Below, in pieces: positions 1 to 64,000 of a stretch of 64,000 bases of DNA. This stretch comes from Mesotaenium endlicherianum (lineage: Eukaryota). The stretch's first letter is position 1. Every line of letters starts with the position of its first letter. Made by a program: the position numbers and the translations under genes. The stretch is taken from contig WELA01001056.1 of the NCBI GenBank assembly GCA_009602735.1, positions 134,843 to 198,842 of the forward strand, in the 5' to 3' direction. Under the pieces are notes generated by a model that was not told the origin of the DNA, searched no databases, and worked only from the letters and a program-made list of their open reading frames with translations.

Positions 1-77
1 GGGGGGGAGGGGAGGCAAGTTGCAAAAAAGGCGTGTGCAGGAGAGCAGCAGCTGACTGCGCGCGCGCGCCTGAGTAC

Positions 78-1342
78 CTGCATGACGTCCGCGTCGCGGA
101 GGCCCCCCAGGGAGCGCAGCAGCGCCGACAGGCTGCGGTGCTGCACCTCCTTCGGCAGCTCTGCCACCCCCCCCGGCCACCACCCTCCCCCCTCACCATC
201 GCCGTCAGGACGCCCAATGCTCTTGCTGCTCAGATGCCTCTGAGGCTTATCACTTCTCAAGGTTTCTGTAAAAAGTCAGGCTGTAAATGCTTCGAGAATC
301 TGCGGAATGTAGGGTCTCATCATACATCACGCACAAAATGATACACATGCAGACGTGCGTATGCAAACGTCAGTCTACAAGCATCAGTAAGTATGCTTGC
401 GTGCGTGTGCATGCGTGTGCGTGTGCGTGTGCGTGTGCGTCAAGTCGTTACGTGAAGACCCCTGCACCGGGAGAACGCCTGGGGAAGAGCGAGCACGTAC
501 GCAGGAAGGGGTTGAAGGTGTTGACGGCGCTGCGCAGGCGCCGCAGCGTCACCCTCAGGTCGTGCACCACCTCCTCGTCCTGCGAGACCAGAAGGGCATG
601 CGCGCGCACGGAACCGAGGAATCGTGCGGAGCGCGCGCGTGTCTAAGAAGCATGGCCGGGAAAACGCATGCGTCGTATACAAGTGCCATCTAAGGCGTGC
701 ATGTGCCCATAAGGGGCTGATATGCTACTCGCCACTGCCTTAAAATCCTCCGAATGAGGGCCTGTATGGTGCATTGAAAGCTTCATTTCTTGTAGCTGAC
801 ATCTTTTCTTCATTCATGTATATGAGGCTAGTAGAGTATGTGACTCCATCTCATGTTCGGCAGCCGGGCGCATATTTCAACAGACGCAATGTACAGAGGG
901 AGAGAGAAACAGAGAGAGCAAACACGAGATGAGCTCCATCATAAGCGCACAGACGAAAGCCAAGGGAAGGAAAAGAAACCCACAGAAACACCAAAACAAA
1001 ACCAAAACAAAACCAAGAATAACAAAGAACCTCGAGTGCAAAAGCAGTACTCATTCTCCCGACACGCCGTCCAGCAATCGCAAGAGCAGGGGGTTCCACA
1101 GGACTCACATCTGCCAGACTGCTTCCAAGTGAATACGAAGGGAGGGGGGAGAGAGAAAGAGGGGTGGGTGGGGAAAGGGAGGAACGAAAGGGGAGAGGCG
1201 AGGAACGGAAGGGGAGGGGGGAGGAAGTGGGGGGGGAGCGTACGGAGGCATGGCCGAGGAGGCCCAGCTGGTGCTGGCTCTCCTCCGACAGGCTGCTCAG
1301 GTTCTCCTGGATGAGCCGTGCAAAGCTTCCGTCTCCCACCTC
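78..1342 (-). CDS. CHAD-domain protein, partial (exons 1342-1244, 579-501, 160-78; continues beyond the left edge, 5' exons unresolved)
   Basis: Three GC-rich exons with canonical AG/GT boundaries splice in phase (0,1,0) to EVGDGSFARLIQENLSSLSEESQHQLGLLGHAS-DEEVVHDLRVTLRRLRSAVNTFNPFLQ-LPKEVQHRSLSALLRSLGGLRDADVMQ. HxLRVxxRRLRS and LGxxRDxDV are the hallmark CHAD motifs. Confidence 0.85.
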
Positions 1343-1642
1343 CTGCAGTGTGAGATGTACAAACGGGACCGGAGACGGGAGAGAGGAGACAGGAGACACG
1401 AGACAGGAGACAGGAGACACGGGGAGGCAGGAGGCAGGAGGCAGGAGGCAGGAGGCCGGTGGGGAAGGAGGTCAGTAAACGTGCGGAGTGGAGGGGAGGG
1501 AGTTGCGTCGCGAGATTGAAGGGAGGTCGAGGGGATACATTTTTTAGGCTCTTCAACGCTCTTGGAAAGAGCTGGGGGGCAAGAGGTGGCGGAGCATGGG
1601 CTCTTGATGTGCAAGCCGGTCCGACAAAAAAGAGGGGGGGGG

Positions 1643-2061
1643 NNNNNNNNNNNNNNNNNNNNNNNNNNNNNNNNNNNNNNNNNNNNNNNNNNNNNNNNNN
1701 NNNNNNNNNNNNNNNNNNNNNNNNNNNNNNNNNNNNNNNNNNNNNNNNNNNNNNNNNNNNNNNNNNNNNNNNNNNNNNNNNNNNNNNNNNNNNNNNNNNN
1801 NNNNNNNNNNNNNNNNNNNNNNNNNNNNNNNNNNNNNNNNNNNNNNNNNNNNNNNNNNNNNNNNNNNNNNNNNNNNNNNNNNNNNNNNNNNNNNNNNNNN
1901 NNNNNNNNNNNNNNNNNNNNNNNNNNNNNNNNNNNNNNNNNNNNNNNNNNNNNNNNNNNNNNNNNNNNNNNNNNNNNNNNNNNNNNNNNNNNNNNNNNNN
2001 NNNNNNNNNNNNNNNNNNNNNNNNNNNNNNNNNNNNNNNNNNNNNNNNNNNNNNNNNNNNN
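1643..2061. other. Assembly gap (N-run) flanked by poly-G
   Basis: Run of N with G tracts on both sides. Confidence 0.99.
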
Positions 2062-3508
2062 NGGGGGGGGCTCACTGTGATCTCATGGCTGCATGGCTGG
2101 AAGTCGGGACTGGGACTGGGGGAGTGGGGAATGGGGATCGAGGAACGGGGGATGTGAAACTGGGGAGCGTGGAAGCAAGGCCGAGGGAATGCCCTTTGCG
2201 TTCCAGGTAAGGCAGACGGACGCCAAATGGCAGCGCAGCAGCGGCAAAGGCCGTTGTGCATCAAAGACGGAGGCGGCGCATGATGACGCGATCAGCTCAA
2301 GATAGGGACGGGAGGCGCGAGAGGGGCCACGGCTGGAAAATGCTCCCACGCCGGTTGCTCCCCCGTCCTCTCACCTCCAACCCGCTCAATGCACATCAAA
2401 ACGCGCGTCCCCGCCAGCGTCGCCCTAGCAAGCATTGAGTGCGCGCTCACAGCTGCCAGGGACGGATCTCCTCCAGGCCCTCTTCTGGCGCCTTGGCAAT
2501 TCAAAGTTAGAGGACTCCGTCGTGAGGCATGAGGGGTGCTATCTGAAGTCCACTGCATACTCTGACTGATTCTGTCCAGCTTGAGCTGGGTATGGTGCAA
2601 TGATGAGAACTACAATTGGTGGAAAAGTATCAATTATGCTAATATGCACACAGAGGAGGCCGAGAACAGCTCTGACATGTATGCATGCACATATATGCCT
2701 GTGCCCTTACGCGTGGGCGCACGTGCATGAGGGGAGCGCGTGTGCGTGCGTGCGGATACATGCAGGTCCCCACCCCATTCTTACTTAGGAGCACATGTTC
2801 AAGTGAGAGGGAGGAGGGGCTCTCTGAGCAATTCTTGAGAAGGCAGCTCCAGCTACCCACGAGGCCGCCGTCCGATCTACGAGCACAACACAACTTTAAA
2901 CTCTTGCCAATTCTCCACAAAGTTTTGCTTCCTTTAAAATTGCTGCTGCTGGATCGTAGAGGGCCACGGACACGTGCAACTGGAGACGGGAAAACAATGG
3001 GCACGAAACGGGCTGCCACTTCCTTTAGTGTGACTCCCACATTGACGAGCATTAAGTGACAGCGTCACCCAGCAGTGATGCTACTCATTAGTAATGACAG
3101 CTGAGCTGCTAAATGTACCGGCTAAAATGCAGTGTGGAGTACACGGTTGAGGTTTCAAAATAGGAGCAGGTAAAACCTTTGCTGGGTAATGTGCAAGGCA
3201 CAATCCAATTGTCATTGGTCAGTCACGTGTGTGAGCGTATTACTGGAGAAGTTGGTGCATGTGCTTGATGACCTAGCTGCTGCGACGTCCTTTCTACTGA
3301 ACCCTTATACGGATATGGATTGTGAGGATGCGTGTCAGCGAACTCCGAATTCACTCAAAGTTTTAGCATTGGGGCTCTGGGGCTCTGTGACGACCATCGA
3401 CCAGCAAGGTGAGAAATTGGATATTCAAATAATTGAAGTCTACTATTTGGAAAGCTATGTTTTTGTAGTGTAGTGTTACACTATGTGTCCGAGTGCCGGA
3501 AAAGGTAC

Positions 3509-3856
3509 CTGATATGCTCCCTTCCTCGAACTGCCTCCCTGTTCAGAATTGTTCTTTCTGCCATCGCTGCTATCAATCTGAGCTGCCTCCGACGATTCTG
3601 AGCCTATCGCTTCTAAGTCAGCTTTGCCCTTCTTATGAGCCTTACACACACCTTTGCTTGGAATTGCATTCCATGTCCTGGGAACAAGAAGATTGGGACT
3701 AGAAAATTGAAGGCCTGTCAGACCGCTGCTCTGTTTAAGTCGGATAGATGATGTAATCGAAGGTGTTGAATGGTCCTGAATGCCGAAGGTTTTCTTTGAG
3801 AGAGGTATCGCAACCGAGGAGCTCCAGAGTGGCAAAGCGATACACGATACTGCCAT
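3509..3856 (-). CDS. Candidate first exon with a plastid transit-peptide-like N-terminus, possibly of the CHAD gene
   Basis: ATG at 3856 (MAVSCIALPLWSSSVAIPLSKK...), Ser-rich with few acidic residues in the first ~70 aa. Ends at a phase-0 donor CAG|GTACCT at 3509, on the same strand and in a phase compatible with the CHAD exons. Linkage is not proven. Confidence 0.35.
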
Positions 3857-4212
3857 ACTGGCGAAAAGAAAAGATTCCTTCAGCAAAAGATGCTATTGTG
3901 CTGAAAGGAAAAATCGAGGCTGACGCCTTACAGCTAGAGGACGCAAACAAATTCTGGTAAGTGCAGTGTGGCCCAGTGCAAATGATGAAGCACGGTGTGC
4001 GAACCCTCCCTAAGGGCGAGCGTAAAAATCGCTGCATTGTACTCGATTGTTGTCATGCTAGTTCCACCAAGTCCTAGGCGTCCTTGGGCGTCCTGGCCTT
4101 AATGAAGTGTCGTATATACGTGTAGCTCAGTGTATCAAAAAGCTCACAAGCTGATGTGGATAATGCCAGTTGTTCGTAGGCCAGGTCAGGCATCATATGA
4201 GTCAGACGACGT

Positions 4213-4452
4213 CGTGGGTTGGGAACTCCCCTCGAAAATCTGGGTAAAATAGCGCCCAGAATCCAAAAGATTAAAAATAGCGCCCTGAAATCAAAATCTC
4301 AGAATTTCAACAGGGAATCAGTGCCCTTTAATCAAATAAATATGTCGTATTAGCAACCTGAAATCAAACCTGGGAAAATTAGAGACAGGATTCAGAATTT
4401 TAGGGGCCTGAATTCAAAAATCTGGAAAATTAGCGCCAGTTTCCACCCCATG
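4213..4452 (+). mobile_element. hAT-type MITE (~240 bp), family 1, copy 1
   Basis: Ends CGTGGGTTGGGAACT...AGTTTCCACCCCATG. Perfect 8-bp TSD GACGACGT at 4205-4212 and 4453-4460. Homologous along its length to the reverse complement of 5793-6032. Confidence 0.85.
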
Positions 4453-5792
4453 GACGACGTCGAACTTCTGGACTGGGGCTGGTCGGCGTTGGTGGAGCTT
4501 GGTGGGGCTGGGTTAGGCTGGGTAAGTTTGGGTGCGGGTCGGGTGGGGCCCGGGCTGGGGGCCCGGGGCATGTTTGGGCTGGTTCGGGCTTGTCTGGCTT
4601 GGTGGTTGGACCAGGTCGGACAACCAGGTCACGTCTGGGTCACGTGTACACTAATCGCAGCTTGTCAGGAGTGATAAGAAGCTGTCAGGAGCAGGTCGGG
4701 AGTAGTCAGGAGCTATTTGAAGAGACGGGAGCGCAGTCGGCAACATATAAGGGTACGGTCCCATTGGAGCCTCCTCGGTGGCGTAAGTAGGTTAAAGGGC
4801 CAAAATCAATTTTGCTGCGTCAGCACGCTTCGGTAACAAAGTGTGGAAACGCGACATAAGCCTCAACAGGACCGATTTGTCTTCCATGGATGCCACCCTC
4901 GTCCACTCTTATTGCTCAGTACCGCCGACATGTTTGGTCACATTCAAAAGTTACAGAAAACAGCACCCGGTCAGCACGTATAACTTAACTTTTGGGTTCT
5001 CCCGCACAACACATTTTTCGGAAGTTCCAAATGTCCCCAACAAGACCCTTCTTTCCCTCCCCTCAATAACCCGTATTGCTGAAACTTCTGACCTGAGAGT
5101 TGCGGATACAGCACATAATGAGAGCCTATATACAGGAAGGAAAAAGAAGGATGAATCAATTGTTGACACAGCACGGAGGGATGTGGACGTGAAGTGAAGG
5201 GTGAAGATGACTTGAACGAGGTTGAGAGCTCCTAATCAACTTTTGGAGAAATGTTTGACGAAATTTTTTAAAAATTTGGTTAAAACTTGAATGACAATGG
5301 AGATGGAATGTATGCTTTTTGAACATGATGGCGCGTGGGTGCTTGTCAGGAGATGTCAGGTGCAGTCTGACGTCTATCACGGGCGAAGAGATGACGTTAA
5401 AACGCGACGAGGACATCAACCAATAGCAGAGGATCATTTTTGTAGACATCAAATGTGGAGGGGAATGTTCGATACAACAACATGTCATCGAGCAAACTCC
5501 CCAACGAGTGGCCCATAGCCTATCGTGTGGACTCTTACCGTTAAAGGAACATTACCGGTTACACGCCTCAACTGGTTTCGACAGCCCACAACAACGGCTT
5601 CAAATACCGTTTAAAGGCCATGAACGCTTGGCCAAATCGACAAGAAAGGACTCCGTCAAATTCGCTCATAAGTACACCAGGAACTAACGTGGACGAATAT
5701 GGAGTTGCTGCTGCGCTGGAATTGTTGCTTTCTGAATTAGGGAAGCTTATAGTCCACCGGGAGGCTCCAATGGGACCGTACCCTAAGTGGGG

Positions 5793-6032
5793 CATGGGGG
5801 GGAAACTGGCCCTTTTTTTCTGAAATTTTGAATTCAGGTCTCTAAATTTTTGAATCCAGTCACTAATTTCTTCAAATTTGATTTCAGGTCGCTATTAGTT
5901 CTTATTGTTTTGATTAAAGTTAGCTAATTTACTCTATTAGATCTGGCATTTTCAATTTAGGGCGCTATTTTGAAACCTTGAATTTCTGGGCGCTATTTCA
6001 CCCGGATACTCGAAAGGAGTTTTCCCCCCATG
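5793..6032 (-). mobile_element. hAT-type MITE (~240 bp), family 1, copy 2 (inverted)
   Basis: TIRs CATGGGGGGGAAA...TTTCCCCCCATG. 8-bp TSD AAGTGGGG/AACTGGGG (1 mismatch). Confidence 0.85.
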
Positions 6033-6052
6033 AACTGGGGAGTCGGGAGTCC

Positions 6053-6080
6053 CAGGCCCCAGGATTCGAGATAAATTTTA
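6053..6080 (+). repeat. Single terminus of MITE family 2
   Basis: CAGGCCCCAGGATTCGAGATAAATTTTA matches the left end of 51182-51466. No partner end found nearby. Confidence 0.6.
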
Positions 6081-6814
6081 CGGTATCCCATATATTGGAT
6101 TTCATTGACTATGCACTTTCTAAAATATGTCGACTAGAAAGTAAAAACTGGTAGAAACCCCTCCATCAGGATGTTCCTTCATATTACGGGTTTTCTACAT
6201 TGCCACGTAGAATGAATAGTGAGCGCGTTGCGGCTCCACCTGTGACCATAATCTTCACTCTGCGTAGTTTCAAGCAGTTCCAAGCCTTTAACGTCTATGT
6301 TGGTCTATATTGATTGTCGCCTTGTGCATATCTTGTATCCGCTGGTTCCGATATAGACAATCGGACCAATCGAGACCGTCACTATTATTGTTCATTATAC
6401 ATGAGAGCACCTGTGCGCGCAAAACTTGCCGCGTGTGATGTGATCAGAATTTCACCATACGTCACCATACATAAAAAACATTGAGATGTTGCACATCGCC
6501 GTCGGCTGGTCACATCAAGTGCCAGCAGTGGTCAGCGCCTTGAAAGCTTGCCTTCAATCTTTCCGTTTATCCCTCAGCCTTCAGGGTCCCTATTTCCGAA
6601 CCGACTGCTACATCTTGCTCCTGACTCCTTTCCCTGCGCAAGCCCAAAGGCGCTCTTGGACTTGGGGGTCTGCACTGGGTGTCGCTTGTACTAAAGAGAG
6701 GGCCCTAGTGTTACCCTGATATTGTTATCGGAAGTGCGATTTCTCTTTCGATAGTCCTCCCCATTTCGCGTGCCTTCTCACCACCTTCACCACTGAGTTT
6801 TCTAAGCAGCAATT

Positions 6815-8268
6815 ATGGCCGCAGACCCAATGGCTCAAGTTAGACTGAAAAAGGTCCAAATCGTAGTCGGCAACAGACAATGTGCAGATTGCCCTTGTAA
6901 AAATGCACAGTGGGCGTCGGTGACCCATGGTATTTTCTTGTGCCTCGAGTGTTCGGGAGTCCACAGAAGCTTGGGCGTGCATGTGAGCTTCGTCCGTTCT
7001 GTGGGTATGGACTCATGGAGCGACAGCCAGATCCGAAGAATGGAGGTATGCAGTACTTCTGGCTTGCATCTTGCTGAAATTTTACACATGCTAATGCACG
7101 CTCCGCAGATGGTAGCTACATGTCGTCTCGTCCTTAGTTTGGTCCTCTCTACCATCCTGTTCGCAATGGCATTGCCCATTCTTTGCTTGTCACGACACGC
7201 GGATTACATTTGACCGGGAAATGCCTGGTCCAAAAAATAACACACATGCATACAGAAGCACTAAAGTTTGTGCAGGTTGGGGTTTTATTCCTTGGTCTTT
7301 AGAGTGCAATAGTATAGCTGATTATTTCGCTATTCTCATCGACATGATCTGCTTCTTGAAGAAGGCCACTCTGCGGGGGTGGTTGTGACCTTGGTTGAGT
7401 TCTCTATGGAAAGCATTTATTTTCTCATGGAGCACTTTTAGTAGTATGTTGGAATACAAGCCGGTGTACGGGTGTACTATAAGGTAAAATGGGGACCCCC
7501 AGAGCGTTAGGGTGTCTTACTTTGTGATCTTTCTGGTGGCAATGACTTGATGCGCAATCTGAGACTGCTTGCTTGCTTGTTTTTGCATCTATGGCAGCTT
7601 GGAGGAAATGCAGGTCTTACTGAGTTCCTGGATAGATACGGGGATGGTACGGAAATGGGGGCAAAGATACCTGTGAAGTACATCTCGAAAGCTGCAAAGC
7701 AGTACGTGGAGAAGCTCAATGCCCTTGTGGATGGCAGACCCTGGAAGGCGCCTCCGCTGCAAGTGAAGGTTAAACCTGTGGTAAGTTCTGCTGCGCCTGT
7801 CATATGCTTGTAGCCCCTGCAGGGTCATAGCTGATGGATATATGGTGGCGTGCGAAAACTGTACCTCTGAAGCAATACTTCTGTCCTGGACTTCTTCACT
7901 GGTGGATGTATTGTCGCAGCACGGCTCCTGGGGTTTACTCCTGCTTCAGCTGGTAGCATTTCCTTTTGCCAGGAAACGCTGAAGCACTCGTTGCCTCGGT
8001 GCTTTCAACTGGGCAGGGGAGTTTCTCGCCAATGCGTTCGACAAGAAAGTGGTGCGATGCCGCTTGCTGGGCCTAAGTGTTTTCATCTACTTTACTTTGG
8101 CAGGCGTCTGGTGGCTCCAACACTCGCCAGTTTGGTGGAGGTGCCAGAACATCCTGTGCTAGTAGTAGGGGCTTTTCCAGTGGGCCATCCCGCCACACAG
8201 CAACCCCAGCTAGCGAGAGCTGGGACGACTGGGGGGAAGGTTGGGGCACTGTAGCTGCAGGGTCGTGA
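6815..8268 (+). CDS. ADP-ribosylation factor GTPase-activating protein (ArfGAP1/AGD6-7-like); exons 6815-7045, 7598-7780, 8104-8268
   Basis: CADC...[30 protein letters not shown] zinc finger with the arginine finger. Phase-0 GT/AG junctions give ...RME-LGGNAGL... and a WDDW acidic tail. Confidence 0.9.
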
Positions 8269-9888
8269 GACACGTCCTCTCTCGGTGATCCGGCTGGGGC
8301 AGATAAGGGCCTCCATGAGCGCATGCTGCCTCGCCGATTGCCCTCCTGGATTGTGTCAATCTGAAGTGAAACTTTTGCCACGAACTTCATCAGGCCCGTC
8401 CTCGAGAGAGAGAGATGGCATTTGGAGAGGTGGTAAGGTTTGCAAACTTGTACAGTGCTGAAGAAGTTGAGCTTGACTGGCTGGGTTTTCCGTTACAGCG
8501 CGTCCAGGGAGGCAAGGGAGTACAGTAATCTGAGTGAAGCTGTCGGGCTTTAGGTAGGATCTCCGAGCTTCTTCCGTTAAGAATTATGTTGACCGGATGT
8601 ACACATAGGATGTAGTAACTACAAAATGTACCCAAACCCACCATTTTTTATTCTTTTGGAAGCATTCTTCCGTTATTTGTGTGTTGCCACCATCGAACCT
8701 TTTGCTTTGGCTCGTCGGTGGCTTTGAATGGAAGACTCTTGTTATCTGTTAAAATGTTTCCTTGATTCGAGATGGACTTTATGCTACAAGCTGCAAAGTC
8801 GACCAGCACTACTGTATGGTAGAGTCTTATCTGCTGTAAACTCATCTGGATGTGCTCAAGTAGGGGCCGTGCGATTGGTAAGTAGTGTAAACTTTAAGAC
8901 CTCTAGCACCACATGGAGGCTCAGTACCAAGTAAATTGTTGCCAGAGGAGTCATGCCACATTGCACGATAACAGTTGATCATATGGGAGGCATGTAATCA
9001 CAGATCGTGGTGTGGAACATTGGTTCTGGCCTAAGAAAGAGAGTAAGCCTTTAGGTTAGTTTCTGCACTACCTGAAAATAGGGTGTAAGTCTCTATTTTG
9101 GGGTGAGAAATGCATAGGACAATACAACCTGCCTCGTAGGTGCATGTGTGTGTGATAAGCCGCCATCTTAATTGCTGGGACCCACGGCAACATTGCACGT
9201 AGGGACTTGCGTGAGGGCATGAAGCCCAAAGCACATTGAAATGTGGCCAAGAAAATCCCCATTACCAAGGTATGATTCAACGTTATACTCAAAAACATAA
9301 CATGACAAAGGGGTTTCACCAGAAGGGGTGGATTGTGCTTGTTGCATTTATCACCTTGAAACCTGACATAACTATAGTTGATGAAGTACGACATATAGAC
9401 TCCTCGATTATGCGTTTGACGTTCGCATGAAGGTAATAGTAGTAAAAAGCAATAGTCACGGATTTTCATTTATTTGAGAATAAAACGGATCTGACCACTA
9501 GTTGCTACTTGCTGAATTTGTAGCGTCACTAGCATGGCCAACACTAAATTAGTATAACGTCTGACCAAATTTTTAATGCTGATGCTTTGGGTGGAGCTTG
9601 CAAAAATGACTAACGCCAATACGAAGCAAAAATGGCAATCTCGGCTGTATGCACATGACCCCAAGCCACCGAAAATGTTCGCAAGGCATACGCCCAGCTC
9701 ACCATGATTGACATGTTTTGAACGAGGATACAGTATCAAAAACAAGTTTGATGCCGAAGCGATTGGATGGTTAGTCAAAGTGAACTTGTGTAGGACAATC
9801 AGCGCGTCAGGCACAACCACTTAAATTCGTAACAAGACAGAGTTGATGATTTGCTAGATTCTATTAATGGAGTTGCCACGTAACGAAG

Positions 9889-10028
9889 TGTCGTGCATTA
9901 GGGGGTCGGGCGCGTCTGATCGATATAAGCAACACCCAAGTAGGCAAGCAAGACTTGATGTGGTGAAAGTGAAAATGCATGCGGCCTTATGGCCAAAAAG
10001 AAGGTCAGCAGTCAAATGTTTTAATTCA
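9889..10028. repeat. 140-bp TG...CA repeat, second copy of the putative LTR of element A
   Basis: Near-identical to 11032-11170; begins TGTCG and ends ATTCA. Confidence 0.8.
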
Positions 10029-11220
10029 AGGGGAGTGTACTCTCCAGAGTGAGCACCTCAAGACTGTAAACTAGTAGGAATACAACTAATGAAGTATGGC
10101 CCAAAAGATCACTGGAAGCACATCATGATCTTCAAGAGTAGTCCTATGGCGGGAGTTTAAGCTGTGACTTTGCACACCACTTGTAAAGTTCTTCAAGTGA
10201 CTGGAAGCCAGCAAGGCTTGCTCTTCACAAGAGAGAAACTAAGTGGTCCTGAAAACACAAGAGATAAAAGGGTAAGCTTTACTGTGACTTACAACTGGCA
10301 TAATGGGGACTTCTAAAAAGATGTCCTTCTAAGGGCATCTACTGCAAAATACTCCCGGCAAAACCGGCGCTGAAGGCGGCGGATTCAATGCACACAGTCA
10401 CACTAGGAGGCTCTCCTAGGTCCACGAAAGTGGAGGCAAGGCACGTACTAGCTCTCCTATTAGCTAAGCACAACACACACCAATCAAACATAGTGCAAGG
10501 AAGAGGATGCATGATTCTCATTGGCGGAGCTTACCTCAACCAATGTCACCTAGATAATGCCTCAGAATGTAGATCTGAAACGTGAGGAAGCTTCCTCTAG
10601 GAATGAGTGATGCAGTCACCAAGTTATAGCTCAAATGATGCTCATATACTATGCTAATGCATGCTAAGTGTACTTTATCAAGCTCGCGGATTTGTACGTT
10701 AATGGCTACAGATCCTTGGAGTTGCGAAGAGCCAACGGAGTGACCTTTGGGCACATTGAATCACAAAGTGGCCTTTGGTGAAAATCCGCTAGGGGCCGGT
10801 AGGTGGCGCGAACTAGATCGCGAATATCTCGCTCGACACTTCACCAAATGGCACGCAACCGATGCCGTTCGGAAGGTGACGCAACGCTCTACACTTGAGC
10901 GATTTGGAATGCTAGCATAGGTCAACATATGGATGCGTGAAGCAAGGTCAAAGTCGGCCCTCCTAGGTCGATGGTCAACGCACGTGTGTCTCGGCTTGGG
11001 CGACGGTCCCGACCTAATGAGTCATGACAGCTGTCGTGCATTAGGGGTCGGGCGCGTCTGATCGATATAAGCAACACCCAAGTGGGCAAGCAAGACTTGC
11101 TGTGGTGAAAGCGAAAATGCATGCGGCCTTATGGCCAAAAAGAAAGTCAGCTGTCAAATATTTTAATTCTCCCCCCAGCTCTCAGCCTCCAGCTGATGAG
11201 CTGAGACTGCTATCGCTAGC

Positions 11221-11370
11221 TTACTCAGAGCAGTCACTACAAAACCAGTCTCTTGGGGGAACGCGCTTCAGTGGGGGGTCGAGGCAGCCCATGTGGAAGC
11301 CAAGGTTGCAGCTGTCGAAGAGCAGCATCTTGGCCTCCTTGCCAGGGCTGTGTCAGATCTGGCACGCCCA
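11221..11370 (-). pseudogene. PHD finger at the integrase C-terminus of element A
   Basis: WACQI*HSPGKEAKMLLFDSCNLGFHMGCLDPPLKRVPPRDWFCSDCSE-stop has C4HC3 spacing, with one Cys changed to TGA and one to Phe. Confidence 0.88.
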
Positions 11371-12500
11371 GTCCTCGGGCGGCCGTGCATTGCGAGGACG
11401 AACCTGCACATCAAGGTAAGGAAGGTGGCATGGACCACAGTTCTTCGTGTGATCCTTGTGAAGACGGCCATCTGTGCCTTCTAGCTCCAGTACTCCTGAC
11501 GCCAAGGCTCGCTTGACGCACAGGATGACCGGCGAGCTGCTGGTGTCGAGGGTGTTCTTCGTCTGGCGTCGTAGGTACACGAAGTCATTTGCGGAAAATT
11601 GCAACACCCGAGGACGATAGGCTGCTCCACAGGTCATGGCATACCTCAGCGTGTCGCGGTGCTGAGCGATATTGAGGTTGTCCATGGCCATGGGCATCAG
11701 GCGCTGGAACAGCTGTGCACGCTGCCCGATAAGAGCACTTCATGTCTCAAGACTGTCCAAGTCCAGGACACTCGCAGCTACAAATCTGCGGCTGGGGATC
11801 GGCTGGCGTCCATAGAGGAGAAAGTAGGGAGAATGCGAGGCCAAGGATGCCTGGCGACTGAGCCTGTATCCCATAACCAGCCACGAGAGTGCGTCGTTCC
11901 AGTGGGTGCTGTCGTGGGTCAGGCAATACTTGCGCAGGTCCAGCTTACGGTCTGCACCATGCGCTCTGCAAGGCCGTCAGCCTGGGGGTGATCGCGGGAG
12001 GTGGTGCAGTGGTCAATCATGGAGCGCTCCAGCAGCTTCCGAAAGCTGCTTTGGAACTCCTTGCCCTGGTCGGTCAGCACCTCAGCGCAGCCGCCAAAAC
12101 GGCTAAGGACCTGATCAAGGAACGCCTGGGCGATCCCCTCACTGGCCTTGCTCTGCAAAGGCACGAGCTCGATCCACTTGGACAAGTGCTCGATCATCAC
12201 CAAGACGTAGAGGTTGCCTCGGCGGGACTTGGGTAACTCCCCAGCAAAGTCTAATGACCACTTGTAAAACAGCCCCTAAATAGGAAGGGGACTGAGGGCA
12301 ACGGTGTGTGCTGTGAAGCTCGAGCGCACACGGTCGCAGAGAGTGCAGCTGCTGACGACGTTGGCCACAACCTTAGCCATGCCGTGCCACCAATACTTAG
12401 CCTGGAAAAGGCTAAGAGTGCGCTTGACACCAAAGTGTCCAAGGGCCTCGTGCACTGTGCGCACCCGTTGACTGCGTATAGCGAGCTCAGGTACTACCAG
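11371..12500 (-). pseudogene. Integrase of element A (fragmented)
   Basis: HEALGHFGVKRT...CTLC zinc-binding motif; LTDQGKEF and HPQADGLAER core motifs. Confidence 0.9.
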
Positions 12501-12838
12501 GACGGAGCCGTCGGCCATCATGCGCCGCAGCCGTCCCTCCATGAAGATGAAGTCCTGGCTGCGCTTGAGGACGCCCTCGCGCTTTCTCGCATCCACGCCT
12601 GGCGCCAACTTCTTAGCGGCGACGTACTGCAGGAACGCAGCGTCATCCCACACGTCCTTGAGCCCACGCTGCCAATTGTCGTAATCTGCTGTTGCAGCCA
12701 ATGCCAGACGCCTTGTGTTAACCACCACCAAGTCGCGATCAGTGAGCCTTGCTCGCCGTGCATCGCTGTCCACTGTGAAGGCCAAAAGGGCTGCTGCATG
12801 CCAGGCCACGGGCTCGTCCTCGTCGTGGCGGGCCACGG

Positions 12839-14100
12839 TCAGGTCCCTAGAGGAGGGCAGGGGGTTGCGGCTGAGGCCGTTGGCGTCCATGGTAATCGAG
12901 CCCGGAGATGGTGCACGTCGAACGTGTACTCCTGCAGAATGAGTGCCCATCGCGCGTACTTGCCTGTGAGGCGCTCCGACGTCATGAGCCACTTGAGCGG
13001 CTGATGGTCGGTGACGAGGCGAAAGTGGGTGCCGTAGATGGCCCAGAGTGCTGTCAGGCACTCCCCCTCGTAAGAGTCGTAGTTGGCCTCGGCGCGGTTG
13101 TTGCTGCGATTGGCGTACGCCACCACGTGCTCGAAGCCGTCGTGCTCCTGCTCCAGCACTGCTCCCAGCCCTGCCTGCAACCAGTCGGTGTGGAGGATGA
13201 AGGGCTTGGTATGGTCGGGCCGCCGCAGCACTGGGGCGCTCACCAGCAGCTCCTTGAGCTTATCGAACGGCGCCTGCTGCTTTGCTCCCCATATGTAGGC
13301 CACCCCCTTCCGCAGCAAATCGTTGAGTGGCTTAGCGAGCTCGCTGAAGCCAGGCACAAAGCGGCGGTAGTAGTTGGCGATCTCCAGGAAGGCCCTCAGC
13401 TGCAAGATGTCGGTAGGCGGCGGGATGCCTGTGATGGCCGAGATCTTGGCCAGCTGCGAGGCCAAGCCACTGCAGGAGAGGAGATGCCCGAGGTACTCCA
13501 CCTTTTGGGTCCCAAAGGTGCACTTGCCTGGATGGCACTTGAGCCCAACGGCCTCCAAGCGGTCCAGGACGGCAGTAATGTGCGTCACTTGCTCCTCGAG
13601 CGTCTCACTGAAGACAAGCACGTCATTGATGTAGCACCGGGCAAGGGATAGCCTTGCCAGCTCCTTATCCATGACTCGCTGAAAGGTGGCTGGAGCGTTC
13701 TTCAGCCCGAAGGGCATAACCCTCCGCTCATAGAGGCGCTGTGCCCCCCAAAACGCCGTCTTGTGCTGGTCCTCCTCCGCAATAGATATTTGGTTGAAGC
13801 CTTCCCTTAAGTCCAGCACCGAGAACCAAGTGCACGTGCCAATGTCATCAAAGATCTTGTCAAGGGTAGGCATAGGATATCTGTCCTGCTTAGTGACCTC
13901 GTTTAGCTTACGATAGTCACTGCTCATTCTCTTCTCAGACCAGTTGCCTGAGGCATCCTTCTTTGCCGGCATGACCGTGGGGGCCGCGTAGGTAGAGGAG
14001 GACTCTCGAATAAGCTGGTTGTCCTCCAGCTTGCCTGTCTGCGTCTTGATCAGGCCGTCCTCGAAATGACTGTAGCGCCCTAAGTCGTGCATGCCGCGGG
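12839..14100 (-). pseudogene. Reverse transcriptase and RNase H of element A
   Basis: DYRKLN...YPMP, MPFGLKNAPATFQR, YINDVL (degenerate YxDD), LHTDW...GLGAVL, TDHQPLKWL. Confidence 0.92.
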
Positions 14101-14659
14101 CAAAGCAGGCGCTGCGTTGAGCATCGAGCATCTTTATCAGCTGCGCTGCCTTCTCCACGATAAGGGTCCTCCCCAGCTTCCAAGCGGGGGCCGCTGGGGG
14201 AGGAGCTTGCTCTGCACCTGTCGCCTGCTGAGCGGCTGCAAAATCCTGCCCCCCTGCCGGCGTCACCTGTCTGCTGGCGGAGAATGTCTGCCCTGCGCCT
14301 GCTGCTGGCACCCGTCTTGCGGCTGCCAGTTGATCTGTGGGAGCCGCCTGCGGGCGTGCAGGAGCAGGAGGAAAATAAAGGGAGAACGGTGCAGCTCCCT
14401 GGGCCGCTGTGCCTCCTCCCTCCTCCGTTCCCCCCCCAGCGGGCCAGAGTCGGAGCTGGATGCGAGAGGCGCCTGGTACGGGCGCCAAAGGGGTGCGTGT
14501 CGTGCGGGCCCCTCGCGCTGAGACAGCCAGCGGGTGCCTGGCGTAGGGTGGGTGCCATCGTCATCGGAGGAGCTGTCGTCTGGCTCGTCCAGACGACAAG
14601 GCAGCTCTGGATGAAGGGCCTCGGCGTAGAGAGGTGTCAAGGTCTGCGTCTGCAATAGA

Positions 14660-15605
14660 AGCCACGTCAAGACGTTGGCATCGATGGCCTGCCCCAAAGG
14701 CCCAATGCGGTTGACGTTGGTGAGGCCATGCACCTGGGTCAGGTGCAGTGGGAAGGTCATGGCGCGCTCCATCTCCACGGGACGCGGGCGCTCGTACAGG
14801 CCGGAGGAGAGGTCAATGACCATGCCGCGGGCCACACCGTCATAGGCTGCACTGTCGTAGCGACTGACGAATATTGGCAGGGCGCGTGTGACATTGCGGA
14901 TCACCTCACACTGGGCCTGCGACGGATGGGGCATAGCGGTCACGCGTCGGGCCAGCCGCTTGGCGTCGAGGATAGAGTCATCGTTGCGGTCGTGGTGAGG
15001 GTGTGCGGCTGCTAGAGCCTCGGGCGTGCCTGGCATAGCCAGGTTGGTGAAGTAAGCTCGCACGCGGTGGGCGAAGGAACCAACTTGCGCGTCGTCGATG
15101 ACGATCTCGCAACCGAGGTAGCTGCTGAAGAGCTCGAAGTTGGCGCGGACACTGTCTCGCTTGTCGTCAAGCACCGCAACATTCTCCAGGATCCATGCGA
15201 GGGAGTGGGCGGACTGGCGTGCCTCAACTAGGTTGAGGACGCGGCGGAGGTGCCAGAAAAGCGCTGTGCGAGGGTCGCTGAGGACGCCGCCGCGGCCTGC
15301 AATTGAGAACCCCTGGCACTCCCAGCCAACGATAATGAGGTCCACCGAATCGAGGCAAGTCACGTGTTTGTCGGTGACGTTGCGGACGTCCATGGGCCAG
15401 TCGGTCTGCGCGTGGCAAAAAGCGCGAGCGAGAAAGAGGTCGGGGAAGCGCTCGTGGCACAACGCCATTTGGCATCGGGTGACCTGCTGCGCCTCGGGGT
15501 TCGGGTCAACGTAGACGTATCGACGGACGGGGATGCCGGCCTGCAGCGTGGCTAGCAGCCCGGTGGCGATGCCAGCAAACAGCTTCACCAAGACAATGCC
15601 GTCGG
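14660..15605 (-). pseudogene. C5 cytosine DNA methyltransferase domain inside element A
   Basis: Ordered motifs in one open frame (14263..15660): I LFAGIATG, IV DLIIVGWECQGFS, VI ILENV, VIII AHRVRAYFTN, IX EMERAMTFP, X LGQAIDANV. Confidence 0.9.
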
Positions 15606-17524
15606 GCCGCTCGTCCAGCTGGTCCGTGTAAATGGGCGTCGGTAGCGGATGGCAGCCCATAGCAGGATCACCGAGCTAGGCGATGGGCGGATATGTACGA
15701 GTCTTGCTGTGCTGATGCAGAGCCATGCGGAGCGCGGGGACAGCGTGCTTGGCGTAGTCGCGCGTGAGGCGCGGAATGGGCCCAGGCAGAGGCTGGGGCT
15801 GTGTGGGCTTGGTACTATCGCCACGTGTCGCGGGCGTCCTGCAGGATGTGAGGGGGCACATGTGTCGAGCGGGCCTGAGCCTGGCGCAGGCATGTGAGCT
15901 GCCACTTGCGCCTGGCCTTGCGATCCTGCACATGGGAAGCTGCTTATGCAAGCTGGTCTAGCATCGAGCATCGTGGAAGGTACGGGTGCGGGTCGTAGTA
16001 GGCCTATTGGCGCCGGTAGAAAGGGAGGTTCACCGGGTTGGGGCTGCCGGCACGCCCGGTGCGATAGGCGAATTGCCAAACGGGCACTGGTTGGCGGGGC
16101 GCCAGCTGCACTTGAGCACGGAGCTTCGTGTGGAGCGGCAGCTGGTCGTAGGGACGCCTGTGGCGGCGGGCCAGGTCGTCGACGGCTGCAGAACGTCGGC
16201 CGGTCCTGGAATCGAAGGCAAGGCTGCCAGTGCGGGCCACCTTGGAGCGAGGTGAGCCGCCAAGCCCGTCGATGGCAGCGTGGCTGCGAGGGAGCACTGG
16301 CCGCCGATTGTAGAGCGCGTGGGAGGCATACATGGTGGATTGCGGGGCGTCCTCGCGATTGTCCACTTCGCGGTACGGCGGGGTGGCTGCACGGGCACGG
16401 TTGTCGTGGTAGGGCGGAGTGGTGGCTCTATCTCAGGTTTTGCGATAGGGCAGCGTGACAGATCGACCGCGTCTCGGCGTGGGTGTGAGGCTGCGCTCGC
16501 TTTGCAGACTTCGCCTAAGCTGCGACGGGTGACAGCTCGTAGCCTGCCGCGCAAGCCGCCTCCCGGCTTTGGACGGATGACCAAGCGTACAACTGGCACG
16601 GCGGTCATCGCTGCGCCGAGTGCGTTGGCCACTGCGCAGGCTGCGCTGGCGCTTGTGCCGGAGGTGGCAAAGGTACCAGCGGACAAGGCGCGGAAGCCGG
16701 ACCAGTCATCTCTGGCACCTCTGCCGTAGAGCATATGCGTGAGGTCGCGGCAGCTGGCGTTGGTCGAGCAGTCATGCTTGGGTCGGCAACGTGGGCCTGC
16801 CGCAAAGCGGTAAGCTTCGCCGGACGTGGCGGACGCAAGCCGGCTGAACCCTGGCGCACCAACAGAGGAAGGGCAGCCGAACCCCGGAGGACCAGCAAGC
16901 CTGTCGAAGCCTGGGGGCCGTGTCAGCGTGCTGAAGCCTGGGGGACCGGTGGGCATGCGGCGGACGCGAGCGGCGGGCGTGATGGGCATGGCCCGCGAGG
17001 GTGCCTCGGTCGGCTCCTTGAAGGATTCCTCCGGCGCCCTCTCGTACGACTCCTTGTCTGTCAGGGGGTCGTAGGCGGCCTGGCGCATAGCCTCCTCTTC
17101 CAAGGCGGACGTGCGGCGGTTGGTATTGGCCGTGTGCATCGATGGCAAAGATGGCTGGGACGCCATCTGAAACTGCATGGCCACTCCCACCGGCACCTCC
17201 TGTCGTAGGCGGACGTCAGACCGCGTGGCGGGTGAGCGCACCCTCTCGCGCAAGGGCGCCACAGGATTGAATGGACGGACCGAGCTGGCCGTGGCTACGA
17301 GGAGCTCGTGGTCTCTAGCGGCCGTAGCCACTGCTGCTGTAGCGGCGTCGGCAGCGGCGGTAGCTGCCGCTTTCATCTGGCGCATCACGGCGTGCTGAAC
17401 CGCGTAAATGCGCACAAACACACGGGCCTGCGCTGTTAGTAGCTCCGCCTGGTCCTGTGGAGAGAGGTGGAGCTCTGCGCTCGGTAGCTCAAGCTCCTCA
17501 TCCTGGGGCTGGAGCAGGTCCGCC

Positions 17525-18045
17525 TGAAATGAATCGACTTATCAAATAGGCGATTAACAATTAATAAAGATCTTTATATCAGCAAGTAATCTTTATGGTA
17601 TTTTCCGTTAACTGGTTAAACGGCAAATGACAACATACTAGCAGTGAATAATACTCGTAAGTCAAATGCGAGTAAACTAGCATCAATGATGCAAATCAAT
17701 AAACTCATACATAAGCAAGGTTAGAAGACAGTGCGTATCAATGGCTTCTCGCCTTGGATTCAGATTTCTCTCAGTAAGCTGTACAAAAGAGTTGGCCTTG
17801 TTTCCGAATGCCGAACTCGCGAGCAATGCCTAGCATATGTACATGGAATGAGTTTACTGTTCAACGGTCAGTGCGATGGCACCGCCTACCCGGGAGTTAA
17901 CCACGTTGGTAGGACCTCGGTTAACCAAATCCACCGCCATCTCCCATCATCCCGAATAGCCATCCATCATAGGGATGTCATCTGGCCATTCATCTAGCAT
18001 ATCGTGCTCAGGTGTATGTCAAGGCAGTTCACTGCTACCGAGTAC
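17525..18045 (-). repeat. 3' LTR of B copy 1, lacking its first ~200 bp and the PPT
   Basis: Matches 25363-25883 and 57649-58167, then similarity stops at GAGTAC. Confidence 0.92.
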
Positions 18046-18124
18046 TATTATATTGCGAAGTCTCAAATAAAAGAAACTGACCCTGCCCAGCCTCCCCTAC
18101 TGACTGTCTTTTCAGCCTGTCACT

Positions 18125-19795
18125 TTAAGGGGTTGTTCCTGGGGCTTCAGGATCAGAAGACGAAGATCGGGACCTAGATCTGGACAGCCCTCTAGGTCTG
18201 TCAGCTGGCCTTCTAAAGAACCCTGTTTGTTCTAAAGTTGGACCTCGAGGAGAACGAAGGATGGTAGCCTGCTCTTCAACCACTTGGGTGTTGATTCCCA
18301 CATAGACAGGCATTCCAGTAGGATGCTGAAATACATTGGCTAGAGGTACATGCCCCTGAGCGGAGGGGGAGGCTGGCATACCTCTGGCCCACCCGCGTGT
18401 CCCTCTTCTGGCACCCCTGTCCTCTGGGGATTTCTGCCTGTGTCTGCTGCCCAATACAGTCAGATTAGCTTCTTCCCCTGCTTGGGCAGGTGGGCTGGGG
18501 GAGCGAGCGCGGGGTCCAGTTGTCGCCATCACGGAGATCACATTCCAAACACCTGATCGTGGTTCTTTAGGAAGCGCCCCTACCTGTCCCTGGGTATCCT
18601 GAGTACCTGATGCTTCTCCTCTGCCCTGTTCTTCTTCCTCATCCTCCTCATCCTCCTCCTCGGAGAGAGTAGGGGTCTCGTCCACTAAGTCGTCCTGCTC
18701 CCTAGTAGACATGGAGTAGTCTACCGACCTCCCTTTCTTAGGGCGCGCTGGAGGTTGCTTGGCCTTCAGCCTGCTGATATCTATCCGGCCTGCATTCATT
18801 GCCCATTTGACAAAGGCATGCTTTCCCTTAGAGAAGTAGTCTCTGCCCCTCCTCCTATGCTCCTTGGTCTCTGCATTCATATTGCTCAGGCATCCATTCA
18901 GCCTGGGGTCCCAAGGGGCAATGTGAGGTGGTAGGATGAGATAGCCGTCTAGGCCATAGTGGAAGTCATCCGGTTGGGCTCGGTCACACTCCTGCTTCTT
19001 ATTTGTGACGGTCATCCACCTCCAGTCTGTTGGCTGCTGGTAGTACTGGGGTCCGTGCTCAGCCTTCCTCAGTTTACACGGGAACCAGTGGGGAGAGAAC
19101 ATCTGCTGTCCTGCTTCCCTGGCCAAGTACTCCCAGCTCCTTCTCTCAACTTCATTGTAAGCTGGCAGTAGTGTGAGGTAGAATACCGTATCCTTAAAGC
19201 TATCGGGCCGCATGCTCACCATCCGGATGAGTCTCTGATCTCCCACTATTCCCGGTATGGGGACCGGCTTGTCCTCTGAATCATCTGCGAGATACCGGGC
19301 CTGCTCTGCTGTATAGCCCACCATCTTAGCATAATCTTCGTAAAGGACCACGCCGGTGTGTGTCTCGATGTACCTGTCCAGTGCTGTAGCTCCTTCCTTC
19401 TGTAGCAGTGTTGTCTGTTCCAGCCTGTTGATCTCCTGGGCTGCCAGCAATGCTTCCTTCAGGTTATCGAAGTTTTGGCCACCCACCACAGTATACCTGT
19501 AAGTGGCCAAGCTCTTCTGTCTGTCCGCTTCAATCTTTTTTCTTTTCTCCTCTTCTGCCGCTGCCGCTTCTTCTTGCTGTTTCTTCTGTCTCTCCTCCTC
19601 AGCCTTCCTGAGGTTTTCCGCTTCCTGATCCTTCTTCCTCTGTGCCTCTTCTGCCGCCTCTTGTTGCTTGCGGACCCTTTCTTGTTCTCTCCTGGTGAGG
19701 GACGTCGCCGCCAGCTCCTTCTGGTATTGCTCCATTGTCCTCCTGGCTTCTTCTGCCTTGCGCTTTCTGTCCTCCTTTTGTGTGGTGGGCGCCAT
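18125..19795 (-). CDS. Extra ORF of element B (~556 aa, unknown function)
   Basis: Intact ORF in the same sense as gag-pol; likely start ATG at 19795 (MAPTTQ). K/E/R coiled-coil N-terminus, aromatic-rich central region, acidic stretch and RS-rich tail. Near-identical intact copy at 58480-60156. Confidence 0.8.
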   Translation of the reverse strand: MAPTTQKEDRKRKAEEARRTMEQYQKELAATSLTRREQERVRKQQEAAEEAQRKKDQEAENLRKAEEERQKKQQEEAAAAEEEKRKKIEADRQKSLATYRYTVVGGQNFDNLKEALLAAQEINRLEQTTLLQKEGATALDRYIETHTGVVLYEDYAKMVGYTAEQARYLADDSEDKPVPIPGIVGDQRLIRMVSMRPDSFKDTVFYLTLLPAYNEVERRSWEYLAREAGQQMFSPHWFPCKLRKAEHGPQYYQQPTDWRWMTVTNKKQECDRAQPDDFHYGLDGYLILPPHIAPWDPRLNGCLSNMNAETKEHRRRGRDYFSKGKHAFVKWAMNAGRIDISRLKAKQPPARPKKGRSVDYSMSTREQDDLVDETPTLSEEEDEEDEEEEQGRGEASGTQDTQGQVGALPKEPRSGVWNVISVMATTGPRARSPSPPAQAGEEANLTVLGSRHRQKSPEDRGARRGTRGWARGMPASPSAQGHVPLANVFQHPTGMPVYVGINTQVVEEQATILRSPRGPTLEQTGFFRRPADRPRGLSRSRSRSSSSDPEAPGTTP

Positions 19796-20062
19796 CCTGC
19801 ACATGTAACCAGGGCACAAGTTAGTAGGATATGGACCTTTGTCATAGGGATTGCAGGAAGTATGTTAGTATTTAGTATAGTGGCTTCGCTGCTGTTTACC
19901 TTACAGGATGATTGCTAAAAGTTGACGTAGTTGCGATGCGCTACACATAAACGTATGAGTGTGTTTTTATCGCTCTCGCTCACTAACTGTCATATATTTT
20001 CCCCTCCAACTTAAATGGAGACAGGACCGCCTGTCACCTTCCCGTGTCAACTGAAATGACAG

Positions 20063-23000
20063 TTATGGAGGGACTCCAGCGGCCCGAAGGTGGAACCGTG
20101 TCAACGCCCCTTTGGCATTGGTCAAGTGGTCCTTAAACTCCCAAGTGTCCCCAGAGGCATCGTAACCCTTCCATCGAATGAGGCATTTCATGACATATTT
20201 AGACGATCGACGGACCGAGCGAGCGTCTAAAATCTCATCGTCCTCATATTCCTCAGGGTCGCCGTCTCGGACAGCGGGGACCGGTCTCGGTTGGACAGGT
20301 AACCGACCTGTGAACAGTGTATCACCTTTGATGTACGGTTCCAGGTAGGAGACATTAAAGACGGGGTGNGGTGACCCTTGTAGTCTGCTGACATGTTTAG
20401 TTTGTAAGCATTCTGACCGACACGACGGACCACCGAATATGGACCGACCCAGTCTGGGCCAAGCTTTTTCTTGACCACACCAGGGAGGTACGGGTGCTGA
20501 GAATGCAGTTTAACTAAATCCCCCTTGGAAAATGTCAGTTCCCGACGGTGTTGATTAGCGTATTTTTGTTGGTTTTCTTGGGCCTTGTGCAGGTTTCGTT
20601 GGACTTCTGACAGGGTGTCAGCAAACTCCTGAGTTAACTGGAGGGAGACCGGGTTGTCAATCCCTTCAGGGTGAGTTAAAGATTCCCCTAGCACATCTAG
20701 AGGAGACTTAGGGACTCTACCCAGGCTGAGTTCAAAAGGAGTTTTGCCCGTTGACGCGTGCACCGCACTGTTGACCGCAAACTGAATTTGAGGCAACAGG
20801 TCATCCCAATTATCTTGTTTTTGGTTAATATATGCTCTCAGCACCTCCTGCAGAACTCGGTTAGTTCTTTCAGTCTGCCCATCAGTCTGAGGGTGGTTTG
20901 CTGTGCTGAGCAGCTGTTTGACTCCCATTAACCCCATTAAAGCTCTCCAGAACTTAGAGGTGAATTTTGAGTCTCTGTCTGAGATGATATTAGAAGGGAG
21001 CCCATGTTGGCATACTACATGGTTGTAAAACTGTCTCGCTGTTTCGAGTGCAGTCACTTTGACAGTTGTGGGGATAAAAATGACCATTTTTGTCAGTTTA
21101 TCCACGACTACCAGTATTGAATCATGCCCGTTGGCAGTTCTTGGTAGTGAGACCACCCAGTCCATGGATATGGTTTCCCAGCGTCCAACTGGGATGGGCA
21201 GCGGTTGTAAGAGCCCTCCGGGTGGTGTGTGCCGAGACTTATTTCTCTGACACTGGTCACAGGACTTGACGTATTTCAAGACCTCCCGGGGTAACCCCTC
21301 CCAATGATAATGTTTTGCCAGTTTGCCAACAGTTTTGGCCTGCCCCAAATGTCCACCCAGGAGACTGTCATGAGCTTGACTCAGTAAGAGAGACCTTATT
21401 TCCAAATTATCAAGAATAACCAGCTTCAGCCTGCCTGAAGTGGTTTCAGTCACCCAGACCCCTCCCTTGAGCTTATACCCGAGTGCGGTAGCACGACACA
21501 TACTAGTAGTGGGGCTGGGCTCAAATGTTGGGTCAGAAAGGTAGGCTTTCCTAAGTTGTTCAAGGAAGGACTTTTTCACCTTTAGTGAAGTGAGTGCACA
21601 CAGGACTTTATCTACAGTATGCTGACTAAAGTTCCTTTCTTGCAAGTCAGGTCTTCTAGAGAGTGCATCAGCAGGATTCAACTTCCCTGGTTTGTAGTCG
21701 ATCTGGACTTGGAACTGCTCCAGCATCTGGCTCCAGCGGTTCTCCCTCCTCGACAGCTTGGACTTCTTCTGAAAGTGGGTCAGAGCTAGATGATCTGTAA
21801 TCACCTTAAAAGCTTTACCATGTAAGTATGCTCTCCACTGTTTGAGTACATGAATGATAGCTAGCAGCTCTTTATCATGCACTGAGTAATTAATCTCCGC
21901 TGGATTAAATTTCATAGACTCATACAACACAGGATGCCACTCCTGCCGTACCTTACCATCCTTTGTGGTTTTGTCAGCAGGCTGCAACAAAATAGCACCC
22001 ATGGCAAAGTCAGAGGCATCAGTAACCACCTGCACCGGTTTGCTGGGGTCATACACGGCTAGCACTGGGGCAAAACAAAGGGCAGCTTTAAGGGTCTGGA
22101 AGGCAGCCTGCTGCTCTTCCCTCCACACATACCCTATGTCTTTCTTAGTAAGTTCAGTCAGTTTACTGGCCTTTGTGGAATACTTCTCAATGAATCTCCT
22201 ATAGTAGTTAGCCAACCCGAGGAATGATCTAACTTCAGAGACAGACTGTGGTACTGGCCAGTCTCTTATGGTCTGGACTTTCTTATGATCCACACTGATG
22301 CCCTCTTTACTGACAACGTGGCCTAAGAACTCAATACTTTCCTTAAAGAAATCACACTTGCTCATTTTAGCATATAAGTGATTTTTCCGCAGAGTGTCCA
22401 GGACTGTCTTTAAGTGTTCAGTGTGCTGAGCTTCATCTTTGGAGAAAATTAAATATCATCCAGGAAAACTTGCACAAACTTATCCAAATAAGGTCTGAAA
22501 ATGTCATTCATAGCACCCATGAAGGTAGCAGGAGCATTAGTCAGTCCAAATGGCATCACGTTGAACTCATAGTGTCCATAACGTGTGCGGAAGGCAGTCT
22601 TGTGTTCATCCCCTTCAGCAATTCTGATTTGATGATAACCACTCTTGAGATCTATCTTACTGAACACCTTAGCGCCAGACAGGGTATCAAGCAAGTCCTC
22701 GATTCTAGGTAAGGCATACTTGTTCTTTATCGTAATTATGTTCAGAGCTCTGTAATCTACACACATCCGCATACTGCCATCCTTTTTCTTAACGAATAGG
22801 ATGGGTGCGCCGTAAGGTGATTTACTGGGAGAAATATAACCATTTTCCTCAAGCTCTGCAATCTGTGTTTTCAACTCCTCGCTCTCCACATAAGACAAGC
22901 CATACGTGCGTTGCCAAGGTGGCTGACTCCCCGGTAATAGATCAATCTTATGATCTACTTCCCTCTTAGGGGGTAGTCCTGGAGGCATTTTAAATACATC

Positions 23001-23875
23001 CGTGTACTGAGCAACAATTTTTGCAGCAGTAGGGTGCTCCGGAGGGCTTACCTTTTTCTCAACCACTTCTTCAGGTTGAGGAGGTACCTCTCTTAGCAGC
23101 AGACAGAACATTCTGTCCTCCTTCTGGTTCCAGCTTTTGACGAACTCCATTGCATTCAGCAACTTGCATCCTTCTGGAAGCCTCTTCTTTTCCTTCATTT
23201 GCCATCCACACAGGACAAGAGGAAGAGCACTGGTGGGTGCCAAGTCAGTCTGCCCATCACTGGCTCCTCTCACTTTAACTGTACCTCTGCTCCAACACAC
23301 TTCAGCTTGATGTCTATTAAGCCAGGACCTGCCTAGCACGAGATCATAAAAGCCAGTGTTGAGTACCTCAATGTAAGCGATTCAGTTAGAACTGCAATGC
23401 CAGAACCTAATTGGACCTCAATAGGCTTGGTTATAGCTCCTCCCGGGATACTTGAGGCATCTTCAAGGAATATTTTTCTATTCCCTTGGGTGACAGTAGG
23501 CAGCCTTAGCCGCTTAACTAAGTCCTTGTGGATAAAAGTATGTGACGCCCCTCCGTCAACAAATGCCCTCACCTTCCTACCTGCAATCATGCAATGCAGT
23601 AGGATAGGGGGGACTGTCTTTTCCTGACTTTCGCATTGTTCTCCTGACGTAGCAAAGAAATGTTGGACATCAGGTGGAACAAGAGCATCGAGAGTGTGCA
23701 CTCTCTGGATGTCCATATTGCTGATGGTCTCCTTTATCTGGTTGTCAGGCATGCATAGTAAATCCAGTTCAGCAGGACCCATAATACCTGCTACGAGGGT
23801 AGCTAGTGACGACTCACTATCTCTAGCATCCTCACAGTCAGTAGACTGGATTACTGACTGTTGCTGTCTTTTAAA
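20063..23875 (-). pseudogene. pol of B copy 1 (PR-RT-RH-INT-chromodomain), frameshifted
   Basis: FVDGGA protease, FLDD RT, TDASD RNase H, H2C2 and SDRD integrase, RWKGY chromodomain. Frameshifts near 23370 and 22450 relative to copy 3, plus an N at ~20369. Confidence 0.93.
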
Positions 23876-25329
23876 GGCTGGTTTTTTCTCTTGACCTTGG
23901 GCAGGTGCTTGACCGGACACTGTTCCCTGTAGTTGCTTTTCTGCTGGCAATGGTAGCAAGTAGATTTTGCTGAGGCTGGTCTCGGCTTAGTCCTACCGCC
24001 ACCCCTTCCACAGCCACCTCGAGAGGAACCACCTCTACCTCTAGACTGAATAGAATTGTACTCGTACTCATATTCATTACCCCGATTATCCTCAGCCTGG
24101 TCTCCTTCAATTGCATTGTAGGAACCGTGGGGCTTTTTGACAATCTTAGACACCAAAGCATTACTCTGGCGCTTGTGATTGAACTGCTGCTGATCCCAGG
24201 CGTCAGCATCCTGGATCAAGTCAGCCAGTTTCTCATACTTTTTCTCAGCAAAATGACCAGAGACCTCGGATTTCAAGCCATACCTGAAGTATGCTATCCT
24301 ATACCGTTCTGGCAAATCTGGCTGCTTCATCATGTTCTCTTGGAACTTTTGAGCAAACTCAGCAACTGAAGTGGTCTGCTTCAGTGTCAGGGAGATCATC
24401 GCATAGATAGCTTTCTCCTGCTGGTTGATGACATCAAACTTCTCATGCAACTTCTCGACAAACTCTACCCACGTAGGGTCACCGAGTTGCCGAGCCTTAC
24501 GCTCTTCCTTCCAGTAAAGCCACCAGTCTGCGGCACTGCCTTTCAGTAGCGCACCGGTGTGCCTGACCTTCTCGTAATCTTGCAGTTCTGGGTAGTTCTC
24601 CAGCCACTGCTCAACATCCGCGAGAAACTTGATCAGGTAATATTTTCTGTTTCCCTCAGGATCATAGTCCTGGGGAGGTTTCGGCTTGGGCTTACTAGGC
24701 CCTCGGCCACCACCACTAGTGGTGTGAGACCCCAGTTGGTCTCTGTCCCGGAGTAGGGACATTATGATTCTTTTGTCCTCCTGCTGGGACTGATACATGG
24801 TCGCCATTTGCGATTGCATCTGAACGAATAATGCCCCCAAGTCTACACTTTGGGGTGGTAGATTAGCAAATGCAGCAGCAGCATTGGCATCTACTCGCTG
24901 AGTAGTGTCCTCAACAATCCCTCTCGCTCCTGCAGCAGCAATTCCTGCCGCATTCAGCCGGTCACGTATTTGACCTAGGGGTACATTGAGTTGTACAGCA
25001 GGAGGTGGGTTCAGAACATTGGCCCTTGATGCCATAAGTTCTTCAACAGTGCGCTCGTCAGCTGGCTGTCCTTCCCTCCTTTCTGTATTCTCAGCGGCCT
25101 TTGCTACTTGTTCAGCCACTAATTTGGCTCTCTCCTCCTCAGCTTGCTGTGCTGCGACTGCGGCTATAGCAGCTGCCTCATCTGCAGCCTCTCTAGCTGC
25201 AGTATCTGCCACTGCTTCGGAATAGGTACGGGTTCCCGCTACATGGCTTTCCGCCTGGTTTTCGACATTCTCGTTATCCTGGTTCTCCATGTCTCGGGAG
25301 TTGCTAGTTTGAGACCTTGTCCTTACCAT
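23851..25329 (-). CDS. gag of B copy 1
   Basis: ATG at 25329 just after the PBS. LKGSAADWW and LKQTTSVAEF..F retrotransposon-gag motifs; degenerate CYHCQQKSNYREQC zinc knuckle. Confidence 0.9.
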   Translation of the reverse strand: MVRTRSQTSNSRDMENQDNENVENQAESHVAGTRTYSEAVADTAAREAADEAAAIAAVAAQQAEEERAKLVAEQVAKAAENTERREGQPADERTVEELMASRANVLNPPPAVQLNVPLGQIRDRLNAAGIAAAGARGIVEDTTQRVDANAAAAFANLPPQSVDLGALFVQMQSQMATMYQSQQEDKRIIMSLLRDRDQLGSHTTSGGGRGPSKPKPKPPQDYDPEGNRKYYLIKFLADVEQWLENYPELQDYEKVRHTGALLKGSAADWWLYWKEERKARQLGDPTWVEFVEKLHEKFDVINQQEKAIYAMISLTLKQTTSVAEFAQKFQENMMKQPDLPERYRIAYFRYGLKSEVSGHFAEKKYEKLADLIQDADAWDQQQFNHKRQSNALVSKIVKKPHGSYNAIEGDQAEDNRGNEYEYEYNSIQSRGRGGSSRGGCGRGGGRTKPRPASAKSTCYHCQQKSNYREQCPVKHLPKVKRKNQPLKDSNSQ

Positions 25330-25349
25330 ACAAAGAAGATTGTGATACT

Positions 25350-25361
25350 GCTCCGATACCA
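25350..25361 (-). promoter_or_regulatory. Primer binding site (tRNA-iMet type) of element B
   Basis: TGGTATCGGAGC, 1 nt after the LTR-terminal CA; 1 mismatch to the canonical TGGTATCAGAGC. Confidence 0.88.
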
Positions 25362-25362
25362 C

Positions 25363-26083
25363 TGAAATGATTTGACTTATCAAATAAGCGATTAACAAGT
25401 AATAAAGATCTTTATATCAGCAAGTAATCTTTATGGTATTTTTCGTTAACTGGTTAAACGGCAAAGGACAACATACTAGCAGTGAATAATACTCGTAAGT
25501 CAAATGCGAGTAAACTAGCATCAATGATGCAAATCAGTAAACTCATACATAAACAAGGTTAGAAGACAGTGCGTATCAATGGCTTCTCGCCTTGGATTCA
25601 GATTTCTCTCAGTAAGCTGCACCAGAGAGTTGGCCTCGTTTCCAAATGCCGAACTCGAGAGCAATGCCTAGCATATGTACATGGAATGAGTTTATTGCTC
25701 AACGATCAGTGCGATGGCACCGCCTACCCGGGAGTTAACCACGTTGGTAGGACCTCGGTTAACCAAATCCACCGCCATCTCCCATCATCCCGAATAGCCA
25801 TCCATCATAGGGATGTCATTTGGCCATTCATCTAGCATATCGTGCTCAGGTGTATTTCAAGGCAGTTCACTGCTACCGAGTACGCAAGTCAGCTGGCTGT
25901 CAAACAATGGGTCAGCAAGCTGACTTATATGGACTTCAGCCTGCTGCTTCCGGCTGAGTCATTAAATTGATATTAAACATAAAGTCCAACAGACTGATTA
26001 TTAACTAGAGTTCAGCAGGCTGAACTTATATAACTGTTATATTTAAATGAATATTATATCCACTAATATACTGATTCATTACA
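25363..26083 (-). repeat. 5' LTR of B copy 1 (721 bp, TG...CA)
   Basis: TG/CA termini; homologous to 57649-58366. Confidence 0.95.
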
Positions 26084-26086
26084 GTG

Positions 26087-29000
26087 CCGGACAGCGGGGA
26101 CCGGTCCCGGTTGGACAGGTAACCGACCTGTGAACAGTGAATTACCTTTGATGTATGGTTCCAGGAAGGAGACATTAAAGATCGGGTGACCCTTGTAGTC
26201 AGCTGACATGTTCAGTTTGTAAGCATTCTGACCGACACGACGTACCACCGAATATGGACCAACTCAGATAGGGCCAAGCTTTTTCTTGACCACACCAGGG
26301 AGGTACAGGTGCTGAGAATGCAGTTTGACAAAATCGCCCTTAGAAAATGTCAGCTCCCGACGGTGTTGATTAGCGTATTTTTGTTGGTTTTCTTGGGCTT
26401 TGTGCAGGTTTTTATGGACGTCTGACAGGGTGTCAGCAAACTCCTGAGTTAACTGGAGAGAGACCGGGTTGTCAATCCCTTCCGGGTCAGTTAATGACTC
26501 CCCCAGTACATCTAAAGGAGACTTAGGGGCTCTACCCAGGCTGAGTTCAAAAGGAGTCTTGCCCGTTGACGCGTGCACCGCACTGTTGACCGCAAACTGA
26601 ATTTGAGGCAACAGGTCATCCCAATTATCTTGTTTTTGGTTAATATATGCTCTCAGCACCTCCTGCAGAACTCGGTTAGTTCTTTCAGTCTGCCCATCAG
26701 TCTGAGGGTGGTTTGCTGTGTTGAGCAGCTGTTTGACTCCCATTAACCCCATTAAAGCTCTCCAGAACTTAGAGGTGAATTTTGAGTCTCTGTCTGAGAT
26801 GATATTAGAAGGTAGCCCATGTTGGCATACTACATGGTTGTAAAATTGTCTGGCTGTTTCGAGTGCAGTTACTTTGACACTTGTGGGGATGAAAATGACC
26901 ATTTTTGTCAATTTATCCACGACTACCAATATCGAATCATGCCCATTAGCAGTTCGTGGCAGTGTGACCACCCAGTCCATGGATATAGTTTCCCAGCGTC
27001 CAGCTGGGATGGGCAGTGGTTGCAAGAGACCTCCGGGTGGTATGTGCCGAGACTTATTTCTCTGACACTGGTCACAGGACTTGACATATTTCAAGACCTC
27101 CCGGGGTAACCCCTCCCAATGATAATGTTTTGCCAGTTTGCCAACAGTTTTGGCCTGCCCCAAATGTCCACCCAGGAGACTGTCATGAGCTTGACTCAGT
27201 AAGAGAGACCTTATTTCCAAATTATTAGGAATGACCAGCTTCAGCCTGCCTGAAGTGGTTTCAGTCACCCAGACCCCTCCCTTGAGCTTATACCCGAGTG
27301 CAGTAGCACGACACACACCAGTAGTGGGGCTGGGCTCAAATGTTGGGTCAGAAAGGTAGGCTTTCCTAAGTTGTTCAAGGAAGGACTTTTTCACCTTTAG
27401 TGAAGTGAGTGCACACAGGACTTTATCTACAGTATGCTGACTAAAGTTCCTTTCTTGCAAGTCAGGTCTTCTAGAGAGTGCATCAGCAGGATTCAACTTC
27501 CCTGGTTTGTAGTCGATCTGGACTTGGAACTGCTCCAGCATCTGGCTCCAGCGGTTCTCCCTCCTCGACAGCTTGGACTTCTTCTGAAAGTGGGTCAGAG
27601 CTAGATGATCTGTAATCACCTTAAAAGCTTTACCATGTAAGTATGCTCTCCACTGTTTGAGTACATGAATGATAGCTAGCAGCTCTTTATCATGCACTGA
27701 GTAATTAATCTCCGCTGGATTAAATTTCATAGACTCATACAACACAGGATGCCACTCCTGCCGTACCTTACCATCCTTTGTGGTTTTGTCAGCAGGCTGC
27801 AACAAAATAGCACCCATGGCAAAATCAGAGGCATCAGTAACCACCTGCACCGGTTTGCTGGGGTCATACACGGCTAGCACTGGGGCAGAACAAAGGGCAT
27901 CTTTAAGGGTCTGGAAGGCAGCCTGCTGCTCTTCCCCCCACACATACCCGATGTCTTTCTTAGTAAGGTCAGTCAGTTTACTGGCCTTTGTGGAATAATT
28001 CTCAATAAATCTCCTATAGAAGTTAGCCAACCCGAGGAATGATCTAACTTCAGAGACAGACTGTGGTACTGGCCAGTCCCTTATGGTCTGGACTTTCTTA
28101 GGATCCACACTGATGCCCTCTTTACTGACAACGTGGCCTAAGAATTCAATACTTTCCTTAAAGAAATCACACTTGCTCATTTTAGCATACAAGTGATTTT
28201 TCCGCAGAGTGTCCAGCACTTTCTTTAAGTGTTCAGTGTGCTGAGCTTCATCTTTAGAGAAAATTAAAATATCATCCAGGAAAACTTGCACAAACTTATC
28301 CAAATAAGGTCTGAAAATGTCATTCATAGCACCCATAAAGGTAGCAGGAGCATTAGTCAGTCCAAATGGCATCACGTTGAACTCATAGTGTCCATAACGT
28401 GTGCGGAAAGCAGTCTTGTGTTCATCCCCCTCAGCAATTCTGATTTGATGATAACCACTCTTGAGATCTATCTTACTGAACACCTTAGCGCCAGACAGGG
28501 TATCAAGCAAGTCCTCGATTCTGGGTAAAGCATACTTGTTCTTTACTGTAATTCTGTTCAGGGCTCTGTAATCCACACACATCCGCATACTGCCATCCTT
28601 TTTCTTAACAAATAGGATGGGTGCGCCGTACGGTGATTTACTGGGAGAAATGTAACCATTTTCCTCCAGCTCTGCAATCTGTGTTTTCAACTCCTCACTC
28701 TCCACACAAGACAAGCCATACGTGCGTTGCCAAGGTGGCTGACTCCCAGGTAATAGATCAATCCTATGATCTACTTCCCTCTTAGGGNCTTTTAGGGGGT
28801 AGTCCTGGAGGCATATTAATTACATCCGAGTATTGAGCAACAATTTTTGCAGCAGTAGGGTGCTCCGGAGGGCTTACCTTTTTCTCAACCACTTCTTCAG
28901 GTTGAGGAGGTACCTCTCTTAGCAGCAGACAGAACATTTTGTCTTCCTTCTGGTTCCAGCTTTTGACGAACTCCATTGCATTCAGCAACTTGCATCCTTC

Positions 29001-29307
29001 TAGAAGCCTCTTCTTTTCCTTCATTTGCCATCCACACAGGACAAGAGGAAGAGCACTGGTGGGTGCCAAGTTAGTGTGCCCATCTCTGGCTCCTCTCAGC
29101 TGGCTCAGAAGTCAGCTGGCTGCCAAAGAATGTGTCAGCAAGCTGACTTAAGGTGACCTCAGCCTGCTACTTCCGGCCTGAGTCATTAAACTGATATTAA
29201 GTATAAAGTCCAGCAGACTGATTGTTAACTAGAGTTCAGCAGGCTGAACTTATTTAACTATATTATTTAAATGAATATTAAGTCAACCAGTATACTGATT
29301 CATTACA
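26087..29307 (-). mobile_element. Element B copy 2: pol fragment (RT-RH-INT) plus the first ~200 bp of an LTR (29108-29307)
   Basis: 816-aa ORF 26264..28714 is near-identical to pol of copies 1 and 3. The partial LTR is joined directly to the protease C-terminal region. Confidence 0.92.
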
Positions 29308-29789
29308 ATTTGTTTGATTCATTCACACCTAATCGATCAAACAAAGAGTTATTTATATGTACCGCTTCATGTCAAATGAATTTGTACGCGACCGCGTGAA
29401 CAGTTGCGACTTCTCAAAAGTCGTGAGATTGCAAAATCGCCTGATCGGCGTGAAACGGTTTTTCGGAAACCGTCGCGTAACCTCCAAAAGGCCAAACGGC
29501 TCGTTTTGAATAGTCAGCCGAACGATTTACGGTCGTTCGATCGTTTTTGTAAAACATGAACCAGTGTCCCAATAGGTGACTTGATGCACTCCAGTGCCTC
29601 ATGTTGTGCGAGTATGTATACTGGCAAGATTCATTGTGAGTGCAATTTCTTACAGCATGCATTCTACGACTTTCCGTTTGTTTTCTTATTAGTCTCAAAT
29701 ATCAGATATTACGCGGAGTTGTTGGTATCTTCTTTCCATTAAGTAAGTACTTTTCTTGAATACCAAACAAAGATCCTCCAGAAAAACAG

Positions 29790-30050
29790 GATCGTTACAA
29801 TCTCCATTCTTGAATAAGGTCTTCATTCTTTCTAAATTCCCGATGTAGCAGCAAGGCATCTTTATCCAAGTACTGCACCATGCTTATGTATGCAACAAAT
29901 GCAAGCACCCTTTCTGATTTTTTCAAAGAAATTTGCCCAATAGATCTCATCAAACTCTTCGAAAGTCAGACTATTATCGCCTGTTCGACCACCAAAGCAC
30001 TTTGTAGACAGCTTGAACTAGGGATTCCCATCCCTTTTATCACCAGCCAT
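29790..30050 (-). pseudogene. Possible degenerate retroelement gag remnant
   Basis: MAGDKRDGNP*FKLSTKCFGGRTGDNSLTFEEFDEIYW..., broken by a stop and a frameshift; only a weak resemblance to gag N-termini. Confidence 0.25.
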
Positions 30051-31640
30051 CTTAGCGAGAGACCAGCAAACATTAACTCTTACCCAAACGTCTCGTGTTT
30101 GCCCAAATCAGGTGCAAAGAATCGCTCGCTATATGGATTTTCTCCATTTGTGAAGACCTGTCGAGGCTCATCTTTCGACGTCTGCTCTCTCCACGGGTTG
30201 TCAGGCAACTCAGGGGTCTCACTTCTCTGTGGACTCTCGCTTGAATCAAAGCCTTTCCCAGGCTCCACAAGATGGTAAATCCTACCATTCCTCAACTATA
30301 TATACACTTGAATTCCACCAGCTTCCCTTCCAGGTTGAGCACCAGCAAACCTCACAAGCCTCAATCCCCAATTTGCTTGGGAATTCTTTTGACTTGAACC
30401 AATCAACCAAAGTGCTCAGAAGTAGGACATAAACGTCTTACTTCCAAATAGGTTTTCGCCCAAGTTGATGGTTTCACAAATGAACAAATTCTAGTTTGCA
30501 GATCTTACGTTTAAGCAGAACACACATAACACCAAGTTCCAAAGGTTATCGCCCACCGGGGCTTTCGCTTATCTCTCACCAAGTCACAGCTTACAAAACT
30601 CTGCGTCGGCGGAAGGGTGTCTTCTGGGCTCCTTGTGGCCTTGGAAATTCCTTCTTCTTCGCGCCTTCTCTTCTCTCTCTCCTTCTCCGACTTTCTCCTT
30701 CGCGCCTTTGGTCCTTCTGGCAAATGTGGGAGGCAAGAATGAGACAGGTTTTTGCAAGGCTCGTGCCTATCTCAGGCACCACGCAAGAACGTCTCTTTCG
30801 AGATTGCCCTGACTTAGTCACAGCCGCGTGCATGCATGTTCCACCTCGTGGGTGTTGTTGCATGTCTTAACTTATGTCGCGTCACTCAGCCTGCATGCAG
30901 GTTTCGTGACAGTCACGCGTGCTCGCTTCATCTTTCGGTTGGCATGCACGCCCTCGTGACTGGGAATCCATGTCCCGTATCGTGTCAGATTGGCGTGGTA
31001 GCTCCATTGAGAGGTTGCTGCCGAGCTGTCGTGCTTACTTGGCGTGGCTTGACTTAGCCATCGCTAAGCAAGTTCTTTTGTCAACTCTTCTTGACTTGGC
31101 ACTTGCTAAGCTAGCTGTTGGGTCAGCTTCCTTGACCTGGCAGCTGCTGGCGTGGACCGTTTGCAACGCTTGGCTCACCTGGCTGTCAAACCCTACCCAT
31201 CACTGAGTGTTGGTTTTGACTCGTCGCAGTCACCTTTCGTGTAACTTGACCCTTAACTTTCAACACTGACTTGCACAGACAAGCAGCCTAGTCAGCCAGT
31301 CAACGCTGACTTCCTCGTACCTGGGCTGCCATGAATTGCGCCACGCGTGCTGCGCCGTCAAACTGGTAGAAGTCGCGAAATTAGGTGGAATCAGTTTCCA
31401 CCTATTTTATCCACCTGACCTGGAAAAATTGCCAACCGCCCCTCGACCATTCTCACCGTGGACTAACCCGACTAGAATCAAGTAAATGTGGCAAACTAAC
31501 CTCGTTCCACCTGGTTCCAATGTCATCGAACATGCACTGGAGCTCAGTACCGTAGACAAGCCTGCATGCCCTGTATGAAATGCGATAGAACAGCGAGTAT
31601 GGTTTAGTTGGGCTCTGGGACGAATGCAAACAACTCCAAC

Positions 31641-34092
31641 ATGAATTCTCTGTTACCGGGAAGACGAGCATTTAGGTTGGGGACCACTTTGTATGATAGA
31701 GTTGCCCGGACATCAGTACTACCCCGCGAGCATCTTCTTTCTCCTCGTCGGCTATCTTCCTCTGGTGAGGTAGGAGGAGGAATTTATGGGAAGCAACAGG
31801 AGTATGCATTAGACCAGCAATTTATTCATGGATCAAGTGAACGTGCGTTTAGGTACCCAGTGTGTCCTTTCAGTACCTGTATAGGCAAGAGGGTCTTGGA
31901 GAGTCATGAGCAGCAGAGCCGTGTGATGACTGCCACTAACGTGCCACATTTGCGGTTAGGAGTGGACCCTCTATGTAAATCAGGGTCCACCATGTGGTCT
32001 ACCAGTGAAGGTCCTGGAAACACCGCCTCTGCTCGAAGATGGTTTGCGTGATCAGCGAATCTGGATGCTCCACCGCCAAGAGAGGTGAGCGCAGTTGGTG
32101 TAGAGTATTGTGCCAATGGCAAGATTCACACGAAAATGACATGGCATGGGAACTTTGTGGAACGCTGTCAAGATGGAAACATGACCTGGAATGTATTGTC
32201 TGCGAGACTTTTGAGGGGTGACTGATGGCTGGCATGTTCTGCCGCAGCACCCCTCTCTCTGGACATAGCTTTTCCTGCATCAGCCATGTCTTAAAAGTGC
32301 GGTATCTCTGCTGGTTCATGAGTTGGTGTCGACGCAGGTGGTTGCTTATACTTAGCAGTTTGTTCTTAGTGTCTTCGTTTGCATGGAGAAGGGTGTATGA
32401 GCTTGTACTAGGTACTGGCCTGTTGAGTTTCAATGAATGTCATAGCAAGGTCTATATGTTGGCTTGAAGGGCTTGGTCATGCGTCTTCACCCTGTGATTC
32501 CTCGTGCTTTAGGGGTGTTTTTCTGAAGTTAGCTGTATTTTAGAAACAGAGAGTAAAAGTGTGGTTGCCATGCAAGGTCAGTTGTGACGCCTCAGTGTGC
32601 TGCTCCAGGTTGCGCGCACAATTCAGAGTAACATACTTCTATCCTGTCTAACTCCAGCTGAAAGTAGTCATGGTTGTCGCACTTGCTCGATGTAACACAT
32701 AATACAAATACGCCTATGCAACATAGGTCATTGTGGAGTATCCGGAGGACGAGCTCACTGACTTTTTCATTGAGCTGGCAGACAAGATTGGTGAGTGAGT
32801 TTTAGCAAGCATTGCAAATGTCAAACTTGAGAGGCAGAAATTGCGGGTCAACTGAAGTTTTCTTGCTTGTGCGAAGGGGTTGTTTCCTCCACCCCTAGAA
32901 CCTGCAGCACGTGAGATCAGGACAGTCAGTGTGATCCTGTGTTGGTCCGCCAGGGAGCTGCTGGTCCGCATGTACTGTTCTGTGGCGTCGTGCTCCTTCT
33001 ATATTAGACACCAGTTATGTGCCAAGTTTTGGAACTTAGGGGACTTGGGGCTGTATGCAGTCGTCTGTACAATATGATGCTACCAATAGATGGTACATTG
33101 CGCGCTCATTGTCACAGAATATGTTGTCCCATGTCTGGTGCACTCTTTTGATCTCATAATTACTCGAATTTGCTGTTGTTTGGCAACCTCATTCCCTCAT
33201 GTGTGCCTTCCACGTACATGAGGAAATGAGAAAATGATAGAATTGCCCATGAGGGAAGAGCAGTTCTGATAATTTATGTTGTCCTGTTGTTTCCTCGCAG
33301 AGGATGCCTTTCCTGAGTTGGCTGTAGTTGGCAATCCTGCAAACATCACCCCCAGGTAACTTTTCATGGGTTGTGGTAAATTTTTGGAGCTAATTCTTGG
33401 AGCTAACTCAATTTTTTGGGTGGTTACCGAGACACCGTTGCAGACCATAGCAAAGGAGATAGTTGTGAGACGTGGTCTCGAGCTTCATCAATTGAGCTGC
33501 CATTTGTTGTCGCTGGATGTTACTCATGGTCTTTTTGACTCTCTCTCTATGTTCAGGGATGGTGCCTTTGAAGTCACGCTGGACGGCAAAGTTCTCTTTT
33601 CTCGTCTGCAGGTACGCTTATATTCCGTCGCCCTAAGCATTCTTGTATTGCTTCTTAAGTTATGTAACCAGGTTCTATTGCGGATTTTGAAGTCAGCAAC
33701 TTATGAGATGATTTTATACTGTACACCTAAGCTACTCTAATCTTGTATTTTTTACTTGTTTCATCTATTGCGTTTAAAATATGGGACAATGATCATATAG
33801 GAGTGGGTGTTTGCTTGATTTATGTCATGTCTTTTCACGTTCACCGTACTTTGCAGAGTTGGTGAGAGAGCTCATTCTTTGGGCAGGTTTGTTAAGCACT
33901 ATCCTAATTGCTTTTGCTTGAGTCCTCCATGTCAATATAGGTTCAGCTTACTGAATCTTTGGCTGGAAGCAGAATAGAACAAGCTTCTCACTGACTATGT
34001 GTAAGCTTGTGTAAGTGCTATCTCAGGTGAATCGACTTCCTGCTTCCGACGAGATACTGGGTGCCATTGAGTCTTTCCCTGAGCTCAAGTAA
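31641..34092 (+). CDS. Rdx-family (SelW/SelT/SelH-like) thioredoxin-fold protein with a probable organellar presequence; exons 31641-31769, 32727-32790, 33301-33355, 33557-33611, 34027-34092
   Basis: In-phase splice gives ...RRLSSSGE-VIVEYPEDELTDFFIELADKIEDAFPELAVVGNPANITPRDGAFEVTLDGKVLFSRLQVNRLPASDEILGAIESFPELK*. GxFEVxxxGxxxxS...P...E is the Rdx signature. Exon 1 is less certain. Confidence 0.75.
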
Positions 34093-34889
34093 CAGAGCTT
34101 CATAGGTGAATCTTTTGATTGTGGACTTGCGGGTGCCGTTGAAATTGTCAGTCCTCCTAATGATGCTCCCTGCTTAAAGTGGCAATAAGCTGGTAGCAAG
34201 GAGCTGATCCCGAGGAGGCAATTATCGCTGCATTTGCATGTGCGTTGCCATTTTTCGGTGTGAAGTAAGTATTAGTACCTTGTCGGGTTTGTGAATTAAG
34301 TTTTATTGTAATGTTAGGATCTTGTTATAGCACTTAAAAAGTATACGATTTTTTTGGTACTGCTTGAGTACTCTGCTGATCCACGTTGTTTTAACGATGT
34401 AAGAATAATTTACTTTACTTTGTCCTACTAAATTGAATGTTTAGAAAAGAAAGTTGGTTTTTGCAACATCATTTCGAAAATGGCTCTTGGTCGTTGCTTG
34501 CCAACACCCATATAAACAACTTAGCATATTGCAAATTAGATGGCATACAATTTCAAAACACACGTATCACTTATCTTGGAATGTGGAGGGGAAACGTCGA
34601 GATAGCTCTACTTTCTTTTCTTATTTCCACCTCCATTGTTGTTATTGCGACGTTTAACACTTCACACTCTAGACCCATATATTGCATGTCAACATTCTTT
34701 GTGACCACGTATATGGAGTTTTGTACAACATTGTTCTGTGTACTAGCAAAAATTGCAGATAGTGCATAAGTGACAGGATCGAATTGGAATGGGATTTTGT
34801 TCAGAAACAATAAAAAGTACTAACTTTGACCACGTGTTTTCTACCATCAGTATAGAATGTCACCGTTTGAGTCAACGTGCAAGCAAGTG

Positions 34890-35408
34890 TTCTTTGCAAT
34901 GGTGACAAAGAACCTTCAAGAATTGGAGCCCTCCATATGTTCACGTTGGAGTGAACTTTCAGCATAATTATAAGAGAAAAATAATGTGAGCTTTATGTGT
35001 CTAATACTTCATGATACTTCACACCCCATTCATGGTATGCATTTAGCACGTTGCTCTTAGGTTGCAACACATATAGTGGACAAAAACAGTTGAATTTTTA
35101 TAAAAGCACAAGAATGCGTCAGAAATTAGACCATTTTAGAAAATTATGCTATACTTACCAAATTTAACTCTTTGCAATGGTTCCAAAGAACCTTCAGAAT
35201 TTGAAGCCCTCCACATGTTCGCTTTTGAGTGAACTTCATTATGACAATGAAAGATCTTTATGTGTCTTGTACATCATGATACTTTTCACCCCAATCACGT
35301 TACTTATTTATCACGTTGCTGTTGGGTTGCAACACTTAATTGACAGAACATTTTAATTGCTAGAAAAGCACAAGAATGCGACATTCGGAAATTAGATTAT
35401 TTGAAAAA
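34890..35408 (+). repeat. Diverged tandem duplication, two ~250-280-bp units
   Basis: TCTTTGCAATGGT..CAAAGAACCTTCA...AAAAGCACAAGAATGCG occurs starting at ~34890 and again at ~35168. Confidence 0.8.
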
Positions 35409-36475
35409 TAGACCGTTTTTAAAGACTATGCCTTTCTACTTACCTTTATCTCTTGGCCTATATTCCAAGATCTCCCTTGGGAAACAACTATTCTCTTACC
35501 TGCCATCTGCATCAACGATGGTAGTGCCTTCAGGCAGCCTGCAACAGTGACCATAGTTAACATACAGAGGTTTTAGCCATTGATTTTTGCTCTTGTAATT
35601 GTGATTTGTGAGCACATTTGATGTGTATGAACCTGGTCCTAAACAAAATGCTGAATGGTTGGGAAGTGATGTGCACTTTGCTTGTCTCCTTGTGTCTGCG
35701 TGCTAATTGCAAGCATGTTTGCTGCTTATATAAGATGAAAGAAGAAAGAGCTCTCTGGTATAAAAAAGGATAGTTTCTGAGGAATGCCTGCGTCACTTTC
35801 TTGAAACCTCGAAGTGATGTAATTTTTATCTGAATTACATCTCCATATTAAGCATGAAAGGAATGTACACAAACGTCAGACGTGCCTTCGTCGCTGGTGG
35901 CCCCGGTCATGGGTCGTGTCAGAACTGGCAAAACATTTCTAACAATGGTCTAACGTGGTCTAAAGAAGTTGAACCTAATTGAACCTAAGTCAACAGGAAA
36001 TTCAGAATGGCGGAGGGTACCTGGCATGATGAGCTGGCAGCTACACGAGTGCGGTATCGCAAATGACCGCAAGTGTCGGTATTTTTACCCCTGTGGCTGA
36101 CTAGGAAGCAGTAGGAAGGGTAGAACTGGGTAGAACTGATTAGAACGGTGCCCGACAGGCACGCACAGAGCCGAGCAGGAGCTACAAGAGAAACTCCGCG
36201 CTCGCTGTGACCTATGGTGCTCTCAGTAGGCTGGTACCACCTGCTACTGCTAATATCGACTGCCAACTCCTACTGCTGCCCACTGCACAAGGAAGCTTTG
36301 TGAAACAGACGTCTGTTTCCCTTGGTAATCCAAGTACCTCCAACATTACGCGTGTGGGGAAAACCTTGTTCCTTTCACTCTTTCACAAATTGAAACTTAG
36401 CATTACCTTAACACACCAGCCCACGTACTTGCCAATATGTGCGCTCACCAAGCGGCCGATGGTACAGGAGAAGAA

Positions 36476-39400
36476 ATGGAAGCCATTAGGCCAAACCCTA
36501 TGTATGAGGCTGGTAGCCTGCGCGACAGCGAAAGGCCTTGGAGATTAGACAAGAGACGTTTCGAGGCAGCTCGCATCGAACCAGGAGAACACAACCATGG
36601 TTGTCTAAGAAGGAGTAAGTCTTTCAGTGTTGAACTGACAAAAGGCTGGTTACTACTTCAAGTAGGCTTGGGTGTCAAGGGCGACAGTGTCCGAGCCAGG
36701 AGAGCACGAGTGTTGTTCGAATGCTGTAAAATAGAGATAAGTTGTAAGTGATTAAAAACGATTATTGGGACGCGCTGTCATGCACGGGTGCAGATTAGGG
36801 GTTGTCATGGCCCAGTGACATAAAAAGATTGAGACACGAGGCTTTGCCTACATTGCTACATTGCATGAAATAGGCCTGACGCAGTGAAAAAAAATAGCTA
36901 TTTTGATAGCAATCTTGGTTACAAGTTACGGTGCATGCTGGTAGTGATGCCGTAGTGTCGGCCGTCATTCTGTCAGATGGTGATTCTTATGCTGCTTGTA
37001 AAACGAGTAGCCCACATGCATCCCTTTCTCAATTCTCTTGCTGGGTGGTCGCCATGTGCTCTTTCGGTGACAGTGACATGTCAAGAGGAGCAGAATGCAG
37101 TTGATGGCTACTACAGGCGGCAGAACGAGATGATTGACGGCTTCAGCGAGATGGATGCCCTGGAGGAGCATCTTCTGCCGACTGATGCAGTATGCGACTT
37201 CGATTCTATTCCATCCCGCCCCTCCAGCCTCTCTCTCAAGCCATCCAGCCCAGCTGGCGTGTGTGAAGGGCGCAGGGGAGCATCCTTGTTGTGCCTGTTG
37301 CTCATTAAGGAAGAAAGAGCTTCTGCATTGATGCTGCAGATCGTGGTGACACGCCAGCTTTTGGCGAGTCCTCTGCCTTGAACAAACCCTGCTTATGCCT
37401 GTGCGGATAGTTAAGCTGCTTCGGGCCTGACACGCAAGCTCATGCAAAAAGACCTGGCAGGTAGAGCCAGTACAGAAGCCTTGCAAGTGACGCACGAGAG
37501 ATATGAAGGGCCACTTAGGGCTGCTTTGGCCGTGGGTGTGAGGAGCACACCAGAGTGGTATCTTGGTCTGCTGCACCAGCCGTCGCTGAAGGGGGAAGCA
37601 CGTCCAGAGATTCTGCACCAGCTTCCAGGCATCTGTACCATTGACCCATGCCAATCGTAGGTCAACCCATCTGGGGGTTTAGTCATCTTGTGCACGGACC
37701 ACTCCGCCGCAGACTCAGTCTTTTCACTCTCATTCTTGACATCCTGCGGCCTCGCCTTGTGCCGTCGCACCCTCCCCACTGGGCACAATCGCCCTGGCAC
37801 TCGCCCTGGCCCTGGCTGCCTCTGCCCAACCTAGATTTGACTACCACCAACGTGGCCATTCGCCCTCTCCCTCCCCCTTCCCCTTCTTCTCTGCCCCCCA
37901 TTTCGCTCCCCATCTGCCGCTCCTTCTCTCTGCCTCCCCTTCTCCCTGAGTTACGCGCCCCCTGACCCCCATCTCGCTGGGCGTGGCGGCAGGAAAACGC
38001 GCTGGCGCAGAAGCTGGCGCGCTCAGAGTGGTTTGCGATCCAGGTGTCCAACATCGCCAACGTGGTGCTGCTGGCGGCCAAGGTGTTCTGCTCCATCCAG
38101 AGCCAGAGCCTGGCCATCATCGCGTCCGCGCTCGACTCCCTGCTGGACCTGCTCTCTGGCTTCATCCTCTGGTTCACCGCGCGCTCCATGCGCATCGACA
38201 ACCCGTACAAGTACCCCATCGGGAAAAAGCGCATGCAGCCCCTGGTGAGGGGGCTCCCCCGTTCTTCCCTTTTGAAGAGAGAAACACAGTCGTCGGATCA
38301 TTGTCGTCGGCTTTCTTCCATGCCCTTGCGATGCCCCAACTCGACTGCGTGTCATGTCGCGTACGCGCAACGTACGCCCTTCAGGCCTCCTGCACGTTGC
38401 TCACTGCCAGCAATGGTTGGTAGTGCAAGCTTCAGAAACCTGGGTAGTTGGCAGCTGCCAGCCAAATTAGGGCTGCCGGTTAGGGCCGGTGCAAGCAGAC
38501 ACCTGCCAGTAGTCAGTGCCATGTCTGCTGGACCACTGCCTGCCGACCAAAGGTGATCCGAAGCACACAAGCATACTCAGAGTGCGTCTCTCCCTCGTTC
38601 TCTGTTTGTGTTTGTGAGCGTTGCAGGGCATCATTGTGTTTGCGTCCATCATGGCCATGCTGGGGCTGCAAGTGCTGGTGGAAGGCATCAAGCAGCTTGT
38701 GCAGGTCAGATTCCCCACCTCTATCGCCTCCTGAGCATGCCTGCCCCCTCTATCCTTCCCTGCCCTTCATCAGCCCTGCCAGTAAGAGTGCAGGACGCCA
38801 GAAGCTCCAGGCTTATTCCACTAAGATTGGCAGTGCCGGATCAATCCATCTATGATGCTCCAGTGGGATAGACCAAGCAGGCAAGGAGGCAAGAGCCCTC
38901 TCGTGTTACGTTTAGGACTCATGCACGACGCGCCGAGCACGATACTGGCCTGTTGCCGCCGCAGGAGACCTCTCACTTCCGTCAACTTCTTCAAAGCTCT
39001 GGGTGGTGGGTCAGGGTCCTGCACAGGTTTTATGCCAATTCAATGATCCTCTCCTTCCCGCCCTCCTTCCCTATGCCCGTGCTCTGTGAGGAGGGTTAGA
39101 GCTGAGCACGTGCTCATAGCAGGAAGGTTCCGCGTATTTCATTTTCAGGGCTGGGCTTCCCATCCCCCTACTTCCTTCGCCACCTTAAACTTCTGTTGCC
39201 CATCTCTCCAGAGCCTATTCTGCGTTGCTTAATCTTTGCAAATGGCAGCTCAGGTCCACCTGCAAGTCTGTGGACTACTTATCCGACAAACATCTCCCCC
39301 TCCTCCCGGCAACTCGGCGGACACTCTGCCCTCCTCTTTCACTATGAGAGATTCTTGTTCAGCAGTAAGTGCACTCTCTCGCTAGGACATTCCTCATGGG

Positions 39401-42400
39401 ACAATGGCCGGTGTATAAAAGCCGTGCAGTCTTTGGAGTTTCGTGTGATTGAGAGATTGTATGTTATGCGTGGAGGGCGGGGGGGTTTGGGGGGGGGGGG
39501 AGCAGGGCCACTCGGGGGATGTGCTGGGCGACAAGTGGCCGTGGGCCGTGGGCATCATGCTGGGCGCCACCTTCTCGAAGCTGGCGCTTTTCCTGTACTG
39601 CAACTCGTTCCAGAACGAGATCGTCAAGGCGTACGCCAAGGACCACTTCTTCGACGTCATCACCAACATCATCGGCCTGGCAGCGGCGCTGCTGGCTGAC
39701 GCCTTAGTGTGGTGGATCGATCCAGCTGGCGCCATTTTGGTGCGTGTCTGCGCGCCTGTGCATATGTCCGGGCATATGTTTCTCTTTTCTTTGACGTGAC
39801 CTTGCCCTCCGTGAGATGCACGGGATTAGAAAAGGGAGGATTCGAGGAGGAAGAGGGAGGGGGCGGGGGACCTTGGTTTGAGCACTGTTATATGGAGCAG
39901 TGCGAGAGTTTTCAAGGGACTCTAGACTGGAGCTGTCTTGAATACTGAGTCGTTGTCCCTCTGGGGGGGGAAGGAACTTGTGTACTCACTCGCAGGATAC
40001 CTCTCCGACCACTGATTGCCCTGTGTTTTGTCGTGGGCTAGCATCTCAGGGTGCTCTTGAAGAAGTAGCAGCAGTGCCGCCGACGGTTGTTTGCTGGGCA
40101 CGCCGGTGCTGCACAATCACAGTGGGCATTCAATTCCGTCGCTCTTGAAGCTGCCGTCATTCTTGCCGCCGTTGCTGTTGTCCAGCTGGGGGGCTAACTG
40201 GGAGACCAGGTGTTCTCGTTGCTCTTACCCGTGGGCGTCGTTGCCTTCTTCGCCACTGCTGCGGGGGTGCAGCCGGCGCTGTACTGTGCCCGCTCATCTG
40301 TTAATCTTGTTTCTGTCGTCGGTGCGACGTTGCTGTTGTGGTTGGCGTGTCGTAGGTTGTCCGCAAGAACGGGGAGGAGGGGGAAGAGGACACCTGGCGC
40401 TTCTCGTTGACCTAGCATCTTTTTGCGCCCTCATCGTGGTAGTCGTTCTGAATCTTGCGGCTGTAGTTGGGGGACCGGGGGGNNNNNNNNNNNNNNNNNN
40501 NNNNNNNNNNNNNNNNNNNNNNNNNNNNNNNNNNNNNNNNNNNNNNNNNNNNNNNNNNNNNNNNNNNNNNNNNNNNNNNNNNNNNNNNNNNNNNNNNNNN
40601 NNNNNNNNNNNNNNNNNNNNNNNNNNNNNNNNNNNNNNNNNNNNNNNNNNNNNNNNNNNNNNNNNNNNNNNNNNNNNNNNNNNNNNNNNNNNNNNNNNNN
40701 NNNNNNNNNNNNNNNNNNNNNNNNNNNNNNNNNNNNNNNNNNNNNNNNNNNNNNNNNNNNNNNNNNNNNNNNNNNNNNNNNNNNNNNNNNNNNNNNNNNN
40801 NNNNNNNNNNNNNNNNNNNNNNNNNNNNNNNNNNNNNNNNNNNNNNNNNNNNNNNNNNNNNNNNNNNNNNNNNNNNNNNNNNNNNNNNNNNNNNNNNNNN
40901 NNNNNNNNNNNNNNNNNNNNNNNNNNNNNNNNNNNNNNNNNNNNNNNNNNNNNNNNNNNNNNNNNNNNNNNNNNNNNNNNNNNNNNNNNNNNNNNNNNNN
41001 NNNNNNNNNNNNNNNNNNNNNNNNNNNNNNNNNNNNNNNNNNNNNNNNNNNNNNNNNNNNNNNNNNNNNNNNNNNNNNNNNNNNNNNNNNNNNNNNNNNN
41101 NNNNNNNNNNNNNNNNNNNNNNNNNNNNNNNNNNNNNNNNNNNNNNNNNNNNNNNNNNNNNNNNNNNNNNNNNNNNNNNNNNNNNNNNNNNNNNNNNNNN
41201 NNNNNNNNNNNNNNNNNNNNNNNNNNNNNNNNNNNNNNNNNNNNNNNNNNNNNNNNNNNNNNNNNNNNNNNNNNNNNNNNGGGCGGGGGGGGCGGGGGCG
41301 GGGGTGCTGTATGCAATACCCTATTGACCTTGTTGCTCCCCCGTCGTTGGCGTGGTTGTTCCGGATGTCATGGGTGTCATGGGTGCTGTTGGTGGGGGGA
41401 AGTACAGCTGGCGCTGTACACCATGACCAACTGGGGCTCCACGGTGCTCGAGAACGTCAACTCCCTCACGGGCGAGACCGCTCCACCCGACTTCCTGCAG
41501 AAGCTGACATACCTGTGCTGGAACCACCACGAGGCCGTGATCCAGATCGACACCGTGCGCGCATACACGTTCGGCTCCCACTACTTCTGCGAGGTGGACA
41601 TCGTGCTGCCAGCTGGCATGCCCCTCCAGGTGGGTTGCCGCTAGTGCCGCCGCCTGTCATTGTCGTTGCTGTAGTTGCAACTGTAGCTCTAGCCTCCCCC
41701 GCCATCCCCCCCTGTGCTCTGCTTTCTTGGGTATCGGGCTGCCTCCTGCCAGCCGGTGCTAGGCAGGCGATGGGAGGGAGCAGAGTTGGGTTTTCGAGAG
41801 AAAGAACAAAGCTGTGTTCGGAAACCACCTACCCCGCTGGAGGATTACATTTATTATCATTTTTTTTGTGTTTTCGTGTTTCTGGCTATACCCGGAATGT
41901 CACACCTTGTAAGGATTGTCAGTCCCACTTTTCCAGCCCCGAAGTTGTGATGATCAAACTCGAAGACTGGCATTCACTACGTTATAATTGAACAATATTG
42001 AGGCCGCCCTTGGCTGCATGAATGTCAGTTAGAGTAAGGTTCTGCTTGTTTTTATGCTCTTCCGCCGGATCCTTGTGGGCCTATTTTTCCAAATTTGGGG
42101 CCATGTTTGCAGCATTTGCTTGTCAGCTTTCTCTGCGGGAGGATGAGGAAGGGGACCCAGTTCCGCTGAGATTGCTTCGTCATAAGACGATGAACAACCA
42201 CTGTGAGAAGTAACCACGCAATTTTTTGGGTCAAGTCTTCACCACCGTTGATACACTGCAGGCACGGCGAAGTCCGTTTTGCAATTATTTCTGGAAACTT
42301 GATACCATCTGTGGTGCTCTCTGTCTCTTCTGGCAGAATGCGCACGACATAGGCGAGGCTCTGCAGAACAAGCTGGAGCGGCTGCCTGAGATTGAGCGCG

Positions 42401-42558
42401 CCTTCGTCCATCTGGACTACGAAGTGTCCCATAGGCCAGAGCATCACGGTTTCTCCACGTTCAGAATGACCGAGACCACGCCAGCTGGCCAGGTGGCCAG
42501 CACGTCTCCGCCCAGTGGCTTGGTAGCAGACTCGCCTGCTCCTGGTGCGGAGCTATGA
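36476..42558 (+). CDS. Metal tolerance protein, Mn-CDF clade (MTP9/10/11-like); 7 exons (approx. 36476-36614, 37074-37189, 37993-38244, 38627-38704, 39506-39739, 41408-41629, 42337-42558)
   Basis: [76 protein letters not shown]. The DxxxD metal sites are typical of Mn-CDFs. Confidence 0.93.
40483..41280. other. Assembly gap (N-run) inside an MTP intron
   Basis: Run of N flanked by G-rich sequence. Confidence 0.99.
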
Positions 42559-44308
42559 TTATTTCTGCTGCTTTGGAACAGTATATCAAGGAAGGGGCCG
42601 TTGTTTTTATCTGACTTGCTAAGTACATGCTGCGCAGGATGTTATATATTAGACTCTGAGGTACTGGTCCCAAGATATTTGCTATCCACGTAGGATGTTA
42701 AGTGTGCTCATAAGGTACAAGCCATTGAGAAGGGCGTCAGCTCAGGCAGTAGGTTGTTGGAGAATTGGTAGCCTGCCTGGCCCTGCCACTTGAGGTTTTT
42801 AGGCACTCTTACTGCTGAATGCAAGTAGCAGGTAGTAAGGAATTGGTAGAGAAGACGAGTCTGTTAAAAGAGAGATAGCATGTGCTGGAGTTCTGACCAT
42901 GAAAGGCATTAGCACACCTCTAACGTAAGTTTGAGCTTTTGTTGACAGCCACCTTGTGTGTAAAATAGAACTGTTGACTTATAGGTCGCGGCGAGTGGCT
43001 CTACCATTTCTATTTGTGCTTTGGTGGAGCATGTATTGTGGCTGTACAAGGTTCGCTTTTATTATTATTGAACAGCCAGCCCTTTACATCTTCTAAATGA
43101 TCACCAATAGCTCTCCATATTGTGCTTAACAAACTCAGGTTCATCAGCAACAAAAAATTGTGAGACATGAATCTTGGAGAAGTATGCCACTCGACATCCT
43201 TGTCATAACATGTGGTCTCAACTGATTGCCAGCGAAAGCAATTTGGATTGCCACTTTTTAGTTTGGCATTTGTTGAAGCAGGTTGTCCGAGTCTTGGTCA
43301 GTTCTGGTTGGCTTATGAAGCTTTGTTGCTTATCCGCTTTATTATCACTTGGTTTTAGCTTGTTAGCCAGAATAACAGGAAGATACATGCCAGAAAATGA
43401 TTGTGTACAGACATCCATGTGAGCATGTTACATATCACAGCTCTTGGGTCCTTCTGCTAGTCGTTCCTGTTTCTGCCTGAGTCTGGCGTGGTACACTTGA
43501 CATTTGTCACAGATGACGAGCTACAGAAAGAAAATCTCTTGACAGACACATAACGGACGCCTAGCTTGACACCTCCTTCCGTGAACGATGGCAAATTCTT
43601 AGTGAAGGAGGAAGACGTATGGATGCATGCAGTCGAATCAGGAATGACTCGATGTTTGTGGCGTGGACTTCGCCGTCGTTTACTCTTACTATTTCCTAAA
43701 CTCTTCTAGACGCACTTGAAATTGCTATATCCTGAAAATCTTGATAATATCCAATTTGCAAGTTAAGTTTGCATAATTTGACTTCAAAAGCTCGCCCATT
43801 CTGAATGTAATCTGATCAACTAGAGCGCCTTCGGCAGCTTCGAGGGTGTACAAGATTCTTTTTCTGAAAGAGATTCGCAGCTCTAGATCACGCCTTGATC
43901 TGAACTGTACAGAATATGTACAGTCTTCGAGGAAGTGCAGAGTGGATGTCAAGTTTCTGAACGCTGTAACGACAGCTTTAGTCGACGACAGCTTGTTTCT
44001 GGCTTACTTGTCTGCAAGATGCTAACACAAAGAGAGGATATCGATGGCTCTCGCGGAAGGTTGCCTCAAGTGGCACTCGATATTCAGAAGGCCGTCAAGT
44101 TACTTGGGCTAGTTTTGCTTACAACATGTCTGGTCTCAGATTCTTGCCTTGCGAAGGTGATGTTCACTAGTCTTTTTGATAAGAAGTGATGCATGTTTAA
44201 GCTTGGCCTCTGATTGCCAGAACAAATTTTTGACAAGCTCATTCTAGCCTATGGAACAGCTTGCAGCACATCATAGCTCTGGTTATCCTCGTGGAGATTC
44301 TGTATGTG

Positions 44309-47300
44309 ATGAGAGATGTACTTCACATGACACTTGTGCTCTTACCTGTGTTCATCCGCAATTCGGTGTCTGACGTGCACAATGCAAAACAGGCGGAGCC
44401 TGTGGCAGAAGGTAAGTTATCATTCTACAAGCCAAAACAGACGTGCACCGCAGATACTACAGACTAGAACAGCTTATGATTGGAAAGTCTATGCTGAGCG
44501 GTAGGATTATGATGTGTATATATCAAGCTGTTCTGAGATACTAACTAATTCAAATTGCTTCACGACATTCAGATTTTGTGACTGTACGAGATGAAAAGTT
44601 CTACGAAGGATGTAAGCGATTTTTATTTGCTGGCTGGAATTCTTGGGACCTCATGCAGGTAACTAGGTCTTTCATTCTTGCTTCGCATTGATGTAATTGC
44701 TGTTGCACAATATATATGCATAACTCTGGTCTATCCTTTGAGCAGCATGAACCTTGTAACTACCTTACACAGAATCAGTGTGTGCTTCTTTGCAGAATGC
44801 AAGCAAGCCAGAAACTTTACCAACGGTACACATCGATTCTCTAACGGCTACTTTTACTCATTCCTGACATTGAAAGAGAGGAGCTGCTTCAGGCGCAATG
44901 AAGAAGGTTTGGTTAAGACAATGTTGTTTGAACCTACCTTTGCCCTGCTCCTCATTGTCAAATTGTTGTCTTCCGACACCAGGTTAACAAGACCCTCGAC
45001 ACAATGCGAGCTTTGAACTTCACCGTAGTTCGCACCTGGGCCTTCTCTATTATGTGAGTGGAATCTGGACTTTTGTTGTTTTCCTACTTTGCCAGAATCT
45101 GATTGCTTGTAAGCACTGCTGGAGGCAGCCTGCTGACAGGACATGGTATTTACCCTCTATGCTTCTGTTCCATCTGACATGTTAACAAGCTGATTGTAGT
45201 GAAATATGAACGTTGTTACCAGGCCATCACACGCTCTTCAACCCAAGCCCGGCCAACACAACGAGACTCTATTCAGAGGTCAGTATAATATTTACTACAT
45301 TGTTCCACGCTATGGCCAACCTGGGACAACATGGGACGCTGACTATACCTTGCTGCTTTTGAATGTTTGAGCAGCTCTTGACTATGTGCTGGTGCAAGCC
45401 AAAAACAGAGGAATCAAAGTTATATTGCCATTCATTAATTACTGGGCTGTTCCAGATGGTGTCGCTTCGGTGAGGAATATCATCAGCTGTGTGGATGTAC
45501 TTCTATAGCTGCTTGAAAGTGATCACTGGAACTGCAGCATAAGAATTTTCTCTGTGTGCATGAGATGCCTGAGAATTTTCTTCTTGCATACACATTGTCT
45601 TGGAGGAATGCTGATGGAAGGACCATTCAGTACTCCAAATCCCATCCAAAACACGTTAGCACATGTTGTGATGTCGAAGCTGTATACATAAGTGTGGGAA
45701 AGTGCCCTTTCATGCAGTTCCTATTGAGTAATGCTTGTGCAAGTGCAGTTTGTCAAGTGGGCCAATGCAGGAGATTTGGATAACTTCTTCTCCAATCCAG
45801 GTTGCCAGCAGCTCTACAAAAACCACGTCTATGTAAGACCTTGGCCTAGTCTCACATTGACATATAATTTGAGGCAGAGGCCTCTCCTTTTTCTTGGAAA
45901 TTTAGCATCTGAAACATGGAAGCAAGTAGTCATGGTTATAGAACAGTTGACTGACGAACGCCACTTTGAGCTCATCTTTGCTGGCTGGCTTGCAGAACTT
46001 CGTCAATCGGATCAACGTGTTCACTAATGTCAAGTACAAAAATGACCCCACAATATTTGCTTGGAATTTGCTGAACGAACCAAGGTGAAATTTTACTCTT
46101 CTACGCACATGATGTACTCTAGAAGCTGTGCCGATAGGTTTGACGCGTTTGAGGAAGAGTTTGGACGCTGTAATCTAGAACTTCTCGGTTGTCACTTTCC
46201 AGATGCATGAACTCAACCAGCTGCGCAACTGAAGTACAGAACTGGATTGAAATAATGGCTCCGTTTGTGAAGGTGCCTTCCATCCTCTTCACCTGTTGCA
46301 CCAGTCTCAAGTCTTTTAGCCACTTAGTTCATATCAGGAGGAACTGCACATAATGTCTTGCACTGTGTTATGTGGGCAGAGTGTAGACCAAAATCATTTG
46401 GTTACAACAGGATTTGAAGGCTTTTACAGCTTGAGTACAGAGCGCACAAGATTCAATCCAGCAGGTGCAAAGAAATCTGAGCATGGCAAACATTGATGAT
46501 ATATGAGCTTTGTAATGAGCAGTATTTAGTTCTTAATTGTTCTTCCTTTGGCTGTGAGCAGTAGAGCATCCTTGACTCAAGTTCTTCTAAATTCGGTATG
46601 TTGAATGCAGCTGCATACAACAATTGGGGTGAAAAGACGGGGCAAGACTTCATCCGAAATCATCAGCCAGCTGCAATTGATTTTGCAGTTGCACATCTAT
46701 GGTACCATTCTCGCCCCTGTATGCGGTGCTCGAAAGTTGATACCTACGTTGCCCTCGGGAACACATCACATGCTGAAAGTGTTTGACTCTTTGCCAATGT
46801 GGTTGCTGGACGTGGAAATCGGACAGGACTGACAACTGGTTACAAACTTCATGGCCCGAGAAATTTGATTTCGTGAGCCAGTGGATAGATATTCATAACT
46901 CTGATGCCAAGGTACTTGCCGCATTTCTACTCCTTCTACGAGATGATACTTCTTGAAGTCTATTTTCATTGAGCATCCTACCATGTGTTTGACTGGTCTG
47001 TAACAAGTACTGTCAGTGGCAATGTTTCTGCAAGCATAATTCTGCATATTGCATGCACTTACACGGGGGGCTTTTTTTCCTGAACTTTGCCTCGTCTGCT
47101 CAACTCTCTCTTGACCACCAAGGTTGGAACTCTCTGCAGGACATTCTTAAGAAGCCACTCGTGTGGGAGGAGTTCGGGAAGTCTGTGAACGAGAACGATA
47201 GCATTGCCGTCAAGGATAGGTATCGAATCCTCCTTACTTTCTGGTACATGGTTTCATGTGTCTTTCCCCGGAGGCGTCTTTAATATTCTTGTGCAACTAA

Positions 47301-48083
47301 ATGAATTTTTGTTTTGTGCACATTGGATGTTGCAGGTTTATCTCAACAATGTACGATAAATTTTATCAATGTATAGAGGCCGGGGGTGCTGTTCAAGGCA
47401 CCAACTTCTGGGTCTTCAATAGTCCAGGTAATTTTGTCCAATAATCAATTAGGGGAACCTCATGGGTGCGTAGAAAGAAGTGGTGTTGTGTCTTCACCAT
47501 ACTGCTTGCATGTGGGTTTCTGCATTATTGTGAACATGTTGATATTGTCTGTATTGCACCAGTATGCAGGGCACTCTACCGTAACAATTTGCCTGGAAAT
47601 ACTGCTCCATAATCCTTCTGTCCTTTTTCTTACTGTGCAGGCGGTGACTTCAACTACACCGTGAAAGCTACCGATTCGACAATGGCAATCATAACCAATT
47701 TTTCAGCTGCACTATCAGTTTACAAAGAAAGGTACATCAGCTCAGACAAGCTTCAATAGTTTTTTAGGTGTGGGCTTACAAACATGATCTCCAGGGGTTG
47801 CCACAAAAATCCATGTCAGACTTGCTGTGGCAAGATAAGATTGCGACTTGTATGTTTGTAAGACACCTATTAAATTGCAAAGTGGGTCATAGATTTTTTC
47901 TCATTGACTTGTCTTTGCAGCCATGATACTGAATGTGGCATTCCTGGCGAGTCGACACTCAATTTTGAGACTCCACCTAAAGGCTCATCACAGAGCCCCC
48001 AGAATGATCCAGAGAAGCCTCCACATAGACCCAAGAGGGCTACAGTTAGAAATTGGCATGTTCGCTTTCCATACCATTTTTGA
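44309..48083 (+). CDS. GH5 endo-1,4-beta-mannanase, many small exons (start uncertain)
   Basis: Exon peptides FLFAGWNSW, TVVRTWAF, ALDYVLVQAKNRGIKVILPFINYW, YKNDPTIFAWNLLNEPR (acid/base), GQDFIRNH..IDFAVAHLW, KKPLVWEEFGK (nucleophile), GTNFW; stop TGA at 48081-48083. Confidence 0.88.
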
Positions 48084-48571
48084 GTGTGTTACCCATCCGG
48101 AAGTTAGACAAGATCTGTATACAATATCACGATTATGAATGCCGCAATGCCGTTTGCATGTTAAATTCCAAAAAGCTGAGGGTAAGTTAGAAGTTAAGAT
48201 ATCTGCAGGCTGATAATTTCCAATCTGTGACACGTCAAAGAGAACCTATTTCAAAAACCAGCCCAGTAGTGTAAAACTGCAATATATGAAATTATTCTTG
48301 GATTCCAATCACTACATTACTGCACTAGCCCATCTACCAACCACAGTCTGCTCTACATGGCATAAAGTCTATGCTTCGCAATCGTATACCACTACAGGCA
48401 ACTCTCTCTAAGACCTGCAATGCCAAGCCTGTCATATCTGTACTTGTGTATCCATCAGCAGTTTATTCTGTCCTAAATATATATACAATAGCAGGAATGT
48501 CTGTGACTGCCATGTTCCACACTTTCACAGCCGCGCAACAGCCTCGCAAAAGTCTTTACCTCTTCCATATC

Positions 48572-49950
48572 TTATTGCAAGCGGTAAAGTTTAGAAAGTG
48601 CCTCTAGCTTGTTCAAATATTTTATAGTATTCTCCAACACATCCTCCACCTCAGCCTCCTGCATCACAAGAATGTACATATACGACCATCATGATAAAAA
48701 AAATATAAAATTTTCTTGTGAAGGGAGAACAAAAGAGGAACATTAACTTCGAGTCTAAATTTTCCCACCGAAAACTGAAATGATTTGCACAAGGTAAAGG
48801 TCAGTCTCTAGAACACAACATGTCCATACTAATGAGAGCTAGAAGTCTTCTTTCCAACTTGCTAGTCTCAAATCTGCGAGTGCATATATATTGTACTGGT
48901 GAGAGTCTGATTAAAACACATGCGGAGCCATGAAGGGACATCATCCACTTACATCATTGCAATTTGGGACAGCAGACTTTAGGCGCTTCAAACTCCTCCA
49001 CAAGTGATGTTCTTGGCTTGTACTCAAGAGTTGTCGTGTAGTATGTTGCGCTTGTGTCTTTGAATCCGCTAAATTTAGGCCCCTATTCTTCGCTTCAGGA
49101 GGCCCCAGCAACGACGGAAGCGACACTGAAACGTTTGTGTCCCTACAACTTTCAGTTGCAACCATATCCTTGAGTTCACCCCAACCTCGAATAGCTACCT
49201 CAGGTAGGACCCGGCCACTATCAGAGTTATTTCCTGTTTCATCAGATACTTCCAAAGATTCACCTCCTCTCACATTGATCAGTATGGAGGCCAGTTTTCT
49301 CTTCTTTGTCGTCCAGTGTGTCCCTCTTGATGCACGGCTTTCACTAAAATCGGGAATGGGGGTTGACTCCTCGAGTAGAGGACCTGAGACCAGAGACCAG
49401 ACAAAACAGGGTTACTCAAATTGTACTTGTTGACCCTGTCAGACAAGGAGTCCTCGATTTGGAGGTGAACAGCAAGAATGTGGTTGCATTACGCCTGTAT
49501 GCTCCAAAAGTAGATGCATAAAATGACAATTGAACTTTTTTCCAGATCAGCCACCACAACAAATAAGAGCATACATTCACTGCAACATTCATCATATCTG
49601 TAAGGGGCTGGTGAACCCATGAAATGACGAAATACTATAGTGTGCCAGCTATACACACACAGAACTGAAACAATTCCTTACGAAACACTGGATATTGATA
49701 AGAACATGCATATTTAAGTCTTAGCAGCTTCGGTGTATGCACCTGCGCTAGATGAATCATAGCGATCATCGGTTGAACAAGCGTCCTTCAAATGAGTGCC
49801 CCAGGCGATAGTCATGAGTTCACAGAAAGGCTGCTGTCTTTTGGACAAGCTTTGGGCTCTCCTCTTACCTTCGCCAAATTGTTCAAAAATTAGACGTGGG
49901 CTGAGGAACACATTTACTCTCTCTTCCACTTCCAAGCAATCCTGCCCTAC
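48572..49950 (-). CDS. Atypical bHLH protein, possibly SAC51/SACL-like; exons ~49950-49743, 49383-48953, 48658-48572
   Basis: In-phase splice gives C-terminal LWRSLKRLKSAVPNCND-EAEVEDVLENTIKYLNKLEAL (HLH without a basic region), a KKRK NLS-like motif and upstream RLIFEQFG. Start codon unresolved. Confidence 0.65.
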
Positions 49951-51181
49951 GACAGCAATTAGCTACAGTAAAAGCAATATGGCACGAAGCTGCCAAAGGG
50001 ATCTAGGTGCGTAGCAACAAACTGCTTGCGCTGCCTTGTGCAATACTTCGCCACTCAAATACCTTGTCGTACACCGTGGTCACGACTCACAAGTCTCGTC
50101 TAGCTGAACCGCATCAGTCTATGTCCTCGTACCTATAAGTTTTTACTTCCTGAAGCATACGAGGCCTCTATTGGGTGAGAATAGTAGAGCGACAAGCATT
50201 AATAGCGAGCATATACGTGCTCGCCTTGTTAAGTTCCAGAGGCAAGCCCACGTTCTCGCATGTGATGTGGCCACGCTATAACAGAAGCTACTTGTACCTT
50301 GTTTGCAGCAAGTGGCACTAAAGCAGCACGTTTACGCCGAATATGCAGAGAGCAAGCGGCGAAAACGCTCGTGCAAATTTGGAGCTATTCAAGATATGGT
50401 CATTGCTTTTTGAATCACTCGAGATTGGTAAGGGCGACGATCAAATGAGGCGTCCGTTACCAGTCGTCCACTGAAGATTCGTTTATAAGCCTTCGTTATG
50501 GATTTTTATGGGTCGTCGCGCTCAGTGGAGAACGTGAACTCCTACAGCACACATCCGACAAACTTGTCAACATGTTGGTCAAGCATTGGCAAAGACCGAG
50601 ACAGACAGGTACAGACAAGCGCGCTGCACCAATATAGAGCCGAACCAGAGCAATCCAGATTCCTCGGATGCACAAATCGGGTCCTATCAGCACCATCGTT
50701 AGGCGGCCCAGGCGGGGTTCTTGACTTATGCGTGCCCGGGTTTGCAGACGCTATATGCTCATCACTATCAAGTGGCGGTGAACAAAGAATATTAGGCTCA
50801 AAATGTCCAATTCAATCGATTGGGGGAAACAGCTTGAGAATTTATTATAAGGTTTATCAGTACTCAGGAAGTACATATATTGCAAATTAAAGGGACTGCT
50901 GGTGACCCACTCGGGAGGCCGAGTCCACTCGGGAGACGGGACAAAGCCAGAACCGTTGGAAGCCGATCAACAGCAATCGACTGCACTTTCAACATTCTCA
51001 AGCAACTAGCGCCACAAAAATACGCATCGCGATTCGCGACCAGAAACATCATAGATACGATTTGAGACATCTGCATGATATGTGCTTCTCATGATGACGT
51101 GACGGGCAACCTCCAAAATCCAGCAAATCAGCATGTCCAATCTGAGACGGATCGGACTCGACCAGACTGGGTCACTGGACC

Positions 51182-51466
51182 CAGGCCCCACGATTCGAGA
51201 TAAATTTTATACTTTTTCATACTTCCGACGTTTTAAAATAATTCCTAAACGAGAATTTCACGATTAAATCCTTGCTTTCGGGAGCGAAGTTTTAAACAAT
51301 CACGCAATTCCTTACGTAACTAGAGAATATTTAGGTTCGGGTCTTTTTCTCAAACAAAAAGAAGTATAGAAAATCTTCGAAGAAGTGTTGGATGTTCCCA
51401 AAAATCATGGGCGTCAGGCCCAGGATGTTTTCGAAATCACAGTTTCTGGTCGAATCCTGGGCCCTG
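51182..51466. mobile_element. hAT-type MITE, family 2 (285 bp)
   Basis: TIRs CAGGCCCCACGATTCGA / TCGAATCCTGGGCCCTG; perfect 8-bp TSD ACTGGACC. Confidence 0.87.
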
Positions 51467-51481
51467 ACTGGACCAGACTAA

Positions 51482-52577
51482 GGGCCAGTTTAGAGTGGGC
51501 ACTAGCGACGATGTTCTATTCCGCTCATCGCGCTTTTCCGGTTTGGGCGCTATTCTGAAACTCAATAGTAAGAAGTCACCAAATTTGAATTCTTGGTTTA
51601 CAGTGAGCACTCATCCCTACTATTCCATCGACCGTCAAATTCTCCTAATACCAGCGTCGTGATTTGTATCACCTCTTTTAGCGGCGGGATAGGTCACATC
51701 CAGAAAAATGAAGATTTGAGACACATCGACAATCGAGATTTGCGATATATTAAATATTCACATAAAATAGATGTATGCCCGCGCATTTTCAAGCAAGCAT
51801 GTCAATCCAGTTCTCAATTAAACAAATCTCCATAGCCCATCTCACAGTACTTAGCCGTCCGAAATGAGAGTAGAAGTCATTGCAGTGCAGAGAAGTAGAA
51901 CTTCTAGTTAGACCCCACCCAGCCCGCCCTAAGGATGAAAACAGTACGAGTAAAAGTCAACTCTGCACTTGAGTCAGAATAAAGAAGTCATAGAGTCATA
52001 GAAGTCATAGAAGTCATGGAGTCACTAAGTTGTAAAGCCAGGAAGTCATAGAGCATAGAGTCATAGGATAGAATAAAATTAGAAGTAGGAAAAAGGAGAT
52101 CTAGCGACGCAGTCCTCTACTCCTATCTCTCTCTCTTTTTCAATAATAAAAGCCTTCAATTTTATTTCAATACAATTTTTCTATGAATGCATATATTGTA
52201 TGAGTTTATATTATATGTATATGTGAATATAATATATATCGCAATTCATTGGTAGAGGGGGATGGATTAGTCAACTTTGACGTGTACTTGGCACGACCGA
52301 TGACTCCGGAATAGAAAGATAGCAGGTTTGTGTCGATTCCTGAAAACGCAAATGACCTCGGGAGGTCATTTGCGTTTTGACCTATTCAGTTCACTTTTCG
52401 TCATATTTCAATTTTAAACGTCAAATAGTTGAATAGAAAGCAGCCCGCGTAAGTGCACTGTAAACAGCGAAACATGACCATTTTTCAAACTAAAAAAGAC
52501 GCGTTGTACCGTCAGGTACATGCAGGTACAGTCTAATAGAATAGAATCGCTCAGTTTTGCCCACTCTAAACTGGCCC
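51482..52577. mobile_element. PIF/Harbinger-type non-autonomous element (1.1 kb)
   Basis: Perfect 20-bp TIR GGGCCAGTTTAGAGTGGGCA; TAA on both flanks; no transposase ORF. Confidence 0.87.
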
Positions 52578-53932
52578 TAACGCCACTGGTGATCGAGAGG
52601 CACTCTTCAACACCCTTCAACATTGCTTCAACCTGCTTCAACCCACTTCAACCCACTCAAAGCCCGTTCAATTAATTAGTGGTCAACCTTACGTCCTCTG
52701 ACTAAACCGTAGTCAAGCCATCCAGCCCTTTTGAAGTATACTTCTTTTCGTATCTTTTTTAGAATCTCAGCATTTATATCCTTCATCCAACCATAATCAC
52801 TAACTTTAGAACCATTGCGCTCTTCATACTAAATCACAAATGTTTGTCCCACTCATGCCGTCAATTTGCTCCAATGGAGGCAACCTTTTGAGGCATAACT
52901 ATTACACCAAGGCTCTACATTAGCCAAACATTTCTTACATCACGAGCAAACGCACAAATTTTCTTATATGCAACCATAAATTACGAAAAACATCTTTAAT
53001 GAATATTTACATGAAGAAAATATGGAAAAGCATCATTTGATAAAGCGCTATTCACGGAACTCAAAAAGCTTCAGGAATCCGTCCCATTGGTCCTCGGTAG
53101 GACAAAAAATGGAATGCACCGTAAGTACCTATATTCCACGTAGGAACAAGTGCCCCACACATTTGTTGTATATATTTTCACAATTTTAAATCAACATAGA
53201 AAAATATGTGGAAGTGCACAAAAACTTTCAGTGCCAATAATCCATCTACTTTTTAAAAATCATCGACGGGCTTTGACATTCTGAAATTGTACGAATGTTG
53301 ATAGGTAACTTTGTTGTCTAATCGTCCGTCCCACGAGTGAAGGATCAATAAACCGCGTGGCGTTTGAAGCTTCTTAATGATATGAATAATTAAGAAATAT
53401 TTTGCGTATGCAGGCAATTATTAATCGTCCACCTATATTATCATTTACTTTTATAATCTGCGACATGGGACAAATTATCTATTCCAACGTCCCTACGTAC
53501 ACCTTGAGTTTTTCTCAATTATCCAAGTTATATTAATAGGAAATAACTCCAAAAATTGATTACAATTGAAAGAGTACAATAATTGTTGAGCCTTTGCAAA
53601 GTCGTTCACGTATGTGGGCATTGTATTGTCAGTCAATGTAACTCAACTCGAGAAATTTTGAAACTGAGCGCACGCACAAAATAATCAAGCCGACTCAAAA
53701 TTTCACAACTGTGCAAGTCTTTCCTTCAAAAGTGAACTTGTTATTACTGAATGTTGATTATAATTCAAATTTTAGCTCTTATAGTCAATCCTTTTGACGA
53801 CCATGCATCTTATTATGGTAACATCACCTGAGATTCTCCTAGCTGTGTAAGAATTTTCTCACGAAAAAAAGATTTCATTTCTTATTGATCAGATCATTTT
53901 ACGATCACACAAAAACAATCCATTTTCGGGCC

Positions 53933-56900
53933 TGTAAAAGAGAGATCGCGCCATGTTCAAACGTTGTCTAGCCTACTCGACTCCAACTAGGACCTGACTG
54001 TAGGTCTCGACTTGACAGGCATCTTCGACCGCCCTAATTATACAGCCTGGTGTCGCTAAGTCATTCGACTAATATCCTCGACCTGAAATTCTAAAATAGC
54101 TCGGGTTGACTGTCAATATCTTACATCACTATTTTCCTTCAGTAATTGCTCCCTCTGCAATTGAATATATAGAAAATGCATAATTTTGAGGTCGGTTGAC
54201 GACTGTCCTTAATTCGCGGTGAGCGCGACCGGCGGATTGACCGACAGCGTCGAGCGATCTGGGCCGTTAGAGTGAATTTAATGCATGCAGTGGACGTCAA
54301 TTTGGCCCGACACGTCAGATGAGACTGATTTGGCTTACTCACAAATATTCTGGAAGGGACGATTTGACAAACATTTATGAAAATCCGTTGCTAAGCGGCC
54401 CTCCCGCCTAGAGAGGAGGACATAGGTCAGAATACTATATGTAGGTATAACTTCCTCATTTCTTATCAGTTTTCACTTCTGTAAATTTCTACGAGTTTGT
54501 AATGACAATATCTTTCATCCTAGTCTATTTGTGAGCAGTTTCTTGCTACTCAAAATGTCAAGTAAGTTTCCTAAGCTTTCTTAGTGATATGCCCCTGCAC
54601 TCTGTAGTATGATTGCAATTAATTCTTTTTCTCGTGAGTCACTACGCTTCCACTAGGACACTCTGCCCCTTTCATCTGGTATCAGAGCTGGGCTAGTTTG
54701 CATATTATACTATGGAGTTGCAGCCGGCAGCAAACATGTCAAGCATGTTGAGCGCGCGGGGCAGCAGGCAGCACCAACGATGACGAGAGAGCAACAAGAG
54801 ATGCAGGCGATGCTAAGGCAAATGACGAATGCAATTGGAGGAGAAGTCTACGCCCAGTTTCAACAAAATATGCGCGCGGAGGTGGAGAGAATGGTGCAAA
54901 TTGTTGTGGGCAATATCGCTTCGACGAGTTCGGCACCTGTACCTGCTGGAGAGCGTGGATCGCCGCCAATTCATCAATGGATTTTTGGAGTGAAGAAGTT
55001 TATGGAGTAATCTACGCTCACGCCTGACAGGCAAGTCGCCTTTGTGATTACTTTGCTGAAGAAGAGTGCTGAAGCTTGGTATGAGCGACAGGAGCAGATG
55101 TTTGGAGTTCCTACTATTGTTGATTAGCTCTTTGAAGGCTTGAAGAGGCAATTTCAACCTATTGCACCCGAGGCTACTGCTCAACATCTATTGGTGCGCC
55201 TTCGTCAACGAGGAAGCGTTCAGACGTATGTTTCGCGCTTCAACGAGCTGGTGCTTCAATGTCCATCCATGCATGAGTCGGAGATGATAGACAAGTTCAA
55301 GAGGGGACTTAAGCCAAGTGTAGCCAAGGAAGTGGCGCTCAAGGACCCTACCAGTCTTGGAGAAACGATGGCATTGTCGATGAGGGTCGACGGTGTGGAG
55401 TATAGTCAGAGGCAATAAGACAACCACAACTTTGGAGGACATCAACACTTTGGATCTCAAGCGCCAAGCACGAGTGGACAAGGTCCAGTACCTATGGAGT
55501 TGGGACTTGTTCAGAACCAGCGCAAGCAGCAGCAGATAAACAAGCCGAGAGGACCATGCTACAATTGTGGCAAGCTTGGGCCTTTGGCTCAAGACTGTCA
55601 TGTGAAGGCAAAGCAACATCAACAGCAGGAAAAAGGAGAACGCCAGTAAGTCTTTCTGGGGTGTCTACTAGCGTGAAGATGGGAACTCACAAGGAGGTTA
55701 TCCCCAGGAGCCTGCCGAGAAGCAAAAGACAAGATGTTGACAAGTCTATTATCGTGGAAGGAGTAGTCGACGGCAACAAGGCGAAGTGTATGGTCGACAG
55801 TGGCGCAAGTGCAAACTTTGTGCACAAGAAGCTGGTGAAGGTGTGGCAAATCCCTGTGCAAAAGCATTATGAGCGTAAGGAGGCCGTTTTGGCAAATGGG
55901 CAGAGACTCAAGTGTGGTGCACCTGCGGAAGCTGTTCACGTGGAAGTAGCGGGGCACCAAAGTACTGAAGTTATGGAGGCGGCAGAGTTAGGTCACCATG
56001 AGGTGATAATGGGCCGACCATGGCTGTGGAAAGCCAACCCTCAAATGCACTGGAGCACAGGAAAAGTGAAGGTCCAAGGGCGTAATGGTAGAATGGAGAC
56101 AGCGAAACAGGTGGAGGTAGATACAACCACAAGTAACTGTCTTCTGTCAAGCCAACAAGTTAAGAAGCTATGCAAGGCGGATCAGGTGAAGGAGATGTAC
56201 CATGTTTCGGTGGCCCTGGCCCGGTCATCAGATGGAGCAAGCGTGAATCCTAAAAGCCTGGGCGATCGCGCGTCGCCAAAGGAGCAAGTAGTGGTGTCTG
56301 ATCCCCTTGCTCAGAAGGAGCAAAGCCCAATTGCTCAAGAGAAGAAGAAGCCTGCTGAGATGCCTGCCCAAATTAAGGCGCTGTTGGAGGAGTTCAAGTG
56401 CGTGTTTCTTGACGAGCTATTTACAGGATTACCTCCACAGAGAGCTATGGAGCACAAGATCGAGTTGGAACCATGGAGCAAGCCACCAGTAAGACTCGCC
56501 TATCGACAATCGTTTGCGGAGTTGGATGAGTTGAAGAAGCAGCTGACAGAGTTATTGGAGAAGGGATTTATCCGACCCAGCGAGTCTCCATTTGCAGCGC
56601 TAGTCTTATTTGTGCAGAAGAAGTATGGGACTATGAGGATGTGTGTTGACTACCGAGCACTCAACAAGATCACCATAAAGAACAGGTACCCACTTCCACG
56701 AGTGGACGAGTTGATTGACAGGCTTGTCGGGGTGAACTATGTCTCGAAGATCGATTTGAAGAGTGTCTATCACCAGGTACGGATTGCGGAAGGAGACGTT
56801 CAAAAGACTGCTTTCAGGACTCGCTATGGTTCATTCGAGTCCATAGTCATGCTTTTTGGGTTGACTAACGCACCCGCTACATTCATAGAACTCATGAATA

Positions 56901-57648
56901 GGATCTTCATACCCTACTTGGACCAGTTTGTGGTGGTATTTTTGGACGACATCTTGATCTATTTGAAGACCTTGGAGGAGCATGTGGAGCATCTGAGGAA
57001 GGTGTTGGAGGTCTTGAGGGATCAGATTCTGTATGGGAAGATGAGCAAGTGGGACTTCTGTCTCAAGGAAGTTGAGTTCCTTGGACATATAGTGGGAGCT
57101 GAAGGAGTCAAGGTGGAGCAGAAGAAGGTGCAAGCAGTCAGAGAGTGGCCGGTACCTGCTGATATTCATCAACTCAGAAGCTTCCTCGGCATGGCAAATT
57201 ATTATCGACGTTTCATTGAAGGATTTGCCAAGGTGTGTGCACCGCTCACGGACATGTTGAAGAAGCAGGAGAAGTGGCTATGGGGTGACAAGGAGCAGCA
57301 AGTATTTGAGAAGATTAAGGGATTGTTGACACAAGCACCTGTGGTGGCAATTGCCAGTCCAGAGCTTCCTTTCACCATCATCACGGACGCATCAAATTTT
57401 GCAGTGGGAGCCATTCTTCTCCAAGACCAGGGCAAAGGATTGCAACCTGTGGCATATGAGAGCACGAAGTTGAAACCTGCTGAGCAGAACTATGCAGCAC
57501 ACGAGCGGGAGATGTTGGCTACTATCCAGGCCTTGAGGATTTGGCGATGTTATGTGGACGGCCAGAAGGTGTTCATCAAGACCGACTACAAGAGCTTGGA
57601 TAAATTTATGACGCAGCCAACGTTCACACCAAGACAAGCAAGGTGGAT
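53933..57648 (+). mobile_element. Element C: decayed Ty3/Gypsy retrotransposon (5' LTR ~53933-54674, PBS, gag, PR-RT-RH), interrupted by B copy 3
   Basis: PBS follows ...TTTCA. gag has stops (LRQRGSV..Y...[17 protein letters not shown] knuckle). pol has VDSGA, FLDD and TDASN and is cut at RQARWI by an LTR. The LTR start is approximate. Confidence 0.88.
54677..54688 (+). promoter_or_regulatory. Primer binding site (tRNA-iMet) of element C
   Basis: Canonical TGGTATCAGAGC. Confidence 0.9.
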
Positions 57649-60600
57649 TGAAATGAATCGACTTACCAAATAGGCAATTAACAATTAATAAAGATCTTTA
57701 TATCAGCAAGTAATCTTATGGTATTTCTGTTAACTAGTTAAACGGCAAAGGACAATACACTAGCAGGGAATAATACTCGTAAGTCAAATGCGAGTAAACA
57801 AGCATCAATGATGCAAATCAGTAAATTCATACATAAGCAAGGTTAGAAAACAGTGCGTATCAATGGCTTCTCGCCTTGGATTCAGAGTTCTCTCAGTAAG
57901 CTGTACAAGAGAGTTGGCCTCGTTTCCGAATGCCGAACTCGAGAGCAATGCCTAGCGTATGTACATGGAATGAGTTTACTGTTCAACGGTCAGTGCGATG
58001 GCACCGCCTACCCGGGAGTTAACCACGTTGGTAGGACCTCGGTTAACCAAATCCACCGCCATCTCCCATCATCCCGAATAGCCATCCATCATAGGGATGT
58101 CATCTGGCTATTCATCTAGCATATCGCACTTAGATGCATATCAAGGCAGTTCGCTGCTACCGAGTACGGAAGTCAGCTGGCTGTCAAAGAATGTGTCAGC
58201 AAGCTGACTTAAGTTGACTTCAGCCTGCTGCTTTTGGCCGAGTCATTAAACTGATAATTATGTGAAGTCCAGCAGACTGATTATTAACTAAAGTTCAGCA
58301 GGCTGAACTTAATTAACTATTATATTTAAATGAATATTATATCCACTAATATACTGATTCATTACAATCCCTCCAACTTAACTTGTTGTCGCCTCGACAA
58401 CATTAAACTGCAAAAGCTTTAAATAAAGAAACTGACCCTGACCAGCCTCCCTTACTGACTATCTTTTCAGCCTGTCACCTTAAGGGGTGGTTCCTGGGGC
58501 TTCAGGATCAGGGGACGGAGATCTGGACCTAGATCTGGACAGCCCTCTAGGTCTGTCAGCTGGCCTTCTAAAGAACCCTGTTTGCTCTAAAGTTGGCCCT
58601 CGAGGAGAACGGAGGATGGTGGCCTGCTCTTCAACTATTTGGGTGTTGATTCCCACATAGACAGGCATTCCAGTAGGATGCTGAAATACATTGGCTAGAG
58701 GTACATGCCCCTGAGCGGAGGGGGAGGCTGGCATACCTCTGGCCCACCCGCGTGTCCCTCTTCTGGCACCCCTGTCCTCTGGGGATTTCTGTCTGTGTCT
58801 GCTGCCCAGTACAGTCAGATCAGCTTCTTCCCCTGCTTGGGCAGGTGGGCTGGGGGAGCGAGCGCGGGGTCCAGTTGTCGCCATAACGGGGATCACATTC
58901 CACACACCTGATCGTGGTTCTTTAGGAAGTGCCACTGCCTGTCCCTGGGTATCCTGAGTACCTGCTGCTGATGCTTCTCCTCTGCCTTGTTCTTCTTCCT
59001 CATCCTCCTCATCCTCCTCCTCGGAGAGAGTAGGGGTCTCGTCCACTAAGTCGTCCTGCTCCCTAGTAGACATGGAGTAGTCTACCGACCTCCCTTTCTT
59101 AGGGCGCGCTGGAGGTTGCTTGGCCTTCAGCCTACTGATATCTATCCGGCCTGCATTCTTTGCCCATTTGACAAAGGCATGCTTTCCCTTAGAGAAGTAG
59201 TCTCTTCCCCTCCTCCTATGTTCCTTGGTCTCTGCATTCATATTGCTCAGGCATCCATTCAGCCTGGGGTCCCAAGGGGCAATGTGAGGTGGTAGGATGA
59301 GATAGCCGTCTAGGCCATAGTGGAAGTCATCCGGTTGGGCTCGGTCACACTCCTGCTTCTTATTTGTGACGGTCATCCACCTCCAGTCTGTTGGCTGCTG
59401 GTAGTACTGGGGTCCGTGCTCAGCCTTCCTCAGTTTACACGGGAACCAGTGGGGAGAGAACATCTGCTGTCCTGCTTCCCTGGCCAAGTACTCCCAGCTC
59501 CTTCTCTCAACTTCATTGTAAGCTGGCAGGAGTGTGAGGTAGAATACCGTATCCTTAAAGCTATCGGGCCGCATGCTCACCATCCGGATGAGTCTCTGAT
59601 CTCCCACTATTCCCGGTATGGGGACCGGCTTGTCCTCTGAATCATCTGCGAGATACCGGGCCTGCTCTGCTGTATAGCCCACCATCTTAGCATAATCTTC
59701 GTAAAGGACCACGCCGGTGTGTGTCTCGATGTACCTGTCCAGTGCTGTAGCTCCTTCCTTCTGTAGCAGTGTTGTCTGTTCCAGCCTGTTGATCTCCTGG
59801 GCTGCCAGCAATGCTTCCTTCAGGTTATCGAAGTTTTGGCCACCCACCACAGTATACCTGTAAGTGGCCAAGCTCTTCTGTCTGTCCGCTTCAATCTTTT
59901 TTCTTTTCTCCTCTTCTGCCGCTGCCGCTTCTTCTTGCTGTTTCTTCTGTCTCTCCTCCTCAGCCTTCCTGAGGTTTTCCGCTTCCTGATCCTTCTTCCT
60001 CTGTGCCTCTTCTGCCGCCTCTTGTTGTTTGCGGACCCTTTCTTGTTCTCTCCTGGTGAGGGACGTCGCCGCCAGCTCCTTCTGGTATTGCTCCATTGTC
60101 CTCCTGGCTTCTTCTGCCTTGCGCTTTCTGTCCTCCTTTTGTGTGGTGGGCGCCATCCTGCACATGTAACCAGGGCACAAGTTAGTAGGATATGGACCTT
60201 TGTCATAGGGATTGCAGGAAGTATGTTAGTATTTAGTATAGTGGCTTCGCTGCTGTTTACCTTACAGGATGATTGCTAAAAGTTGACGTAGTTGCGATGC
60301 GCTACACATAAACGTATGAGTGTGTTTTTATGGCTCTCGCTCACTAACTGTCATATATTTCCCCTTCCAACTTAAATGGAGACAGAACCGCCTGTCACCT
60401 TCCCGTGTCAACTGAAATGACAGTTATGGAGGGACTCCAGCGGCCCGAAGGTGGAACCGTGTCAACGCCCCTTTGGCATTGGTCAAGTGGTCCTTAAACT
60501 CCCAAGTGTCCCCAGAGGCATCGTAACCCTTCGATCGAATGAGGTATTTCATGACATATTTAGACGATCGACGGACCGAGCGAGCGTCTAAAATCTCATC

Positions 60601-63600
60601 GACCTCATATTCCTCAGGGTCGCCGTCCCGGACAGCGGGGACCGGTCCCGGTTGGACAGGGAACCGACCTGTGAACAGTGTATCACCTTTGATGTACGGT
60701 TCCAGGAAGGAGACATTAAAGACCGGGTGCCCCTTGTATTCAGCTGACATGTTCAGTTTGTAAGCATTCTGACCGACACGACGGACCACCGAATATGGAC
60801 CGACCCAAACAGGGCCAAGCTTTTTCTTGACCACACCAGGGAGGTACAGGTGCTGAGAATGCAGTTTGACTAAATCCCCCTTGGAAAATGTCAGTTCACG
60901 ACGGTGTTGATTAGCGTATTTTTGTTGGTTTTCTTCGGCCGTGTGCAAGTTTCGTTGGAATTCTGACAGGGTGTCAGCAAACTCCTGAGTTAACTGGAGG
61001 GAGACGAGGTTGTCAATCCCTTCAGGGTGAGTTAAGGATTCCCCTAGCACATCTAAAGGAGACTTAGGGACTCTACCCAGGCTTAGTTCAAAAGGAGTCT
61101 TGCCCGTTGACGCATGCACCGCACTGTTGACCGCAAACTGAATTTGAGGTAACAGGTCATCTCAATTATCTTGTTTTTGGTTAATATGTGCTCTCAGCAC
61201 CTCTTGCAGAACTCGGTTAGTTCTTTCAGTCTGCCCATCAGTCTGAGGGTGGTTAGCTGTGCTGAGCAGCTGTTTGACTCCCATTAACCCCATTAAAGCT
61301 CTCCAGAACTTAGAGGTGAATTTTGAGTCTCTGTCTGAGATGATATTAGAAGGGAGCCCATGTTGGCATACTACATGGTTGTAAAACTGTCTGGCTATTT
61401 CGAGTGCAGTCACTTTGACAGTTGTGGGGATAAAAATGACCATTTTTGTCAGTTTATCCACAACTACCAGTATTGAATCATGCCCGTTGGCAGTTCTTGG
61501 TAGTGAGACCACCCAGTCCATGGATATAGTTTCCCAGCGTCCCGCTGGGATGGGTAGCGGTTGCAAGAGACCTCCGGGTGGTGTGTGCCGAGACTTATTT
61601 CTCTGACACTGGTCACAGGACTTGACATATTTCAAGACCTCCCGGGGTAACCCCTCCCAATGATAATGTTTTGCCAGTTTGCCAACAGTTTTGGCCTGCC
61701 CCAAATGTCCACCCAGGAGACTGTCATGAGCTTGACTCAGTAAGAGAGACCTTATTTCCAAATTATTAGGAATGACCAGCTTCAGCCTGCCTGAAGTGGT
61801 TTCAGTCACCCAGACCCCTCCCTTGAGCTTATACCCGAGTGCGGTAGCACGACACATACCAGTAGTGGGGCTGGGCTCAAATGTTGGGTCAGAAAGGTAG
61901 GCTTTCCTAAGTTGTTCAAGGAAGGACTTTTTCACCTTTAGTGAAGTGAGTGCACACAGGACTTTATCTACAGTATGCTGACTAAAGTTCCTTTCTTGCA
62001 AGTCAGGTCTTCTAGAGAGTGCATCAGCAGGATTCAACTTCCCTGGTTTGTAGTCGATCTGGACTTGGAACTGCTCCAGCATCTGGCTCCAGCGGTTCTC
62101 CCTCCTCGACAGCTTGGACTTCTTCTGAAAGTGGGTCAGAGCTAGATGATCTGTAATCACCTTAAAAGCTTTACCATGTAAGTATGCTCTCCACTGTTTG
62201 AGTACATGAATGATAGCTAGCAGCTCTTTATCATGCACTGAGTAATTAATCTCCGCTGGATTAAATTTCATAGACTCATACAACACAGGATGCCACTCCT
62301 GCCGTACCTTACCATCCTTTGTGGTTTTGTCAGCAGGCTGCAACAAAATAGCACCCATGGCAAAATCAGAGGCATCAGTAACCACCTGCACCGGTTTGCT
62401 GGGGTCATACACGGCTAGCACTGGGGCAGAACAAAGGGCATCTTTAAGGGTCTGGAAGGCAGCCTGCTGCTCTTCCCCCCACACATACCCGATGTCTTTC
62501 TTAGTAAGGTCAGTCAGTTTACTGGCCTTTGTGGAATAATTCTCAATAAATCTCCTATAGTAGTTAGCCAACCCGAGGAAGGATCTAACTTCAGAGACAG
62601 ACTGTGGTACTGGCCAGTCCCTTATGGTCTGGACTTTCTTAGGATCCACACTGATGCCCTCTTTACTGACAACGTGGCCTAAGAATTCAATACTTTCCTT
62701 AAAGAAATCACACTTGCTCATTTTAGCATACAAGTGATTTTTCCGCAGAGTGTCCAGCACTTTCTTTAAGTGTTCAGTGTGCTGAGCTTCATCTTTAGAG
62801 AAAATTAAAATATCATCCAGGAAAACTTGCACAAACTTATCCAAATAAGGTCTGAAAATGTCATTCATAGCACCCATAAAGGTAGCAGGAGCATTAGTCA
62901 GTCCAAATGGCATCACGTTGAACTCATAGTGTCCATAACGTGTGCGGAAAGCAGTCTTGTGTTCATCCCCCTCAGCAATTCTGATTTGATGATAACCACT
63001 CTTGAGATCTATCTTACTGAACACCTTAGCGCCAGACAGGGTATCAAGCAAGTCCTCGATTCTGGGTAAAGCATACTTGTTCTTTACTGTAATTCTGTTC
63101 AGGGCTCTGTAATCCACACACATCCGCATACTGCCATCCTTTTTCTTAACAAATAGGATAGGTGCGCCGTACGGTGATTTACTGGGAGAAATGTAACCAT
63201 TTTCCTCCAGCTCTGCAATCTGTGTTTTCAACTCCTCACTCTCCAAATAAGACAAGCCATACGTGCGTTGCCAGGGTGGCTGGCTACCAGGTAATAAATC
63301 AATCCTATGATCTACTTCCCGCTTAGGGGGTAGTCCTGGAGGCATATTAAACACATCCGTGTACTGAGCAACAATGTTTGCAGCAGTAGGGTGTTCCGGA
63401 GGGTGTACCTTTTTCTCAACCACTTCTTCAGGTTGAGGAGGTACCTCTCTTAGCAGCAGACAGAACATTCTGTCTTCCTTCTGGTTCCAGCTTTTGACGA
63501 ACTCCATTGCATTCAGCAACTTGCATCCTTCTGGAAGCCTCTTCTTTTCCTTCATTTGCCATCCACACAGGACAAGAGGAAGAGCACTGGTGGGTGCCAA

Positions 63601-64000
63601 GTCAGTCTGCCCATCACTGGCTCCTCTCACTTTAACTGTACCTCTGCTCCAACACACTTCAGCTTGATGTCTATTAAGCCAGGACCTGCCTAGCACGAGA
63701 TCATAAAAGCCAGTGTTGAGTACCTCAAATGTAAGCGTTTCAGTTAGAACTGCAATGCCAGAACCTAACTGGACCTCAATAGGCTTGGTTATAACTCCTC
63801 CCGGGATACTTGAGGCATCTCCAAGGAATATTTTTCTATTCCCTTGGGTGACAGTAGGCAGCCTTAGCCGCTTAACTAAGTCCTTGTGAATAAAAGTATG
63901 TGACGCCCCTCCGTCAACAAATGCCCTCACCTTCCTACCTGCAATCATGCAATGCAGTAGGATAGGGGGGACTGTCTTTTCCTGACTTTCGCATTGTTCT
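57649..64000 (-). mobile_element. Element B copy 3 (runs off the right edge), nested in element C
   Basis: Full 3' LTR 57649-58366, PPT (TAAGTTGGAGGGAT) 58367-58380, extra ORF, and pol 60424->64000 with one premature stop at 61162 and chromodomain EYEVDEILD...KYLIRSKGY..DTWE. Confidence 0.95.
58480..60156 (-). CDS. Extra ORF of element B, second copy (~558 aa)
   Basis: Intact; differs from 18125-19795 by a few substitutions and one in-frame 6-bp indel. Confidence 0.8.
   Translation of the reverse strand: MAPTTQKEDRKRKAEEARRTMEQYQKELAATSLTRREQERVRKQQEAAEEAQRKKDQEAENLRKAEEERQKKQQEEAAAAEEEKRKKIEADRQKSLATYRYTVVGGQNFDNLKEALLAAQEINRLEQTTLLQKEGATALDRYIETHTGVVLYEDYAKMVGYTAEQARYLADDSEDKPVPIPGIVGDQRLIRMVSMRPDSFKDTVFYLTLLPAYNEVERRSWEYLAREAGQQMFSPHWFPCKLRKAEHGPQYYQQPTDWRWMTVTNKKQECDRAQPDDFHYGLDGYLILPPHIAPWDPRLNGCLSNMNAETKEHRRRGRDYFSKGKHAFVKWAKNAGRIDISRLKAKQPPARPKKGRSVDYSMSTREQDDLVDETPTLSEEEDEEDEEEEQGRGEASAAGTQDTQGQAVALPKEPRSGVWNVIPVMATTGPRARSPSPPAQAGEEADLTVLGSRHRQKSPEDRGARRGTRGWARGMPASPSAQGHVPLANVFQHPTGMPVYVGINTQIVEEQATILRSPRGPTLEQTGFFRRPADRPRGLSRSRSRSPSPDPEAPGTTP

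Follow-up and report, generated by a model that had tools for sequence, protein, structure and literature searches.

Coding domains and state of the element

The window (the whole 64-kb stretch of DNA that was analysed), which likely comes from the freshwater alga Mesotaenium, carries a dead, 5'-truncated copy of an element from a green-lineage Ty3/Gypsy clade. The whole element lies on the minus strand, with its far end at 9889, about 1.1 kb beyond the span of 11032..15660 given in an earlier, sequence-only reading. Repeat depth drops to single copy to the left of 9889..10027. On the other side, another LTR element cuts the element off at 17524, and the 5' end of the copy is lost. The features are as follows.

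9889..10027, minus strand: B2, the terminal copy of repeat B, ending ...GCACGACA (att-like CA end); 95% identity to 11032-11169
10028..11029, minus strand: A2, main body of the terminal repeat (U3-R-U5-like), starting TGTCATG; from repeat depth and sequence
10309..10322, minus strand: predicted self-primer (RNA 5' end); 14/14 complementary to the loose-end row at 10028
11026..11035, no strand assigned: palindrome GACAGCTGTC, CA-GC-TG at the B1|A2 junction, predicted integrase cut site; single occurrence in the window
11032..11169, minus strand: B1, 138 nt, between the polypurine tract and the palindrome; repeated at 9889-10027
11167..11176, minus strand: polypurine tract (PPT) GGGGGGAGAA; the sole sense purine run of at least 9 nt in 9889-11400
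11230..11364, minus strand: PHD finger (PF00628, PDB matches), broken, the second zinc ligand being replaced by a stop and the third by Phe
11368..12476, minus strand: integrase with H2C2 zinc finger, DDE core and C-terminal region (PF17921, PF00665); stops and a frame switch
12926..13939, minus strand: RT and RNase H (PF00078, PF17917, PF17919); RT motif YIND
14263-15675, minus strand: ORF of a DNMT3-like C5 methyltransferase (DNMT), domain at ~14650-15600 (PF00145)
16030..17523, minus strand: GC-rich upstream ORF in gag position, unrecognised; no Pfam, protease-HMM or Atlas match

The pol order RT-RNase H-integrase is that of a Ty3/Gypsy LTR retrotransposon (Pfam, ORF frames). The RT and RNase H matches fall within 12839-14560 and those of integrase within 11919-13259, both on the minus strand (Pfam). 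The enzyme is a DDE integrase, and no tyrosine recombinase match was obtained in the scanned ORFs of the element. Neither gag nor aspartic protease was detected upstream in the present copy by Pfam, a custom HMM or relaxed tblastn; gag/aspartic protease is present in relatives P0044, P0081, P0133 and L147. The C5 methyltransferase does lie upstream of RT in one Gypsy element, as had been claimed, but the DNMT and RT frames differ in the present copy. Two slippery-like heptamers occur between DNMT and RT, where a programmed -1 frameshift was considered, and neither is in the canonical register. The decay noticed earlier was borne out by YIND in RT, by in-frame stops, by changes of frame close to 12906 and 11946, and by the broken PHD finger. 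When RNA reads were examined (~6 and 24 of 100 parts of two runs), the neighbouring host gene was covered and the DNMT had 0 reads, giving nothing firm on expression; reads from the same partial runs that fell on the element differ in letters from the present copy.

The methyltransferase was confirmed by a PF00145 HMM match (30.1 bits against a cut-off of 22, E 4e-7), and all the motifs listed for it earlier are present: I LFAGIATG, IV GWECQ (with the catalytic Cys), VI ENV, VIII AHRVR, IX ERAMTFP and X LGQAID. Its best PDB matches are DNMT3A/3B, by sequence as well as by fold (predicted structure, pLDDT 83). The domain is intronless and DNMT3-related, and lies in the pol region of the element, as in streptophyte Gypsy-DNMT3. 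CpG observed/expected over the DNMT region is 1.05, indicating no CpG depletion. The window DNMT keeps the catalytic Cys, ENV and Arg. It does not have the majority residue at 14 columns that are well conserved, one of them the acidic position preceding motif I. It is rather unlikely that the domain is carried along as a passenger, either without catalytic activity or in the service of the host, acting in DNA binding or in damping of transposition. A passenger role would suit the presence of ECQ rather than PCQ at motif IV in about half of the rows (51/92), the loss of the domain from some clade members, and the finding that the Klebsormidium nitens DNMT domain gave no methylation in yeast, a result which its authors call inconclusive (PMC5890265). 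However, 34/34 aligned rows share the catalytic Cys, Glu (ENV) and Arg without variation, and purifying selection has been reported on the K. nitens copies (PMC5890265).

The PHD finger after the integrase was also confirmed, with a PF00628 HMM score of 34.6 bits (cut-off 24, E 1.9e-8) when stops were read as X. It takes the place of the chromodomain at the integrase C-terminus, unlike in the chromoviruses (Chlamyvir, Tcn1). We aligned it with 104 relatives; because the zinc ligands themselves formed the basis of the profile that selected the rows, ligand conservation among them is circular. PHD fingers of the ING/BPTF type, which read H3K4me3, have a cage Trp two residues ahead of the zinc-binding His. 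The cage position in the 105 rows is occupied by G in 97, A in 6, P in 1 and W in 1, unlike in H3K4me3 readers. The solved PHD fingers nearest to that of the element are those of KMT2D, KAT6A, UHRF1, PHF21A and AIRE (PDB matches), the histone preferences of which are in line with reading of K4-unmethylated tails. The PHD finger is thus predicted, from its sequence, to be of the cage-less type and to read H3 tails unmethylated at K4.

The clade and the pairing of methyltransferase and PHD finger

In RT/RNase H trees, which were built from Gypsy-type rows only, the element groups with Gypsy elements, in agreement with its earlier assignment. It falls in one clade with Closterium, Marchantia, Klebsormidium and Haematococcus sequences (45 rows, SH-aLRT 99) and branches apart from a chromodomain element in the same window. 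Two K. nitens RT proteins (P0030, P0075) belong to this clade, and neither protein includes a DNMT. The published KnitGypsy-Dnmt3 is probably near, but RT identity to the K. nitens relatives is only 48-52%, so that family and host differ from those of the present element.

Copies of the RT family lacking the DNMT had been named as a sign of its chance insertion. Some relatives do lack it, yet the DNMT occupies the same position in relatives of several hosts, and chance insertion was rejected. DNA from the same sample also contains a second copy that bears the DNMT (86% identity). Distances based on the DNMT correlate with those based on RT (Spearman 0.72, 76 rows, 0/999 permutations). The DNMT tree itself is weakly resolved (type B group 0.46). 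Contig depth in the host genome is 0.6-2.0 thousand over the DNMT against 7.8-32 thousand over RT/integrase, i.e. about 1/10, so most similar copies either are without this DNMT or fall below the 85% cut-off. Scanning of metagenomes with the DNMT alignment (3/64 parts of the collection) gave 80 loci, 0 of which had RT, RNase H or integrase by tblastn. Three scans of viral contigs gave 0 loci and one gave 66, of which the top 4 (L081-L084) had no DNMT or PHD.

DNMT and PHD do occur together in one Gypsy element, as first noticed, and this pairing is the norm in the clade. Among the best 150 DNMT relatives, 49 carry integrase and PHD alongside the DNMT, so that PHD is found in 49/64 of those that include integrase. 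The further proposal of a coupled writer and reader lacks support, since either domain is absent from some relatives: L151 and L152 have PHD without DNMT, and P0060, P0081 and P0133 have DNMT without a detected PHD. A coupled unit would methylate an insertion site picked by its histone mark, in the manner of the ADD and catalytic domains of DNMT3A, and the frequent pairing, the DNMT3-like enzyme and the cage-less type of the PHD finger would all fit it. We nevertheless consider it improbable. Each domain can be lost alone, and the place of the DNMT varies: one branch has it ahead of RT, whereas in the other it separates RNase H from integrase. In relative L147 a stop separates the DNMT ORF from the PHD ORF. 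Protease cleavage would normally part the two.

End repeats, palindrome and predicted priming site

The end structure is a more unusual feature of the element than its DNMT and PHD content. The PHD finger had been described as followed by a PPT and an LTR. The purine run was found, but in place of a plain LTR the end reads PPT–B1–A–B2, with a ~1.0-kb segment starting TG separating B1 from B2. The start of A and the end of B form an imperfect inverted repeat. The same order was seen elsewhere: another copy from this sample, represented by a 684-nt contig, reads internal-B-A, and in relative L148 B1 (2311-2416) and B2 (2779-2884) are mutually 100% identical. B1 as a one-off nested fragment was rejected, as B-A is present in the other copy and in L148, and the palindrome in 4 relatives. 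The B-A-B order is seen directly only in the window and L148, since L147, L149 and L150 are probably collapsed assemblies. The layout is thus DIRS-like and split, its 3' half B-A-B being seen and its 5' A deduced from loose ends and L147.

The palindrome GACAGCTGTC follows the PHD finger in the window and in 4/6 fetched relatives (L147-L150), the remaining 2 contigs stopping short of it, and was present in 1/146 control loci (1.1 Mb). As L149 belongs to the other main branch, the trait is old. In 5/5 elements, the palindrome is flanked by CpG. The last G-run lies 57-140 nt ahead of the palindrome in 5/5 elements, and the PPT therefore never adjoins TG. The usual layout of two identical LTRs, with the PPT beside the start of the 3' LTR and the primer site beside the end of the 5' LTR, is contradicted by this distance and by the predicted primer site, which follows A and not B. 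The A|B joins differ by 1-2 nt among copies, like end-joined junctions.

Complementarity points to a priming site directly after A in L147 and, by inference, likewise in other copies of the host. L147 has, from 7415 onwards, 13 nt that are perfectly complementary to a sequence internal to A; 7415 corresponds to the start of B2 in the 87%-identical L148, and a TATA-like word lies ~30 nt before the predicted primer. The RNA is accordingly predicted to start at 10322 in the window and at 7239 in L147. In the host, the loose-end row at 10028, which is the sequence after A in other copies, is made up of 14 contigs with an agreement of 0.61-0.63; the window 14-mer complementary to it is homologous to the 13-nt pair of L147, with compensating changes. 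By pairing energy, the L147 site ranks 44/1050. Self-priming is weak in L149 (12 nt, with 20/100 shuffles giving 12 or more), and the site was not found in L150.

Proposed integration cycle and known systems

The split ends A...PPT-B-A-B are likely to have arisen because reverse-transcribed DNA was joined end to end and then cut at an internal palindrome. Taken as a whole, the locus is a dead Gypsy copy with DNMT3-like and PHD domains, the ends of which probably derive from end-joined DNA recut by integrase at that palindrome. The RNA would likely start inside A, and complementarity suggests that its first 13-14 nt would prime the minus strand without a tRNA, as in Tf1. Following established RT chemistry, the G-rich PPT would prime the plus strand, giving linear DNA with B-gc-A at both ends. 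Ligation of these ends would produce a direct A|B join, such as is observed at 10028/10027. Each strand of CA-GC-TG would then be cleaved by integrase directly behind its CA. The resulting 2-nt 5' overhangs would resemble processed retroviral ends, and the product A-internal-B-A-B would be inserted. For the PHD finger at the tail of integrase, the prediction is that it recognises H3 unmethylated at K4 and thereby biases insertion off active promoters. The DNMT likely has a role apart from this: packaged in the particle, it would methylate the new DNA.

Two other accounts of the ends appear equally unlikely. Separate molecules may have been linked head to tail into concatemers, or integrase itself may have joined the ends, the internal palindrome still being the cut site, and all the sequence features suit any route that joins the end of A to the start of B. 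None of them positively supports such joining, however; single-molecule end joining is the known source of retroviral two-LTR junctions, and the window holds no tandem copy of the element. Alternatively, this may be an ordinary element with A+B as its LTR, B1 being an internal copy of the LTR end that serves as template to rebuild that end, and linear DNA being integrated. A+B2 (11029 to 9889) does resemble a TG...CA LTR with inverted ends, and DDE integrases as a rule use linear DNA (PMC11054761). Against an ordinary LTR, the priming site lies directly after A and not B, the PPT is ahead of B and not TG in 5/5 elements, and standard reverse transcription from those two primers would yield B-A rather than A-B ends.

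For end-joined DNA recut at the palindrome, foamy virus integrase, which cuts a palindromic LTR-LTR junction, provides a precedent (PMC1180852); in retroviruses, integration by way of two-LTR circles has been put to the test and discarded (PMC11054761). The foamy virus cut site arises by end joining (PMC1180852), whereas the predicted cut site of the element is encoded internally and the joined ends would be kept inside the insert. Tf1/Sushi and Tcn1 chromoviruses are self-primed without tRNA, as proposed here, but have a chromodomain and ordinary LTRs (PMC6317226). The element differs from DIRS, PAT and Ngaro in its DDE integrase, its TG...CA ends and the lack of a tyrosine recombinase match in the scanned ORFs. 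For PAT/Ngaro, which are tyrosine-recombinase elements with split direct repeats, a circular intermediate has been proposed. They share the A...B-A-B layout with the element (review file of PMC5890265).

As regards domain content, KnitGypsy-Dnmt3 of K. nitens (de Mendoza et al. 2018, PMC5890265) resembles the element in having a Dnmt3-type domain in the pol of a streptophyte-algal Gypsy element. The legend of its Fig. 4c gives a DIRS-type repeat arrangement with Gypsy domains (PMC5890265); the main text uses 'PHD' 0 times, and a repeat mechanism is absent from the parts of that paper covered here. The EpiLTRs of a 2026 preprint (10.64898/2026.05.21.726589) are likewise LTR retrotransposons combining a cytosine DNMT with a chromatin reader in one element. 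Their reader is a chromodomain, however, their enzyme is DNMT4-related and an adenine methyltransferase is added, and their authors set them apart from streptophyte Gypsy-DNMT3. None of these three traits was detected in the element by Pfam or PDB matches. Gypsy-7a_cRei and REM1 of Chlamydomonas reinhardtii are algal Gypsy elements with a PHD finger and an intergenic insertion bias; DNMT is not among the domains listed for them (10.1101/2022.06.16.496473). The right LTR of Gypsy-7a ends in 8 bp that its left LTR lacks (10.1101/2022.06.16.496473); these 8 bp could represent a very short B. The papers listed by our literature search included none on DNMT3 together with PHD in one Gypsy element and none on internal-site integration in the Gypsy-DNMT3/PHD clade.

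With the DNMT and PHD content described here, the known range of Gypsy-DNMT3 grows from a single alga to a broad clade, in which PHD is the usual partner. We give about even weight to the joint proposition that an old and large green-algal/bryophyte clade normally uses for integration a two-LTR intermediate that has been end-joined and is cut at the internally encoded CA-GC-TG, self-primed without tRNA and PHD-steered, with some branches making DNMT3 at Gag levels before a read-through stop and methylating pre-insertion DNA. If the proposed cycle is true, LTR finders, geared to identical TG...CA repeats, would mis-call or miss such elements, because A x A recombination leaves a normal-looking solo LTR. 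It would also provide a natural system in which the circle-junction model, dropped for retroviruses in the late 1980s (PMC11054761), is the normal route. The Chlamydomonas element that bears a PHD finger and unequal LTRs, and is actively moving, may serve as a ready model (10.1101/2022.06.16.496473).

Domain content and decay of the element copy

The Gypsy copy is truncated at its 5′ end, at 17524, by another LTR element. Its features are listed below.

Features of the element copy, 5′ to 3′ along the minus strand
16030-17523, minus: unrecognised GC-rich ORF, the 5′-most part of the copy
14263-15675, minus: C5-methyltransferase ORF (PF00145)
12839-14560, minus: RT and RNase H (Pfam RVT_1, RT_RNaseH)
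between RNase H and PHD, minus: integrase (Pfam Integrase_H2C2, rve)
ends near 11230, minus: PHD finger (PF00628)
11167-11176, minus: purine run, next 3′ of PHD
11032-11169, minus: B1, 138 nt, downstream of the purine run
two bases 3′ of B1, minus: A, 1.0 kb, starts with TG
9889-10027, minus: B2, the second B copy, ends with CA, 95% identical to B1

The sequence-only reading had described a C5-methyltransferase upstream of RT in a Gypsy pol, a PHD finger at the end of that pol and a decayed copy, and all three were confirmed. The methyltransferase ORF matched PF00145 at 30.1 bits (cut-off 22), and the PHD finger matched PF00628 at 34.6 bits (cut-off 24) when stops in the translation were read as X. 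DNMT3A/3B were the top solved-structure matches by single sequence, profile and predicted fold; the methyltransferase is DNMT3-like. The RT motif is YIND, the pol frame switches near 12906 and 11946, two zinc ligands of the PHD finger are spoiled (one by a stop, the other by a non-Cys residue) and no protease was detectable in this copy, which is dead. The CpG observed/expected ratio was 1.05 in the DNMT domain (14590-15675), 0.75 in pol of the same element, and 0.33 and 0.55 in two neighbouring Gypsy elements (comparison including 26264-28819).

Contigs of the same organism were placed on the window at an 85% identity cut-off (run X1). Contig depth was 55 in the single-copy flank, 7.8-32 thousand from RT to PHD, 0.6-2.0 thousand in DNMT and 0.2-0.6 thousand upstream of it, where depth does not equal copy number and abundant sister copies either lack DNMT or have diverged below the cut-off. 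Further DNMT-bearing copies are present in this genome, one piece being 86% identical.

The window also holds a chromodomain-bearing Gypsy family (17524-29309 and 57646-64000) with LTRs of about 720 nt, the LTR bins of which reached about 20,000 times single-copy depth. It carries an extra 579-aa ORF between pol and the 3′ LTR (18125-19864, again at 58480-60225), which gave no Pfam match above cut-off and is absent from a tandem derivative at 26084-29309. A third Gypsy pol (55406-57673, plus strand; protease-RT-RNase H by eye) extends to the chromodomain element's LTR at 57646. An old DNA transposon is possibly represented by inverted repeats at 4212-4452 and 5793-6033 (about 240 nt each, 74% complementary, 1.3 kb apart), and a 250-nt unit occurs in two copies, 75% alike, at 34891-35408 in AT-rich surroundings. 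Two host genes lie on the plus strand: an ArfGAP gene (6806-8640, PF01412), over which stranded RNA reads map, and a cation efflux gene of the MTP11 type (37966-41644, PF01545). One host exon, 22 kb from the element, matches a EukProt gene model at 100% identity; the model has the prefix jgi/Mesen1, which denotes the zygnematophyte alga Mesotaenium endlicherianum.

DNMT and PHD across the clade

The combination of DNMT with PHD characterises the clade. Both domains were present in 21 of 120 listed RT relatives by local profiles (one of the 21 weak) and, by Pfam, in 7 of 20 chosen proteins. Among 1,403 DNMT relatives (E up to 0.001), domain content was counted in the best 150; 49 of these combined DNMT with both integrase and PHD, and a further 15 had integrase without detected PHD. 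Six contigs of relatives (L147-L152) were recovered by a scan of prokaryote genome bins. The bins holding them and the proteins P0428 and P0434 are labelled Synechococcales, Mollicutes, Halorubrum, Halanaerobiaceae and Bosea; such eukaryote-type retrotransposon contigs are likely contamination.

Two domain orders were found. Type A, protease-DNMT-RT-RH-IN-PHD, is that of the window, P0044, P0056 and L147, and occurs without detected PHD in Closterium (P0060) and Marchantia (P0046/P0077). Type B, RT-RH-DNMT-IN-PHD, is that of Haematococcus P0053 and many further rows. A tree built on RT+RH from 56 chosen rows joined both layouts in one 45-row clade (SH-aLRT 99) with type B as a subclade (99), and it placed the window in a weaker 27-row group (89) with Coleochaete, Klebsormidium, Closterium and Marchantia rows. 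A 163-row FastTree agreed, with clade support of only 0.66. DNMT and RT distances were correlated (Spearman 0.72, 76 rows, 0/999 permutations), a value inflated by near-copies and by the A/B split. Some type B polyproteins (among P0080, P0093, P0002 and P0096) have a G-patch between DNMT and integrase, and others a weak adenine-methyltransferase-like match 3′ of PHD (PF02086, below cut-off). P0003, a protein that does not look like Gypsy, joins a related DNMT domain to a PCIF1-like one; a second class of element may therefore carry this DNMT too.

Many RT-first proteins of about 1,040 aa had seemed to be without DNMT. L147 has almost the same RT as one of these proteins, and its DNMT sits in an upstream gag-protease-DNMT ORF. 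The TAG stop of that ORF and the in-frame CAA TCA behind it occupy 3489-3497, a sequence which fits the stop-CARYYA read-through signal (PMC5397192); if read-through works at this one locus, DNMT would be made at Gag levels. Genuine DNMT loss was seen in L151/L152, which retain PHD. Since the two domains were gained, moved and lost independently of each other, we did not adopt the earlier proposal of a coupled reader and writer.

End structure and a proposed insertion cycle

A PPT and LTR had been read after the PHD finger. The purine run is present; in place of a plain LTR there is the layout B1-A-B2. The B1|A junction forms the palindrome GACAGCTGTC, which occurs once in the window, and another copy, on a 684-nt contig, reads internal-B-A. 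The same palindrome lies 3′ of PHD in all four relatives long enough, out of six fetched contigs. Among 146 other loci, 1.1 Mb in total, 1 contains it. The last G-run is 57-140 nt 5′ of it in all five elements (window, L147-L150), and L148 has a complete B1-A-B2 with identical B copies of 106 nt. Since the palindrome-bearing L149 groups with type B elements in the tree, the B-A-B layout, as read from these sequences, spans the clade. In relatives, CACG flanks the palindrome on both sides (L147:7047-7063, L149:4605-4625, L150:2779-2799), so that the predicted cut site sits between methylatable CpGs; the window palindrome (11020-11041) has CATG on the A side.

In the inserted form, A comes first and B last; the A|B join is direct, without PPT or primer site, and varies by 1-2 nt between copies. 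From this layout we infer ligation and cleavage as follows. The minus strand would start right after A and the plus strand right after the PPT, and ordinary reverse transcription would then produce a linear DNA both of whose ends read B-gc-A; joining of the two ends would create the direct A|B join, and a cut at CA-GC-TG of the 5′ repeat would lead to insertion of A-internal-B-A-B. Cutting after CA on each strand would leave 5′ overhangs of 2 nt, as long as those of the retroviral integration intermediate (PMC11054761). For retroviruses the circle route has been rejected, as the same review relates, and foamy virus integrase is reported to cut palindromic junctions (PMC1180852).

Minus-strand priming may be Tf1-like. 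Where A ends on its 3′ side, fourteen contigs part from the window and continue into sequence that is not B. The 14 letters adjoining A in them are perfectly complementary to 10309-10322, a stretch within A (3/100 shuffles reach such a match with at most one mismatch across 64 kb). In other copies, a TATA-like sequence is present about 25 nt 5′ of this site. In L147, the homologous pair measures 13 nt and exceeds every other inverted repeat in the 1.6 kb that follow the palindrome (3/100 shuffles reach 13). The second arm of the pair begins at 7415, the position at which L148 has the start of B2; some 30 nt upstream of the first arm there is a TATA-like word. Self-priming is known for Tf1/Sushi and Tcn1 (PMC6317226), and the arrangement in the window copies and L147 matches the Tf1-type layout. 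Against self-priming count L149, with only a 12-nt pair that is not significant alone, L150, in which no pair was found, and the L147 site, which ranks 44/1050 by energy.

The cage Trp of the PHD finger is absent in 104/105 rows. The nearest fingers are those of KMT2D, KAT6A, UHRF1, PHF21A and AIRE. On these two grounds, and given the histone preferences of such fingers, the element's PHD likely reads H3 unmethylated at K4, a predicted preference that would agree with the intergenic insertion bias of the PHD-bearing Gypsy-7a_cRei of Chlamydomonas reinhardtii (10.1101/2022.06.16.496473). For DIRS-DNMT3, cDNA methylation in the particle was proposed in 2018, and the element's DNMT would most plausibly act likewise; the K. 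nitens DNMT domain showed no activity in yeast (PMC5890265).

Relation to known elements

Gypsy-DNMT3 with a DIRS-like repeat layout was reported for K. nitens in 2018, in a main text that nowhere mentions PHD (PMC5890265). PHD fingers in algal Gypsy elements are already in print, as is DNMT with a chromodomain in one LTR element (bioRxiv 10.64898/2026.05.21.726589). A literature search, covering supplements in part, found no paper that describes DNMT3 together with PHD or integration through an internal site. The element in the window works as Gypsy elements do and is most likely of the KnitGypsy-Dnmt3 kind, but it departs from the canonical LTR layout; its end structure carries more of the interest than the domain pairing.
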